The translations under genes were made by a program, and so were the position numbers. Below are positions 1 through 64,000 of a stretch of DNA of 64,000 bases, piece by piece. The DNA lies in contig CALSSJ010000012.1 in the NCBI GenBank assembly GCA_943788985.1, positions 64,001 to 128,000 on the forward strand, given 5' to 3'. Source of the stretch: an uncultured Lentisphaerales bacterium (GTDB lineage Bacteria; Verrucomicrobiota; Lentisphaeria; JABSQK01; UBA12247). The notes beneath the pieces are model-generated. The model saw only the letters and a program-made list of their open reading frames with translations, did no database searches and was not told where the DNA came from. Position 1 is the stretch's first letter, and every line of letters starts with the position of its first letter.

Positions 1-625
1 CCCGCATGAACTCAACCAATCGGTCGGCATAGATGTCGGATCCGAACTTGCCAGCATAGGTCTTACTGCCCTCTTCAGGCGTATTGATGTAAGCGTCGTG
101 AAGCTGCTTACCACTCGCCGGATTCCCAGTCTCAGAGCCAGTCCACATGGCCCAGTCATCGAACCCGTGCTTCTTCATCGCCTGCGGCTCGATCCGAAAG
201 TCATTGATCTGCCATTTGCCTGCAGCGCAGGTGGCGTAGCCCAGGTCCTTCATCAGCCGGGCAAAGGTGGTGTTTTCCTTCTGTTTCCAGTCAAAGTAGC
301 CGACGCCCCAGCGCGGCACGTCCCAGTGATTGACAAAGCCGTTGCGCCACGGGTATTTGCCTGTCAAAAGGGTCGTGCGTGACGGCGTGCATTGCGGCAT
401 AGAATACGCGTTGTGAAACGTCAGCCCCCCCGCCGCGAGGGCGTCAATGTTCGGCGTCTCGATGCCTTCCCCGCCATAGCAGCTGATCCATTCCTTGCCC
501 AGGTCATCCACCATGATGAACAGGATATTGGGCTTGGCTGGGGGCGTTCCGGCTGCCAGCAGCGGGCCAGCCATGCTGACCAACACACAAGCAGTCAGTA
601 TCGTTCTGAGCGTGCTACGTACCAT
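1..625 (-). CDS. S1 (formylglycine-dependent) sulfatase, N-terminal part; runs off window start
   Basis: Hand translation from ATG 625: signal peptide, KPNILFIMVDDLG, CTPSR..LLTG, GKWQ; close paralog of 4014-5534; not in the ORF track. Confidence 0.92.
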   Translation of the reverse strand, partial: MVRSTLRTILTACVLVSMAGPLLAAGTPPAKPNILFIMVDDLGKEWISCYGGEGIETPNIDALAAGGLTFHNAYSMPQCTPSRTTLLTGKYPWRNGFVNHWDVPRWGVGYFDWKQKENTTFARLMKDLGYATCAAGKWQINDFRIEPQAMKKHGFDDWAMWTGSETGNPASGKQLHDAYINTPEEGSKTYAGKFGSDIYADRLVEFMR

Positions 626-664
626 GGATTGTCGTTCCTGTTGTTTTTGCTGATCAGCCGCAGA

Positions 665-1570
665 TTATTCTTGGGGTGATTCGGAGCTTGTGCCGGCTGG
701 GAACTCGAGCTCACAATACACCCAAGGATGGTCCGATAGGCAGCCGTTGGATTTTACATTCTGGTCATTCTGGTTCTCTGGGCCCCAATCCCGCTTGGCG
801 TCTACGAGCTTGACCGATCTTGCCATGCTGTAGAGGATATGGTCGATGGACTTCTCTTGGGTCGCGTTTTCTAGTTTGGCATCTTTCAAGAGGGACTGCA
901 TGACGATGCCTTCCGTCCATTCATTAAAGTCTCCGCCGACAATGATCTCACAGTCGTCATCTTCCGCCTTGATGTGTTCTGCCAGGGCTTTGTGTTTCGA
1001 TCCCTCATAGGCTTCTACTTTTGTGGGCTGTTTCTTGTTATGCGCGTATCCAGGCAAGTGCAGTGAGTAGATTGCGAACTTCCTGCCAGCGATCACCGTT
1101 TCAGCACGCAGGGGCTTGGCACGTTTCCAGCCACTCCCTTCGGCTTCGATATCAGCGCCATTCGTTAGAGGGGTTCGGCTGAGAATGGATTTGAACTTGC
1201 CGCCGTAATTGCCGGTTAGGTCACCCCACTTGGGAGCCTTGTGCCCCGCGGATGAACTCGTTCCTACGTGGACATGCTCTAGGCCGAGGGCTTCTGCTAC
1301 ACGGAGTGACCAGTCCTTGACGTCTTTTCCCCGGTTCGCCTTGGGAACCTCGCTCAGTAAAACGAGGTCGGGGCTCAGAGGCTTGAGAAGCTCGGCGATT
1401 TTCTCAGGTGTTGCCCATTGGCCGCAAGCGACGTTATAGGCGATCACGCGAAGTTTGGTCGTTTTTTCCAGACTATCTTGCTCGGCAGGCACGGGTAGTG
1501 TTAACGCGGTCGCAAGCAAGGCGATGCTGAAGACGAGTTTGATGGCTTTTGATAAGATGGGGGTGTTCAT
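665..1570 (-). CDS. Secreted endonuclease/exonuclease/phosphatase (EEP) family protein
   Basis: AYNV, LSEV, GDFN, IDHI, SDH motifs; signal peptide from MNTPILSK (start trimmed to 1570). Confidence 0.85.
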   Translation of the reverse strand: MNTPILSKAIKLVFSIALLATALTLPVPAEQDSLEKTTKLRVIAYNVACGQWATPEKIAELLKPLSPDLVLLSEVPKANRGKDVKDWSLRVAEALGLEHVHVGTSSSAGHKAPKWGDLTGNYGGKFKSILSRTPLTNGADIEAEGSGWKRAKPLRAETVIAGRKFAIYSLHLPGYAHNKKQPTKVEAYEGSKHKALAEHIKAEDDDCEIIVGGDFNEWTEGIVMQSLLKDAKLENATQEKSIDHILYSMARSVKLVDAKRDWGPENQNDQNVKSNGCLSDHPWVYCELEFPAGTSSESPQE

Positions 1571-1628
1571 GATTGTTCGTTCTTTGCTTATTTGGTGATG
1601 TGTTGTTACTTGGCGCCGCCTGCGGAGT

Positions 1629-2972
1629 TTATTCGGCTTCGGCTTGATCCCACAGACTCCGAAGAAGTCCATCCGGAATGCGATGAACGCGGGCGATTAA
1701 TTTCTGGGTTTCTGTGATGTAGAGGCCATCGTCCCAGATGAAGTCGGGGTAGCTGATACGTGTCTCCGGGTTCCGGTCATAGAGCACTGCAACAGGTTCA
1801 CCCCAATGAATGTGTTTTCCGCCCGGGCCATCCACTTCCGTTCCTCCCAAGAGATAGGCGGGATTGCGTCCGCCCCATCCCTTCGTCTTGTTGTTGTGAA
1901 ACCAATAGATGTAACGCCCCTTGTAGGGACCTTCCGTTAACTTGCGCACAAAGTTGGCTGCCCGGGGATGATTGACCAGCGGCCCTCCTGGACCATAGGT
2001 CATGAAGGCTGTTTTGGTCCAGGTCTTACCCTCATCCCTTGAATAGGCGTGACAGGGATGCCCGGCAACGGTTCGGTAGGTGCAGAATAGGCTGCCATCG
2101 GACAGGTCTGTCAGGTTCACTTCGGATGCAATCGGACCTTTGGGTGACTTGAGTCCATCATCTCCGTCGGGAAGTGTCTTCCATTCGAGTTTGTCTGGAT
2201 CGCGCTCTGTTTCGATGTTGGAGCTACGTAGGAAGAACGCCTCGGTTTTCTCGATGAAGTTCTTCCCGAATGTTTCGACCTTCGTAAAACCGAGGTACAT
2301 TGAATTTTTATGCTGTATGGGTTTGCCAACACCCCAGAAGAACCGGACTTCGCCCTTGTAGGGATTGCGCCTGTCGATAGCGGTCTCGCGAACCGGAATG
2401 AACCAGCGCTGTTTCGACCAGGTTTTGCCCCCATCATCAGAAAACTTGAGCGCATACTCTCCAAGCGTGTCCACCCGTTGCCGCGCGTAGTTAGTGGAGG
2501 CACGCACTCTCTTTATGTCCTTAGCGTTATAGGTGTAGAAAACGTAGACACGGCCATAGTCCGTCAAGTAAGGCATCGCCCAAGAGGCTAAGGGACCGCC
2601 CGCTGGTTCGATATCGACAAGGGGTTCCCACGTGGTTCCTTGGTCGGAACTCCGGCAGGATACAACGTGCTGTCCGCCTGCACCTTCGTGCCCCTTGCCG
2701 GTAGTCATGGTGCATAACCAAGTGCCGTCTGGCAGTTTCACGACGTAAGGCTGATCACAATAACCCTCGGAAGGAATCACTGCACCCGTCGCAATGTCGA
2801 GTGCCGGAGGTTGCTGGTTTATCGCGGCTTTTAGCTGATCTGCAGATGCTGTTTCAGATTTGGCCCATGGCTCTATATCCGCCTTCTTAGGGGCAGCCCA
2901 TGCGATCGTTATTGCGCACGAGGCAAGCATTGTGTTGACGGCAAGAAAAGCCATTCTGTTATTTGTTTTCAC
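1629..2972 (-). CDS. Secreted BNR/Asp-box (sialidase-like beta-propeller) glycoside hydrolase
   Basis: Asp-boxes SSDQGTTW, SDDGGKTW, SRDEGKTW; SYP near the C-terminus; signal peptide. Confidence 0.8.
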   Translation of the reverse strand: MKTNNRMAFLAVNTMLASCAITIAWAAPKKADIEPWAKSETASADQLKAAINQQPPALDIATGAVIPSEGYCDQPYVVKLPDGTWLCTMTTGKGHEGAGGQHVVSCRSSDQGTTWEPLVDIEPAGGPLASWAMPYLTDYGRVYVFYTYNAKDIKRVRASTNYARQRVDTLGEYALKFSDDGGKTWSKQRWFIPVRETAIDRRNPYKGEVRFFWGVGKPIQHKNSMYLGFTKVETFGKNFIEKTEAFFLRSSNIETERDPDKLEWKTLPDGDDGLKSPKGPIASEVNLTDLSDGSLFCTYRTVAGHPCHAYSRDEGKTWTKTAFMTYGPGGPLVNHPRAANFVRKLTEGPYKGRYIYWFHNNKTKGWGGRNPAYLLGGTEVDGPGGKHIHWGEPVAVLYDRNPETRISYPDFIWDDGLYITETQKLIARVHRIPDGLLRSLWDQAEAE

Positions 2973-2997
2973 ATCTTTTGTTTGGTTTATTGATTGA

Positions 2998-3975
2998 TCA
3001 GCTCTGTTTCAGCACTACGGACATACCTTCATAGGCAGGAATGAGGCCTTCCGGGATGAGCTTTTTCTCCAGCACATGGTGAGGCGGGTGCAGCCTGTCA
3101 GCAATATGGGTGAGAATGATTTTTGCATCTGGTTTGAGTGCCTTTCCTTTCATGAGAGATTGGTTCATGTGGCGAATCATGGTCAGGTCGTTATGGCTGA
3201 AAACGCGATAGTCTCCCTTGCCCTCGCCGCAGGTGGCATCCCAGATGATCGCATCGAGTTGCTTGCGCTGAATATGCAGCCAGGTCGTTGTCGGCAACCA
3301 GCCCGTGTCAGTCGCGTAGAAAGCACGCTTGGTAGCACCCTCAATCAGATAGAGAAGGCATTGTTCTTTGGAGCCATGAACATCGTGATTGGCGGCAAGA
3401 CCTGTCATGGTGAGTCCATGCACCTGGAAGCTTTTGCCATGCTCAACGGGAATCTTCTCGATGCGATCTGAGTCCGGCACTTTTTTCAGTGCTTCCGGGT
3501 CTCCCCAAAACTTCAAAGGCCCAAGACTGGCATCCCTTCCATTGGCGATGCTCATGATGTTGCCCGGATGCAAGTGGTCCGAGTGCGTATGAGTCAGCAG
3601 GATGTCGGTGATCCCGGCGGGGTCGACGTCGTAACAGTTCATGACATCAAGCACGGTCGGGCCGCAATCAATGAGAATATGTCCGTTGACCAGCATCGAT
3701 GACATGGCGCGCACCTTGGCTCGTGGATGACTCTTATCTTTGAATGGATATTTGCGTGGCCAGTTCGCCGCACCTGTTCCCAGAAAGAGCAGCTCGAGCT
3801 GTTTTGTGGGTGAGCTGTCGGCCTTCTTGGATTCTTCTTGTGGTTCGCCTTCTTGAGCATGGGCGGAGCCCGACAGGCCTGTCGCCGCGAGTGAGGTGGC
3901 AAGTGAAGCAGCACCCATCGAAGTCATTGTTAAAAAGTCCCGCCGGCTTGGGTTTGTCTCGCTGTCTTTCATCAT
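2998..3975 (-). CDS. Tat-exported MBL-fold metallohydrolase (PhnP/RNase Z/AtsA-like)
   Basis: SRRDFL Tat motif, FLGTGA, LIDCG, THTHSDH, TDT, LTH; start trimmed to MMKDSE. Confidence 0.85.
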   Translation of the reverse strand: MMKDSETNPSRRDFLTMTSMGAASLATSLAATGLSGSAHAQEGEPQEESKKADSSPTKQLELLFLGTGAANWPRKYPFKDKSHPRAKVRAMSSMLVNGHILIDCGPTVLDVMNCYDVDPAGITDILLTHTHSDHLHPGNIMSIANGRDASLGPLKFWGDPEALKKVPDSDRIEKIPVEHGKSFQVHGLTMTGLAANHDVHGSKEQCLLYLIEGATKRAFYATDTGWLPTTTWLHIQRKQLDAIIWDATCGEGKGDYRVFSHNDLTMIRHMNQSLMKGKALKPDAKIILTHIADRLHPPHHVLEKKLIPEGLIPAYEGMSVVLKQS

Positions 3976-4013
3976 TCGTTGAGTAAATATTGTGCTACTT
4001 GGTTTGCGTGGCT

Positions 4014-5534
4014 CTACTTCTTCCGGTCCCATGGATTTGCTGCCCGGGGCTCGTAGAAGCGGTGGGCGTCTTTGTCGGGCAGACTGTCGACGATTTTTTG
4101 GAATTTCGCGAGTGCCTCCTGGTGGGCTGGTTCGCTACTTTTTAGTAGATTTTTTTGTTCTACTGGATCTGGACTGAGGTCGTGCAGGCGGTTGATCTTC
4201 TTTTTATTGGTCACCCAGACCTTGTATTGCTTGTCCCGAATGACGCGCTTGCCAAAGGCATCTTTATTGCGCACTCCGTCCTTGGTGATTTGACCGGAGC
4301 TCTCGCCCATTGACATGACCCACTGGCGTGGTGTGTCATCTTGCTTGCCGAGAATCAAGGGGGCGATCGATTTCCCGTCGATGATGAGATCCTCTGGTAG
4401 CTTGCCACCTGCAAGTTCTACGAAGGTGGGGAGCAAGTCGGAAAAATCAGTAAGGGCGTCGGTTTTGATGCCAGCAGGAACGAGCCCTGGACCGTTGACA
4501 ATGAAGGGGGCGCAAACGCCTCGTTCAGTCTTTTGCCCCTTTTCACCTCTGACCGGGAGCCCGTTCACGGTGCCCGTGATACCAGGAATGGTGCCGTTGT
4601 CAGTGGAGAAGAAGATGATGGTGCGGTTACGGATCTTGAGCTCGTCAAGGGTGTTGACGATCTGACCAAGACACTTGTCGACATAGCGCACCATAGCCTT
4701 GTGCTTATCGATGCGGGTCTTCACGTTAGGCTCATCCGGGGTGGCAACGAGCGGAGGATGCGGAAGCGGCATCGGGTAATAGAGGCACATGGGTTCGTCC
4801 TTGTGCTGACGCATGTAGTTGATGAGATAGTCGGTGCTTACATCAGCCAGAAACTTACCTTTGTATGTCTTGCTGCCCTCTGTTGGCGTGTTGATGTAAG
4901 GGTTGTAATCGCGGCTCTTACTTACCTTGTCGTTACCGGTCTCGCAGCCGGTCCACAGTGCCCAGTCATCGAATCCGTGCTTCTTCAGAACATGAGGCTC
5001 GACCCGAAAGTCATTGATCTGCCACTTACCTACAGCACAGGTGGAGTAACCATTTTCTTTCATGATGGTGGCAAAGGTGGTGTTTTCCTTTTTCTTCCAA
5101 TCAAAGTAGGCCACTCCCCAGCGTGGCACGTCCCAGTGACTGGTCCAGCCGGTGCGCCAGGGGTATTTACCAGTCAGGACGGCGGTGCGCGAAGGCGTGC
5201 ATGATGGCATGGAGTAGGCGTTATTAAACATCATGCCACCAGCTGCCAGCGCATCAATATTTGGTGTCTTGATGTCTTCGGCGCCGTAGCAGCCCACCCA
5301 TTCTTTGCCGAGGTCATCCAGCATGATGTAGAGGATGTTTGGCAGCTGCGTTGAAGAGCTTGCATTGATGCTCCCCGCCGGTCGCACCCCATCGGGGCTG
5401 TCTTGCGACAGTCTATCTCGCTCCGCTCGGTTTCCGTCGGTCGTCCGCTGGTCCGCTGGGGCAGCCGCGGAAAAAACAGAAGATTGAATCGTGAATAATG
5501 AAGTAAGAAAAAGGAAGATAGCGACTCGTTTCAT
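4014..5534 (-). CDS. S1 sulfatase
   Basis: PNILYIMLDDLG, CTPSR, GKWQ, STDNG; signal peptide. Confidence 0.95.
   Translation of the reverse strand: MKRVAIFLFLTSLFTIQSSVFSAAAPADQRTTDGNRAERDRLSQDSPDGVRPAGSINASSSTQLPNILYIMLDDLGKEWVGCYGAEDIKTPNIDALAAGGMMFNNAYSMPSCTPSRTAVLTGKYPWRTGWTSHWDVPRWGVAYFDWKKKENTTFATIMKENGYSTCAVGKWQINDFRVEPHVLKKHGFDDWALWTGCETGNDKVSKSRDYNPYINTPTEGSKTYKGKFLADVSTDYLINYMRQHKDEPMCLYYPMPLPHPPLVATPDEPNVKTRIDKHKAMVRYVDKCLGQIVNTLDELKIRNRTIIFFSTDNGTIPGITGTVNGLPVRGEKGQKTERGVCAPFIVNGPGLVPAGIKTDALTDFSDLLPTFVELAGGKLPEDLIIDGKSIAPLILGKQDDTPRQWVMSMGESSGQITKDGVRNKDAFGKRVIRDKQYKVWVTNKKKINRLHDLSPDPVEQKNLLKSSEPAHQEALAKFQKIVDSLPDKDAHRFYEPRAANPWDRKK
5380..5460. repeat. Palindromic REP-like element lying in frame inside a sulfatase N-terminus
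   Basis: Hairpins CCCC-ATC-GGGG and CTGTC-TTGC-GACAG, then TCTATCTCGCTCCGCTCGGTT; the encoded peptide is absent from the paralog at 1-625. Confidence 0.55.
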
Positions 5535-5595
5535 TGGCTGGGCTGGTTATTGATTAAAGTAGATCGTGAAGACCGTAAGTAAGATGGACCGTGTT

Positions 5596-7095
5596 TTATT
5601 GCTTGGGCTTCTTTTGCGAGGTTGCTCTGCCGCTCTTCCAGAGTCTGATGTTTTTCACATCATTCTTGGCCTCCGGGCCGTCCGTGCTGCGACCTCGCTC
5701 CACATCCGATGTGAGGTCGGCCAGAAGCTCCTCAGCGATTTCGGGGTGGGTGAGGTAGAGGTTGTTCTGCTCACTCGGGTCTTTTTCCATGTCGTAAAGC
5801 TGCGCCTCTGGTGCAGCTTTACTGACGGGGTCGCGTTCCTTCGGGGAGGACCAGCCGCCGGATCCTCTGGCCAGCAGCAGTTTCCATTTGCCCTGGCGAT
5901 AAGCGAAGTGGCCTGAAATGGAATGATGGATCACGCCCTTGCGCGTCGATACAATGGGCTTGCCAGATAGGGCAGGAAGAAAGCTCACGCTGTCTTCGGC
6001 GATTTCTGGTGCTTTTTCTCCTGTGATCTCGGAAGCGGTTGCGAAGAAATCCACCAAGGTAATGAGCTGGTCACAACGAGAGCCCGCCTCGACCTTGCCC
6101 GGCCAGCGGACCACAAACGGCACTCGGTGACCGCCGTCCCAGATGTCGGCCTTGGATCCGCGGAAGTGTGCGCTGACATGGTGGCCTTGCTTGCGTAGTG
6201 CAGGTATCCCCGCTGCCTTCGAGCAGCCATTGTCGCTGGTAAAAATCAGTAGCGTGTTTTCTGCAAAGCCGTTTTCCTCAATGGCAGCAGCGATGGCGCC
6301 GACGGTGGCATCTGTCTGCATGACGAAGTCCGCATAGGCACCTAGGCCACTTTTACCCTGCCATTCTTTGGTGGGCACAATTGGGGTGTGTGGTGAGCCG
6401 AGTGGCACGTAGAGGAAGAAGGGTTGCTCGGGGGACTTGGCGCGCTCTTCAATATAGGCCACTGACTTCTCGGTCAGGCGAGGCAGGTTGTGAATTTCGT
6501 CCAGCTTTTCGATCACCTTGTCATTCTCGATGATGGTGTCCATGTGACCCGCATGATGGATGCCATGAAAGTAGTCAAAGCCGCGTGTGGTCGGTCCATC
6601 GGGGATGGTTGCTCCGATCGGTGCACGACTTTTCTTGGTTTGACCCTTGGCTAGTATCTCGCCTGTCTTGGGATCCTGATACTGGAAATCCAGATGCCAT
6701 TTGCCAATGATCCCGGTGGCGTATCCTTGTTTCTTGAGTAAGCCGGCCACGGTGAGGCGGTCCGGCGCGATCAGGCAGGGTCTGAAGCCAGTGGCCACCC
6801 CATTCTGCAGTCTTGTGCGCCAGCTGTAGCGGCCAGTGAGGAGGCCGTAGCGGGTGGGGGTGCAGACCGCGGAGCCGGAATGGGCATCGGTAAAGATCAT
6901 GCCTTGCTTGGCGAGCTTGTCGACGCAGGGGGTTTTGATTTTTCCGTTCTCCGGATTCAGGCACTGCACCTCTCCATAGCCCAAGTCATCACACATGATC
7001 AGGACCATGTTGGGCCGATTCTCTGCCGCGAAGGAATTCAGTGCCGCAAGCACCACGGCAGCGCACAGCCAGAATTTCATCATTCGCTTCTTCAT
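5596..7095 (-). CDS. S1 sulfatase (arylsulfatase A-like)
   Basis: RPNMVLIMCDDLG, CTPTR, GKWHL, TSDNG, GGHRVPF; start trimmed to MKKRMMKF. Confidence 0.95.
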   Translation of the reverse strand: MKKRMMKFWLCAAVVLAALNSFAAENRPNMVLIMCDDLGYGEVQCLNPENGKIKTPCVDKLAKQGMIFTDAHSGSAVCTPTRYGLLTGRYSWRTRLQNGVATGFRPCLIAPDRLTVAGLLKKQGYATGIIGKWHLDFQYQDPKTGEILAKGQTKKSRAPIGATIPDGPTTRGFDYFHGIHHAGHMDTIIENDKVIEKLDEIHNLPRLTEKSVAYIEERAKSPEQPFFLYVPLGSPHTPIVPTKEWQGKSGLGAYADFVMQTDATVGAIAAAIEENGFAENTLLIFTSDNGCSKAAGIPALRKQGHHVSAHFRGSKADIWDGGHRVPFVVRWPGKVEAGSRCDQLITLVDFFATASEITGEKAPEIAEDSVSFLPALSGKPIVSTRKGVIHHSISGHFAYRQGKWKLLLARGSGGWSSPKERDPVSKAAPEAQLYDMEKDPSEQNNLYLTHPEIAEELLADLTSDVERGRSTDGPEAKNDVKNIRLWKSGRATSQKKPKQ

Positions 7096-7254
7096 CTGAT
7101 CATCTCTTTTTTGTGTCCGACGCAGCCAGCCCCGTTTCTCACGGTCCGACGGCGTCCGCGAAGCGCCTGCAGTTGACGCTAAAGCCGTGAACTTCTCCGC
7201 ACCGCTGCCCACTCGCTCCAAACCACGCCAAATCATGTTCTGTACCTTCATCGG

Positions 7255-10200
7255 CTATTTGGCTTCCACACAGTCCACATGCAATTCCTGAAACGCGGTA
7301 TGCTCGCCTCGCGTACTGACCGGAAGCACCGTCCACAGAATCCAGCGAAATGTGCCCAGGGTTTCGCCGTCTGCAGCCCGGAGGGAGGCGGCGCTGAAGG
7401 GCGCCCCTTTGCTACCACGAGTGTCGATGCTGCCAAGCGGTGTCAGGCCAGCCGTATCCCAGCCCGGATCCTTCTCTGTTGCACTGCCGTAGAGCGTCAG
7501 CCGCTGCACGCCGCGCTTGCCGTGTTGGCATGACCAGCTGCTGATCGCCGATACGGCCTTCGCGCGCCCCAAATCCATCTTGTAGACGCCTTCCTTGACA
7601 CCGTTCGCGAAGACCGGCCCATATCCAGAGGCGAGTTTCCCGTCCACCAAAGAGTTGAGCGGTTCGTTACTTGTCTCTACACTGGAGGAGAGAGCTGCGG
7701 GGCGACGGGCGGGAACAGGGATCTGCGTAAACCCCTCTGCCGTCTTCGCGGTTTCGAGCTGCACCCAGGCGTGCCGCTCAATCACGAGCTCCTTCGCCTG
7801 CTGCTCGCGGACCAACTTGAGTGTAAGCGGCTTATCTCCCTCTTGAAGGCAAGCCTGCAAGAGCGCATCACTCGTGCGGACTGGCTTGCCATTGACCTGC
7901 TGAACCACGTCCCCTTCCAATAGGCCCCGTCGAGCGGCCTCGACACCCTCCGGAAGCTCGATCAGCACGACGCCGCCATCTTCTTTCCCAACCCCGTAAG
8001 CGGAGAACTCTTCGCCGTCCAAGGTCCCCAAGCTCGCCCCGAGCCAAACCTGAGCCGCAGAAGCCAAACCAGCAGGTTTGGCTGTGGCTGCCTTCGGCTT
8101 TCCTTTGGCGGGCTGGGGCTTTGCTATTGCCTGCGCAGCTGGCAGCGCGGGCAGTTGCGGCGTGCGGGCGATCTTCTTGAGCGAGGGTTTCTTCACCCCG
8201 AACTGATCCATCGAGAAGTTCTTGAAGCCGAGCTTCATCGCGGGCGAGCTCTCCTTTACCCGGAAATCTCCATTGGCCGGATCAAGAAACTGCGGGTCCC
8301 CAAAGACCGAGTTTTTGTCCCACCCCAACTTGGCCGAAGTCGCTTTTACTTTGGCCTCGTTGGCAACGTAAAACAGGTTCTTATCCACCCGGGCCCCATC
8401 TGCATTCGGTCGCTTCATCCGCGCGGGACGGTGTGCCCCCATCAAGATGTTGGCGTAGACCTGATCCTTGTTTCCCGTATACCAGACGTGCGGGTGCAGG
8501 CCGTTGTTCACAGCAACATTGTTCCAGGCATGACGGCGAAAGCCCTCACGCAGTTTGAGCCCCTTCGCCAGCAGCAGGTTGTTGTAAATATCGTAGTTGC
8601 TCGAACCGTCATCCAGGTCGATATCCCAGCCATGATCGCAGCGCCAACGGCTATCGCGAATGATCGTGGTCTTCACGGCATCCAGCAGGGATAATTCGGC
8701 GAGCTTCTCTGCGGGCGCGCCTTTCAGGTGCCAGAAGCGATCGCGGCCCCAGGAGTTGAAGGAACCGTGGTCATGTGTCTCCAGCACGGTATCAAAGACG
8801 TCACAGCCTTCGATCAGGTGTCCGCCCCAAGTGCCTTCACTGATATTGATGCCCGAACGAGCGCAGTCGTAGATCGATGCATCGCGGACGGTGATGCCCT
8901 GCGCCATCGAAATCTGCACCCCAGCCGGTTGCCGCTCCACGCGGCCAATCCCGTGAATCAGGCAATCCTCCACGATCGAGTCGGCGGGATAGTTGTCGGT
9001 TTTCGGCCCCGGCGTCCGGTCAATTTCTGAGAGTTGATTGGTCTCGTTGTATTCGAACAACGGATTCCGCACGGCCTTGGGGTCGCCGACAAAGCAAACC
9101 CCGCTGGCACCCGTGTCATGGATGTGGCACCCCGCGACCCGGACCCGACGATTGTAGTTGTTGACAAAGACCGCATTCCCGCCGACTTGGTCGAATTCGC
9201 AATCGAGAATGCTCACATCCTCGGTGCCAGTCAGTAGGAACGCTCCGCCGCGATAGATTGCCCAATCCGAGCGCAGCAGCGGTTCTTTGCAATCCATAAA
9301 GGTCCGTGCAGCGTGGCGAACCGTAAAACCCTGCAGGGTGATGAATTTCACAGGCGCTTTCTGGCTCCCCTGGAATTCGACCAGGTGCCGCAGGCGCACC
9401 ACCTCTACCGTCGCGGCAGACAGATCGGTGCCGCTGGCCGGCTTGTAGGAGAGCGTGGATGTTTTGGCATCGTGGAACCATTCACCAGCCGCGTCCAGTT
9501 CCTCGAAAATATTCTCTACCATACGGAAGTTCTTGTGCATTCCCATCTGGCGGTTGTTCTGCCAGCCGCCTTCATAGGTCACGTTGCCCTCGGCATCCTT
9601 CCCGGTGATCTGGTAGTGATAGCCGCCCCACCGGTGAACGTGCATGGCGTGGATATAGCCGCCCGCCGGGTTGGCCCAGTTTTCCGCCCGCTTCTTGGAG
9701 AAGGCATCGGCGGAATAGCCCTGATAGGCGGCCGTTTTCTTCTCGGGGTCGTAGTTTGGATAACGCGCCATGCGCTGCGCCGTACCGTCGACGAACAGTT
9801 GGTCGATCGCCAACCCAGCTGGTGTCTTTGCCTGGAAGATTCCGTCGCGATAGGGCTGCCAGTCGAGCGCCAGCTTGGAGCCACCACTCAGTACCGCACC
9901 GCCTTCGGTTTCGGCACGGTAGATAACGGGATGCTCGGCACTCCCGGAGTCCTCCGGGCCAAATTTCAATGCTTCGGGCAGGTAATAGACGCCGTCAGCC
10001 ACATGGACCGTGACCGCGCTCTTTCCCGCATGCGCCCGCGCCAGATCACGCGCTCTCGCGAGCGAGGCCAAGGGCTTCGCCTTCGTCATCCCCGCGGCGG
10101 CATCGTTTCCATTCGGGCTGACATACAGCGCAACCTGCTGGCTGGCTGTCGCTGGTGCCGGTTGGAAGTGGATCGTGTATGTCTCCCCCTTCGCGGACGC

Positions 10201-12550
10201 AAAGCGAATTTTGTCTTGCCCGTCACGGGAGATCTTCACCGTCTTGCCAGCGCTGTTGCTGACGCTAGCAGCCCCGAGCCCGGCACAGGCCACGCGGCAT
10301 TCGCCGCCATTCCTAGAGACAACGGAAACAGCGGTGGCTTGGCCATCGGCCCACTTGGCGGAGACCACAAAGTTCCCGCGGGCCACCAGGCCGTCAAAAT
10401 GCCCAGTGCTCCATGACTTCGGCAGCGCAGGCAGAATGTTGATGGTGCCTTCATGGCTTTGCAGCAGCATCTCGGCCACACCGGCCATGGTGCCTAGGTT
10501 GCCATCGATCTGGAAGGGGGGGTGCAGAGCCCAAAGGTTGGTTGCTGTGCGGGTGCTAATAAATTGCGCGTAAGCCTCGCGCGCCTTGTCACCCTCGCCA
10601 AGCCGGGCGCGGCAGTTCATGCGGTGAGCTAGGGCCCAACCGGTGGTTTTGTTACCGCGCAGATCCAGTGTTTTGCTCGCTGCTTGCATCCACTCCGGCT
10701 GGTTGGACTTGATCATTGTGCCCGGGTAGAGGGTGCAAAGGTGGGAGATGTGGCGGTGGGTTGGCGCGCCGATGTCACTGTAGTTCGTTTCTTCGCGGTA
10801 TTCCTTGATCTGGCCGCTGGCACCCACCAGAACCGGATCGAGCCTGACGACCTGCTCACGGATGATCTCAAGGAAGGGATCCTCACTATCTAGTTCATCA
10901 GCCATCTTCAGCGTGTCGGCATAGCTTTCCCAGACAAAACCCTGGTCGAAGGTGCAGCCGGCAAAGATATATTTCTTTCCTTCTTTATATCCCGGGAGGG
11001 CCTTCAATTGCTCTGCTGAAGCACGCTGTTCCGGTGAGGCCGACGGCTCAACCAGCAGTAGCTCACCGTGTGGCTTCAGCGCCTTGGAGTAAAATTTACT
11101 CAAGGACAGCATCGCTGGATAGCCGACCTCCTTAAGAAATGCACGATCCTGAGTGAAGTCGTAATAATCCACCAGTAATTTGGCGGTAAAGCCGCCGGTG
11201 CCCGGGCCGGAATGGCCGCCGGCACTGGGAACATAGTAAGCATTGGCTCCGGTTCCGATGATCCAGCCATTATCTTCACCTTTGTTGAGCTGGCCCGGAT
11301 TGTGCTTACGCACATAGTCGGTGGCATGCTGCTGTGCGATCGGGAGATAGGCCTCGAAAAAGCCAATATAGGCTTCGAAACACTCGGCTAGATTGGCGCT
11401 CATTGATCCCCAGTAATTCATCTGCACATTGATGTTGTGCCAGAAGCCTCCCGTCCACGGCGAATAATAATCCTGGCACCAGGCCCCCTGCAGATTGGCG
11501 GGCAGACTGTTTTGGCGTGAGCTCGAAATGAGCAGGTAGCGGCCATACTGGAACATCAGTTCTTCAAGCCAGTTGTCCCTTTTGCCTTTTTGATATTTCT
11601 CGAGAAGGATGTGGGTCGGGTCACTTGTTGGTTTTGAGTTCAGGTTCACCGAGACACGGCCAAAGAGATTTTGATAATCACTGAGGTGCCTCTTTTTGAG
11701 CTCGGCATAGCCCAAGTCATGAGCTGCTTGCATGCGGGCTGAAACAGCATCGTGCGGAAACTCATCTCGGGTTGAGTTTTTTGCACCGGAATTACTGAAG
11801 GTCTTCGCGCTGAGGCGGTAGTTGGTTCCGCTTGTAATCAGCAGCGTGACCGCATCGGCCTTGTTGACTTCGATGGTTCCGTTCTTCGCATCAGTAGTCA
11901 CCGAGCCGCCTTCATTAAGCACCTTGATTTGTCCCTCGTAGTTACAGCTAAACATAGGCATCGAGCCCTTGAGAGTGAGAAGATTTCCCGCTGCCGTGAT
12001 CTTGCCATTGCGCTGCTTCAGCGCAAGATAGGGGATCTCTGGACGCACGGTAAAGGAGAGCGCCCCTTTCTGATCAGCAGTAAGGCGGATGGCGATGACA
12101 TTGTCCGGGTAAGAAGCAAGATACTCTCGTTGATAGCGCACCCCGTCTTTCTCGTAGGAGACGTGGGCGATGGCGTCGTTCAGGTTGAGCGAGCGGCGGT
12201 AGTTCTTCACCTCGTCCTGGTTAAAATCGAGAAAGAGCTCGGCGAAGCTGGTGAGGCCTCCTTTGCCGTATATCCCCTTGTTATGAAGCGTTTTATCCGT
12301 GATCTGAACACGCTCGGTATCCGTCCGCCCGAAGATAGAAACTCCAGTATAGCCATTGCCAATGGGGTAAGACCATCTTTCCCAGTCCCGGTCATAGGAC
12401 TTTGGCCTTTTACTGTCCTTGGTCGCCTCCCAATTGACTTCTGCCGTTGTTAGGGGCGGGTTCGAGTTCCCAGAGTTCGTAGGTTCTGGGCGAAGCCCCG
12501 GCGAAAGACGTCAGTGCCAGGCTAGCGGCCAAAAATAGTTGTAGTTTCAT
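7255..12550 (-). CDS. Multidomain fucosidase: GH95 + GH141-like right-handed beta-helix + PDZ + C-terminal beta-sandwich; one frameshift near 12445
   Basis: GH95 motifs PIGNG, FQYGRYLLI, NINVQMNYW, HRHISHL, PPFQIDGN; then LYVSPNGND and a beta-helix, PDZ-like GLLEGDVVQQVNG; signal peptide MKLQLFLAAS at 12550 is in another frame. Confidence 0.85.
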
Positions 12551-12667
12551 GGGTGTTCCGATAATTTTCAGGGAAATTTTAAGCTGAGTTCGATGCTGCC
12601 GAGCATCGGCTTCGATTGGTTGTCCGTTGCATCCTTGATCCGCAGGTAAAGTACGCTTCATGACTGG

Positions 12668-13399
12668 TCAATCGATAAGGATCGCGCCTGTTACGTGGTT
12701 GTACTCGTTCACAAGCTCGGCGAAGTCTGCCCCAGAGACATGGCCATCAGCAAAGAGAGTGTTCGCCTTGTTGGCATGCCGGAGATGCGTCTTTTGAGCA
12801 GCACCGTTTGACGTCGGCCTAATGAAATAGCACTGCATAGCAGCACTGCGCTCACGACTGTCAGCGGCAATAACCCGTGTGGTGGGAGAGAGAATTGGGG
12901 CCAGGCGCCAGCCAGGAGGATTCGCAGAGCTGCCGGTTGGCTGCCAGCCGGATAGGCTCTGTTCCACATGATTCGCCATGCCGTAGGTATAGTCTCTCGC
13001 TGAATTAGGCGCCGTCGGCAACCATGTATTCGTCCTCGGGCCCATGGGGCAAAGCATAACCGTAGTGTCCCCTATTTCAGGAGTGGGCAGATACCCGTTT
13101 GCGTATGTATTTTCTGGCCAATGAGGCTTTTTGTGCCTCGAGCCCGGTTGGTTCATGCGGGGCAGAAAATCATCTGCATCAGCGGCATAGGTCATCCAAG
13201 CTGCACCGACCTGTTTCAAGTTATTTAAGCATGTACTGCTTCTTGCGGCCGTTCTCGCCTTTGCGAGGGAGGGCAGGAGCAGCGATGCCAGTATCGCAAG
13301 AATAGTAACGACCACCAGTAACTCTATCAGCGTGAAGCTGCTGCTGTTTCTCTTCGGGAAATCGCACGTATGCCGGTTACCCTGCTGCCTGTGTTTCAT
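12668..13399 (-). CDS. Prepilin-type N-terminal methylation protein with C-terminal H-X9-DG motif (DUF1559-like)
   Basis: [46 protein letters not shown]. Confidence 0.93.
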
Positions 13400-13603
13400 T
13401 TTCTTGCCCTTGCATTCATGCAGCCTTCCGAAAACGGGCCCGTATTTAGCAACGTCCTCTGCACTGAATAGCCCGCAGGACTCGTTTGCTGCTTCGGCGG
13501 CCATGATGCCCGCTATCAGTGTACCGTCCTCGCGTCCCATCGCTCTCGTTGTCTGTCCAGTGTGCAACCCTTGCCACCAAGAAGATAATCCGACAAAATT
13601 TGA

Positions 13604-13641
13604 AAGATAGCCATTATTGTCCGGATTTCAATCGTTAACAT
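13604..13641 (-). promoter_or_regulatory. Sigma70-like promoter TTGAAA-N16-TATCTT with overlapping LacI-type operator ATGTTAACGATTGAAAT
   Basis: 13606-13641 is 32/36 identical to 17744-17779; lies upstream of the prepilin-GH95 operon. Confidence 0.75.
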
Positions 13642-13692
13642 TTGGTATTTCTCGACTTTGCATGCGAGGGATTTAGTAGAAACGGACTGCTA

Positions 13693-13836
13693 GCGTTACT
13701 ATTTCCCTTGTTAGGCTATTTCAGCGATGTCCTGAACGGAATTGACTGCCCCGTGTTCGAACACGGGTATGCGATGATCATTCGCACCACTCAGAACCTG
13801 TATACCGCCATCGAGGACAAAATCGAGGCACAATGA
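13693..13836 (+). pseudogene. Internal fragment of a decayed copy of the LacI gene at 17906
   Basis: PLLGYFSDVLNGIDCPVFEHGYAMIIRTTQNLYTAIEDKIEAQ aligns to PLIGYFSHVLSGIHSTLFEHGYAVIIGTPPKLNTASDDQTEAQ. Confidence 0.85.
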
Positions 13837-14407
13837 TGCCGCTCGGGTTCTAGCCGGAATCTCCGGGCAAGTCGGGCTTTCCAGCGCTGCCTGCACGAGC
13901 GCTGGCTTTCGCCGCCGCCTAGGACGATTGCCCGGTAGTCCACGGCGTCCTGCCTCCCATGCGGCCCGTGTCCGCAAATCCCATAGATCTTGACCTAGCG
14001 GAAATCCCCGCGGCACCAATCTTCCTGGTCTTCGTCTTCGAAGCGGACAGTATTCGCTGCGTGACTCCTTCGAGGGGACCGGCCAGGTGGACGATAGGGA
14101 CGACGATTCTCACCATCCCCTACCTCTCTCATCGAACTCTCTCCTCAACCCAATCCGATACAACATGGGTAGGAGGACGAGGACGATCGGTATCGATTTT
14201 ATTTTCCGAGCCGTGCGGATGATCCTCGCTCAGGCCAGCGGGCACCGGCGTCCAAAACAGGAAAAACCCGTAGGGCGCGGGCCTTTTGGCGTTTGAGTGG
14301 CCGGCCCGAAACAACGATGCGTGGACATATTCATTTAACAGAAATCGCCGGAGAAATGCGCAAATTAGAACGGTTTTGCAGCCGGTGACGCTAAGTCCGC
14401 AAGACTG

Positions 14408-15907
14408 CTAGCGCGTGGATTTTTCTTTTTGAATTTCAGCGAGACGCGTCTCCATCTGCCGGGCGCGTTCTGGATACTGATCAAGCACATTGATCCGCTC
14501 ACCGAGATCGCCGGAAAGATCGAACAACAGTGCACCTGCATCGAGTGAGTTGCCTTGCCACAGTTTCTTGTACCACTCAGGCGCCTTGGTGATTCCCCCC
14601 GGCCGCAGATAGGCCCAATTCTCCTGTCGAAGTCCCAGCGTGCCATTGGCAGCATGGTAGACCAGCTCGTTGCGGACCGACTCACCCGCACGCAGTGCAG
14701 GCAGTATATCCAGACTGTCTTCGGCAACACCTTCTTCCAGCGGCGCTCCAACCACTCCGGCAATTGTGGCGAACAGATCGGCCAGCGAAATCAGCGCCTC
14801 GATCTTACGACCACCACTGACTCCGCCCTCCGGCCAGGAGGCGATAAAGGGCACCCGGTGCCCGCCTTCGAGCAGATCACGCTTCAAGCCGCGCAGCGGT
14901 CCGGAAGGATGGTGCTGATGCGATTGAATCAGCTCGCGCATGAACGGAGCAGGGCCATTATCACTGGAGACGATCAGCAGGGTGCTTTCATATACGCCGG
15001 CGGCCTTCAGGCCCGCCACAACTTGCCCGACTGCGTTATCCGTCTGGGCAACATAATCTCCATAGGGGCCGGCTTCGCTGACACCTTGAAACTCCGCTAG
15101 CGGCACAATGGGCGTATGTGGCGATGTGGTGCCGAACAGCAGGAAGAATGGAGCGGGTGTTTTGCTCTGTGCCTGAATAGTTTCGACCGCTTTGGCCGTA
15201 ATGGCCGGCATGACCTGGGCCAGTTGCCAATTCTTTTCGCCGGGGCCGACGCCGTGAATATACCCGCCCCCCCTCATTTGCTGCTTCATCAAAGCCCGGC
15301 CGTTCACATCGACTGGATCGCAGGTCAAGCGGTCATTTTCGATGAACGCATAAGGTGGCATGTTCGGTACATCATCGCCGAAATAATAATCAAATCCAGC
15401 GCCCAGCGGCCCACCCTGAATGGGTTTGGACCAGTCAAACAAATCACAGGTCGCCGTGCTGGTTCCTTTGCCGATAACCGACGCAGGCGGTTTTGCGCCG
15501 CCTTTCCATGGCCAGTCAAAGCCGAGATGCCACTTGCCGACACACGCCGTGAAATAGCCCCTACTCTGCAGGATTTTCGGCAGCGTGACGCGATCGTTTT
15601 CAATGGCGGATTCTTTCCACGGGTTCAAACGTCCGATTTTTGTGCGCCAAGAATAACGCCCCGTCAACATGGCATAGCGACTGGGGCTGCAGACGGTACT
15701 GGGCGAATGCGCATCCGTGGCCCAGACCCCAGCCTTGGCCAGGGCATCCATGTGCGGGGTTTTGACTTTCGACTCTGCATTAAGGAACGAGACATCCCCA
15801 TAACCGAGATCATCCGTCAACACGATCACAATGTTTGGTTTCTCAGCTGCCTGCAGCGAGAGAACGGTCGAAATCATGCAGAGGACGGTTACGAAATACG
15901 TACGCAT
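14408..15907 (-). CDS. S1 sulfatase (arylsulfatase A-like)
   Basis: KPNIVIVLTDDLG, CSPSR, GKWHL, SSDNG, EGGHRVPF; signal peptide. Confidence 0.95.
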   Translation of the reverse strand: MRTYFVTVLCMISTVLSLQAAEKPNIVIVLTDDLGYGDVSFLNAESKVKTPHMDALAKAGVWATDAHSPSTVCSPSRYAMLTGRYSWRTKIGRLNPWKESAIENDRVTLPKILQSRGYFTACVGKWHLGFDWPWKGGAKPPASVIGKGTSTATCDLFDWSKPIQGGPLGAGFDYYFGDDVPNMPPYAFIENDRLTCDPVDVNGRALMKQQMRGGGYIHGVGPGEKNWQLAQVMPAITAKAVETIQAQSKTPAPFFLLFGTTSPHTPIVPLAEFQGVSEAGPYGDYVAQTDNAVGQVVAGLKAAGVYESTLLIVSSDNGPAPFMRELIQSHQHHPSGPLRGLKRDLLEGGHRVPFIASWPEGGVSGGRKIEALISLADLFATIAGVVGAPLEEGVAEDSLDILPALRAGESVRNELVYHAANGTLGLRQENWAYLRPGGITKAPEWYKKLWQGNSLDAGALLFDLSGDLGERINVLDQYPERARQMETRLAEIQKEKSTR

Positions 15908-15932
15908 ATAGTCTACCTATTGGGCTTCCAAG

Positions 15933-17705
15933 TTATCGATTCAGCGCAGCTTTTCGTGACTTATCCTGCTGCTTGCGCAGAATAATCGCCCGCAAGTTGA
16001 AGAGCACGTTGCCTGCCTGTTTTTGCAAGCTCAAGCCAGTGCGCCCCACTCCGGGCACGGCCATCTCTCCAATGGTCAGCATTTGGTAATCGCTCCAGCC
16101 CGACGTCGCCGGAACCGTAGCGGAAAGTTCTCCTGCACCGCATGTCAGCCCGAACCTTGCTCCGGCATGTGCTGGAGCGAGTGCATAGAGTAGTTCGACA
16201 GTATAGACCGCATCCTGCGATACATTCTCGAACTCCCAGCTGGCCCGGTTGGCGTTGGAGCTCCAGCGCCCCAGATTCTTCTTCTCTTTCCCGGCCAGAG
16301 CCAACGGCCCCCGACCTCCGATCACCGCTTCCTCTGCCGCCAAATAGACGTCGCCTTCCTTCAACTCCAGCTGATCCGATTTACGGAACACCTCAAGCCC
16401 CCCTTCAAACTCCAGTCGAATCAGTGGAGCTGGTCCTGCTGGTTGCTGCGCGGGCAGAATGATTTCGACACTCTTTTCGCCGGAGGTGACTCGGAGCTCC
16501 TGCTCTTTAGCCCCCAGCAAGGATGCGCGAGTTGCCTGCAATTTGACGCCCTCCAGAACCAGCTTTCCAGCCGCAGGCCAATTGAACACATGCAGGTAAA
16601 GCGACTGCCCTTTCTGCGTCAGGCGGCCCCAGGACGGCTGGGATATTTCGGAACTATCCGTGCCGTAGATGCCTTCGCCCGCAACCTGCATCCAGCGCCC
16701 GATTTCCTGTAGCTGAGCGGTACTGGCTTCGGGAAAGGTCCCGTCCGGCTTCGGACCGACGTTCAGCAGCAAGTTGCCGCCCTTGGAAACGATGTCGCAC
16801 AGTTTTTCGACCAGCTCCTGCGTCGATTTCCAGTTGGTATCGGCTTTCTTAAAGCCCCAGGAGTGATTGATCGTCCAGCAGGCCTCCCAGTCATAGCCCA
16901 GATCCATCCCGGGGGTGGCCTGCTCAGGCGTACCAAAGTCGCGCTTGAATTGATCGCGCTTTGAAACGCGGTTGTTAATAAGTATCGAGGGTTTGAGCTC
17001 ACGGATAAAGGCATACAGATCTGCGCCGTCCTCCAGGCTCCACCACTTTTTCCAATCCCCGTCAAACCACAGAATATCCGTATCATATTTTTGGATCAAT
17101 TCGCGGATCTGGTCCTTCATGTACTGGACATACTTCGCTTTGCCCCCGCCTCTTAAGAATTCAGCACCCTTCGTTGGATACTCCCAATCGATCAGGGAGT
17201 AGTAGGTGCCGAAGCGAACTCCATACTTTTTGCAAGCTGCGCTCAGCTCCGCCAGCGGGTCGAAATCCAGCCCAGACAGATCCTTGATATCATAATCGGT
17301 ATAGGCACTGTCCCACAGGCAAAACCCGTCATGATGCTTGGTGGTGATCACGAAATACTTCATGCCCGCATCACGGGCGCTGCGTACCCAGCTGTCCGCA
17401 TCAAAGTGGTCCGGGTTGAATTGTTCGCAGACCTTCCGGTGATCGGCCTGCGAAATCTTCCCATTCCAGCGGATCCACTCGGCATAGCCCTTAATGGTCT
17501 TGCCCTGCCATTCGCCGCCGAGAACCGAATAGGCGCCCCAATGAATGAACATCCCGAAACGGGCCTCGTTGAACCACGCCATGCGCTGCGCCAGCTCCGC
17601 ATCATCTTCCCCGAGCGGATTCAAAACATCCTCCGCTGCGTGTACACCCATGCTGATCAGCAGAGCCGACACCAGCGTTACTGCTACTACAGATTTATTG
17701 ATCAT
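15933..17705 (-). CDS. GH29 alpha-L-fucosidase with C-terminal CBM-like beta-sandwich
   Basis: WFNEARFGMFIHWG, TTKHHDGF, LWFDG, GGNLLLNVGP; signal peptide. Confidence 0.95.
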   Translation of the reverse strand: MINKSVVAVTLVSALLISMGVHAAEDVLNPLGEDDAELAQRMAWFNEARFGMFIHWGAYSVLGGEWQGKTIKGYAEWIRWNGKISQADHRKVCEQFNPDHFDADSWVRSARDAGMKYFVITTKHHDGFCLWDSAYTDYDIKDLSGLDFDPLAELSAACKKYGVRFGTYYSLIDWEYPTKGAEFLRGGGKAKYVQYMKDQIRELIQKYDTDILWFDGDWKKWWSLEDGADLYAFIRELKPSILINNRVSKRDQFKRDFGTPEQATPGMDLGYDWEACWTINHSWGFKKADTNWKSTQELVEKLCDIVSKGGNLLLNVGPKPDGTFPEASTAQLQEIGRWMQVAGEGIYGTDSSEISQPSWGRLTQKGQSLYLHVFNWPAAGKLVLEGVKLQATRASLLGAKEQELRVTSGEKSVEIILPAQQPAGPAPLIRLEFEGGLEVFRKSDQLELKEGDVYLAAEEAVIGGRGPLALAGKEKKNLGRWSSNANRASWEFENVSQDAVYTVELLYALAPAHAGARFGLTCGAGELSATVPATSGWSDYQMLTIGEMAVPGVGRTGLSLQKQAGNVLFNLRAIILRKQQDKSRKAALNR

Positions 17706-17741
17706 ATTTCCCTTTTTAGTTTTCGGTCCCGATCATGGCAC

Positions 17742-17779
17742 ATGATAGCCATCATTTCCTGGATTTCAATCGTTAACAT
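17742..17779 (-). promoter_or_regulatory. Sigma70-like promoter TTGAAA-N16-TATCAT with overlapping LacI-type operator
   Basis: Near-duplicate of 13604-13641; sits between the divergent GH29 and LacI genes. Confidence 0.75.
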
Positions 17780-17905
17780 CAGTTAGATATTGGCCACTCA
17801 GGCAAGATTGGCAGAATGGTAATTTTCCCGCCATGTCATTCCTCTGAAGCAGGTGTAATATATCGCTTCTCCCGAAGACCAGGCCTCAACGCCGAGGAAC
17901 GTACC

Positions 17906-18919
17906 ATGAGAAAACAGGGCGCCGCCGTGGGCTTGCGCGACATTGCCGAAATGACCGGGGTCTCCTTGACCACGGTTTCGAAAATTCTGGGTGGGAAGGA
18001 CAAGCTTTTCGCAGACGCGACCGTGGCGCGGATCCGTCAGGCCGCCCAGCAGCTGAACTACCGTCCCAACGCTATCGCCCGCAATCTGCGGTGTGGCCGG
18101 ACCAGAACCGTAGGGGCTATGATCCCCTTGATCGGCTACTTCAGCCATGTCCTGAGCGGGATCCATTCGACCCTTTTTGAGCATGGCTACGCGGTGATTA
18201 TTGGCACGCCCCCGAAGCTAAACACCGCCAGCGATGACCAAACCGAGGCGCAGGTAATTCACCAGTTGATCGAGCGGAACGTCGACGGCATCATCCTGCG
18301 CCCCTCATCCGAACAGTTCGAGCGTGCGTATTTCGATGAGATCTGGCAGCGCAATGTACCGCTGATCGCCATAGACCGGGAGCTGTCGCTGTTCAAAACC
18401 GACTTCGTGGGCACAGACGACGAGGCAATTGGGGCTGCTGCCGCCAGGCACCTGGCCGACCTCGGCCACCGGCGTCTACTGTTCATAGGACGGGATGATG
18501 TCCAAACAGCGGAGTTGCGGGGCCTGGGATTCAGGTGTGCTGCAGGAGAGGTCGAGGGGGCGAGTTGTGCACACTTCGTGGGGGCCGGGCAGTGGCAGGA
18601 GGTCGCCTCCGTCATGCAGCGCGATGACCGCCCCACAGGCATTTTCTGCTATTCGGATGCTGTCGCGGAGAGGCTGATCACACGCCTACAGGAGTGGGGC
18701 GTGAGGGTCCCGGAGGACGTCTCGGTCATTGGCGCGGGCAATACGAAAATGGTCCGCGAACTTACCACGTTCGACCAACAGCCCTACGAGATAGGCAAAG
18801 GCGCTGCGCAGCTCTACCTGAAGCGCATAAATGAAGACACCCGCGCAGCATCCCCCACGATCATTCGTCTACCCGCCATCCTCATCCCTCGTGCTACCAC
18901 TGCCCCGCCCCCTGCTTGA
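17906..18919 (+). CDS. LacI family transcriptional regulator
   Basis: LRDIAEMTGVSLTTVS HTH, YRPNAIARNL hinge, VPEDVSVIG. Confidence 0.95.
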   Translation: MRKQGAAVGLRDIAEMTGVSLTTVSKILGGKDKLFADATVARIRQAAQQLNYRPNAIARNLRCGRTRTVGAMIPLIGYFSHVLSGIHSTLFEHGYAVIIGTPPKLNTASDDQTEAQVIHQLIERNVDGIILRPSSEQFERAYFDEIWQRNVPLIAIDRELSLFKTDFVGTDDEAIGAAAARHLADLGHRRLLFIGRDDVQTAELRGLGFRCAAGEVEGASCAHFVGAGQWQEVASVMQRDDRPTGIFCYSDAVAERLITRLQEWGVRVPEDVSVIGAGNTKMVRELTTFDQQPYEIGKGAAQLYLKRINEDTRAASPTIIRLPAILIPRATTAPPPA

Positions 18920-19030
18920 ACATTCAGCCGGGACAGGTTCGGCGTTCAGCACGGTCCCGGCCATCCAAGTCCACCCTTCGAGTGTTCCGTTTCCGAGTCG
19001 CTCTGTGCTAAGGGCCCGCGCGGAAATAAC

Positions 19031-19253
19031 GTTACATTTTGCTGCTGGCCATTTTGTTTCCTGGCAAGGCGGAAGCGAGCTGGCATACCCTATGGCATGT
19101 CCCGAGCGCAGCGAGGGAGCAAAAGGGCCGCAGCCCTGCGGGGCGTGCCGGCGAACGGCCATCTGCGGCGTTGCGTCTCGCACACGTACCGGCGGGCGCG
19201 CGGCGCTCCACGCGCCTGACATCTAACCATTCGGCGCTCCCGCCAAATGTAAC
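19031..19253. mobile_element. Non-autonomous MITE-like element, ~223 bp
   Basis: Terminal inverted repeats GTTACATTTTGC / GCCAAATGTAAC (11/12); internal palindromes such as GCATACC..GGCATG; no credible ORF. Confidence 0.6.
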
Positions 19254-19260
19254 AGTCCAA

Positions 19261-19600
19261 ACCGCCGCGGTATGAGAAAGCAAGGAAACTTTCCGCGAGT
19301 TCTGGAGCCAACCGACTGTCGATGCTGCCAAGTCCCACCTGACCAACTGGTGTAGGCACGCCCAGGAGAAATCCGTTACTGCGCTGACTGCCATTACCAA
19401 TATGATCACCAAGCACAGCGAAGGGGTGACCAATTTTATTGAGCAACGAAAAACCAATGCGCGCGCTGATAATCTGAAAGGTAAAATCCAGCACCTGAAG
19501 GCCTCTGCTCGCGGATTCTAGTCCTTCGACAACTACCGCACGAATATCCTCTTCCATCATGGGCACCTTGACCTCAGCCCATGAAAAATCCCGTAGTGCC
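19261..19600 (+). pseudogene. ISL3-family transposase C-terminal remnant with degenerate right end
   Basis: KETFREFW...TNARADNLKGKIQHLKASARGF*SFDNYRTNILFHHGHLDLSP with two in-frame stops; end CCCGTAGTGCC resembles the ISL3 ...GAAGAGCC end. Confidence 0.85.
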
Positions 19601-19619
19601 CGGCAAAAAGTAAAAAAAC

Positions 19620-20996
19620 TTACTTGGTCAGGCCCCCGAGTGGGGCGAGTACGAAGGGCTCGCGCTCTTTGGCGGGCCGACGGTGGAAGACGTCGAGCAA
19701 CGGCTGCACGATCTCTTGCTCGGCCTTGAGGGCGGTTTCGCGACGACGCTGGGTGGACTCTTCATCACGAATGTTGCGTTGGAGCTCGCGCAGGCGGGTG
19801 TACTCCCGCGGGGTGAAGGTGATGGGGCGGTTGGTCTGGCGCCAGCTAAGGCCCTGGAGTTCTTTGCGCATTTTGTCGAGGGCAGCCTGACGCTGGTTCC
19901 ACTGCTGGTGCAGCAAGCGCTCGTAGACCGACCAGGCGCGAGTCTCGGCGACGACCGCGCGTATGCCAAACGGGGAATCTTCGAACTTGTGATGCAGGTC
20001 TCGGTATTGCAGGGCTAGTTCCTGCAGCAGGGAGGCTTCGACGCCTTTGACCATGAGCTCGACTTCTTGGCGAACTAGCTTGCGGAACTGGCTGCCCTCG
20101 TAGAGGGTGTCGCCAATGAGCGCGTTGGCCGTGGCCTGATTGAGAAGTGCGGCAACGTGCGCTTGGGTGGTCGGGCGGGCGAAAGGGATGCGCGGGTCGC
20201 CGCCGAGCCGGTGCAATGCCAGGAACTTTTGCCAGGCTTTCATACCATGCGCATCGGAGATGCGGGCTCGAATCCAGCTCTCGACGAAATCCCGCTCCTT
20301 ATCGGTGCCACGCAGAACTTGGAGATCGAGCCAGTCGATGAGTCTGCCGGTGGCAGCGTAGGGTTGGTCGGGCTGCCGCCACTCATGGTAGGTGACGACA
20401 CCGCCCAAGCGGGAAAACAGGCTGATTGCGGACTGCGCTGCAGCAAATTCGTAGTCGAGCTCGCCAGTGCCGACGAGGATAGCAAGCTCTTTGTGATACA
20501 GCGGGGCTTCCTGGGGCAGCAGCCCAGGTTTTAGAATCACGGCGCCGGCAATCGCGCCGGGGCGCTGCCAGCTGATCTCGGCTGCGACCATGGCGCCGGC
20601 GCGCAGGCCGCCGACATAGACACGCTTCTCGTCGATGTTCAGAAAGCGCCGCAGATGGCTCATCGTGGCTTCGCAGGTGCGCCAGTTGTCCTGAAACCGC
20701 AGGATGGGATTGCCGTCGCGATCCTTTGGGTAGCTCATGCCTACGGCAATGAAGCCGTGCCCACGATGGGCGAGGGCGGCGGGGCCAATGTCGGGAAAGC
20801 GGTCGGGCTGCCCAAACCAGAACATGATGGGGTAGGCGATTCGTGCATCGTAGGCCTTGGGCGTGTAGACGCGCAGGTAGGGGTGCATGAGGCCGTGTTG
20901 GCGTATGTTTGTCTGCTGGCCGGCTGGGTACGGCACGTCTGCCTGGGTGAGGCAGGCTGCAAGGCAGAGAAGTATGATCAGGGGCGATTTTGCCAT
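19620..20996 (-). CDS. Secreted alpha/beta-hydrolase-fold protein with helical C-terminus, catalytic Ser apparently lost
   Basis: VYTPKAYD..YPIMFW, IDEKRVYVGGLRAGA (G-x-S-x-G reads GLRAG), GTGELD. Confidence 0.6.
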   Translation of the reverse strand: MAKSPLIILLCLAACLTQADVPYPAGQQTNIRQHGLMHPYLRVYTPKAYDARIAYPIMFWFGQPDRFPDIGPAALAHRGHGFIAVGMSYPKDRDGNPILRFQDNWRTCEATMSHLRRFLNIDEKRVYVGGLRAGAMVAAEISWQRPGAIAGAVILKPGLLPQEAPLYHKELAILVGTGELDYEFAAAQSAISLFSRLGGVVTYHEWRQPDQPYAATGRLIDWLDLQVLRGTDKERDFVESWIRARISDAHGMKAWQKFLALHRLGGDPRIPFARPTTQAHVAALLNQATANALIGDTLYEGSQFRKLVRQEVELMVKGVEASLLQELALQYRDLHHKFEDSPFGIRAVVAETRAWSVYERLLHQQWNQRQAALDKMRKELQGLSWRQTNRPITFTPREYTRLRELQRNIRDEESTQRRRETALKAEQEIVQPLLDVFHRRPAKEREPFVLAPLGGLTK

Positions 20997-21007
20997 GGTA
21001 GTGTCCG

Positions 21008-21376
21008 TCAGGTCGCGAGGGCGCGGGCGATAGTGAGGCCTAGAAGTACGGCAATCCCGCCGAAGCCTAACTGTGCCACAACATTGAATAGCGCCAAGCG
21101 GTGCTGATCGTTTTGGATCAGTGAGATGGTTTCATAGCCGAACGAGGAGAAGGTGGTGAAGCCGCCAAGGAAGCCGGTAATGAGCAACAATTGCAGGTAT
21201 TTCTGCTCCTGGCTAAGCAGCCCGGCGGCCAGGCCAATGAGCAGGCAGCCGAGGCCGTTTGCCGTGAACGTCGCCCACGGAAACCCTTGCGGGCTCTTGA
21301 GAAAGTGACTGATCAGGTAGCGGCAAACGGAACCAGCAAAGCCGCCGACTCCAACGAGAAGCAATTTTAGTGGCAT
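21008..21376 (-). CDS. crcB: Fluoride channel Fluc/CrcB
   Basis: GGFAGSVCRY, FPWATFTAN, GFLGGFTTFSSF. Confidence 0.96.
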   Translation of the reverse strand: MPLKLLLVGVGGFAGSVCRYLISHFLKSPQGFPWATFTANGLGCLLIGLAAGLLSQEQKYLQLLLITGFLGGFTTFSSFGYETISLIQNDQHRLALFNVVAQLGFGGIAVLLGLTIARALAT

Positions 21377-21397
21377 ATCGTCGAAGCCGGGCGGGGA

Positions 21398-23680
<2,283 letters not shown>

Positions 23681-23684
<4 letters not shown>

Positions 23685-24625
23685 GCGTAGCTCTCCGCGA
23701 GATCTTCGATGTAGCGAATGACCTCGTCTTCAAGAGTACGGCCGTAGATGGCGTTCATTTCCTGCAGGCATGTGGGAGAGGTGACATTGACTTCGATCAG
23801 AAAGTTGCCGATGACGTCGATCCCGACAAAGTGGAGGCCGAGCTCGCGGAGGTAGGGGCGCAGGACGCCAATGATCTGCAGGTCCCGTTCAGTGATCTCG
23901 GTGGGCTGCGGACGGCCGCCAGCGAAGAAGTTGTTGCGGTGGTCCTCTTGGCCGTGCACGCGCAGCACCGCGCCGAGTGGCTCCCCGCCGAGCAGCAGAA
24001 TTCGCTTATCGCCGGTGGCTGCCTCGGGCACGTGTTGCTGAATAATCACGTGGTTACTGCCGTGATTGCTGAGTGTTTCGAAGATGACGCGGGCATTCGA
24101 ATCATCCTGACGCACGTCAAAGACGCCCATGCCGCCAAAGCCGTCCGTGGGCTTCATGATGGCGCGGCCAAACTCGGCGAGAAACTGCGCGGCATCATCG
24201 TAATGCTGTGTGAGCAGACCGGTTGGTTGGAGGTCCGTGAACTGCATCGCCCAGATCTTCTCGTTTACAGTACGGATGCCAGAAGGCCGGTTGATGACGG
24301 GCGTTGTCTTGGGGAGATGCTCCAGTAACCAGGTGTGGAGCAAGTACTCTTGGTTGAACGGTGGGTCGGTGCGGATGAATACGGCGTCGATCTGGCTGCC
24401 GCTGAGCACGGTGCCCTCGAAAATCTGGAACGGGGGTGAGGCGGCGCGATCCGGCTGAACCCGAAGGACGCGGGCATGAAGCTCGCCATGGTGTAGGCTG
24501 AGGCCGTCTCGATTCAAATAAAATATGGCGTGGCCACGCTTTGCTGCCCCCTCCATGAATGCGAAAGAGGTGTCCTTTTCTTTCTTTATTGTGGACATCT
24601 GGTCCATTAGGAAAACGGTATTCAT
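23681..24625 (-). CDS. gshB: Glutathione synthetase
   Basis: KDTSFA, RTDPPF, NEK, KPTDGFGG, GDKRI, EVNVTSPT. Confidence 0.96.
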
Positions 24626-24681
24626 GGGCTAAAACACACTTTTCTACACACTCGTACATTTTCCGCTGGTAAAAAGCGAGT

Positions 24682-24709
24682 ACTGTAGGCGCGCGGGCCT
24701 CGTGCGCAA
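24682..24709 (-). promoter_or_regulatory. Candidate promoter TTGCGC-N16-TACAGT for the gshB operon
   Basis: Hexamer match; position about 57 bp upstream of the gshB start. Confidence 0.55.
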
Positions 24710-24779
24710 GGCAGGTCCAGCGCCGCACTACCAAAGCGCTGCATGTAAAGCAACCAAAGCAAATCGAACTAGGACTTCT

Positions 24780-26729
24780 ATGGCTTATATCATCGTCGAG
24801 AACGGTGCCTTGCAGGGCCAGCAGTTTCAGCTCGGCGACGAGGCGTTTCTGATCGGTCGGCATTCGTCCTGTGACATCGTCCTGCCGATACCGGGGGTTT
24901 CCCGGAAGCACAGTCAGATCTCAAAGACGGGATCCGGCTACAAGGTCGAGGATCTGAAGAGCCGAAACGGGATCTATGTCAACGGCGTGCCAGTAAAGAA
25001 GTCAGCGCTGCATCATAATGATGTGGTGAACGTGAGCCGTTTCATCATGCGTTTCTTTGACCCGACGGTAGCCAAGCAGCAGGCAGTTGCGCCCGAAGCG
25101 ATCGTCCCGCCGGGGACTGGTTCCGTAAGCGGAACCCGCAGCCCAAGCGTGACGATGCCGGGGCGGAAGATGTCCACTCTATGGTTCGAAGACAGCCCGG
25201 GATTGGGGGCCTCGATGGCGCTCGACGCGACGCGATTTCCGGTCATGGCGCACATCGGGCAGGATCCGAACCAGGCGCGTGATTTGCAGAAACGGCTGGA
25301 TATTTTTTACCAAGTCTCGCAGGCGATGTCATCGACCACCGAGGAGGGGACGCTGCTGTCGCAGATTTTAGACTGCCTGATGGAGGTGTTTCCACAGATC
25401 ATTCGGGCCTATGTCACGACTGGCGACGACATGGAGTCGTTGCAGTTGCGGGCGGTGCGACATCGCAGCGAGGAAGACGCGAGCAAGCCGCTACGACTGA
25501 GCCGCTCGGTGATTGCAGAAGTGATGAGTCGTCGCGAAGCGTTGCTGATTTCTGATTTGTCATCGAGCGAGGAGTATTCGCAGGCTCAAAGCCTGGTGGG
25601 GCAGAACATCTGCTCGATCATGTGTGCGCCGCTGATCGCTCACGATGAGATCTACGGGATTCTGCAGGCTGAGGCCAACCTCGCCTCGCATTCTTTTGCC
25701 GGGGAGGACCTGAACGTGTTGGTGGGAATCGCCGTGCAGGCGGCGTTGTTTCTGCGCAATTCTAAGCTGTTGAACGACATCGCGCTGGAGACCAGTCGGC
25801 GTTCCCAACTGCAGCGCTACTTCTCACCGACGGTGGCCCAGCAGGTGATGAACAACAACCTGCAGTTGGGCGGCGAGATGCGCGATGGCTGCATTATGTT
25901 CTGTGACATTGTGGGCTACACGGTCCATTCGGAGGACCGCAGTCCAGCAGATGTGATCCGTGAATTGAATCGCTATTTCGGAATCATGGTCGGGATCATT
26001 CTGACTGAAAAGGGCACGGTGGATAAGTTCGGTGGCGATGCCATCATGGCGGTGTGGGGCGCTCCGGTTGCGATTGAGCAAGATGCCAAATTTTCGATCT
26101 CGGCAGCACTGCAGATGCAGAACTCTGTGGTCAGGCTCTCGGAAGCTAGTGATGGCGTGGGGATGGGGATCGGCCTGCATTATGGTGAGTTCGTGGCCGG
26201 GAACATTGGGTCAAACGAGCGGATGGAGTACACCGTCATCGGCGAGCATGTGAACATCGCGGCGCGGGTCGAATCAAAGGCCGCGCGTGACATGTTGCTG
26301 GTCACGGAGTCTGTCGTGCATCGGGCTAGTGATGAGGTGTTATTGGGCTGCAGCTTTCTACCGATTCCGCTGAAGGGAGTCAAGAATGCGGCCAAGTTGA
26401 CGTCAATTCGCGGCATCAGAACCGAAGACGGCTATCTACTGAGCATCCCAGCGATATTGAACGATCAGCATGGCAAGATTACCTTCTATGAGCCTACGGC
26501 ACGCGTGTTCAAGTTTGTGTGCCGCGGGCTGTTGGTCGCTGGCATCGGCTCGATTCGGCTGGAGCTGCCCGAAGAGAAGAAGAATACGGCCACCTATCAT
26601 GTCGAGGTTGGGGAGGTCACGAACAGCAGTTTCTACAGTTTTTCCTTTGTGGAGACCCCGCCGCTGATCTACAGCATGTTTAAGGAAGGGATCGTCCCGA
26701 TGGACGAGATCTCTTGGCGCCGCAGATGA
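24780..26729 (+). CDS. FHA-GAF-class III adenylate/guanylate cyclase
   Basis: IGR..SRKH..SRNG (FHA); SIMCAPL (GAF); FCDIVGYT, DKFGGDA, YTVIGEHVNIAARVE. Confidence 0.93.
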   Translation: MAYIIVENGALQGQQFQLGDEAFLIGRHSSCDIVLPIPGVSRKHSQISKTGSGYKVEDLKSRNGIYVNGVPVKKSALHHNDVVNVSRFIMRFFDPTVAKQQAVAPEAIVPPGTGSVSGTRSPSVTMPGRKMSTLWFEDSPGLGASMALDATRFPVMAHIGQDPNQARDLQKRLDIFYQVSQAMSSTTEEGTLLSQILDCLMEVFPQIIRAYVTTGDDMESLQLRAVRHRSEEDASKPLRLSRSVIAEVMSRREALLISDLSSSEEYSQAQSLVGQNICSIMCAPLIAHDEIYGILQAEANLASHSFAGEDLNVLVGIAVQAALFLRNSKLLNDIALETSRRSQLQRYFSPTVAQQVMNNNLQLGGEMRDGCIMFCDIVGYTVHSEDRSPADVIRELNRYFGIMVGIILTEKGTVDKFGGDAIMAVWGAPVAIEQDAKFSISAALQMQNSVVRLSEASDGVGMGIGLHYGEFVAGNIGSNERMEYTVIGEHVNIAARVESKAARDMLLVTESVVHRASDEVLLGCSFLPIPLKGVKNAAKLTSIRGIRTEDGYLLSIPAILNDQHGKITFYEPTARVFKFVCRGLLVAGIGSIRLELPEEKKNTATYHVEVGEVTNSSFYSFSFVETPPLIYSMFKEGIVPMDEISWRRR

Positions 26730-27274
26730 GCGAGGTACTGACACGGTCCAACGCGGTCCTAGTGATTGTGGATATGCAGGAGAGACTGATGCCGGCGATG
26801 TCGAACGCCGAGCAGGCAACTCGAGCCGCCCGAATCATTGCCGCTGGAACCAGAGTACTCGACATTCCAGTGATCGTCACTGAGCAGAATCCGTCTCGTC
26901 TGGGGCCGACGCTTGCCGAGATCGCAGCAGAGGCAGAGGACAGCGTGAAGCTGGAGAAGCTTAGCTTCAGTTGCTGCGGTGCAGGCGGGTTTCTGGATAT
27001 CCTACGAGGCTATGGCCGGTCGCAGGTGCTTTTGGCTGGGATCGAAACCCATGTCTGCATCTACCAGACAGCGCGCGATCTGCTGGCGGAGGGGCTTTCA
27101 GTGCAATTGGTGGCCGATGCCATCACGTCTCGACTTCCGGAGCATCGGGAGCTTGCCATGCGTCGCATGGAGTCTCTTGGCGCAAGTATCACCTCGAGCG
27201 AGATGGCTTTGTTTGAGATGCTCGGTGTTGCGGAGGGTGACGCGTTCAAAGCCATCCTCAATATCGTGCGCTGA
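26726..27274 (+). CDS. Isochorismatase-family hydrolase (YcaC/ISOC-like)
   Basis: VDMQERL, TEQNP, KLSFSC, GIETHVCIYQT. Confidence 0.9.
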   Translation: MSEVLTRSNAVLVIVDMQERLMPAMSNAEQATRAARIIAAGTRVLDIPVIVTEQNPSRLGPTLAEIAAEAEDSVKLEKLSFSCCGAGGFLDILRGYGRSQVLLAGIETHVCIYQTARDLLAEGLSVQLVADAITSRLPEHRELAMRRMESLGASITSSEMALFEMLGVAEGDAFKAILNIVR

Positions 27275-27291
27275 GAATCGGCTGAGGTCAC

Positions 27292-28005
27292 TTGCAGGAT
27301 ATCTCAACTCTGGGACTGGCTCTGGCCTTTCTCCCCGTATTCGGGGTCATCTGGATCCTGTACGTCTGGGGAATCGGCGCGCGCCTGTCTTGCTACGCCG
27401 TGCTCAGAATGCTCACCCAACTGTTGCTGATCGGCTATGTGCTGATTTATGTGTTTCGTGCACAGACCGGGGGGATCATCGTGGGCGTCGTGGCTAGTAT
27501 GATCGTCATTTCCGGCTGGATCGCGCTGCGTACAGTGCCGACCAAGCGCTGGCCCCTTTACAGCCGGGCTGCGCTAGCCATCGCGATTGGGGGTGGCAGC
27601 GTGTTGGTGCTGATCACACAGGTTGTGTTAAAACTTGACCGCTGGTATGAGCCCACGTTCGTCGTTCCGCTGGCTGGGATGATCTTTGCCGGGAGCATGA
27701 ACAGCGTCAGCCTGTCTGCCGAGCGCATCTATTCTGAGCTTGCCGGCGGTGCGACCTACGAGGACGCGCGTCGCTGCGCTCTCAATGCGGCCTTGATCCC
27801 GATTACCAACTCACTATTCGCCGTCGGACTGGTTTCTTTGCCCGGGATGATGACCGGCCAGATTCTGGCTGGGGTATCGCCAATCCTGGCTGCTCGCTAC
27901 CAGATTATGGTTATGTGCATGGCGTTCGCTGCCGCCGGGCTTTCAGCGGCAGTTTTCCTGTGGCTGATCCGATCTTTGGCGGCCGCAGATAAAAAGTCGC
28001 CATGA
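27292..28005 (+). CDS. FetB/UPF0014-type ABC permease
   Basis: RMLTQLLLIGY, VPLAGMI, GLVSLPGMMTGQILAG, RYQI. Confidence 0.85.
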   Translation: MQDISTLGLALAFLPVFGVIWILYVWGIGARLSCYAVLRMLTQLLLIGYVLIYVFRAQTGGIIVGVVASMIVISGWIALRTVPTKRWPLYSRAALAIAIGGGSVLVLITQVVLKLDRWYEPTFVVPLAGMIFAGSMNSVSLSAERIYSELAGGATYEDARRCALNAALIPITNSLFAVGLVSLPGMMTGQILAGVSPILAARYQIMVMCMAFAAAGLSAAVFLWLIRSLAAADKKSP

Positions 28006-28009
28006 CCGC

Positions 28010-28037
28010 TTGCAGCTATCGGATTCGAAGGTATATG
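28010..28037 (+). promoter_or_regulatory. Candidate promoter TTGCAG-N16-TATATG upstream of the structured RNA
   Basis: Same 16-bp spacing as other candidate promoters in the window; predicted start ~28044-28046. Confidence 0.5.
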
Positions 28038-28045
28038 TGGACTGT

Positions 28046-28140
28046 AAGAGAGGGCAAAATTCTCTGACAGCTCTATACATCGGGATCGCAAGATCTTACT
28101 GTCTTCACAGTTTCAGAGCCCCTTTGCCCTCTCTTTTTTT
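28046..28140 (+). ncRNA. Candidate structured small RNA (~95 nt), possibly a minimal 6S-like RNA
   Basis: 13-bp closing stem AAGAGAGGGCAAA/TTTGCCCTCTCTT; CTCTGA/TCAGAG stem; unpaired CAGCTCTATACATC; hairpins GGGATC-GCAA-GATCTT and ACTGT-CTTC-ACAGT; T7 tail. Confidence 0.6.
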
Positions 28141-28173
28141 ATCCCCTGTTGATGACGCAATGGTGAGCGATTG

Positions 28174-29070
28174 ATGCAACTACAACGCGCATCCAGACGC
28201 CTTGTGTTCCCGAAGGCTGGTGCGGCGCGTCAGGTGCTTGACGCCATCTCCGAAATCGAGCTCCGCGAGACCGTGGAGAAGATCGCCATTCCTCGGCATT
28301 TTACGGCTGAGACAGCTGCGAACCAGCGCATTGGCCAGTGGTTGTTCACAGAATTAGAGAGCCTGGGGCTCAGCGTAGCGGTGCAAGGGCAGTCCCGGAA
28401 CATCGTCGCCCATCGGCCTAACATCGTACCCGAAGTTTGGATTGGCGCGCACTACGACTCTATCCCCGGTTGCCCGGGCGCAGATGATAATGCTAGTGCT
28501 GTGGCAGCAGCGCTGGCCTGTGCGAGAGCACTCGCGCAATTGGCTCCTATGCACAACATCGGGTTTGTGGCCTTCAATCGGGAGGAGGACGGGTTGGTCG
28601 GCAGTCGCGAGTTTGTGCATGGCTGGCTGTTGCGCAAGGGAATTCCCGCTCGTGAGGTGCACATTCTTGAGATGATCGGCTACGCCTCAAGTCTTCCTGG
28701 ATCCCAACAGACGCCTGGCGGCCTGCCGCTGCGCTTGCCGAAGACCGGCGATTTTCTTGGCCTGCTTGGCAACCGTCACTCTAGTGGGCTGGTGGACATG
28801 ATGCTGGCCCAGGCTGCTGGCACTCTGCCGGGGCTGCCCGTCTATGGCTTGAAAGTGGGCTTTGGCCTAGAGCGACACTTTGGCGTGCTGATGAGAAGTG
28901 ACCATGCGCCGTTCTGGGAAGCGAACATGCCTGCAGTGATGTGGACCGATACCAGCGAGTTCCGGAATCCCAACTATCACAAACTCACCGATACGCCTGA
29001 TACCTTGGATTATCCGTTTCTGCGCGCAGTCACCACGCTGCTTACTGTGCGCGTATTGGCGACCGGCTGA
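28174..29070 (+). CDS. M28 family metallopeptidase
   Basis: GAHYDS, GADDNAS, NREE, LEMIG, RSDH, YH. Confidence 0.92.
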   Translation: MQLQRASRRLVFPKAGAARQVLDAISEIELRETVEKIAIPRHFTAETAANQRIGQWLFTELESLGLSVAVQGQSRNIVAHRPNIVPEVWIGAHYDSIPGCPGADDNASAVAAALACARALAQLAPMHNIGFVAFNREEDGLVGSREFVHGWLLRKGIPAREVHILEMIGYASSLPGSQQTPGGLPLRLPKTGDFLGLLGNRHSSGLVDMMLAQAAGTLPGLPVYGLKVGFGLERHFGVLMRSDHAPFWEANMPAVMWTDTSEFRNPNYHKLTDTPDTLDYPFLRAVTTLLTVRVLATG

Positions 29071-29072
29071 CG

Positions 29073-29621
29073 ATGTCCGAGGTGCACGCAGAGACCGAGG
29101 CCAAGGTCCCACAACCACAGAACGGCGCGTTCCGCGTGGTCCTGCTGATCGTCTCGGTGGCTGCGGCAGCCGTCGTCCTCTCGGGTTTGCCGCTCGTGGT
29201 CGATCATATAATTTAGCCCGTGGACCGAGCGACGGCCTGGCTGTTCGCCGGTCTAGCTAACGCTGTGGGGGCGGACGTAGCCAGAGTTGGGGCCGTGCTG
29301 ACCATCGGCGGTTTAAATCGGCAAGTCGTTATCGGCTACGGCTGTGATGGCGTGCTCGCCTATTTATTGTTGTGTAGCGTGATCATCCCGATTCCGGTGA
29401 CGATTCGACTACGCCCGGCCGGACTAGCGGCTGGTCTGGTGTTTGTGCTGGTGATGAATCAACTACGGGTTGCCGGACTTGTGCTGTCATTGACCACTGG
29501 CCCGAACGACGAGCTGTTCGAATTCTACCACATCTACGTAGGCCAGATGTTTGCCGTTGCGATAGTCTTCGTGTTCTGGTCGCATTGGCTAAAACTGGCT
29601 CTCAACAAGGCAAAATCGTGA
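29073..29621 (+). CDS. Exosortase/archaeosortase-family transpeptidase with an in-frame TAG at 29214
   Basis: Cys (GYGCDG), Arg (NQLR), His (YHIY) triad in a multi-TM protein; upstream TM segment is in the same frame across the TAG. Confidence 0.75.
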
Positions 29622-30226
29622 ACGCACCAGTTGTCGAACAGCTAGAGGCGGCGCTGGCACCGTTTCGCGGGCGGGCACTATGGTCGATGCTCGCGAGGCT
29701 AGTCATGGCGACTGTGCTTGCCCTATTGCTGTGGCGCCAAGGCGGGCTGGAAAGCGTCGCCGGTGCTGCTGCGATGCCTGTCGTTCAGACAGCGCTTGGC
29801 TTGGCGACCGCCGAGGATGTGCTCAGCAACAACGACGAACCTCGCCGGATTCTCCAGTTTTCGGTGCCCAGTACGATCGCGAAAGGAGTGGCACTGGTGG
29901 AGCTTAAGGTCATGTTGCTTTTCGCCATCCTTGTACCAGCATTACTGCTTCTCGCGGCACCGTTGGGTGGTCTGCGGGATCTGCGGCGAATCGGCCTAAG
30001 TCTGCTGTTTGCCGTTCCCGCGATGATGGCGGTTGTTCTTCTGGATCTCGGAATCTATGCGATCGTGGTTCTGCGCCTGCGCTCTGGCAATGACTATCTA
30101 ATCTCCGACGAGACCAGTCAGGCTCTCAACAGCCTGGTGGTGGGATTTGATTTTCTGCTGATTCCGCTGGCCCTATCGGTCGCAGCTTGGACACTCGCAG
30201 GCAAGCTGCAGGCAGGCAAACAATAG
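29618..30226 (+). CDS. Multi-pass membrane protein coupled to the exosortase
   Basis: GTGA overlap with the exosortase stop; about four hydrophobic helices. Confidence 0.6.
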   Translation: MNAPVVEQLEAALAPFRGRALWSMLARLVMATVLALLLWRQGGLESVAGAAAMPVVQTALGLATAEDVLSNNDEPRRILQFSVPSTIAKGVALVELKVMLLFAILVPALLLLAAPLGGLRDLRRIGLSLLFAVPAMMAVVLLDLGIYAIVVLRLRSGNDYLISDETSQALNSLVVGFDFLLIPLALSVAAWTLAGKLQAGKQ

Positions 30227-30564
30227 CAGGCCCAATGGCCACGGTGCGTGGCTATCGCGAGAACCGGCCGGTGCGTGATCGTGGCGCGGTCGTCTCGCTG
30301 CAAGCGCAACGTGTGTTGCGCGAATGGCATGGTGTGAGGGGGTCTGGAGCGGTATTTGTAGATGCGGGCATGGCCGAAGGAGTCGCCGGTGGCGATGCCG
30401 GGCCCAATAGCATCACAAGTGGCGGACTGGGCCTGATTGCCGAAGACGGTAAGCGATTCCGGGGCGAGCTGTGTTGGGCTAAGGCATTTCGCCATTACGA
30501 CAACTTTGTTGACCACATGCAAGACCGCGGCCTGCACGTGGCGGTGTCGTACCGGTTCTGGTAG
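30226..30564 (+). pseudogene. C-terminal fragment of a ShlB/FhaC/HecB (TpsB/Omp85) beta-barrel
   Basis: TVRGYREN..VRD.G (VRGY loop), VFVDAG, SGGLGL, MQDRGLHVAVSYRFW terminal strand; no signal peptide or POTRA domains. Confidence 0.7.
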
Positions 30565-30569
30565 TCGCC

Positions 30570-31271
30570 TTAGTCGTCCGCTTGGTGGATCGCGACGGTA
30601 ATCTCGCCTTTCCAGGTCTTTTCTGCGCACTGCGCAGCCAGCTCTCCCGCAGTCCCCCGAATGACCTCCTCATGCCGCTTGGTGGCTTCGCGCACGATCA
30701 CCACGCGGGTTCCTGGCCCGAGGGTCTCGCTGATCTCGACCAACAACTTGCTCACGCGGTGCGGTGACTCATAGAGGATGACCGTAGGCACGTCCTGGGC
30801 GATTGCGGCCAGACGGGTCCGGCGTTTCAGGCCTTTCTGCGGGAGAAATCCGGCAAAGCTAAAATGGGTGACTGGGAACCCGCAGGCCGTGGCGGCAAAG
30901 CACATGGCGCTCACTCCGGGAATGATTACTGGCTCGATGCCTCGTTCCACGGCGGCGCGCACGAGCACGAAGCCCGGATCGGAGATCGAGGGTGTTCCAG
31001 CATCGGTCAGCATCGCGATGCGGGCACCACCTTCGACCTCTTCAACCATGCGTTCGGTCTTGTGCTTCTCATTGTGTGCATGATAGCTAATCACGCGTTT
31101 GGAGATCTCAAAGTGAGTCAGTAGCCCTTTGGCACGGCGGGTATCTTCGGCGGCAACGATGGTCGCCTCGCGCAGCGTTTCGAGAGCCCTAAGGGTGATG
31201 TCCGAAAGATTGCCGATTGGTGTGGCAACGAGGGCGAGCCAGCCTTCGCCAGGTTCCGTAGGGGTGCTCAT
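30570..31271 (-). CDS. rsmI: 16S rRNA C1402 2'-O-methyltransferase
   Basis: VATPIGNLSDITLRA, AEDTR, DAGTPSISDPG, YESPHR. Confidence 0.96.
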   Translation of the reverse strand: MSTPTEPGEGWLALVATPIGNLSDITLRALETLREATIVAAEDTRRAKGLLTHFEISKRVISYHAHNEKHKTERMVEEVEGGARIAMLTDAGTPSISDPGFVLVRAAVERGIEPVIIPGVSAMCFAATACGFPVTHFSFAGFLPQKGLKRRTRLAAIAQDVPTVILYESPHRVSKLLVEISETLGPGTRVVIVREATKRHEEVIRGTAGELAAQCAEKTWKGEITVAIHQADD

Positions 31272-32371
31272 GTTCGCAGCTCGTAGCGGCGACCAGGCAA
31301 CTGCAGCGCCACCTTTTTGATCTCGAGCATTAATAGGGTCGAGAGTGCTTCATGGGGGGGCAGGCCAGATTGCACCACCAAGTCATCGGCGCCGATCGGG
31401 CCCTTCTGTAGTAGATTTACCAAAGTCTGCTCCGCTTCGTTTAGCTCCGGCAAAAGCCGTGGCTCATGTTGGTTGGGCGTAATCGTCAACAGCATGCCAA
31501 GGGCATCACTGATGTCTCCAAAGTTTTCCACCAGCGTGGCGCCGTCTCGCAGCAATTTGTGGCAGCCCGAGGATTGGGGCGAGGTGATCGGGCCTGGAAC
31601 GGCAAACACATGACGGCCAAGATCCAGCGCTTGATTAGCCGTGATCAATGAGCCGCTCTTGTGCCCAGCTTCCACCACCACGGTGCCCAGGGAAAGAGCC
31701 GCGATAATTCGATTGCGCATCGGAAAGGTCTGCCGATCGGGTTTGCGCTGAAGTGGAAATTCGCTAATCACCGCACCGCCGCTGGTGCAGATTTTCCGCG
31801 CCAGGTCGACATTTTCAGACGGGTAAAGGCTGGCCAGGCCGCTGCCAATCACGGCGACCGTACGGCCGCCGCCTTTGACCACGGCGCGATGTGCGCCGGT
31901 ATCGACGCCGACGGCCAGCCCGGAGACCACACACCAACCAGCCGCTGCGGCCGCGCTGGCGAGCCTGTCCGTGACTGTTACGCCATAGTGTGTCACATGG
32001 CGCGAGCCGACAAAGGCGATCGATAACTTGTTGCACATCTCCAGCGCCTTACGATCTCCGCTCAGGTAGAGACACAGCGGTGGATCGTAGAGGTCAGTTA
32101 GCATTGGCGGATAGTCATCGTCTGCCGCCGTGATGATTGTGACCCCAGACTGTTCAGCAGCCCGAATCTCGGCGACCGGATCGACCTGGCGCTGCCAGTT
32201 GGCGATGGAGGCAGCGGCCGGGGCGCGCACTCCGGGGACGCGCTTGAGCTCGGCGAGTGACGAGATCAGAATGCGTTGCGGGTTGCCAAAGTGCTCCAAC
32301 AAGTGCCGGACGGTGACAGGCCCAACCTTGGGCAGCATGTTAAGCGTGACGTAGGCTTCCTGTTCAGTCAC
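31268..32371 (-). CDS. dprA: DNA-processing protein DprA
   Basis: VGSR, VSGLAVGVD, FPMRNRIIA, SGSLITA, FAVPG; GTG start overlapping the aroB stop. Confidence 0.95.
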   Translation of the reverse strand: MTEQEAYVTLNMLPKVGPVTVRHLLEHFGNPQRILISSLAELKRVPGVRAPAAASIANWQRQVDPVAEIRAAEQSGVTIITAADDDYPPMLTDLYDPPLCLYLSGDRKALEMCNKLSIAFVGSRHVTHYGVTVTDRLASAAAAAGWCVVSGLAVGVDTGAHRAVVKGGGRTVAVIGSGLASLYPSENVDLARKICTSGGAVISEFPLQRKPDRQTFPMRNRIIAALSLGTVVVEAGHKSGSLITANQALDLGRHVFAVPGPITSPQSSGCHKLLRDGATLVENFGDISDALGMLLTITPNQHEPRLLPELNEAEQTLVNLLQKGPIGADDLVVQSGLPPHEALSTLLMLEIKKVALQLPGRRYELRT

Positions 32372-33475
32372 AACGGTTCCGAATGGCTTCGAGGATGGGG
32401 GCGCTGGGCACATCTGGTTGCATGTGAACCGTACCGATGCCGTCGGGGGACGATCAGGCGATTCTTGCCTTGCTCATACTTCTTATCCTGCTGCATAGCC
32501 GCCAGAATTTGCTCCGGGGCACCGTCGCTGCGTTTGCAGCGAGTAGGGAGCCCGAGAGCTGCGAACAGCGCATCCTGGCGGGGTGCGGAGTTCGCGACGC
32601 GCCTCTGTGGCGTCGACCAGAATAGCGAGGTCGGCCGCCATGGCCATGCCAATTGCGATCGCTTCGCCATGGGTGTAGAGGCGGTAGCCGGTGATTTTCT
32701 CCAGCGCGTGGCCGAAGGTGTGGCCGTAGTTCAGGATCGCTCGCAGTCCATTGTCGAACTCATCTTCCAGCACCACATCCGCCTTCAACTCGCAGCAACG
32801 CTGAATCACCGCCATACAGGTTTCGGCGTCGCGAGCGAGCAACTGTGGCACGATGGTCTCGAGCTTTGCGAACAGCGCAGCGTCCAAAATTACGCCGTAC
32901 TTCACGACTTCGGCCAGGCCGCAGCGCAGCTGGCGATCGTCCAAGGTGCGCAGAGTCAGCGGGTCGATCATCACCAGCTTGGGCTGATGAAAGGCGCCGA
33001 TGAGATTCTTGCCCTCGGGCAAATCGACTGCGGTCTTGCCACCGATGCTGCTATCCACATGCGCGACCAGGGAGGTCGACATCTGGATGTAGTCGATGCC
33101 GCGCATGTAGCTGGCTGCCAGAAAGCCAGCAGTATCCGCCCGACGACGCCGCCGCCGAGCGCGATCACGACTGACTTACGGTCTAGTCCTGCCTCGACCG
33201 CGGCGCTATACAGGCCACAGAGGGTGGAGTGGGTCTTTGATTCTTCGCCAGCTGGAAAAATAGTCTGTGTGACGGAGTCGGCGCCAGCTGCTTGGAGCAT
33301 GCGGGTTGCGGACTCCGCATAGAGCGGTGCAACGGTACTATCGGAGACAATGAAGCACGCTCGTCCGCTGACATGGGGGCCGAGTGCAGGGCATGCGGAC
33401 TCCGCAAAAAAACGTGTCCTGAATGACGATATCGTACGCGCGATTGTAAATCGGGATGGGAATGGTTCGCATCAT
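32364..33475 (-). CDS. aroB: 3-dehydroquinate synthase, broken by about four frameshifts
   Basis: GEESK, LGGGVVG, VDSSIGGKT, GKNLIGAFHQP, LNYGHTFGHA, DKK spread across frames; indels near 33410 (A7 run), 33140, 32600, 32445. Confidence 0.92.
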
Positions 33476-33506
33476 AGCCTACTGTACATGGGAGCGGTAA
33501 GGGCAA

Positions 33507-33534
33507 ACCATAGCAGGTTGCGGGTTCACGCCAA
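33507..33534 (-). promoter_or_regulatory. Candidate promoter TTGGCG-N16-TATGGT (extended TGn) for aroB-dprA-rsmI
   Basis: Hexamer match about 31 bp upstream of the aroB start. Confidence 0.55.
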
Positions 33535-33574
33535 TCACTTGAGCATGGATACGGGAATGAACGGGAGTAAGGAG

Positions 33575-34445
33575 ATGGCGCAGCGTTTGCTGTTGACGGG
33601 GGCTTCGGGTTTTTTTGGGATCTGCGTGCCGCGCGGCATGGGCCGATGCGTACACGATCATTCCGCTTTGTTCGCGGCGTACGCTGAGTCGGCCGGGGCT
33701 GCTGCCGTGTGATATCACCGACTATGGTGAGGTGAAGGCGGTGCTGGCCGAGCACCGGCCAGACTGCGTGGTGCATCTGGCTGCGATTCGCGATGCTAAT
33801 CTGTGCCAGAAGCAGCCGCTTGCGGCGGCGCGGGGTGAACACACAGGCGACGGGGGATCTCGCCGGACTTTGCGCAGATCGCCATCTTCCGTTTGTATTT
33901 ACCTCGACGGATCTGGTCTTTGACGGTCGCGAGGCGCCGTATTCGGAGGCGGACAGTGTGAATCCGCTGAGTGCGTACGGCGAGCAGAAGGCGCTGGCGG
34001 AAGAGCTGGTGCGGGCACGGTGGCCAGCGGCTGTGATCGCCAGATTGCCGTTGCTGTTTGGGCCGGTAGGGGAGGGGACAGAGAATTACGCGGCCTCGTT
34101 CCTCGCGGCGTTGGGAGCGGGACAACCGCAGCGCCTTTTTGTGGACGAGTTTCGTACGCCACTATCTGGCACAGATGCCGCGGATGGGGTGGCGCATTGC
34201 GCTCGAAAGTGGCCACGCGGGACTACTGCATCTCGGTGGGGGCTGAGCGGGTGTCGCGCTATGAATTTGGCCAGGCAATCTGCCGGGCGGCAGGAGTTGC
34301 GGACTCCGCATTGGAGCCGATCCACCAGGTCGATTTGACGATGGCTGCACCTCGGCCGCAGGATGTCTCGCTGTCGAGTGAGTTGGCAGGAGCGCTTGGT
34401 TTCGAGCCTCGGGCGCTGGCCGCGGCTCTGCAGGACCTGGCATGA
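33575..34445 (+). CDS. RmlD-like SDR (dTDP-4-dehydrorhamnose reductase family), frameshifted
   Basis: LLTGASGF, VHLAA, STDLVFDG, YGEQK, FVDEFRTP, APRP in successive frames. Confidence 0.85.
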
Positions 34446-34736
34446 TGAGCTACGGCTTGGTGGTAGGCGTGACTTGCGTCTGCCTGTTCGTAGTGGCTCG
34501 CGCTGGCTTGGCGACCGGGACTCGCGTGGCGCTTGGCATGCTGCCTTTTGCGGCGGCTATGGGCCTGGCAATTATGTTGCTGTTCGGAGAGAGCGAGGTG
34601 CGCGCCCCCGGGGAGCGGCGTGACTGCGGTTGAGAAGACCGCAGATCTTCACCACACCGCCACTGGCGTGGTCTTGCTGGGGACTGTCTGTACCTTTCTC
34701 TGCCTGGGACTCGGCTATCGCCAAGATGGCAGCTAG
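34442..34736 (+). CDS. Small membrane protein, probably frameshifted
   Basis: Hydrophobic segments in two adjacent frames; ATGA overlap with the upstream gene. Confidence 0.4.
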
Positions 34737-34781
34737 CAGTCTGTCGGACTTACGGGGATCTTGGCGAAAATTGGAGCGAAT

Positions 34782-34850
34782 CGATCAGAATTGCGCAATT
34801 GTCGGGCGAGTATTGAATATACTTAACAAAAATTGCGCAAGAAATGATCG
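34782..34850. repeat. AT-rich imperfect inverted repeat between convergent genes
   Basis: CGATCA..AATTGCGCAATT ... AGTAT/ATACT ... AATTGCGCAA..TGATCG. Confidence 0.55.
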
Positions 34851-34895
34851 AAATCGCTCAGGTTTGCAGCCGATCATCCTAAGTCCGACAGGCAG

Positions 34896-35630
34896 CTAGG
34901 CTAGGGCGTGGGCGAGGCCATGAATTCCGGTGTCGAGCGAGAAGAAGTTCTCGTGGCCCTGTTCGCGCAGCCAGAGCGTGAGATTGCGGCTGCGAATGCC
35001 TTTGGCACAGGCGAGCAGGAAGGGCCGATCAGCGGGGAGCTGCAGGTAGATGTCGGGCTCGGACATGGGCAGGTTGGGGACTGCATGCACCCAGGCTGGA
35101 TCGCCGAGCCGCTCCATGGGCTCACGAATGTCGATCAGGGTGTAGGCGGCTAGCTGAGTGAGACCGAGATGGGCAGCATGCACCTGCCATGCATCGTGGG
35201 CGTACTGCTGATGACCACAGGCGCAGTTGACCCACTCAGCAGGGCCGTCGGCATAGAACTCTTTCTTCCAGATGGGAACATGCGCTTTGACCTCGTCGAT
35301 CACCCAGCGGCAGGCTGCAAAGGCTTCCTGGCGATGCGCGGCCAGGGCGCCAATCCAGATGGCAGCATCGCCAATGGCAAGCTCGCCGATGCGATGGATG
35401 GTGCGAACTCCGCAAAGCGAAAAGCGTTTGCTGGCTTCGGCCAGAATTCGGTCGCCTTCTGATTCGGCGAGTTTGTCGTATGCTTCGTAGGTGAGGGACA
35501 GCACCTCGCGGCCAAGGTGATTGTCGCGCACGCGCCCTTCGAAGGTGCTCAGGCCGCCAGCTGCGGAGTTCGCAAGGGCAGCGGATAACTCGCCGCATGG
35601 GATTGGCTCTCGAGTCAAGGAAAAGGGCAT
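34896..35630 (-). CDS. moaE: Molybdopterin synthase large subunit fused to a rhodanese domain
   Basis: FEGRVR, YEAY, HRIGEL, AHRQEAF, VPIWKKE; then LIDIREP..E, CAKGIRS, SLDTGI. Confidence 0.9.
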   Translation of the reverse strand: MPFSLTREPIPCGELSAALANSAAGGLSTFEGRVRDNHLGREVLSLTYEAYDKLAESEGDRILAEASKRFSLCGVRTIHRIGELAIGDAAIWIGALAAHRQEAFAACRWVIDEVKAHVPIWKKEFYADGPAEWVNCACGHQQYAHDAWQVHAAHLGLTQLAAYTLIDIREPMERLGDPAWVHAVPNLPMSEPDIYLQLPADRPFLLACAKGIRSRNLTLWLREQGHENFFSLDTGIHGLAHALA

Positions 35631-35631
35631 G

Positions 35632-35871
35632 TCAGCCTCCGGCCAATGGCGGGATCAGGGCGAGGGTGCAAGCTGCGGGTAGTGCGGAGTCTGCAGGCTG
35701 GTACTGGCCATTTACGGCAAAGCGCACACGATCCAACGGCAGTGAGAAGCCGTAGCGATGGCTGACTTCTTGATAGGCGGCGGCGGGCGTGGCGGCGCTG
35801 AGTTCGAGAGTTTCTTGATCTTTGCCAGTCTGCTCACGAAACAGGGCGAAGTAACGGATGGTGACGGTCAC
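35632..35871 (-). CDS. moaD: MoaD/ThiS sulfur carrier
   Basis: YFALFRE, FAVN, C-terminal IPPLAGG. Confidence 0.92.
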   Translation of the reverse strand: MTVTIRYFALFREQTGKDQETLELSAATPAAAYQEVSHRYGFSLPLDRVRFAVNGQYQPADSALPAACTLALIPPLAGG

Positions 35872-36347
35872 TGGGCGCTGACGGCCAAGACACCGTTGCT
35901 TAAGATCCGGGCGCGCAGTCCGCCACGAGCTCTCAGTGCGTCCTCGGTACCTTCGGCGAAGACTTGATTCATCCAGTAGCAGGGGCTGCATTCTTCCATG
36001 CCGAAGAAGGTGATGCCTTGCAGGACAAACTCCTTGCCGATCAGATCACTGAGGTCAACCCCGTCGAGGATGACGTTGCGCCGAAAGACGGCGGGCTCTT
36101 TGTCGGTGACGTGGAAGGTCTCACACAGTTCTTGGTAGACCCGCAGATCGAAGAAGGTGATCTGGCCTTTGAACTCGTCCTTGAACCCAAAAAAGCGGTC
36201 GCCCACGAGGCCTTTACCGGCGACGCATTCGACCTCCTGTACTTCGTTTTCGTGGTGGCTCAGTGCGGTGAGACCGTGCCGGCCCTTAAAGTTGTGACCG
36301 GGGGAGACGTAAATGTGACGAATGCAAGAATCAGGCAAGTCTGCCAT
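35868..36347 (-). CDS. MOSC domain protein
   Basis: GLVGDRF, QIT, FRRNV, CSPCYWM, RGGLRARIL. Confidence 0.9.
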   Translation of the reverse strand: MADLPDSCIRHIYVSPGHNFKGRHGLTALSHHENEVQEVECVAGKGLVGDRFFGFKDEFKGQITFFDLRVYQELCETFHVTDKEPAVFRRNVILDGVDLSDLIGKEFVLQGITFFGMEECSPCYWMNQVFAEGTEDALRARGGLRARILSNGVLAVSAQ

Positions 36348-36358
36348 GGGGGCTCTCC

Positions 36359-36637
36359 TTAGCGTTCGTCGAACAGTTCTTCGTCCAACTCCATGCCTGG
36401 GGCTGCCATAGTCGCCATTTCGACCATAGAGAGCACGGGCGTGCTGAGGTTTGCGATGATCTCGGAGCGTACACAGCGTTCCTGGGGATCTTTGGTCTTC
36501 TCTAGGGTGCGGAGCTCTTCGAGTAGCTCTTTTGCGAGGCGATCCATGATCTCGTCCATCTGGTCCATGCGGTCATTCTCCAAGGTCCTTTCGGTTTCTT
36601 CCGCGGGTACCATACATGACGCGTCAAAATTGGTCAT
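36359..36637 (-). CDS. Small acidic hypothetical protein
   Basis: Fills the gap in a co-directional operon; start trimmed to MTNFD. Confidence 0.5.
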   Translation of the reverse strand: MTNFDASCMVPAEETERTLENDRMDQMDEIMDRLAKELLEELRTLEKTKDPQERCVRSEIIANLSTPVLSMVEMATMAAPGMELDEELFDER

Positions 36638-37890
36638 AAGTTTGATCCTGAATGATTGCTGAAATGTGCCGCGCGTAGGCTTCCGGCTGCCAGGCTTGAC
36701 GGGCGAGGATGCGAAAGAGTGGCGTGCGCAGGACTGCCATGCGGCCGAATGAGTGGTCGATCGCGGAAATGCCGAACTGGATGTCGGCGTCGTTAATCTC
36801 GGTTTTGCGGAGTTCGCAAAGCGCGCGCCATCTGGCGGCACCGACAATGAGCGGCACTGTCAGGGCTACGGAGCGCAGGCCTTCGAAAAATTCCAGGCCG
36901 AAGTTTGCCGAACCGTAGAACTGCTGGGTTTGGAGCCTGACTTTTAGCAGGCGAACGATGCGTGCTGCGGACTCAGCAGGCGGCGCTGCTGCCGGCTCGC
37001 CGAGGAGCTGTAGATGACCAATGATTCCGTCGGGGTAGTCCTTGTCCAGTTCGCGCAGGTTTCCTTTGCCGAGGGTGAGCTTGCGCAGGGCGTTTGCATT
37101 GCGGATACGCGCCGGTAGACCGCCGCCAATGAGCGCTTCGTCACGCCGTAAGTAGGTGGTAAGTAGAGACATGTAACGCCATTTCTCGACGATGTTCTGC
37201 TTGCGCAGTCTGAGCTCAGGGACGTCGGTGAGGACGCGCGTGAAGAAGGTCTCGAGGACCTCGTCTCGGATTGGCTTATCGTTCAGAAAGATCGCGCCTA
37301 GACACTCGAGGCGCGAGGCGGCGAGGTTGAGCGCGATGGCTTTCTGGCGGAGCGGCACATCGGCGTCGAGGATGCCCGCGCTGAGTGCAGCCAAGACGAC
37401 ATGAACGGTGTCGGGCGTGAGGGTAGAGGCGTCTTCCTTGGAGGGCACGGGCAATTCAGGCATGCTGCGCAGGAGCTTTTCGGCGTCTTTGCGGGAGGCG
37501 CTGAGCAGCGGGCCGGTTTCTGCGACGACGGCCGGGCAGTCGGCGCGAGCGGAGAGGGCGTGCTGGCCGGATGCGAGCCGGGAAAACTGCAGGGGGTAGA
37601 GCCGACAGCCCAGCGGCTTGGCATCGGCCCCGTGCTTGGCGTGGATCCGGCAGTTGCCAGCGGCGGTGTCGAAGTAGGCGCAGGTGCCGTCCGGACGATG
37701 CGAGACAAAGGTCTTGGCCTTGGAACCGAAAGACGGGCTTCGCCGGTGGATGATCCCCGTCATCCCAGCGGAGAGCCCGCAGCTCGGTGGCCTCTTCCGC
37801 TGTGACTTCGACGTGCCAGTCCCTGCAGCACTTTCCACAGTCGGTGCAGTGGTAGTGCTGGTCGGCAGCAATGATTTTGGGGCTGGCCAT
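36624..37890 (-). CDS. YkgJ/CxxCxxCC cysteine-cluster protein (FliB-like), one frameshift near 37715
   Basis: CTDCGKCC in one frame, then GTCAYFD..CRIH..KPLGCRLYP..DCP in the next. Confidence 0.8.
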
Positions 37891-37896
37891 AGAGAG

Positions 37897-39894
37897 TTAG
37901 CCGTGGCAAAGCCAGTGGTGTTCTGCTGGCGTGAGGGGAACGGTGAGGTTGCCGAGCGAGGAGCGAAGCTCTGAAAGGGTGCGAGGGCCGAAGAGGGAGA
38001 ACGCGGGGAATGGCTGATCGAGCACCCAGGCTCCGGCGATGTTAATCGCGAGGCAGCCTTTGGCTTGGGCCAGCTCTGTGGCGCGTTCGAGCCGGGCGAA
38101 GTTGTCGTCGCTGTACCAGCAACGCGCTAGCTGGCGGTCGTCCAGCTTGTCTGGGGCGGAGCGACCGGGGGCGAAGAAGCCACGGGCCTGACTGGACCAG
38201 GCAAAAAGGGCGATCTGCTGTTCGGCGAGCCAGTCGCGGTCTTGCTGGGCGTGGACGTGGACACACCCGCCCCAGACCGGATCGACCATGCGGGCCAGGC
38301 TGAGGTTGTTGCTGATCGCGCCAAAGCCGCGCTTGCCATTGGCCGCCGCGTAGGCGTTGGCCTCGGCGACGCGTTGGAGTGACCAATTTGAACCGCCGAA
38401 GATGCCACGAATCAGGTCCTGATCATAGAGCGCATTGAGGGCGTCCACAAACTCGCCCACGGGGATGTCGAGGTTATCACGGTGCATGAAGTAGACGTCG
38501 GCGTAATCCAGTTGCAGGCGGTCCAGCGAGATGGCGAGTTCCTCGCCGATCTTGTGGGGAAGGCAATTGGGCGTGTGGGCTCCCTTGGAGATGATGACGA
38601 GTTCATCGCGGATAGCGCGCGTCTTGATCCACTCGCCGAGGAGTTTCTCTTGGTTTCCGCCGCCGTAAACAAAGGCGGTGTCGAAGGCGTTTCCGCCGGA
38701 TTCGAAGAAGAGGTCGTTCAGGACGAAGGTGTGCGGAATGGTCTGCTGGTTGTCGTAGCCAAGGACCAATTTGGAGACTGGCTTGGCGAGGCCGGGGATG
38801 CTCTGGCACGGAATGCGCTTTGCCCTGCACGCCAGTGGTCTGGCGGCGACGGTGAGCGGGCGGCCCTCTGGCTTGTCGGCAGCGTAAGTCAGGCCGATCT
38901 CTCGACGCCAGGCATCGAGGGTCTGTGCATTCCCTAGGGAGTCGGCCCAGCTCATGGCAGGGGAGGGGGCCTGGCGATCGGCGATGTGAGTGCCAACCAT
39001 GTCGGCCTCAAGCGCGTATAGATAGTCAGGCGTATCGACTTCCAGAGTTTCGCTCTGACCGCCTGCTGCAACTTCCAGGGTGCCGACGCCGCCTTCTTTG
39101 CCCGCGCCGAACCAGGGGGAGCAAATCTTGATCCGCCCTTCGCTGCCATAGATGACAACTTCGTTCTCCAGTCCTAGACGGACGCTGGTGGTGACTTGGG
39201 CGACGATACCGCCGGGGAATTGCAGCAGCGCGGCTGCGTACTCATCGACGTCGGTTTCGCCCACATGGCCGACGGCCTTGACGGAGATGGGATCAGCAAA
39301 GCCCTGGCCCGTGGCAGCGCCAGCGATTAGACGCGCCATTGAGACGGGATAGCAGCCGACGTCAAGAATGCCACCGCCGCCCAGTTCGTTATCTAGCAGG
39401 CGACTTTTGGGGGTCCAGCCGACGCGGAACCCAAACTCGGCACGGATCAAAGTTACGTCGCCAATGCGCCCGTCTTTGATGAGCTCGATGACGGTGGCAA
39501 TCTGGGGCTGGCAGCGATACATGAAGGCTTCCATCAGAAATACGTCATGAGTGGCAGCTGCGTCGATGACGGCCATGACATCGGCCTCGGTCATCGCCAG
39601 CGGCTTCTCGCAGAGGATGTGCTTTCCGGCTTCGGCTGCTTTGATGGCCCATTGGGCGTGCAAGGGATGGGGCGTGGCGATGTAGACAGCGTCCACCTCT
39701 GGGTCGGTCAGGAGGGCCTCGTAGCTGCCATGCGCAGTGGGAATGTCAAAGCTCTCGCAGAAGGCCAGCGCCTTTTCCAGGTTGCGGCTAGCGGCGGCTT
39801 GGAGCACGCCGGTCTTGGAATGTTGCACGCCAGTGGCGAATGTGCGGGCTATATTTCCGGTAGCCAGAAGGCCCCAACGTATGCGGGTGGTCAT
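37897..39894 (-). CDS. Gfo/Idh/MocA oxidoreductase fused to an aldo/keto reductase
   Basis: YIATPH, CEKP, GGGILDVGCY; then FDTAFVYG, SLDRLQLDYAD, HRD, GGSNW, WSSQARG. Confidence 0.92.
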   Translation of the reverse strand: MTTRIRWGLLATGNIARTFATGVQHSKTGVLQAAASRNLEKALAFCESFDIPTAHGSYEALLTDPEVDAVYIATPHPLHAQWAIKAAEAGKHILCEKPLAMTEADVMAVIDAAATHDVFLMEAFMYRCQPQIATVIELIKDGRIGDVTLIRAEFGFRVGWTPKSRLLDNELGGGGILDVGCYPVSMARLIAGAATGQGFADPISVKAVGHVGETDVDEYAAALLQFPGGIVAQVTTSVRLGLENEVVIYGSEGRIKICSPWFGAGKEGGVGTLEVAAGGQSETLEVDTPDYLYALEADMVGTHIADRQAPSPAMSWADSLGNAQTLDAWRREIGLTYAADKPEGRPLTVAARPLACRAKRIPCQSIPGLAKPVSKLVLGYDNQQTIPHTFVLNDLFFESGGNAFDTAFVYGGGNQEKLLGEWIKTRAIRDELVIISKGAHTPNCLPHKIGEELAISLDRLQLDYADVYFMHRDNLDIPVGEFVDALNALYDQDLIRGIFGGSNWSLQRVAEANAYAAANGKRGFGAISNNLSLARMVDPVWGGCVHVHAQQDRDWLAEQQIALFAWSSQARGFFAPGRSAPDKLDDRQLARCWYSDDNFARLERATELAQAKGCLAINIAGAWVLDQPFPAFSLFGPRTLSELRSSLGNLTVPLTPAEHHWLCHG

Positions 39895-40004
39895 CAGGAT
39901 TGGTCCGATTGCGGTGTATGAACGTTGCTTCGGGACTGTGTTGCTGCGCTCTCAAAGCGCAAGCGCTGCGGAGCCTGTCCCACCAAAGCGTCAGGTTGCG
40001 GACG

Positions 40005-40032
40005 TTGACGGCAATCGTTCGGAGCCTATAGT
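40005..40032 (+). promoter_or_regulatory. Candidate promoter TTGACG-N16-TATAGT; possibly leaderless LacI mRNA
   Basis: Near-consensus hexamers ending 6 nt before ATG 40039; no SD seen. Confidence 0.65.
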
Positions 40033-40038
40033 GTTACT

Positions 40039-41094
40039 ATGAACATGCGCACTACCACCGCCTCGTCCGCCGCATCGGTAAGCTTGGCCGATATCGCCGA
40101 AAAGGTGGGGGTTTCTCGGCATACTGTGGGGCGGGTTTTGGGCGATAAGCCGCACTTGCATGCAGATGGCACTGTAGAACGGATTCGCCGGATTGCCGAT
40201 GAGATGGGGTATCGGCCCAATTTGCTGGCCCGCAGTGTGCGTTCAGGGCGAACGATGACAGCGGGGATCATGCTGGATCTGCAACACGACAGTTACAGCT
40301 GCGATCTCCTGCAGGGGATGCACGACGGACTACTCAGCAGTGGCTATACGCCGCTGACCCTAGTGGGCGCGCGCGACAGCACTGAAGTAGAGCAGGTGTA
40401 TCGGTTAATGGATCGTCGCGTGGACGGACTACTCGTACGCCCCTTCTCTGTGAAGATGTCCGAGGATTACGTGCATGAAGCCTGTGAGCGCTCGATTCCG
40501 ACTGTGATTGTGAATTCCCCGTTGGATAGCATTGGGGATTTGGATTTCTGCGGGACCGATGACGTCGGTGGCGGGCGTAAGGCAGCGAGGCATCTGCTTG
40601 ATCTTGGCCATCGCCGTATCCTGCACCTGACCTATCTGCACCAGTGTACCGATGTGTTGTCCCGAGAGGAAGGGTTTCGCCTCGAGCTTGAGGCTGTCGC
40701 CGGGACCAGTTGCCTGACGGTGCACGGCTGCGTGAGCAAGCCGACCGAGACTGAGAATGCATTGCGAGAGCTGCTGACAGGGCCAGATCGTTACACCGCT
40801 GTTTTTGTGGCGGGAGATGGACTGGCAGAGGTGGTCTATCTAGCTGCGCATCGCATTGGAATTCGAATTCCGGAAGAGTTGTCCGTAATCGGATTCTGCG
40901 ATCTTGCTCAAGCTAGATACATGATTCCACCGCTTACGACAATGCGGCAAGATGGGTATGGCATCGGCAAGCGCGCAGCGATGATGTTGTTCGACCGCAT
41001 GAGTGGCGGGGCCAAGGACGGTGAGGCCGTGAGCGTGCGGCTCCGCACTGAGATGATCGTCCGTGAGAGCACCGCGCCGCCCTCTGGTTCCTGA
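40039..41094 (+). CDS. LacI family transcriptional regulator
   Basis: LADIAEKVGVSRHTV, YRPNLLARSV, IPEELSVIGF, PPLTT, VREST. Confidence 0.95.
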   Translation: MNMRTTTASSAASVSLADIAEKVGVSRHTVGRVLGDKPHLHADGTVERIRRIADEMGYRPNLLARSVRSGRTMTAGIMLDLQHDSYSCDLLQGMHDGLLSSGYTPLTLVGARDSTEVEQVYRLMDRRVDGLLVRPFSVKMSEDYVHEACERSIPTVIVNSPLDSIGDLDFCGTDDVGGGRKAARHLLDLGHRRILHLTYLHQCTDVLSREEGFRLELEAVAGTSCLTVHGCVSKPTETENALRELLTGPDRYTAVFVAGDGLAEVVYLAAHRIGIRIPEELSVIGFCDLAQARYMIPPLTTMRQDGYGIGKRAAMMLFDRMSGGAKDGEAVSVRLRTEMIVRESTAPPSGS

Positions 41095-41116
41095 GGAGCG
41101 GGTTCCATTAGTTGTG

Positions 41117-43537
41117 ATGAAGGCCTTACTTTTTACGGCAGTCCTGAGCGGGCTGATTCTTTGTAGCTGCCAGCCGCCGCTCGCGCCTATCCCGGAAGAA
41201 CGAAAGCCGCAGGCGGAGGCGCTTCCCGAGGAGAAACTTCCGGCGGAAGGGCTGCGTGAGAAGGACCGCCTGGCCTTTCTTTTCACGGAGATCACCATGC
41301 GCTTCCCGTGTGAGGTTAAGGATCAGGTAAACGAGATGCTTCCCCGCGTCCATACCGTGACGTTCGCTGAAGAGCTGGGGCCGATTGATGGTGAGCTGGT
41401 GATCCAGATTCCGGCGGATGTGGTCCGGGTTTGGAAGCTCTTCACCAGTCTAGACATTCATGGCAGCGGGCTTGGCCTGCACGGGCAGGAGGTCACCTTT
41501 GACACGCCGCAAGGCGAGTATCACTTCGACTTCTGGCGCAAGGACGATGTCATGCTTTCCGGGCATGCAAGCAAGATGGTGATCTCCGACGGGGATGAGG
41601 ACTACAAGGGCTACCGCATGATCGTGAAAGGGCAAGGACGTATCGATCGCATCCTGCTGCGAAATGGAGGCGGGGTTTCCGCATTTTTTGACGACGGGCC
41701 TTGGTCTACGTTAGGAAAGGATAGGCCCGTCGAGCCCGTGGAGATTTTGGTGGACGCCACGAATCGCCGCGCCATCGGCGGCAGCGTCCGGCTCGAGCGG
41801 GAGAAGTTCTGGCGGGTAGCCTCACACAACAATGCCCATCCCGGCGGCCTGCTCGCCGCCGAGTACTGCGCCGAGCGTGGGTTCTTTCCAGGCCGCGGGA
41901 TTTGGAAGTTGGACGGGCTGACCCACTGGGGCTATGGCGGTCGAGTCCTTAAAGAGAATCCCAAGAAACGAGGTGTCCCGGTGTACTCCGACTTCGATGG
42001 TCTGGAGCTGGACGTCGAGACTAAGGAGACCCGTGAGGATGCGTTCCCGCGTGATTTTAAGCATGCGAACTGTTTCGATAACTGGCCGCCTTTCATGGCT
42101 CTCCAGAACACGCGCGCGAAGAATCACAGGGGCACGCCCGCGGACTTTCAGGAAGCGGCCAAGCTGGCGTCTGCAGCGATCGGCTGGCAGAAGGCGGTGG
42201 ACGGAAGGAACGACTTTTGGTGGGAGGTCAAGAATGAGTCTACGATTACCGAGGAATGGGTGCTGCACGGTGAGGAAGGCGTAGACAGCTGGGGCAAGCT
42301 GGCAGAGTTTCATAACATTATGGCGGACGCGATCAGGAGCGCGCATCCGGATGTTCTGGTCGGCGGGCCCGCCAGCGCTTGGATGGCGCTGCACCATGCC
42401 GACTTCGATCTTGCCCGCAAGCAACTGCGCTTCATGGATGAGACCAGGGGCCATTTGGATTTCTACTCGCACCACTTCTATGAAGGCAAGGAGCTGGTGC
42501 TGTCCGCCGGGGATAGCTACCCACAAGGCTATCTGATGGGCAGGCTTGAGGGCTGTCTGGACTTGTTGAGCAGCCACATGGTGATCACCGATAACGTGCG
42601 GCCGTTTTTGATCAGCGAGACTGGGACGTTGTCCGATCGAACCACGGAGCTGGGGATCTGGCTGAATACCAAGAACATGAGCAGCTATCTGATGCGCTAC
42701 ATCAAATATCCAGACCGGATTGATCTGGTGAATCTGTGGCTGGTGCCATATGCCTGGTGGGATAAGAACGGCCATGAACTATTCAACCCTGATGAATCGG
42801 GCAAGCTCGTTGTCGACGAACGCGTGGGTTACTTGCTCGAGCTCTGGCGTGACTTTCGCGGGGATCGCCTCCCGTACAGGATTCAGAGTCAGGCCACGGA
42901 TGTGCACGTGCATACAGTTGTCGACGGCAAGACAATCTGGGTGGCCATCAATAACCTCAACGCCCACCGCATCGCGGCCGACATCTCACTGCTTGCCGGC
43001 GATGCCACAGTTCAGCGAGTTGAGCAGCTTAGGCTCTATTTCGATCGCGCCAAGATAAAGTTCGAGACCCATACCCGGAGGGGCCTGACGGCCCTGCCGG
43101 TCGCGGTGGAAGAAACCAGCCTAGTCAAGATTACTTTGGATCGCGCGCCACAGACCGGCGATGTCCTGGACGAGCGCACGTATTACGGGGACAGGACGAT
43201 CCAGGCTACAGGCGAGGACGCAGAGTTCGAGGTGGCGCTCCCGTCTGGCGAATTCGAGCGAGCACAACTGCGGGTGTGCGTATCGCGGAATGGCGGCTTT
43301 CGCAGCGCGCTGAGCGTGGCCGTGAACGGTACGGAAGTCTGCCGCGACCAAGTCATCACGGCAGCGGAGAAAACTGGCAATTACTGGGGAGCGCATACGA
43401 TCGAGATGCCAGCTGCGCTGTTAGCCCAAAGCAATGCAATTCGCGTGATGATTCCCGAAGAGGGAGGGTATGTGACTTCGGTCGCGCTGATCACGACCAC
43501 GCGCCTGATAGCCAATAGCATCCTGGAACCAAGATAG
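41117..43537 (+). CDS. GH86-like (beta-porphyranase/agarase-type) clan GH-A lipoprotein with an extra N-terminal domain
   Basis: Lipobox LCSC; VDATNRRAIGG..LEREKF, WEVKNES (acid/base), VGGP, FYSHHFYE, FLISETG (nucleophile), C-terminal beta-sandwiches. Confidence 0.75.
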   Translation: MKALLFTAVLSGLILCSCQPPLAPIPEERKPQAEALPEEKLPAEGLREKDRLAFLFTEITMRFPCEVKDQVNEMLPRVHTVTFAEELGPIDGELVIQIPADVVRVWKLFTSLDIHGSGLGLHGQEVTFDTPQGEYHFDFWRKDDVMLSGHASKMVISDGDEDYKGYRMIVKGQGRIDRILLRNGGGVSAFFDDGPWSTLGKDRPVEPVEILVDATNRRAIGGSVRLEREKFWRVASHNNAHPGGLLAAEYCAERGFFPGRGIWKLDGLTHWGYGGRVLKENPKKRGVPVYSDFDGLELDVETKETREDAFPRDFKHANCFDNWPPFMALQNTRAKNHRGTPADFQEAAKLASAAIGWQKAVDGRNDFWWEVKNESTITEEWVLHGEEGVDSWGKLAEFHNIMADAIRSAHPDVLVGGPASAWMALHHADFDLARKQLRFMDETRGHLDFYSHHFYEGKELVLSAGDSYPQGYLMGRLEGCLDLLSSHMVITDNVRPFLISETGTLSDRTTELGIWLNTKNMSSYLMRYIKYPDRIDLVNLWLVPYAWWDKNGHELFNPDESGKLVVDERVGYLLELWRDFRGDRLPYRIQSQATDVHVHTVVDGKTIWVAINNLNAHRIAADISLLAGDATVQRVEQLRLYFDRAKIKFETHTRRGLTALPVAVEETSLVKITLDRAPQTGDVLDERTYYGDRTIQATGEDAEFEVALPSGEFERAQLRVCVSRNGGFRSALSVAVNGTEVCRDQVITAAEKTGNYWGAHTIEMPAALLAQSNAIRVMIPEEGGYVTSVALITTTRLIANSILEPR

Positions 43538-43546
43538 GAATTTGTC

Positions 43547-44188
43547 ATGAAGCTCATCATCTCGATCACCGCCATCTTCGCGCTCAGTGCGACACTGTTT
43601 GGTGCAGATATTGATTTCAACTCGAGCCCGCTGGGGGCCGAAGAAGTTCCGGGCTGCCAGGGGCGCTACGACATCGTCGAGGTCACGGAAGGTGATCACG
43701 CGCTCCGTGTCTACTCTGATGGCAAAGAGGACTTCGGCGGCGCACGCATCCCACTGTTGGAGGGAAAAGTAATCGAGAAGAACTTCAAGCTTTTCGTCGA
43801 TTGCCAGCTTACGACAGCCCATGCTGCAGGGCGGTTGGTGTCAATCGGGGACTGGAATGCGAACGAGTGGCTCCTGCGAATCGACGCGGTAGGCGGGAAG
43901 ATGATGCTGCGCGGGACATCGTTCCGGACTGGAAAGCCCGCTGACCGTGAGCTCTGTGCCTACAAGTCTGGCGAGTGGTTGCGAGTGGGCATAGCCGTGA
44001 ACCGTAAAACTGGCACCTACGATGTTTCAATTAAGCCTCACGATTCTAAGCAGAAACCCGTGATCGTGAAACATCTTAAGCTCAATCCGAAGGGGAAGGA
44101 CGCGGTCTACCTTGATACCGGGACTTGGCCTGGCCAGAATCCCTATGCGTTCCACCTCGACAACATCACCGTCGAAGTCGCCAAGTAA
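43547..44188 (+). CDS. Secreted ~210-aa beta-rich hypothetical protein (paralog 1)
   Basis: Signal peptide, SD AGGA; ends in jelly-roll-like LDNITV; roughly half identical to the next gene by eye. Confidence 0.8.
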   Translation: MKLIISITAIFALSATLFGADIDFNSSPLGAEEVPGCQGRYDIVEVTEGDHALRVYSDGKEDFGGARIPLLEGKVIEKNFKLFVDCQLTTAHAAGRLVSIGDWNANEWLLRIDAVGGKMMLRGTSFRTGKPADRELCAYKSGEWLRVGIAVNRKTGTYDVSIKPHDSKQKPVIVKHLKLNPKGKDAVYLDTGTWPGQNPYAFHLDNITVEVAK

Positions 44189-44252
44189 CACCGCGTCATC
44201 TCAATCGGCTGACAGCACTGCATCAATACAATTTTAGAATTGGATAGAAATC

Positions 44253-44891
44253 ATGAAGCTCCTTATACCTATCTCCATCGTGGCCCTCTCAGTAGCGAGT
44301 CTGCTGGCAGCAGATTTTGATTTTAATGACACGCCAACTGGGGCTGAACCGGTCGAAGGCTGCCGCGGCCGCTTTGACATTGTCGAGGTATCCGAAGGCG
44401 ATCACGCACTTCGCGTGTATGCCGATAGCAAGGATGATGGAGGCCGAGCACGTATCGCATTACGGGCGGATAAAGGGTTCTCCGGCAGTTTTAGGCTTCA
44501 GGTGGACTGCCGTCTCGCCAAGGCATCTGCGGCGGGCCGGCTGTTTGCAATCAGTGACTGGAATGGAAATCAGCAGTTACTCAGAGTCGATGCAACCGGA
44601 GGAAAGCGTGAGCTAAAAACCTCTAGTTTTGAAAATGGGAAGTCCATTAATCACAAGCTCTGCGACTACAAGCCAGGAGAATGGCTGACCTTCTGGCTGG
44701 TGGTGGACCGCGAGACGCAGACCTACAGCCTGTCCGTGCGGCCGCGCGGATCGAGGGCGAAGGCCACCATCCTCAAGGATCTCAAACTCGATCCGAACGT
44801 GAAAAACGCGATATTCTTCGACAGCCTGACCTGGAAAGGGCAGGGCGCATACGCGTTCGAGCTCGACAATATCATCGCCCGGCCGAACTAA
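44253..44891 (+). CDS. Secreted ~210-aa beta-rich hypothetical protein (paralog 2)
   Basis: Shares DFN, GC.GR.DIVEV.EGDHALRVY, AAGRL, DWN, GEWL, YAF.LDNI with the previous gene. Confidence 0.8.
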   Translation: MKLLIPISIVALSVASLLAADFDFNDTPTGAEPVEGCRGRFDIVEVSEGDHALRVYADSKDDGGRARIALRADKGFSGSFRLQVDCRLAKASAAGRLFAISDWNGNQQLLRVDATGGKRELKTSSFENGKSINHKLCDYKPGEWLTFWLVVDRETQTYSLSVRPRGSRAKATILKDLKLDPNVKNAIFFDSLTWKGQGAYAFELDNIIARPN

Positions 44892-44902
44892 AGGACTCAA
44901 CC

Positions 44903-45572
44903 ATGCCGCGAGCTGCCATGCTAAGTGGTATCGCCGTGCTGTTCCTCTCAAGCTGTACGACCACACCCGTGGCTGACCAGAGCACGCCGGAACCGAGGCG
45001 CAGATATGATTTCTGTGCGTCTGGCACCGAATTGCGCGCGAAATATCGGCGGTGTGACGCAATCCCGCCGGGAGACGTTTATCACTATCTTTGCCGCGCC
45101 TATGGAGAACTCCATGAGCGCGGACGACTTGCACTTTCTTGAGGAACAACTGGAAGTTCCGTATGGCCGGGGAGACGGCGGCTCGACTTGGCACCGAAGC
45201 TAAACGCCGGCCTATCCCGAGCGACCAGATCTTCTGGACGTCACTTACATTCGTGAGCATGGCGCCACCGCCCCTGCCGAGCGTAAGGCTCGCTGGCGCG
45301 ACAACGCCGCTTATTGGCGCGAGATGATTTTCTGCACACACCCCGAGTCTTTTTGCCCGTGGGTAGAGAAAAAGGCCGCGCCGTAGGGGCCATCAACTGC
45401 CGAGGTGGCACTCGAGTTTACCGCCTAGTATCTCAAAGAGACCTGGACCGATGCCGACCGCCCCCGGTACCTCGAAATGCTGGACGAGCCCATGGTGAAG
45501 CCGCGCAAGATTCGCGGCACGCCCACAGAGATTGCCATATTGCACGTCCAGACCTCAGACGGTCCTGTGTGA
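44903..45572 (+). pseudogene. Decayed GH86/beta-porphyranase-like lipoprotein (5' part only)
   Basis: Lipobox LSSC, one frameshift near 45000, then RNIGGVTQSRRETFITI..YGRGDGGSTW..CTHPE..RPRYLEMLDEPMVK with stops at 45201, 45384, 45426. Confidence 0.75.
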
Positions 45573-46011
45573 ATTCGGGCTTTTCTCTCGCAAGAGATAC
45601 GCTCCGAGAGTCTGCGTTTGGTCTTCGCCAAGGAGCGCGCTTTGATTGCCGCAGACCTGCTGGCTGAAATGTGCGCACCGTGCCCACCGATGACCTCGCC
45701 AGCGCTTGATTCCCGCCTTTCTGTAGCATGCGATTCGTCGCCGAAGCAAGTACCCCAGCGCATAGTAAGGAAGGCAGGGACTAATAAGTATCACGATTAC
45801 AACAGACGCGCGAGTGCTCTCAGGGCTGCGACACATTACAGGGGCATTTGCGCTGTTGGTCGGCACGCTGATCGTCAGCGAAAACATATCGCCACTCCAT
45901 GTCCGTATAAATTGCAGTCGCCCGGGCAGATACCAAGCGTAGAACCGTCGGAAACCTTCCAGACAGGAAAGTACACATCAGTAGCAAGTGCGACTTCCGG
46001 CCAACGGTCAT

Positions 46012-46072
46012 TTGACATTGGTGGACTGAGCACTAGCTTCCGCCAACGATATCCCGGTATTGAAAACAATAC
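46012..46072 (+). promoter_or_regulatory. Candidate promoter TTGACA-N16-TAGCTT and palindrome GTATTG-AAAA-CAATAC (possible IclR auto-operator)
   Basis: Hexamers at 46012-46039, palindrome at 46057-46072, SD TAAGGAGG follows. Confidence 0.6.
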
Positions 46073-46092
46073 TTTCCCCGTAAGGAGGCCTG

Positions 46093-46800
46093 ATGAGCAA
46101 TAGTGGCATGCCCGGGCTGCGGCGAGGCTTTCAACTTATGGAGTGGCTGGCGGATTCGCCTGACGGACTCTCGTTTATGGAGATTGCGAAGAAATTCGAC
46201 AATCTGGCACCGGCGACGTTGTCTCGGTTGCTGAAAGCGCTGCTTGAGGAGGAACTGATCAGCCAGAATGGCACGCAGAAGTATGTCTGCGGGACACGCT
46301 TTGTGACCCTGGCGCGACGGGCGCTTGGGGTGGAATCACGAGCGGAGATCGTCAAACCCGTGCTCCGTGAACTGGCGGAGGATACAGGCGAGTCGGCCGC
46401 GTATTTCGAGCAGATCAATGACAGGCACGTGTTGGTAGCAAAGCACGAAATGCCGAATTCGTTTCACTATCAGTCAAGCGGCTTCGTGTTTCCGGACCAA
46501 CCGACGGATCCGGTGCGCTGGGCGTGTGAGGGCGATGCCGCGGATTTTCCGGAGTTGCTGCGCCAAAAAGTCGGCAGCCAGGCAGTGGTTGCCGTGCACG
46601 ATCACTGTGCTGCCATGGAGAAGTTTATCCGTTTCGATGTCATTCGCATCGTGGCGCCCGTACGCTCGTGTGGGGGCAATGCAGTGAAAGGGAGCCTGGG
46701 AATTACCGCGATCAAACAGGATTGGTCGGAGACTGAGCTACAGCGCATGTGCGAGCGCGTCAGCGAAGCGGTCGCCACCTTGCGCGGCGTAGGACGCTGA
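46093..46800 (+). CDS. IclR family transcriptional regulator
   Basis: N-terminal wHTH (ATLSRLL), LRELAEDTGESA, VAPV..GSLGI. Confidence 0.85.
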   Translation: MSNSGMPGLRRGFQLMEWLADSPDGLSFMEIAKKFDNLAPATLSRLLKALLEEELISQNGTQKYVCGTRFVTLARRALGVESRAEIVKPVLRELAEDTGESAAYFEQINDRHVLVAKHEMPNSFHYQSSGFVFPDQPTDPVRWACEGDAADFPELLRQKVGSQAVVAVHDHCAAMEKFIRFDVIRIVAPVRSCGGNAVKGSLGITAIKQDWSETELQRMCERVSEAVATLRGVGR

Positions 46801-46826
46801 GACTAACTAGTTAAACAGGAATAAGG

Positions 46827-48346
46827 ATGATGAACATGACCCTCGGAAACATGCTAAAACTCTTGGCCCGCGACGATCCTGGCGACGAGTGCGTTTGGGG
46901 CACCGGCGGCCACGAAAGAGACCAAACGGCCCAATATTGTGCTGATTCTGGCTGATGATTGCGCGAAGAAGGCGCTGAGTTGCTATGGCAATACTGATAT
47001 TCAAACGCCGGGACTGGATCGGCTGGCCAACGAGGGGATGCGCTTCGAACACGCGCTGACGCCGAATTCGTTCTGCACGCCAGCCCGGGCAGCGGTGCTG
47101 ACCGGAAAATACTCGCACAAGAATGGGCTGACCCATTTGAACCGGCCCTTCGATGGTTCACAGCAGACGTTTCCCAAGCTGCTGCAGGCAGCGGGATACG
47201 AGACGTCGATTTTTGGCAAGTGGCATCTGCTGACGCAGCCGACGGGGTTTGATCATTACTGCGTGATGAAGATGCAGGGGATGGTGACCAATCCCATCGT
47301 CTTTGAACCGCAGCACGAATGGGTGGTGTGGGGCAAGAACACCCGCAAGACCTACAACAACGGCGGCCGAACACTGACGGGCTACAACAATGATGCCATT
47401 ACGACGGAGGCGCTCGCCTGGCTGCGCGAGAAGCGAGACACCGAAAAGCCGTTCTGCCTGCTGCTGCATCCCAAACCGCCTCACGAGCCCTACCAGCCCC
47501 CAAAGAAGTACGCGGATTTCCTGAAGGATGTGACGATTCCCGAGCCAGCTACCTTGCTGGATGACCACAAGGGCCGGACTCCGGAGGCCATCCGTGACAA
47601 GATGTCCGCCAACCGTTTGGTGCTGAAGCAGGTCTTTCAGCCGCTGCGCAAGAAGCTGGAGAAGGAGAACCCGCAGATCACGGAGGGGGAGTTGACGCGG
47701 GCGATCTATCAGCACTACATCAAGGGCTATTATCGGCTGGTGAAGTCGGTAGATGACAATGTTGGGCCGGGTGCTCGACTATCTGGCGGAGAGCGGGCTT
47801 GAGCAGAATACGCTGGTGATCTACACGTCGGATCAGGGGTTTGCGCTGGGGGAACACGGCTTCTACAACAAGCAGTGGATGTATGAGGCGTCGCTTCACC
47901 AGCCGCTGCTGGTGCGCTATCCGGGCGTGGTTAAGCCCGGGACGGTGCATGATTCGATGGTGAACCATGTCGACCTGGCTCCGACGTTGCTGGCGGTAGC
48001 CGGGCTGCCGATTCCGCAGGACATGCAGGGATATTCGCTGAAGCCCATCCTGGAAGACAAGGCTGAGAAGGTGCGCGATGCCTCCTATTACCACTTCTAC
48101 AACCATGGCGAGCGACTGCCGGAGATGATCGGCGTGCGGACGGAACGCTATAAGCTGATTCACTACCCGGGCATGAAGGGCACCTACCAGTGGGAGCTGT
48201 TCGACCTCAAGAATGATCCAGACGAAATGAAGAATCTCTACACCAATCCTGAGTACCAGGCGGTGAAGGCGCAAATGACTCGGGAGTTGCAGACGTTGAT
48301 CAAGGACCTGGATGACCCGGTTGAAGCGCCGGAATTGGTCCAATAG
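46827..48346 (+). CDS. S1 sulfatase (GlcNAc-6-sulfatase-like), frameshifts near 46870 and 47765
   Basis: RPNIVLILADD, CTPAR, GKWHL, KSVDDNVG, YTSDQGF.LGEHG, WMYE, GVRTERYKL. Confidence 0.9.
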
Positions 48347-48446
48347 CTTTTTGAAAGGCGCTTGATGATGGTATGCACAACGCGTTGATCATGAAATCTT
48401 TAGATTCTCTATGTTGCGTCTTCCGTACCGTATGGGACACAGCTAA

Positions 48447-48717
48447 ACGGCCTGTTGATTTAATCGGGCTGAAAGCCCAACAACACCTTAGCCTAGGGCA
48501 ACGCCCTAGGTTACCATTCTCCCAAAGTCGTACGCTGAAAGCGTACTTCACACGGCGTAACGAATTGGAGCGCAAGGAGTTGAGGAACGCGTTCCCTGCG
48601 GGTGTGCCTCCGGCGCTCAGCGTTCAACTCGTAGATTGCAGAGACCTGGGGCGTTGCCCCAGGCTACGATGCCAATGGGCTTTCAGCCCGCCAAATCCCA
48701 TTAAATCAACAGGCCGT
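48447..48717. mobile_element. 271-bp MITE with perfect 18-bp terminal inverted repeats enclosing inverted REP-like hairpins
   Basis: ACGGCCTGTTGATTTAAT (48447-64) / ATTAAATCAACAGGCCGT (48700-17); inner GGGCTGAAAGCCC / GGGCTTTCAGCCC and CCTAGGGCAACGCCCTAGG / CCTGGGGCGTTGCCCCAGG. Confidence 0.85.
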
Positions 48718-48827
48718 GAAGCGGTGAACTCCAACGGGCTGCTCCCACCCTTGACGCCTGACGGTTTCTTCCGGTCCGAAGCAGAGCGCCGCCTATTCGC
48801 TAAACTGAAAGAAGGAATGAAAACGCT

Positions 48828-51539
48828 ATGAGTACAATTCGTATAAGACTGATGTGCTTGGTCTCTTGCGCCGCGCTGGGGCTGCCCAGCCTTGGAGCGC
48901 CGGACCAGGAGGCGGCGGGCAAGCCGATGGTGAAGAACATCCTCTTTATCATGTCGGATGACCTCAAGGCCAGCGTGCTGCCGGCCTATGGCAATGGTGT
49001 CTGCAAGACGCCCAACCTGGACCGACTCGCCGCATCGAGCATGGTCTTTGAGCGCGCGTACTGCCAGGGCCTGGCTTGTCTGCCCTCGCGGCCATCGATG
49101 TTGCGCAGTATCTATCCCCGGGCTGCGGTCACCGCGCCGACCATTGGCGAGCATCTGCAAGAGCACGGCATGCACACGGCTCGGGTGGGGAAGATCTTCC
49201 ACATGGGCGTGCCCAACGCCCAGCGAGACGGCAGTAACGGCTCAGACGTCGCGGCCTGCTGGACAGAACGCCACAACACCATCTCGCGTGAGACCTTCAC
49301 GCCAGGGCTGTACCGGCTCATGAACCGGGGGATTGCCACACGGGAGCTGAAAGGACGCCAGGGCGCAGGCACAAAGGACCGCATGTACACATCCGTCGAA
49401 GCTGACCAGGAAGACGGCTCCGACCAAGCTGATTACATGGTCGCGACAAAGGCCATAGAGCTGTTGCAGCAACGAAAGGCCGCCGCCAAGCCGTTCTTCC
49501 TGGGAGTTGGATTTGTGCGGCCCCACTATCCCATGGTGACGCCGAAGAAGTACTTCGACATGTATTCGCAGGCTGAGATCGAGACTCCGCCCCAGGTAGT
49601 GGGGGACCGGGACGACATCCCAGCGGGCGGGCTCGGCAATGATGGCAGGGGGATGAACACCACCGAAGAGGGAAGGCGGCGCATGTGGCAGGCCTACTAC
49701 GCGTCGGTCAGCTTTATGGACGAGCAACTCGGCCGCGTGATCGCTGAACTCGACCGGCTTGGGCTGCGCGATACCACCGCGATCGTGTTCACCACCGACC
49801 ATGGCTACCACCTTGGCGAGCACGGCTTCTGGCAGAAGGTCAACCTGCACGAAGAGGTGGCCCGGGTTCCGCTCATGGTCAGCGCGCCGGGCATGAAGCC
49901 AGGCCGGACCCAATCGCTGGTTGAGCTGGTGGATCTTTACCCGACCTGCAGCGATTTGCTGGGACTGCCGATCCCGGCGGCCCTGCAGGGCAAGAGTCTG
50001 GCGCGGATCCTGCGGGATCCGGCGGCAAGCGTGCGAGACACCGCTCTGTCGGTCCATCACACCCGTCCCTACGCCGCCATCCGGGCGGCGGACTGGCACT
50101 ACATGAACTACGGGGACGAGGGCGAAGAACTCTACGACATGACCAAAGACCCGCATCAATATACCAATGCAGTCACTGACGCGGAGTATGCGCCGCTGCT
50201 CAAGAAGGCGCGAGCCGCGTTCCAGGCACGGATCGAGGAAGCGGGTCTGAAGCCGCCTCGTCGGGCTACAGCCCGAGCCCGGAAAAAGCCTGCTGCGGCA
50301 AAAGCGTCACAGGGTCAACCCAACATCATTCTAATCATGGCCGATGATATGGGCTACGAGTGTGTTAGAGCCAATGGCGGGACGTCCTTCCAGACGCCAG
50401 CGCTCGATGCCCTGGCCAAGACGGGTGTCCGCTTTGAGCATTGTTATTCCCAGCCGCTCTGCACGCCGTCCAGGGTGCAGATCATGACTGGGATCTACAA
50501 TGTGCGCAACTATGTGAAATTCGGTGTGTTGGACCGGAAGCAAAGGACCTTTGCACATGCGTTGAAGGCGGCGGGCTACGCTACCTGCATCGCTGGCAAG
50601 TGGCAGCTTGGCAATGAGGGCGATGCCCCCCAGCACTTTGGCTTTGACGAGTCCTGCCTGTGGCAGCATACGCGGGGCGCCAGAGACAAGAAGAAGCGCG
50701 ATACGCGCTATCCCAATCCTCACGTGGAAGTGAACGGCAAACCCGTCGATTACACGAATGGGGAGTATGGCCCGGATGTGGTCTCGGATTTCCTGTGCGA
50801 GTTCATGGCCCGAAACAAGAACAAGCCCTTTCTGGCCTATTATCCGATGATCTTGCCCCACAATCCCTTTGTCCCGACCCCAGACAGCAAGGACCCAAAA
50901 TGCCGCGACAACCAGACAAACTTCCAGGATATGGTGGCCCACATCGACAAGGTGGTCGGCAAGGTCACCGCCAAGCTGGATGCGCTGGATATCCGCGAGA
51001 ATACGCTGGTGCTGTTTACCGGTGACAACGGCACTGCCGGGGCCATTTGGGCGCAGTTGAATGGCCGGAAGGTCCAGGGGGGCAAGGGAAAGATGACCGA
51101 TGCAGGCACCCGTGTTCCCCTGATTGCGAACTGGCCTGGCACCATTCCCGAAGGGCGAGTACTCGACGACCTGGTCGATTTTAGCGACTTCCTACCGACC
51201 CTCTGCGACGCTGTGGGGATTTCGGCGCCGCCCGTACCGAAGCTGGATGGCCGGAGTTTTCTGCCCCAGCTCAAAGGACAGCCCGGCGCTCCCCGGGACT
51301 GGGCCTACTGCTGGTACCTGTCGAAGAAGAAGACTGTGGAGGAGTGGGCCCGAACCCAGCGCTACAAGCTCTACCGCACAGGCAAGTTCTACGACATCAG
51401 CAAGGACGCTCTCGAAAAGACGCCCCTGAAGAAGCTATCGCCAGAGGCGCAGCAAGCACGGACCACGCTGCAGCAGGCCCTGGATCAATACCAAGGTGTC
51501 AGGCCGGCTGCGCTTGCTGTTCCCGCAGGAGAGAAGTGA
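48828..51539 (+). CDS. Tandem double S1 sulfatase (iduronate-2-sulfatase-like + arylsulfatase-like)
   Basis: Domain 1 KNILFIMSDD, CLPSR, GKIFH, DHGYHLGEH; Lys/Ala/Arg linker; domain 2 PNIILIMADD, CTPSR, GKWQL, GDNG. Confidence 0.92.
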   Translation: MSTIRIRLMCLVSCAALGLPSLGAPDQEAAGKPMVKNILFIMSDDLKASVLPAYGNGVCKTPNLDRLAASSMVFERAYCQGLACLPSRPSMLRSIYPRAAVTAPTIGEHLQEHGMHTARVGKIFHMGVPNAQRDGSNGSDVAACWTERHNTISRETFTPGLYRLMNRGIATRELKGRQGAGTKDRMYTSVEADQEDGSDQADYMVATKAIELLQQRKAAAKPFFLGVGFVRPHYPMVTPKKYFDMYSQAEIETPPQVVGDRDDIPAGGLGNDGRGMNTTEEGRRRMWQAYYASVSFMDEQLGRVIAELDRLGLRDTTAIVFTTDHGYHLGEHGFWQKVNLHEEVARVPLMVSAPGMKPGRTQSLVELVDLYPTCSDLLGLPIPAALQGKSLARILRDPAASVRDTALSVHHTRPYAAIRAADWHYMNYGDEGEELYDMTKDPHQYTNAVTDAEYAPLLKKARAAFQARIEEAGLKPPRRATARARKKPAAAKASQGQPNIILIMADDMGYECVRANGGTSFQTPALDALAKTGVRFEHCYSQPLCTPSRVQIMTGIYNVRNYVKFGVLDRKQRTFAHALKAAGYATCIAGKWQLGNEGDAPQHFGFDESCLWQHTRGARDKKKRDTRYPNPHVEVNGKPVDYTNGEYGPDVVSDFLCEFMARNKNKPFLAYYPMILPHNPFVPTPDSKDPKCRDNQTNFQDMVAHIDKVVGKVTAKLDALDIRENTLVLFTGDNGTAGAIWAQLNGRKVQGGKGKMTDAGTRVPLIANWPGTIPEGRVLDDLVDFSDFLPTLCDAVGISAPPVPKLDGRSFLPQLKGQPGAPRDWAYCWYLSKKKTVEEWARTQRYKLYRTGKFYDISKDALEKTPLKKLSPEAQQARTTLQQALDQYQGVRPAALAVPAGEK

Positions 51540-52981
51540 TGATGACGAAGTGCTTGTGGGGCGCGGCATTGATCCTGGCTGGTGTGCTCAGCAGTGCTGC
51601 GGAGTCCGCAGCGCCAGCCAAGCCCAATATTGTCATCATCCTCGCCGATGACCTGGGCTACGGAGATTGCAGCTACAACAATCCGGACTCGAAGATTCAC
51701 ACACCGCACATTGACCGGCTGGCAAAAGAGGGGCTACGCTTCAGCGATGCCCATTCTGCTGCCGCTACCTGCACGCCCTCGCGGTATGGTCTGCTCACTG
51801 GCATTAATCCCGCCAGGACCGGGGTGAGAAACACGCTGCTGAAAAAGGGCAAGCCCATCATCGACGAGCAGGAGACCACGATCGCGGCCCTGCTGAAACG
51901 CCAGGGCTACTCCACCCAGATGGTAGGCAAGTGGCATCTGGGCTTCGACATGGAGATGTCAGGAAAGAGACCGGAGTTCGATTTTTCCCGACCGCTGACC
52001 GGCGGGCCGCTGGATCGCGGATTCGATGCGTTCTTCGGCATTCATTCATCCCCGGGCTCCCAGCCGTATTTCTATATCGACGGTCGCGCTCCTGTTGCGG
52101 CACCGACCAAGATGAGCTCTGGTTCCTCTGGCCGGCAGGGCAAGAAGACTTCTTGGGTCAAGGGGAAAATAGCCCCCGGCTATGAGCATGAGGCGGTTGC
52201 TCCCCACCTCTGTGACAAAGCGGTAGAGATGATTCACGACCATGCCGCAGCGCCGAAAGGCAAGCCGCTGTTTCTCTATTATGCGTTCAGCTCCCCCCAC
52301 GCTCCCTGGCTGCCCAGCCAAGAATTTATCGGGAAAAGCGGCGTAGGAATCTACGGGGATTTCGTGGTGCAGCTTGATCATGAAGTCGGCCGGATTCAGC
52401 AGGCGCTCCGAGATACGGGTCTGGACCAGGATACCCTTCTTATCTTCACCAGCGACAACGGCCCGAGTTCGCATGCCGCCCAGGATAGTGAAGGGGCCGG
52501 GCATGCCGTTGCAGGCGTCTTTCGCGGGGGGAAAGCCTTCGCCTATGAGGGCGGGCATCGTGTGCCGTTCATCGCCACCTGGCCTGGCAGCATCCCAGCC
52601 GGGAGCGTGACGGAAAGCACCATTAATTTGACGGATGTTTTCGCGACACTGGCAGACCTGCTGCAGCTCGATGGCCCGCACGCCTGTCCCAGCATCACCG
52701 GTGACAGTCACAGTTTCCTGGCCGCTTTGCTCGAGCCCGGAAAGCGCGCGCCCCGTCCGCCCATGGTGAATACGCTGGACTGCATCCGCATCGACGATTG
52801 GAAGCTGGTGCACCCCGGGAGAGGGCGAGGCCCCAGCGAAACCAATGTCTCGAAGTTCAAGCTGTTCAATCTCGCCAATGACCTGGCCGAAGAACAGGAT
52901 CTAGCGGCGCAGAATCCGGAGAAGCTGAAGCGCCTCTATCGGCACTACAAGGGGTTCATAGGCGAGCGGAAGCTGAAGTAA
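51539..52981 (+). CDS. S1 sulfatase (arylsulfatase A-like)
   Basis: KPNIVIILADDLG, CTPSR, GKWHL, TSDNG, EGGHRVPF; start MMTKCLW. Confidence 0.95.
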   Translation: MMTKCLWGAALILAGVLSSAAESAAPAKPNIVIILADDLGYGDCSYNNPDSKIHTPHIDRLAKEGLRFSDAHSAAATCTPSRYGLLTGINPARTGVRNTLLKKGKPIIDEQETTIAALLKRQGYSTQMVGKWHLGFDMEMSGKRPEFDFSRPLTGGPLDRGFDAFFGIHSSPGSQPYFYIDGRAPVAAPTKMSSGSSGRQGKKTSWVKGKIAPGYEHEAVAPHLCDKAVEMIHDHAAAPKGKPLFLYYAFSSPHAPWLPSQEFIGKSGVGIYGDFVVQLDHEVGRIQQALRDTGLDQDTLLIFTSDNGPSSHAAQDSEGAGHAVAGVFRGGKAFAYEGGHRVPFIATWPGSIPAGSVTESTINLTDVFATLADLLQLDGPHACPSITGDSHSFLAALLEPGKRAPRPPMVNTLDCIRIDDWKLVHPGRGRGPSETNVSKFKLFNLANDLAEEQDLAAQNPEKLKRLYRHYKGFIGERKLK

Positions 52982-53022
52982 GATGATCAGACCGCTACCA
53001 CATATTCTGCAGGAATCCCGTT

Positions 53023-54826
53023 ATGTTTAGCTTCACCTGCCCTCATTGCCAGGAAGTTCTTGAGCAGGAAGAGGACTACACGGGCAGTAAAGTCCGATGT
53101 TACGCGTGTGGCGAGAAATTCATCGTCGCGATCGACAATGATTGCGCGCCTGAACCTGCCTTGCCTCAGACACCAGCTGTTCGGTCAAGGCCAAGACCGA
53201 AACGAAGAAGTGGCCAGAGGGCTACGTCACGATCACTCCCAGAGAGAACACGACGGCCTAGCCGGAAACCAGTGCAGGCTCCCAAGAAGCCGCCAGCAAA
53301 GCGCCCCAAATTCATCTGGGTCGCTCTCGGCGTCTGCTGCATTGGCATTGCTGCGATGGTGATTTCCTCGAGCAAGACAAACACTTCGGCTCGCAGCACA
53401 AGTGCTTTGAGCAAATCAGCTGGCGACCCCAAGAAAACGGCAATGGTGGAACCCGAAGCTGTCGTGAACGGTGCCGAGGAAGAACCTTCTACCCCAGTGC
53501 AGGTAGAGCCAATCTCGGACGAAAGCCAAGTATTTACCTTCAAGGGAAAGCTCGTGGGCTGGAAGCACGAGACGAAGCATCCGAATACACTGCGGTTCGA
53601 CCTGCTGGGCTATAAGGACGATGGATCGGGTAAAATGCGCTTTCCGTCAGCAGGGGATGCCATCAAGGGCATAAACCTCGAGGGGTTCGTAGATACCTAT
53701 GTCCGGGTGGGCTTCAGGGGATGCTATGACGACACAGGCAACAAGATCTATACAGAGAAGATTTTGGACATTGAGGAGCTTGAGGCCGCAGAACTGAAGG
53801 CGTACCTGGCTGATATAGAGGAAACAGTCTGACCCGCGTGTTTGATCCTTCCCCCAACGCCTTGGCCTTTTCGGGGACCTGGGGACCGCGCATGTCGGAT
53901 TCCGTCGGCGATGCAGCCCGATGAGCTGAAACACTTCAAGGTAGGCGAGTTTGCGGCGCAGATTTCCCAACTGACGACTGCCTCCTACGTGATGGTCAAC
54001 GTCACCCAACCTGCGCATGGCAATTTTCTTCACCGGGCCGCATCCTGAACCTGGCAGAATCCCTTAAGTTGGCAAAGCCAGTATTTCCGACCCGGGATGT
54101 GCTGGGAGAGGTGTTGGAGGCAATTGCGAACGCCAACAAGAAGGCCTTGGTGTACTTTGCTGCCGAAGGGTTTCACGCCCACGGCAATGGCAGCAGTCGT
54201 GCCCCCTGGGACAGGCATGTGTAAATCATTGGGCATGACGCATGATGACGCCACTGGTGAGCTCCTGGTCGGGTATTACGCAAAGAGATACAAGACCAAG
54301 ATTCACGGTTGGTGGTTTGACGGTTCAGGCGCGTTGGACAGCCAGGAAAGACTTGCCTGGCGCAAGCTGGTGCGTGCCGAAAACCCCAAGGCGATCGTGG
54401 TCTTCAATCGCATGGCCGGTCCGCCATTTCGGTCGACTGCCCTAGTGCGATTTCTTTGGTGGGCATCCTACCCCCCAGATCCGTGCATAAGTTCTGGGAC
54501 ATGGTCAACCTGCCCATGATAGAGGCGCTCGAGGCGGGGGCTTGGATGGATCCGCAAGGCAATCCAGTTGAGCAACCAGGAAGCGGCGCCCCTGGGGCAT
54601 GTGTTCATTGGGCATGCAGGACCGCTGGAATTTTGGCAAATGTGCCTTCCCGCCTGATCAGGCTGTTGACTGGACGACACGGGTACTCGCAGCGGGCGGG
54701 ATGTACACCTGGCATGCCCCGCGAAGCGGATCCGCAATGGCAAGACAGCAGTTTAAGCTGCTACTCAAGATCAACAACGCAGTAAAACGCGCGAGAGGCG
54801 ATCAGGGGACCATCAAACAGAAATAA
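53023..54826 (+). CDS. Zn-ribbon + TM + unknown domain + GH107-like endo-fucanase domain; many frameshifts after 53825
   Basis: CPHC..CYAC, basic/Pro linker, TM FIWVALGVCCIGIAAMVI; reconstructed FRGTWG, VMVNVTQPAHG, KKALVYF, RYKTKIHGWWFD, DFFGGHPTP, HVF.GMQDRW, GGMYTW. Confidence 0.65.
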
Positions 54827-55032
54827 CGGACGCATCGCGCCGAACAGCATCAAGGTTCTGAGATCAGTGGCAGGAGTTTCTTATCCACGGCAGCGCTGAC
54901 GGGAGGCGCACGGGAGCACGCCAGAAGCTGATTTTTTTAGGTTTGCGAGGCAGGAACTCACGTCTTCACTCAAGGCTTTGCGGATTGTACACCTCAAGTC
55001 GCACTCGAAGGACTTCCATGAGTAAAAGAGGG

Positions 55033-55099
55033 GTAGCTTGGCTCTCTGAGCCGAGCCGCGGTGTGCTATGGGGGACGCGGGTCAGAGACCCAACGCTAC
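55033..55099. repeat. REPIN-like inverted pair with GTAG ends
   Basis: GTAGCTTGGCTCTCTGAGCC ... GGGTCAGAGACCCAACGCTAC. Confidence 0.55.
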
Positions 55100-55207
55100 T
55101 TCTTCGGGGATGTCACGCGGGCTGGAGCCGGAGATGCACGGCCGTCACGGTGGGGGCGGTTCCGAATGATGCCCTTCTTGCACTCATGGGGGATGCATTG
55201 TTGCGCG

Positions 55208-55235
55208 TTGTGGCCTTAACTTTTTCGGGTACTAT
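55208..55235 (+). promoter_or_regulatory. Candidate promoter TTGTGG-N16-TACTAT
   Basis: Hexamer match about 70 bp upstream of the esterase start. Confidence 0.45.
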
Positions 55236-55304
55236 GCTGTGACGTCGACGTTTCCCGCGGACGCCCGCTACTCCCACCACTATCACCAACAGAAAAGATA
55301 TCCA

Positions 55305-56938
55305 ATGAAGCCACTGCATCTGCTTGTCACCTTGATCACCACGCTCTCCCTCACCAGCCTGGCCGACGTGAGGCCAGCGAAACTGTTTTCCGACCACATG
55401 GTGATTCAGCGCGAGACCCAGGCCCCGGTCTGGGGCTGGGCAGATCCCGGGGAAACGGTCACGGTGACCGGCGACTGGGGGGCGTCGGCAACCACGACGG
55501 CAGATGCCGTTGGCAAGTGGAAACTGAAGCTTCAGACGCCCGCTGCCGGAGGGCCGCCACGCCATTTCGATCCAGGGCCGCAATACAGTGGGCATCAAGA
55601 ATGTGCTCGTGGGAGAGGTGTGGCTGTGCTCGGGGCAGTCGAACATGGACTTTTTCGATGAAGATGCTGGCCAAGTCCAGCAAGCGGACCGAAGAAAGAG
55701 ACAAGCCGCTCGCCGACTATCTCAAGAAGGAAATGGAAACGGCCCAGGATGACCTTCTCCGCCAGTTTACGGTCCAGAAAAGGACCTCACCGTTCGCAGC
55801 GGTGGCGACAGTGAACAGGCGATTGGGCGGCATCGGCCCCGGAAACCAACCCGGAGTTCTCCGCTACAGCCTATTTCTTTGGGCGCGAACTGCGCCAGGG
55901 CGCTTGGCGTACCGTGTCGGCCTGATCGAGTGCGCCTGGGGCGGCACGCGGGTCGAGCCCTGGATGCCTGCGGAAGCCTTTGAAGACGACAAGACAATGG
56001 GCCGCCTATTTCGAGAGCAATATGTCTGCTCTCAAGGGGAAGGTCGCCGCCTGGGATCCGGCTCAGGTGGAGGGCGAAACACCAGGCCGCATTAAAGCGC
56101 TGGCAGGCGACCAAGAAGCGCCGGAAGCCCCGAAAGGCGGCGGACCCGAAAAGCAGCTCGCAAGTTTCCCGCCACACGTCTTCAACGGCATGGTCAGCCC
56201 AGTTCTTCCCTATGCGCTCAAAGGCGCCATCTGGTACCAGGGTGAATCGAATGCCGGGCACAACACTGAAAAATATGCACGCAACTTCGAGGCGATGATC
56301 AAGGGCTGGCGCGCGCGGTGGGGCCAGGGTGATTTCCCTTTCTATTTTGCACAGTTGGCCAACTTCAAGGCCCCTCCCGCGGAACCAGTCGAACATAACG
56401 GCTGGGCATCTGTGTGCGATCAGCAAAGAAGAACGCTCAGCCTCACGAATACCGGCATGGCAGTGCTCAACGACATCGGTGAACCCAACGACATCCACCC
56501 CGCACAACAAGATGGATGTGGGCAGGCGCCTGGCTCTCTGGGCACTAAAGAATGATTACGGATTGGCGATTCCTGCCTGGAGCGGGCCCTTGTATCGGAG
56601 TCATGAGGTCACGGGCAACAAAGTGATCATCAGCTTCGACCATGCAGGGGCGGGGCTAATGGCAGGCACCAAGAGTGGAATGGACAATGCACAGCAGACC
56701 GAGGCACCGCTGAAACGCTTCCAGATTTGTGGCGAGGACCGCGAGTGGCACTGGGCGGATGCCGAAATCACCGGTCCAGACGCCATCACAGTCTCCCATC
56801 CAGACGTGCGCCAACCGCTCGTGGTTCGCTATGCCTGGGCCCAGAATCCCGAGGGGCGCGAATCTCTACAACAAAGAGGGCTTGCCCGCTTCTATTTTTA
56901 CCACGGAAACGGAAATCCCCGCCAGGGAACCTCGCTGA
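55305..56938 (+). CDS. Sialate O-acetylesterase (SASA/SGNH) family, many frameshifts
   Basis: [64 protein letters not shown]. Confidence 0.9.
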
Positions 56939-57185
56939 GCAAGGTTCCCACAGCACGATGGAAAGGAGAAGGATGAACGTCATGATCGCGATTGCGATGA
57001 TCGCAGCCACTCCCGCAGATGCCTTGGATGCGATTTTTCGCTTCGATGCTCTAAGTCCGGCAGACTGCTAGGCGATGGGATCAATCGAGACTTCGAGGCG
57101 TCTTACGTTGCGATCGGGCGCCGATATCTTGGGCGTACTCGCAGGGGCCGCAGGCTGGAGAGAGGTTGGAAGAGTACAGTAGTGG

Positions 57186-58059
57186 ATGAATGAGTTACGG
57201 GTTAGCAGTCAAGAAGGCGCTCCTGGGCTGGGATTGTGGGGCAGAGAGTCTTCGCTGCTGCCCTGGCTTGCGACGCTGCAGGCAAAGGGAATCAGCTACT
57301 CGTCGGCGCGAGTCGGCAAGAAGTGGCTGATCCTGGTTGATGGGTGCGATGCGGCGCGCGCACAGGCCGAGATCGCGACTCTTGAGGCGGAGGGAGACCT
57401 CTGGTTTGAGCCGCCCTTGGGGCCTGCGTTACCAACTGGCGCGGGCACGGTCGCAGTGCTATTGGGGCTGCTTCTGATGTTCTCCCTGACGGGTGCCTCA
57501 GCAGGACACCGACGTGGCTCTGCGGGCTGCCTGGAACAGCGGCGAAGCGGTGTGGGACAGGCGAGTGGTATCGCTGCTGGACGGCGCTGTGGCTGCACGC
57601 AGATGCCACACATCTAGCCGGAAACCTTTTCGGCATGGCGGTAGTTGGCTGCGGGTCTGCCAACGAAAAGGAGACGGCGTGGGCTGGCTGATGCTGTTCC
57701 TGTCTGCGGGAATCGCCAACGCCTGGAATGGCGCGTGGCAGACGCATTTGTCGATTGGAGCTTCGACCATGGTCTTCGCGGGATTCGGAATCCTGGTGGC
57801 TGCCTGGCAGGCCAGTGGGCGAGCGAGCTATGGGCAGATCGTGGCCATGCTGTTAGCATTGCTGGGGATCCTCGGGACAGGTGGTGCTCGGACGGACATT
57901 GGCGCGCACCTGTGCGGCCTTGTGTGCGGTTTCCTGATTGGGCGGGCGTTTGAGCACGCAGAAGTGGCGTTTGATAGCTTGCGGCAGGATTGGGCAGCGC
58001 TTGCGGTGCTAGGCTTGAATGTCGTAGCCTGGGGCGCGTGGGCGATTATGGCAGGCTGA
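57186..58059 (+). CDS. Rhomboid family intramembrane serine protease, frameshifted
   Basis: SIGAST (catalytic Ser), DIGAHLCG (His), LHADATH in another frame; multiple TMs. Confidence 0.8.
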
Positions 58060-58062
58060 GAT

Positions 58063-58201
58063 CAATATCCAACAGCCGAAGGCAGGCGAAGTCTACGAAT
58101 CTCCAATTCCCATCGGATCGATCGCCAATCCTGTGCCATCGATGGTTGGCCCTGCGTCTTCCCTTGGAAATTGGAAATTCCGTGTTGGCTGTTGGATATT
58201 G
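58063..58201. repeat. ~139-bp inverted-repeat element between convergent stops (possible bidirectional terminator)
   Basis: Perfect 15-bp IR CAATATCCAACAGCC / GGCTGTTGGATATTG plus heptamer-like TTGGAAA units. Confidence 0.7.
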
Positions 58202-58202
58202 C

Positions 58203-59149
58203 TCAGGCGTTGCCAGCCTCTTGGAAGCGCACGCGTGGGTCGAGCAACCCGTAGGCGAGATCGGCGATGAGGTTGCAGATCACGATGAAGGTTCCGTAGA
58301 CGATGACGGTGCCGATTACCAGCGTGAAGTCGCGGTTCAGGGCACTTTCGACGAACTTGCTGCCCAGCCCGGGAATGCCGAAGATCATTTCAACGACAAG
58401 TGAGCCAGTGGTGACGGAGGCGATCGGCTGGCCCGAGATAGCTGACTACTGGCATCAGGGCACCACGCAGAGCATGGCGCAGAATCACGATGCGCTCGGG
58501 CAAGCCCTTGGCGCGGGCTGTGCGGATGTAATCCTGCTGCAGGACTTCGAGCATGCCAGCGCGGGCCAGGCGTGCGATGCGGGCTGCGAATGGGAAGGCC
58601 AAGGTGAGCGCGGGTAGAATCAGGTAGACCGGCGCGCGAATGCCCTCATAGCCGGTCAGTGGTAGCCAGTCGAGCTTCATGGCAAACAGAATCTGCAGCA
58701 TCGGGCCAATCACAAAGGTTGGCAGGCTGATCCCGATGACGGCCAAGAGCATGGCACCTACATCGCGCGCGGAGTTTTGGTGCAAGGCGGCGATGGTTCC
58801 CAGAATCAGGCCCATTCCCAGCGCCAGGCAGAGTGCCAAGCCGCCGAGCAACATCGAGGCGGGGAGAGCACGAGCAATAATCTCGGTGACCGAATGGCCC
58901 TTGTGCTTGATCGATGGGCCCAGATCACCTTTTGCGAGGTCCGCAAGAAAGCAGCCGTATTGCACGGCTAGCGGACGGTCGAGCCGGTACTTTGCTTCAA
59001 GTGCAGCCATGACCTGGGGATCGACATTGCGGTCGCCTGAGAAAGGGTTGCCAGGCGCGAAGCGGATCAGAAAGAACGAGATGGTGATGAGGACCAGCAG
59101 CACGACCGGTGGCCTGGAGTAAGCGAACCATTGGCATAGCGAGCCACAT
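58203..59149 (-). CDS. oppB: Oligopeptide ABC permease, frameshifted
   Basis: APGNPF, GDLGPS, DYIRTARAKGL, HALR, IFGIPGLG, DLAYGLLDPRV. Confidence 0.9.
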
Positions 59150-60763
59150 CAGCGCTCCAGCCAGATGTACTTGAGCGGGTGATAGTCCCGCACATTGTCG
59201 TACCAGCCCAGAACTTGCTCGGCGAGCAGGCCTTGATTGACGTAGATGTAGAGCGGCAGGATAGGCATCTCCTGTTCCACTAGAATGCGCTCCATATCCT
59301 GAAACAGCGCGAAGCGAGTCGCTTTGTCTGGTTCATTAGCGGCCTGCTGCAGTAGCTCGTCGTAGGGCTTGCTGGACCAGCCGGTGCGATTGTTGCCGCC
59401 GTCGGAAACCCACATGTCGAAGAATGTATTTGGATCGTTGTAGTCGCCGATCCAGCTTGAGCGCGCGATCTGGTAATTTAGCTGATTCATGTCGCTTAGA
59501 AACACCTTCCACTCGGAGTTATGGAGGGAGATCTGCGCGCCCAAGTTGTTCTTCCATTGCTGGGATAGGGCCTCTGCCACGGCCTTGTGCCCCTCGCTGG
59601 TATTGTAAAGCAGTTCGACCTCTGGGAAGGGGTTTGCCGTTCTGGCCATAGCCGGCCTCGGCCAACAGGGCCACGGCTTTCTCTGGATCGTAGGCGAGCC
59701 CGGCTACGTGTTTGTAGCCGCCTGCGGGGGGGCAGAACCAGGTGGCTGGCTCTTGGCCGCCCTTGAGAATATGGGAGGTGATCAACTCGCGATTGGTCGC
59801 CAAGGCAAAGGCTTGACGCACGCGGGCGTCGTTGAACGGCGGCTTGGTGCAGTTGAATCGGTAGAAGTAGACTCCTAGGTATGGCATGACGTAGTAATCC
59901 GGGTCGCGTTGCGCCTCCTCGATTCTTGCTAACGGGAGCGCTGGCAGCCAGTGCAACTGCTTCTTTTTGAAGAGGTTAAAGGCGACGTTGAGCTCGGTTT
60001 GCGGACTGACTGTAATCTTCTTGAGAGTGACGTGCTTGCGGTCCCAGTAGTGAGGATTTCCGGTCAGCTCGATCCGCTGCTCCGGGAGCCACTCGCTGAG
60101 GACGAATGGGCCGTTGTTGACGATGTTGTCCTTCCGCACCCAGCGATCGCCATGTTGCTTTATTACGGCCGTTGGTGTTGGAAACAGGGTGTGGAAGGCC
60201 ACCAAGTCCAGGAAGTATGGGCACGGGCGTTCCAGCGTGGACAACGAAGGTCCGCGCGTCTGGGGCTGTGGCACCGACTTCAGCGAACTCCGCAATATCG
60301 CCACGGTTAAGGCCTCGGCGTTCTTGACCGGGTAAAGCTGGTAGGCGTAGGCTGCAGCGGTAGTTGGGGTGAGGACGCGCTCCCAGGAGGCCATGAAATC
60401 CTGGCTGGTCACGGGCGAGCCGTCTGACCACTTTGCGTTCGCTCGCAGGTTGAAGGTGTAGCTGAGTTGATCAGCGGAGATGCTCCAGGACGCGGCGACA
60501 CCAGGGCGCGGCTCAAGCGTTTCTGGGTCCAGCGAGATCAGGCCTTCGAACAGCGCATCGACAATCCGTGATTCGGGAACGCCGGTGATGAGTGCTGGAT
60601 CCAGTGTCTCTGGCTCCGTTCCGTTGTTGAAGACGAAGTGCTGCTCGGTCTCCCTCCAGGCATCGCCTTCTGGAAGCAAGCGTGCTTTCCAGGCTGGCAA
60701 TTCGGCTGCCGCTGCGGAGTTCGCAATCCACAACATGATCAAGATCATCACGAGCTGTCGCAT
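59149..60763 (-). CDS. oppA: Oligopeptide ABC substrate-binding protein, frameshifted
   Basis: EPETLDP, LFEGL, WSDGSPVT, NGPF, PPFNDARVRQA, WIGDYNDP. Confidence 0.92.
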
Positions 60764-60786
60764 GAGAGGCTCCCGAGGCAGGCTGG

Positions 60787-63700
60787 TTATTCGCTGACTG
60801 CGGATGAGGACAGCGAGAAGATATCGCGCAACTGCTCTGTACTCAAATTCACGATCAATTGCTCGCCGGAAGGAATGATATTCGTGGCCAATTCCTTCTT
60901 CTGCTCGATCATCTGATCGACCTTTTCTTCGACAGTTCCGATGCTAATCAGCTTATGTACTTGCACGTTCCGCGTCTGGCCGATGCGGTAGGCACGGTCT
61001 GTGGCCTGGTCTTCCACTGCCGGGTTCCACCAGCGGTCGAAGTGAAAGACGTGCGAGGCTGCAGTCAGGTTCAAGCCGGTACCTCCCGCTTTCAGCGAGA
61101 GAATGAAGATCGGTGGGCCACCGTCGCGTTGGAAAGCGGTTGACCATGTCATCGCGCTGCCATTGGGGAGTGCCGCCGTGGAGGAAAAAGACCTCTACGC
61201 CGAAGTGCTGCTGCAGACGCTTCTCCATCATCTTGCCCATCTGTGTGAACTGGGTAAAAATCAGGGTCTTGTCGCCTTCTTGAAGGACCACCTCCAGCAT
61301 CTCTTCCAGGCACTGGAACTTGCCTGAACGCTCGGGTTTGAATTCGCTACCGTTCTGAGAAAAATGGAGCGGATGGTTCGTGATCTGCTTGAGCTTGGTG
61401 AGGGTGGCAAGTACGATTCCCTTGCGGGCAATTCCCTCGCGCCCTGCGAGCTTCTCGAGCATGTTGTCCACGACTTCCTGATACAAGGTAGCCTGCTCGG
61501 TGGTCAGGTTACAGTAGACCTTCATTTCCTGCTTCTCTGGAAGATCGCGGATGATGTTGCGGTCTGTCTTCAAGCGGCGCAGGATGAACGGCTTAACGAT
61601 CTTTCGGAGCAGCGCTAATTGTTCGTGGTCGCCGCCGCGTTCGATTGGCAGTGCGAAGTTCGCACGAAAGTTCCCGAGGTCTCCGAGGTAGCCCGGATTC
61701 AGGAATTCCATGATCGACCACAGCTCGGTCAAGCGGTTCTCAACCGGCGTGCCGGTGAGGCAGAAGCGGAATGCGCCCTTGAGTGAGCGCGCCGCGATCG
61801 TCTGCTTGGTGGCGGGATTCTTAATGTTCTGGGCTTCGTCGAGGACGATGTTGCGCCATTCGGTGCGCAGGAAGCTGAGTTGATCGCGGACGAGCAGCGT
61901 GTAGGTCGTGATGATCACATCAGATTCCTCCAGCGTCTGGAGAAACTGATCGTAGACGACGCGGTCGGTTCCATGGTGCACTCGTACGCGGAGGCTCGGC
62001 GAGAAGCGCTGGAATTCTCGTTCCCAGTTGCCGACTACGGACATCGGGCAGACAACCAGTGATGTGCCATTAGACTCGGCATTGTGGACATGATCTCGCA
62101 GCAGCAGCGTGATGGTCTGGATCGTTTTTCCCAAGCCCATGTCGTCTGCCAGACAGGCGCCAAAGCCGAGCTGGCGTAGAAACCACATCCAAGAGAAACC
62201 GACAACCTGATAGTCACGGAGCGTGCCGACCAGCCCGTCTGGTACGGGCAGAATTTCGAAGCCATCCCCTGGCTTGAGTTCGTTGAACAGCCGGCCGATG
62301 TCGCCTTGCACTTGGATGTCGAGAATGGGCAGGCCGCCTTTCGCAGGCATGGCCAGCCCGGCTTCGAGGGCCCCGGCCAGCGTTGCTTCTCCACTGGTGC
62401 CGTTTTCGTCCATGATCTTGACGGTGTTCTGCAGCACTTGGGCATCCAGGCGCATCCATTTTCCACCGTGGTAGACAATCTCCGACTTGCTTTCTGCCAG
62501 CTGGCGAAACTCATCCTCGGTCAGGATCGTATCGCCCACGGAGACTTGCCAGTGGTAGGAGACCAGCTGGTCGACCCCGAGGACGTGCTCGCGATCGTAG
62601 GTGATGCCGGAACGTGGCGCAATCTTAACGCGCAGGCCCAAGGCCTTCTGCGAACTCCGCAACCATGGCGGTAGGATGACCGGAAAGCCTTCCTTCTCAA
62701 GGGCGGCCACGGTCCCATCGAGGAACTCCATAGCCTCGGCCTTGCTCATTTCCAGATAAGCTGGCTCGCGATCGGCAAGTGCGCGACTGAGCGCCGGCAA
62801 CGTCGCACTGGCAGTACCCAAGCCGCCGAGAATGACTTCAGGCAGGATGGCGTTGCCGACTGATTCCTGGGGCTTACCACTCCAAACTTCGTCTGCTTCC
62901 ACGCGGATAGACGGGTCCCGAATCGAGCAGAGCATAAACTCTAGGCGCCAAATCTCGTTTGCTTCTTGCGGGCTGATCATGCGAAACCCAACGCGTAGTC
63001 CAGTTTCCCCCGGCATCGGGCGCATCCCGGCATTCCACTTGTTCACCTGCGAGGCGAATCCTGTGAGCTGCGTATTATTGGCACGCAGCTCCGTGGCCAA
63101 GACTGGCTTGCGCAGCTGCGCCACCCACTGACGTGGCAGGGTAGATTTCCCTTTACCTTTCGGGGCGGCAGCTGGGGGCCTCATTCCTAAATGATGGCGG
63201 ACCAAGTGGTCTACGCAGGCATCAATAAAAGAAAGCGCTAAAAGTTCGGGGTTGCGGCAGTTTTCCAGCTCGTCATCGAGACAGAAGTTCCGACAGATGC
63301 CTGGCACCGAGTTCGCCAGCTGCGCCCAACGGTCTTCCAGATCCGGGGGGATGACCGCGCGCCACGAGCCGTAGTACTTCTGCTGCATATCGATCACGCC
63401 CGGCATGTAGAGCCGCTCGTCTACCAGGTACTGGCTGAAGTCGGTGAGGACACGCCAGTACTGGAGGGAAGGTGCCCATTGGAGTTCATCGGCCACGTGG
63501 GTTCGCACGGAGTGCCCGAGGAGGTATTCCACGGCATCGTCAGTGAGGGACTCGGCGGTCGCAATTTTATAGCGCCGCAATTCCAGGTTCCCACTTACGA
63601 CATCGTCCGGACCCGCAGGCCGATCACCAAAGATGGGCGTATCGAGATAGCGTGTGTGTTCGGGTTCAAATGCCTGCAGGCGTTCCGGAAGTTTCTGCGT

Positions 63701-63823
63701 CAGAACATCGTAACTGCAGTTTCTTGGGTGGGCGAGGGCGGTTACAGGACGGTCTGTTTCTTCGTCCTCTTCCAACCAAAAATTTACAACGTAGCTATCA
63801 GGCAGCCAAAAAGCGTGAAGCAT
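60787..63823 (-). CDS. SNF2/SWI2-family helicase, frameshift near 61130
   Basis: [61 protein letters not shown]; start MLHAFW. Confidence 0.95.
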
Positions 63824-63860
63824 AATCTCTAACTTGGAACTTTGGCGAATAGGGCTAGAA

Positions 63861-63888
63861 CAGATAGTCAGATCGAGCAATGAAACAA
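63861..63888 (-). promoter_or_regulatory. Candidate promoter TTGTTT-N16-TATCTG for the SNF2-opp genes
   Basis: Position about 37 bp upstream of the start; weak hexamers. Confidence 0.4.
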
Positions 63889-64000
63889 GCGTTTTGTTAA
63901 ATTTGTTTTGTTTTGGCCAAAAATTAGAACCCATCAGTGACATCATGGAAACCACGAAAAATTGCCGTAGAAGTCATCTCTGCGGGCTAACTTTTCTCGG

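Follow-up and report, generated by a model that had tools for sequence, protein, structure and literature searches.

The gene and its neighbours

The gene considered here lies at 53023..54826 on the forward strand of the window, by which we mean the whole stretch of 64,000 nucleotides that was analysed. As assembled it occupies 1804 nt, ten of which are spurious; the true gene, as deduced from the reading frames, intact homologues, a frameshift-aware alignment and contigs without the extra bases, has 597 codons and a stop (1804 - 10 = 1794 nt). Which genes keep it company? Three sulfatase genes are located directly upstream on the same strand (46939..52981; Pfam PF00884 and PF16347), one of them split at ~47.75 kb and one carrying two sulfatase domains, and the last of these genes stops 41 nt ahead of the start codon. 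A gene for a SASA-family carbohydrate esterase (PF03629) follows downstream, again on the forward strand (55239..56976), where insertions have distributed it over four frames. Elsewhere the window contains GH29 and GH95 genes, three more sulfatases, a GH86-like gene and other glycan genes. The surrounding of the gene by sulfatases is a feature shared with fucoidan loci. It also recurs in related loci, as sulfatases were found in all eight that were examined, accompanied by SASA esterases in three and by GH29 in two. A scan for promoters returned no promoter-like sites, and the two terminator-like sites found were on the wrong strand, against 2.9 expected, which makes the scan uninformative. 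A rhomboid protease is encoded two genes downstream (57186-58403). Release of the encoded enzyme by this protease was considered and rejected, as the eight related loci have no rhomboid among their ORFs of 150-200 aa or more.

The frame breaks are errors of the assembly

In the assembly an ORF of 269 aa (53023-53832) is followed by about seven short pieces in three frames, extending to 54826. Is this one gene, two genes or the remains of a gene? The homologue P0001 (514 aa; 99% identity across the query piece) is intact and reads straight across every break. When P0001 was aligned to the window in a frameshift-aware manner, so that each insertion is seen as a 4-base 'codon', the window proved to have ten insertions of one base each and two residue differences, but no deletions. 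The insertions fall on the forward strand within 53818-21, 53828-31, 53895-98, 54022-25, 54047-50, 54219-22, 54442-45, 54470-73, 54588-91 and 54604-07. The preliminary description had joined the short ORFs into one domain by small indels; the joining is borne out by this alignment and by the contigs discussed below, and the indels prove to be single-base insertions only, not a mixture. The peptides it quoted are present, apart from one slip (the window reads ...ALAFSGTWG, not AFRGTWG).

The insertions were compared with short-read contigs from public runs, covering three DNA studies and one metatranscriptome. Contigs of X1, X2, X7 and X19 are short of one letter at these places, the omitted letters being 53821, 53830, 53897, 54222, 54443 and 54471 among the rows listed. 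The number of gaps is the one predicted in every case: seven in X1 record 1 (52500-54475), with one other differing letter in 1976 nt, five in X2 record 15 (52500-54212), one in X2 record 16, two in X7 record 24 (53968-54171), and two and three in X19 records 8 and 9. X1, the DNA run that contains most of the stretch, may be the source sample of the window itself, which limits its independence; the X2 and X7 contigs belong to other studies. The stop codon TGA 53830-53832 is made by the insertions at 53821 and 53830, both of which are missing from the X1 and X2 contigs. Because short-read contigs lack the extra bases, including the two that create this stop, the frame breaks in 53023-54826 are errors of the present assembly and the frame is intact in nature. 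Since the same contigs omit the insertion letters with gap counts as predicted, the upstream ORF with its zinc ribbon and transmembrane helix is continuous with the downstream domain, and the continuation past a shift near 53825 that had been proposed is confirmed by these contigs and by the uninterrupted P0001. The stretch occurs in 20 of the 24 runs listed, the best of which contains 0.86 of the sampled words, approximately what would be left after the loss from ten indels. As 11 studies have near-identical copies in runs from marine and estuarine sites, and two metatranscriptome libraries have them as well, the host is a widespread organism.

Could the insertions instead be real, the gene being a decaying pseudogene in the strain of the window and intact only in its relatives? 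The breaks are present in the window as given, and the comparison draws on contigs of public runs only. However, every one of the ten changes adds a single base, and just two residues differ, whereas a decaying gene would show indels of both kinds along with substitutions. The adjoining esterase gene has the same pattern, X1 record 3 (55140-57373) having 15 gaps and 9 other differing letters, and the extra bases are missing from otherwise near-identical contigs of three DNA studies and one RNA library. Taken with this evidence, a pseudogene is very improbable. There is next to no chance that two genes are present, one for a small zinc-ribbon membrane protein that stops at TGA 53830 and another for a hydrolase downstream, as the stop in the assembly would have it, since the two insertions that create the stop are absent from the X1 and X2 contigs, P0001 and at least nine other homologues are continuous over this point, and the head of the catalytic domain has, as originally noticed and seen again in the translations of the reading frames, neither a start codon nor a signal peptide of its own.

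The preliminary description also expected ordinary gene callers to miss the gene. This is true of the error-ridden assembly only, as in other assemblies the full-length protein is predicted and annotated with PF26376; the catalytic family itself is a known one. A genome-wide scan for ORF-poor patches left the region unflagged, the scan being insensitive as the breaks are hidden by ORFs that occur by chance on other strands. The single-base insertions are clustered in this assembly, and 'hidden' or 'broken' genes in such places call for checks at the level of reads.

Domains of the encoded protein

Starting from the N-terminus, residues 1-36 (53023..53130, forward strand, as are all features below) form a putative zinc ribbon with Cys6, Cys9, Cys26 and Cys29, predicted to be cytoplasmic. 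The four cysteines and Glu14 are invariant in the six ribbons aligned. Matches to Pfam are under the cut-offs (Zn_ribbon_4, PF13717, E=0.037; PF13719, E=0.75), and the best full-length match of the ribbon profile in the PDB is a marginal one, to the zinc ribbon (ZnR) of GltJ/AgmX (7zok_A, E=0.003). Residues 37-96 (53131..53310) are a basic, proline-rich linker with 18 K/R, 4 D/E and 13 Pro in 60 residues, which the positive-inside rule would place in the cytoplasm. The linker leads into a single transmembrane helix at residues 97-117 (FIWVALGVCCIGIAAMVISSS; 53311..53373), the sole segment of its kind, with a Kyte-Doolittle mean of 2.47 over 19 residues. On the other side of the helix is a linker rich in Ser, Thr and Glu (residues 118-168; 53374..53526) with no family match; its first 50 residues hold 5 K/R against 9 D/E. 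The charges, 18 K/R and 4 D/E before the helix against 5 and 9 after it, suggest an N-in/C-out orientation, consistent with the cytoplasmic knuckle and periplasmic enzyme put forward at the outset.

The arrangement of an N-terminal CxxC-x(16-20)-CxxC ribbon, a linker and one helix at 97-117 is that of a bitopic protein of the ZitP/GltJ type. Caulobacter ZitP is described with a ZnR at 1-37, a transmembrane helix at 106-127 and a periplasmic domain (PMC5182065), and the ZnR of Myxococcus GltJ with its cysteines at C5, C8, C28 and C31, a spacing similar to that of the present ribbon, and with the ability to bind protein partners (PMC11135422). ZitP, GltJ/AgmX and the present protein agree in layout, with a cytoplasmic ZnR (a predicted one here) at 1-~37, a linker of ~60 residues, one transmembrane helix near residue 100 and a C-terminus that lies, or is predicted to lie, in the periplasm. 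They differ in what is carried and contacted: ZitP and GltJ have PopZ and MglB/linker as partners, and their periplasmic part is a DUF3426 or motility-machine domain, whereas here it is a glycoside hydrolase.

The second linker is followed by a middle domain (residues 169-250) and a probable helix (251-265), together at 53527..53817. The middle domain is common to the Verrucomicrobial clade whatever the N-terminus, and from positions ~144-175 onward the profile matches P0014, P0016 and P0018, that is, from the middle domain on. It has no Pfam match, no usable Atlas match and no convincing match in the PDB; weak PDB matches to ribosome-inactivating proteins (E 0.001-0.02) were taken as chance.

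Residues 269-597 (53828..54823, in three frames owing to the insertions) are the catalytic domain, identified by profile search of the PDB and by PF26376 on homologues. These C-terminal 329 residues are a member of GH107 (Pfam Mef1) and retain all the catalytic and -1-subsite residues of the family. The profile of the family (A2) matches Mef1 at 1.4e-33 (chain residues 20-373, in two stretches), MfFcnA at 5.5e-29 (38-391) and P5AFcnA at 6.5e-29, and the GH29 fucosidase 9pnj at only 3e-6, so the GH107 enzymes are the only significant solved relatives. Other fucanase families, GH168 included, are absent from these PDB matches at E<=0.01. P0001 on its own finds only the three GH107 enzymes at E<0.01 (1.1e-13 for Mef1, 1.1e-10 for P5AFcnA and 6e-3 for the third), so the likeness to GH107 that had been proposed by eye is supported by both searches. 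The PF26376 'Mef1' annotation is precomputed on all 13 of the first homologues, P0001 included. A Pfam library without the PF26376 model matched neither the catalytic domain of P0001 nor any of the six downstream pieces run separately, and NCBIfam gave no match on this domain. The alignment with Mef1 (8BPD), P5AFcnA (6M8N) and MfFcnA (6DLH/6DNS) extends from end to end, and from homology to these solved chains a (beta/alpha)8 barrel would be expected.

Which residues would do the chemistry? The predicted nucleophile is Asp431 in motif I (KRYKTKIHGWWFDGS; 54319..54321), aligned to Asp187 of Mef1, and the predicted acid/base is His479 in motif II, CDFFGGHPTP (54464..54466), aligned to His270. 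Each is conserved in 49 of 49 relatives, and both had been named, at these very codons, in the preliminary description. The -1 subsite (54153..54628) comprises Tyr376 (54153-55), Asn460 (54406-08) and Trp532 (54626-28), which align to Tyr128, Asn215 and Trp318 of Mef1; Tyr and Trp are found in 49/49 relatives and Asn in 40/49, the present protein being among those that keep it. In these positions and in both motifs the protein agrees with Tables 2-3 of PMC10619423, and the GHPTP of motif II is common to it and Mef1. Motif I reads GWWFD here, against GYWLD or AWCFD in known GH107 enzymes. The first Asp of the motif is replaced by His, as had been noticed, at a position that is variable within the clade (D in 25, S in 14, H in 8, N and A in 1 each; n=49). 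The relation to GH29 (PF01120) is a distant one, limited to the N-terminal half-barrel (9pnj) and the WxFD nucleophile motif, and the acid/base of GH29 is a Glu and not a His; P0001 has no PF01120 match. Three GH29-like paralogues in the same genome, found with the same profile, do have Glu at the acid/base position (DYTAGE) and match GH29 structures, not GH107.

How widespread is this architecture? The expectation of one protein of ~600 aa agrees with the 597 residues found and with six complete homologues (P0004-P0008 and P0010; 600-677 aa) that share the CxxC..CxxC knuckle, linker, transmembrane helix, middle domain and GH107-like domain; the same series is found in L007, L017 and L087. The clade is mainly Verrucomicrobial and separate from known GH107. 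Its N-termini vary: a Rubritalea sister (P0013/L092) has an FHA domain and a transmembrane helix in place of the ribbon, with middle and catalytic domains >50% identical across the sister architectures, and P0009, P0012, P0014-16, P0018 and P0019 have a signal peptide or anchor only. Members of the Planctomycetota type and G320 combine a signal peptide with an SHD1 domain, and the copies in Formosa sp. PL04 are arranged in tandem and accompanied by CBM32-like domains and T9SS tails. Compared with characterised GH107, the cytoplasmic zinc ribbon, the transmembrane anchor and the middle domain are features of the present protein's own. A cytoplasmic zinc ribbon, or the Rubritalea FHA, with an anchor on a GH107 enzyme appeared in no paper, as far as titles and the opening lines of abstracts tell. 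The characterised GH107 enzymes are described as secreted, with signal peptides (PMC10619423; PMC7698502), and because of this an inner-membrane tether is untypical for an enzyme of large polymers, an observation that speaks against the role considered below.

A putative tethered fucanase and its cytoplasmic ribbon

What could be the function of such a protein? We consider it probable, on the strength of sequence comparison, that this is a 597-residue bitopic inner-membrane protein of marine Verrucomicrobiota, with the ribbon in the cytoplasm and a tethered periplasmic fucanase of GH107 type that acts with the neighbouring sulfatases and esterase. The ribbon would stay in the cytoplasm while the enzyme faces the periplasm on a long flexible linker and the middle domain. 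There it may cut alpha-L-fucosidic bonds inside sulfated fucans (fucoidan) by an Asp431/His479 mechanism, as described for GH107. The likely substrates would be polymer or large oligomers taken into the periplasm ('selfish' uptake), on which the enzyme would work together with the adjacent sulfatases and acetyl-esterase. A precedent comes from a strain of Planctomycetota, for which PMC11685898 describes fucoidan inside the cells and a 'selfish' mechanism. As the clade is separate and identity to characterised GH107 is low, the substrate, the linkage and an endo rather than exo mode are extrapolated from the known enzymes.

The same distance leaves some room for another activity within the GH29/GH107 clan: the membrane-anchored enzyme could be an exo-fucosidase that acts on oligosaccharides after their import, or it could hydrolyse a different sulfated glycan of deoxy-hexoses. 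The protein belongs to its own clade, far from assayed GH107, with single-sequence E-values of only 1e-13 to 6e-3, and two clade members have weak PF01120 matches. A membrane-bound periplasmic location suits oligosaccharides, and the GH86-like and other glycan genes of the window might be taken to point to other substrates. Nevertheless, GH107 matches are better than GH29 by >20 orders of magnitude, the acid/base is the GH107-type His and not the Glu of the genome's own GH29-like paralogues, and the PDB search brought up GH107 and, at E<=0.01, neither GH168 nor another fucanase family. Another activity is thus rather unlikely.

Is the protein an enzyme at all? The GH107-like domain might instead sense a ligand in the periplasm, which would make the protein a device for signalling across the membrane (anti-sigma-like or of another kind). 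The layout, with one helix between a zinc ribbon or FHA in the cytoplasm and a domain in the periplasm, is one typical of signalling proteins, and the N-terminal modules are swapped inside a clade whose members are >50% identical. But all 49 relatives, including every ribbon-bearing one, keep the catalytic Asp and His as well as the Tyr and Trp of the subsite, and the close relatives with a signal peptide or anchor only imply that the domain functions without a cytoplasmic module. Moreover, none of the 14 sigma-70 region-2 matches of the genome lies on contig C12 (286 kb), and inspection found no HxxxCxxC anti-sigma motif. A zinc-binding anti-sigma factor in particular was rejected, as no ECF sigma gene adjoins (0/14 Sigma70_r2 matches on C12) and HxxxCxxC is absent. 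A sensor in place of a working enzyme is therefore improbable, and the enzyme-sensor offered as an option at the outset found nothing positive in its favour.

Returning to the tethered fucanase, what would the ribbon be for? ZitP and GltJ suggest, by analogy, that it may bind a protein partner and in this way position the enzyme, or regulate it, from within the cytoplasm; the Rubritalea sister, with its FHA domain in the same place, points the same way. A bolder and distinctly speculative version, which we hold only tentatively, is that the ribbon and the Rubritalea FHA are docking handles through which an endo-fucanase in the periplasm is tied to a partner in the cytoplasm. Fucoidan cleavage would then be placed at a defined site of uptake, or be switched by signals from the cytoplasm, for example phospho-threonine. 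To our knowledge, no glycoside hydrolase of a marine polysaccharide locus has been described as being under such control. If true, it would mean a spatially organised, inside-controlled 'selfish' machine for fucoidan processing in Verrucomicrobiota. Fucoidan is described as one of the algal polysaccharides most resistant to degradation, and the step performed by endo-fucanases as the one understood least in its breakdown (PMC11685898). A clade of inner-membrane-tethered enzymes with a cytoplasmic protein-binding module would put the endo-acting step in the periplasm, which fits 'selfish' fucoidan uptake and offers a concrete candidate for it.

The gene and its frame breaks

On the + strand, positions 53023-54826 contain a 269-codon ORF (53023-53832) and, beyond it, some seven short open pieces spread across all three frames. 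The peptides quoted in the preliminary description are present in these frames, and its Asp and His codons lie at 54319-54321 and 54464-54466. But do the pieces form one gene? Scanned one by one against Pfam, the six downstream pieces matched no family, and the first ORF gave zinc-ribbon matches, all sub-threshold. A homologue search with the 79-residue piece 54208-54444, limited to longer proteins, returned 13 proteins out of 47 candidates at a cut-off of E<=0.001. The top match (P0001; 514 aa, 99% identity across the query piece) is truncated at its N-terminus by the end of a contig; its overlap with the first ORF starts at residue 84, and it then runs uninterrupted through all the frame changes to a shared C-terminus. 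In a frameshift-aware alignment the two agree as one gene once ten codons are read as four bases; there are no deletions, and two residues differ. Taking the extra bases out of the 1804 nt leaves 597 codons and a stop. On inspection of the local sequence, seven of these ten bases add to a homopolymer run; the other three do not.

Of 24 public runs listed, 20, drawn from 11 studies, contain the stretch (best run, 0.86 of sampled words). Over 52500-57500 it was compared with assembled contigs from three DNA runs of three studies, one of which (X1) is possibly the sample of origin, and from one metatranscriptome. Among the differences listed, these contigs omit one letter at 53821, 53830, 53897, 54222, 54443 and 54471, and the gaps in each of six contigs (7, 5, 1, 2, 2 and 3) equal the predicted insertions that it spans. 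The pattern extends into the next gene, with 15 gaps over 55140-57373. Because the contigs omit the extra letters, the gap counts match and the next gene shows the same pattern, the breaks are clustered insertion errors of this assembly and not biology; the gene is intact in nature. Is it a true pseudogene in this strain? The broken frames would suggest so, but this is unlikely, as all ten changes are insertions with almost no substitutions, the pattern recurs in the neighbouring gene, and other sequences lack the extra bases. Two separate genes, as the TGA at 53830-53832 would have it, are contradicted by the continuity of P0001 and by public contigs that lack both insertions (53821 and 53830) from which this stop arises. 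The proposed join of the zinc-ribbon/TM ORF to the downstream domain is therefore borne out. The idea of a hidden gene survives in part: it is broken in this assembly, but the protein is called whole in others, so the hiding is an assembly artefact.

The insertion cluster occupies 53818-57400, with ten insertions in the GH107 gene and about 15 more in 55140-57373, and all 12 listed differences are letters omitted by other contigs. Insertions split the SASA esterase gene (55239-56976) over four frames, and a rhomboid-like gene (57186-58403) is likewise fragmented. Contigs of the three DNA runs skip 32 intergenic bases (55108-55139), and DNA runs X1 and X2 and RNA run X19 show an alternative joint that returns from 55116 to 55033 by way of 20 other letters; the differences in 55033-55140 are either strain variation or local misassembly.

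The catalytic domain and its family

A profile of 49 catalytic-domain relatives was compared with solved structures, and the strong matches were GH107 endo-fucanases only, each over the whole domain: Mef1 (8BPD, 1.4e-33), MfFcnA (5.5e-29) and P5AFcnA (6.5e-29). A GH29 fucosidase came far behind (3e-6, about 80 residues). P0001 alone reached the same three enzymes (Mef1 at 1.1e-13, the other two at 1.1e-10 and 6e-3), and nothing else among solved structures below E 0.4. Precomputed Pfam labels place all 13 first homologues in PF26376, a family named 'Mef1' in the Atlas.

The GH107 motifs are tabulated in Tables 2 and 3 of the Mef1 paper (PMC10619423), and in a HMMER alignment they are in register with the window protein. 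Motif I, with the nucleophile, reads ERFKGLADGYWLDHV (Asp187) in Mef1 and KRYKTKIHGWWFDGS (Asp431) here; motif II, with the acid/base, VDFTSGHPTP (His270) and CDFFGGHPTP (His479); and the -1 subsite residues Tyr128, Asn215 and Trp318 correspond to Tyr376, Asn460 and Trp532 (PMC10619423). Asp, His, Tyr and Trp are each conserved in 49 of 49 relatives, Asn in 40. The Asp nucleophile and His acid/base named in the preliminary description thus align with those of Mef1, and it was also right that the first Asp of motif I is His here, at a position simply variable in the relatives (D 25, S 14, H 8, N 1, A 1). As judged from these alignments, the catalytic domain is a member of the known family GH107 (Pfam Mef1), with a barrel fold predicted by homology alone. 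Might the enzyme have a different activity inside the GH29/GH107 clan? We consider this improbable.

The profile found three paralogues in the genome of the window (C10:20657-21793, C11:203928-205340 and C31:50646-52211), small and with WW[FM]D-type nucleophile motifs. They read DYTAGE where GH107 has D..GGH, with Glu in the position of the His, and match GH29 structures; the window gene is thus the sole His-type member found in this genome (83.6% complete). Atlas clusters of the paralogue kind carry PF01120 and PF26376 labels, each on some members, and the paralogues look like a group between GH29 and GH107. How widespread is the family? Among 1.84 billion representatives the profile gave 1370 matches at E<=0.001, 814 at E<=1e-10 and 133 at E<=1e-30. 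A sample of 300 further genomes from across the phylum contained 23 with a match at E<=1e-20. In only two of these (G230 and G320) was the match close over most of the domain; the others extend over the barrel's first half and probably represent GH29-like proteins.

Protein layout and the predicted cytoplasmic module

In full-length numbering, a zinc ribbon (residues 1-36; Cys6, Cys9, Cys26, Cys29) is followed by a linker (37-96; 18 K/R, 4 D/E, 13 Pro), a single hydrophobic helix (97-117), an acidic Ser/Thr-rich stretch (5 K/R against 9 D/E over the first 50 residues), a middle domain (roughly 169-250) with a probable helix after it, and the catalytic domain (269-597). The positive-inside rule predicts a cytoplasmic ribbon, with the remainder of the protein outside the membrane. 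Six complete homologues (P0004-8 and P0010, 600-677 aa) and loci L007, L017 and L087 share this arrangement. A maximum-likelihood tree built from 49 catalytic domains gathers the ribbon-bearing proteins into one group of 12 rows (support 88/78; 10-row core 98/97): nine with the ribbon, two N-terminally truncated and one (P0009) with a signal peptide instead. Its sister group holds an FHA-TM form (P0013, from a Rubritalea locus) and forms with a signal peptide or anchor only, and the ribbon and TM helix recur in a distant member, L033 (about 35% identity). This alternation of ribbon, FHA or neither, with the recurrence in L033, indicates that the cytoplasmic module is an exchangeable accessory on a conserved, predicted extracytoplasmic enzyme. 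Could the periplasmic domain instead be a non-catalytic sensor, wired to that module? This is unlikely: the catalytic residues are invariant in relatives, close relatives have no cytoplasmic module and no sigma factor gene was found on the 286-kb contig. No mention of a GH107 domain with a cytoplasmic zinc ribbon or FHA and a membrane anchor was found in the papers searched by title and abstract opening; this combination would be the new part, the catalytic family itself being known.

P0013 (L092:7176-9317, Rubritalea sp. MAG) is closely related in its catalytic and middle domains and has FHA in the ribbon's place, ahead of the TM helix; the neighbours of its gene include seven sulfatase genes, one GH29 and a SASA esterase. 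The genome of the window also has FHA-based signalling, in the form of a 675-aa FHA-GAF-adenylate/guanylate cyclase protein (24702-26729). Other relatives differ in layout. In Formosa sp. PL04 they are encoded in tandem, with T9SS tails and CBM32-like domains, as is usual for secreted proteins of flavobacteria; of three tandem paralogues at L099:7905-13178, two have Big_2, CBM32-like and T9SS sorting domains, and all three lie in a series of genes for T9SS-tailed proteins, along with a sulfatase. L140:7213-8502 (G320) and the Pirellulaceae loci L096-L100 encode a signal peptide, an SHD1 (SLA1 homology) domain and then the GH107-type domain, and the GH107-type gene of Rhodopirellula sp. SWK7 (L095) has a gene for a 1508-residue Ser/Thr kinase beside it.

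The locus and a proposed role

The locus is rich in sulfatases. The gene starts 41 nt past the last of three same-strand sulfatase genes (46939-52981), with a SASA-family esterase gene next downstream and LacI and IclR regulators and a GH86-like gene upstream; the first 18 kb of the window add a GH95 fusion, one GH29 and three further sulfatases. Sulfatases also occur in all eight related loci inspected, which were picked for long flanks and not at random (1 to 7 per locus), alongside GH29 in two, SASA esterases in three and two GH92 genes in one. The GH95 fusion (7255-12210, - strand) is a 1651-residue protein with a right-handed beta-helix region, flanked by sulfatases (4014-7251, 14408-15907), the GH29 (15933-17705) and a LacI regulator, and this region is a second fucoidan-type cluster. 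The same-strand ORFs at 43547-48346 are fragmented, perhaps by assembly errors like those in the GH107 gene: no Pfam family matches the pieces at 43547-46103, and a sulfatase gene is split over 46939-47802 and 47753-48346. A 903-residue ORF (48828-51539) with two complete tandem sulfatase domains could be a real fusion or two genes merged by an indel.

What is the function of the ribbon? It resembles the cytoplasmic ZnR of two other bitopic proteins, ZitP and GltJ. ZitP (ZnR 1-37, TM 106-127, then a periplasmic domain) binds PopZ (PMC5182065), and the partners of the GltJ ZnR (Cys5, 8, 28, 31) are MglB and the linker of GltJ itself (PMC11135422). A six-sequence ribbon profile had the GltJ ZnR (7zok_A) as its best full-length match in the PDB, at only E=0.003. 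A similar ribbon and TM helix occur in the same genome on an unrelated 715-residue protein (L137, G000:C36:100918-103065), with 13 of 30 residues identical to the window ribbon, a proline-rich linker and a helical-repeat C-terminal part that matched no family. By analogy with ZitP and GltJ, the ribbon may be a protein-binding handle for placement or control.

The N-terminal helix would hold the enzyme at the outer face of the cytoplasmic membrane, and the predicted enzyme would there cleave sulfated fucan chains or large oligomers that have arrived in the periplasm, acting together with the sulfatases and deacetylase. Such periplasmic cleavage would fit the 'selfish' uptake reported for a Planctomycetota strain and for free-living marine bacteria, in whose cells fucoidan has been visualised (PMC11685898).
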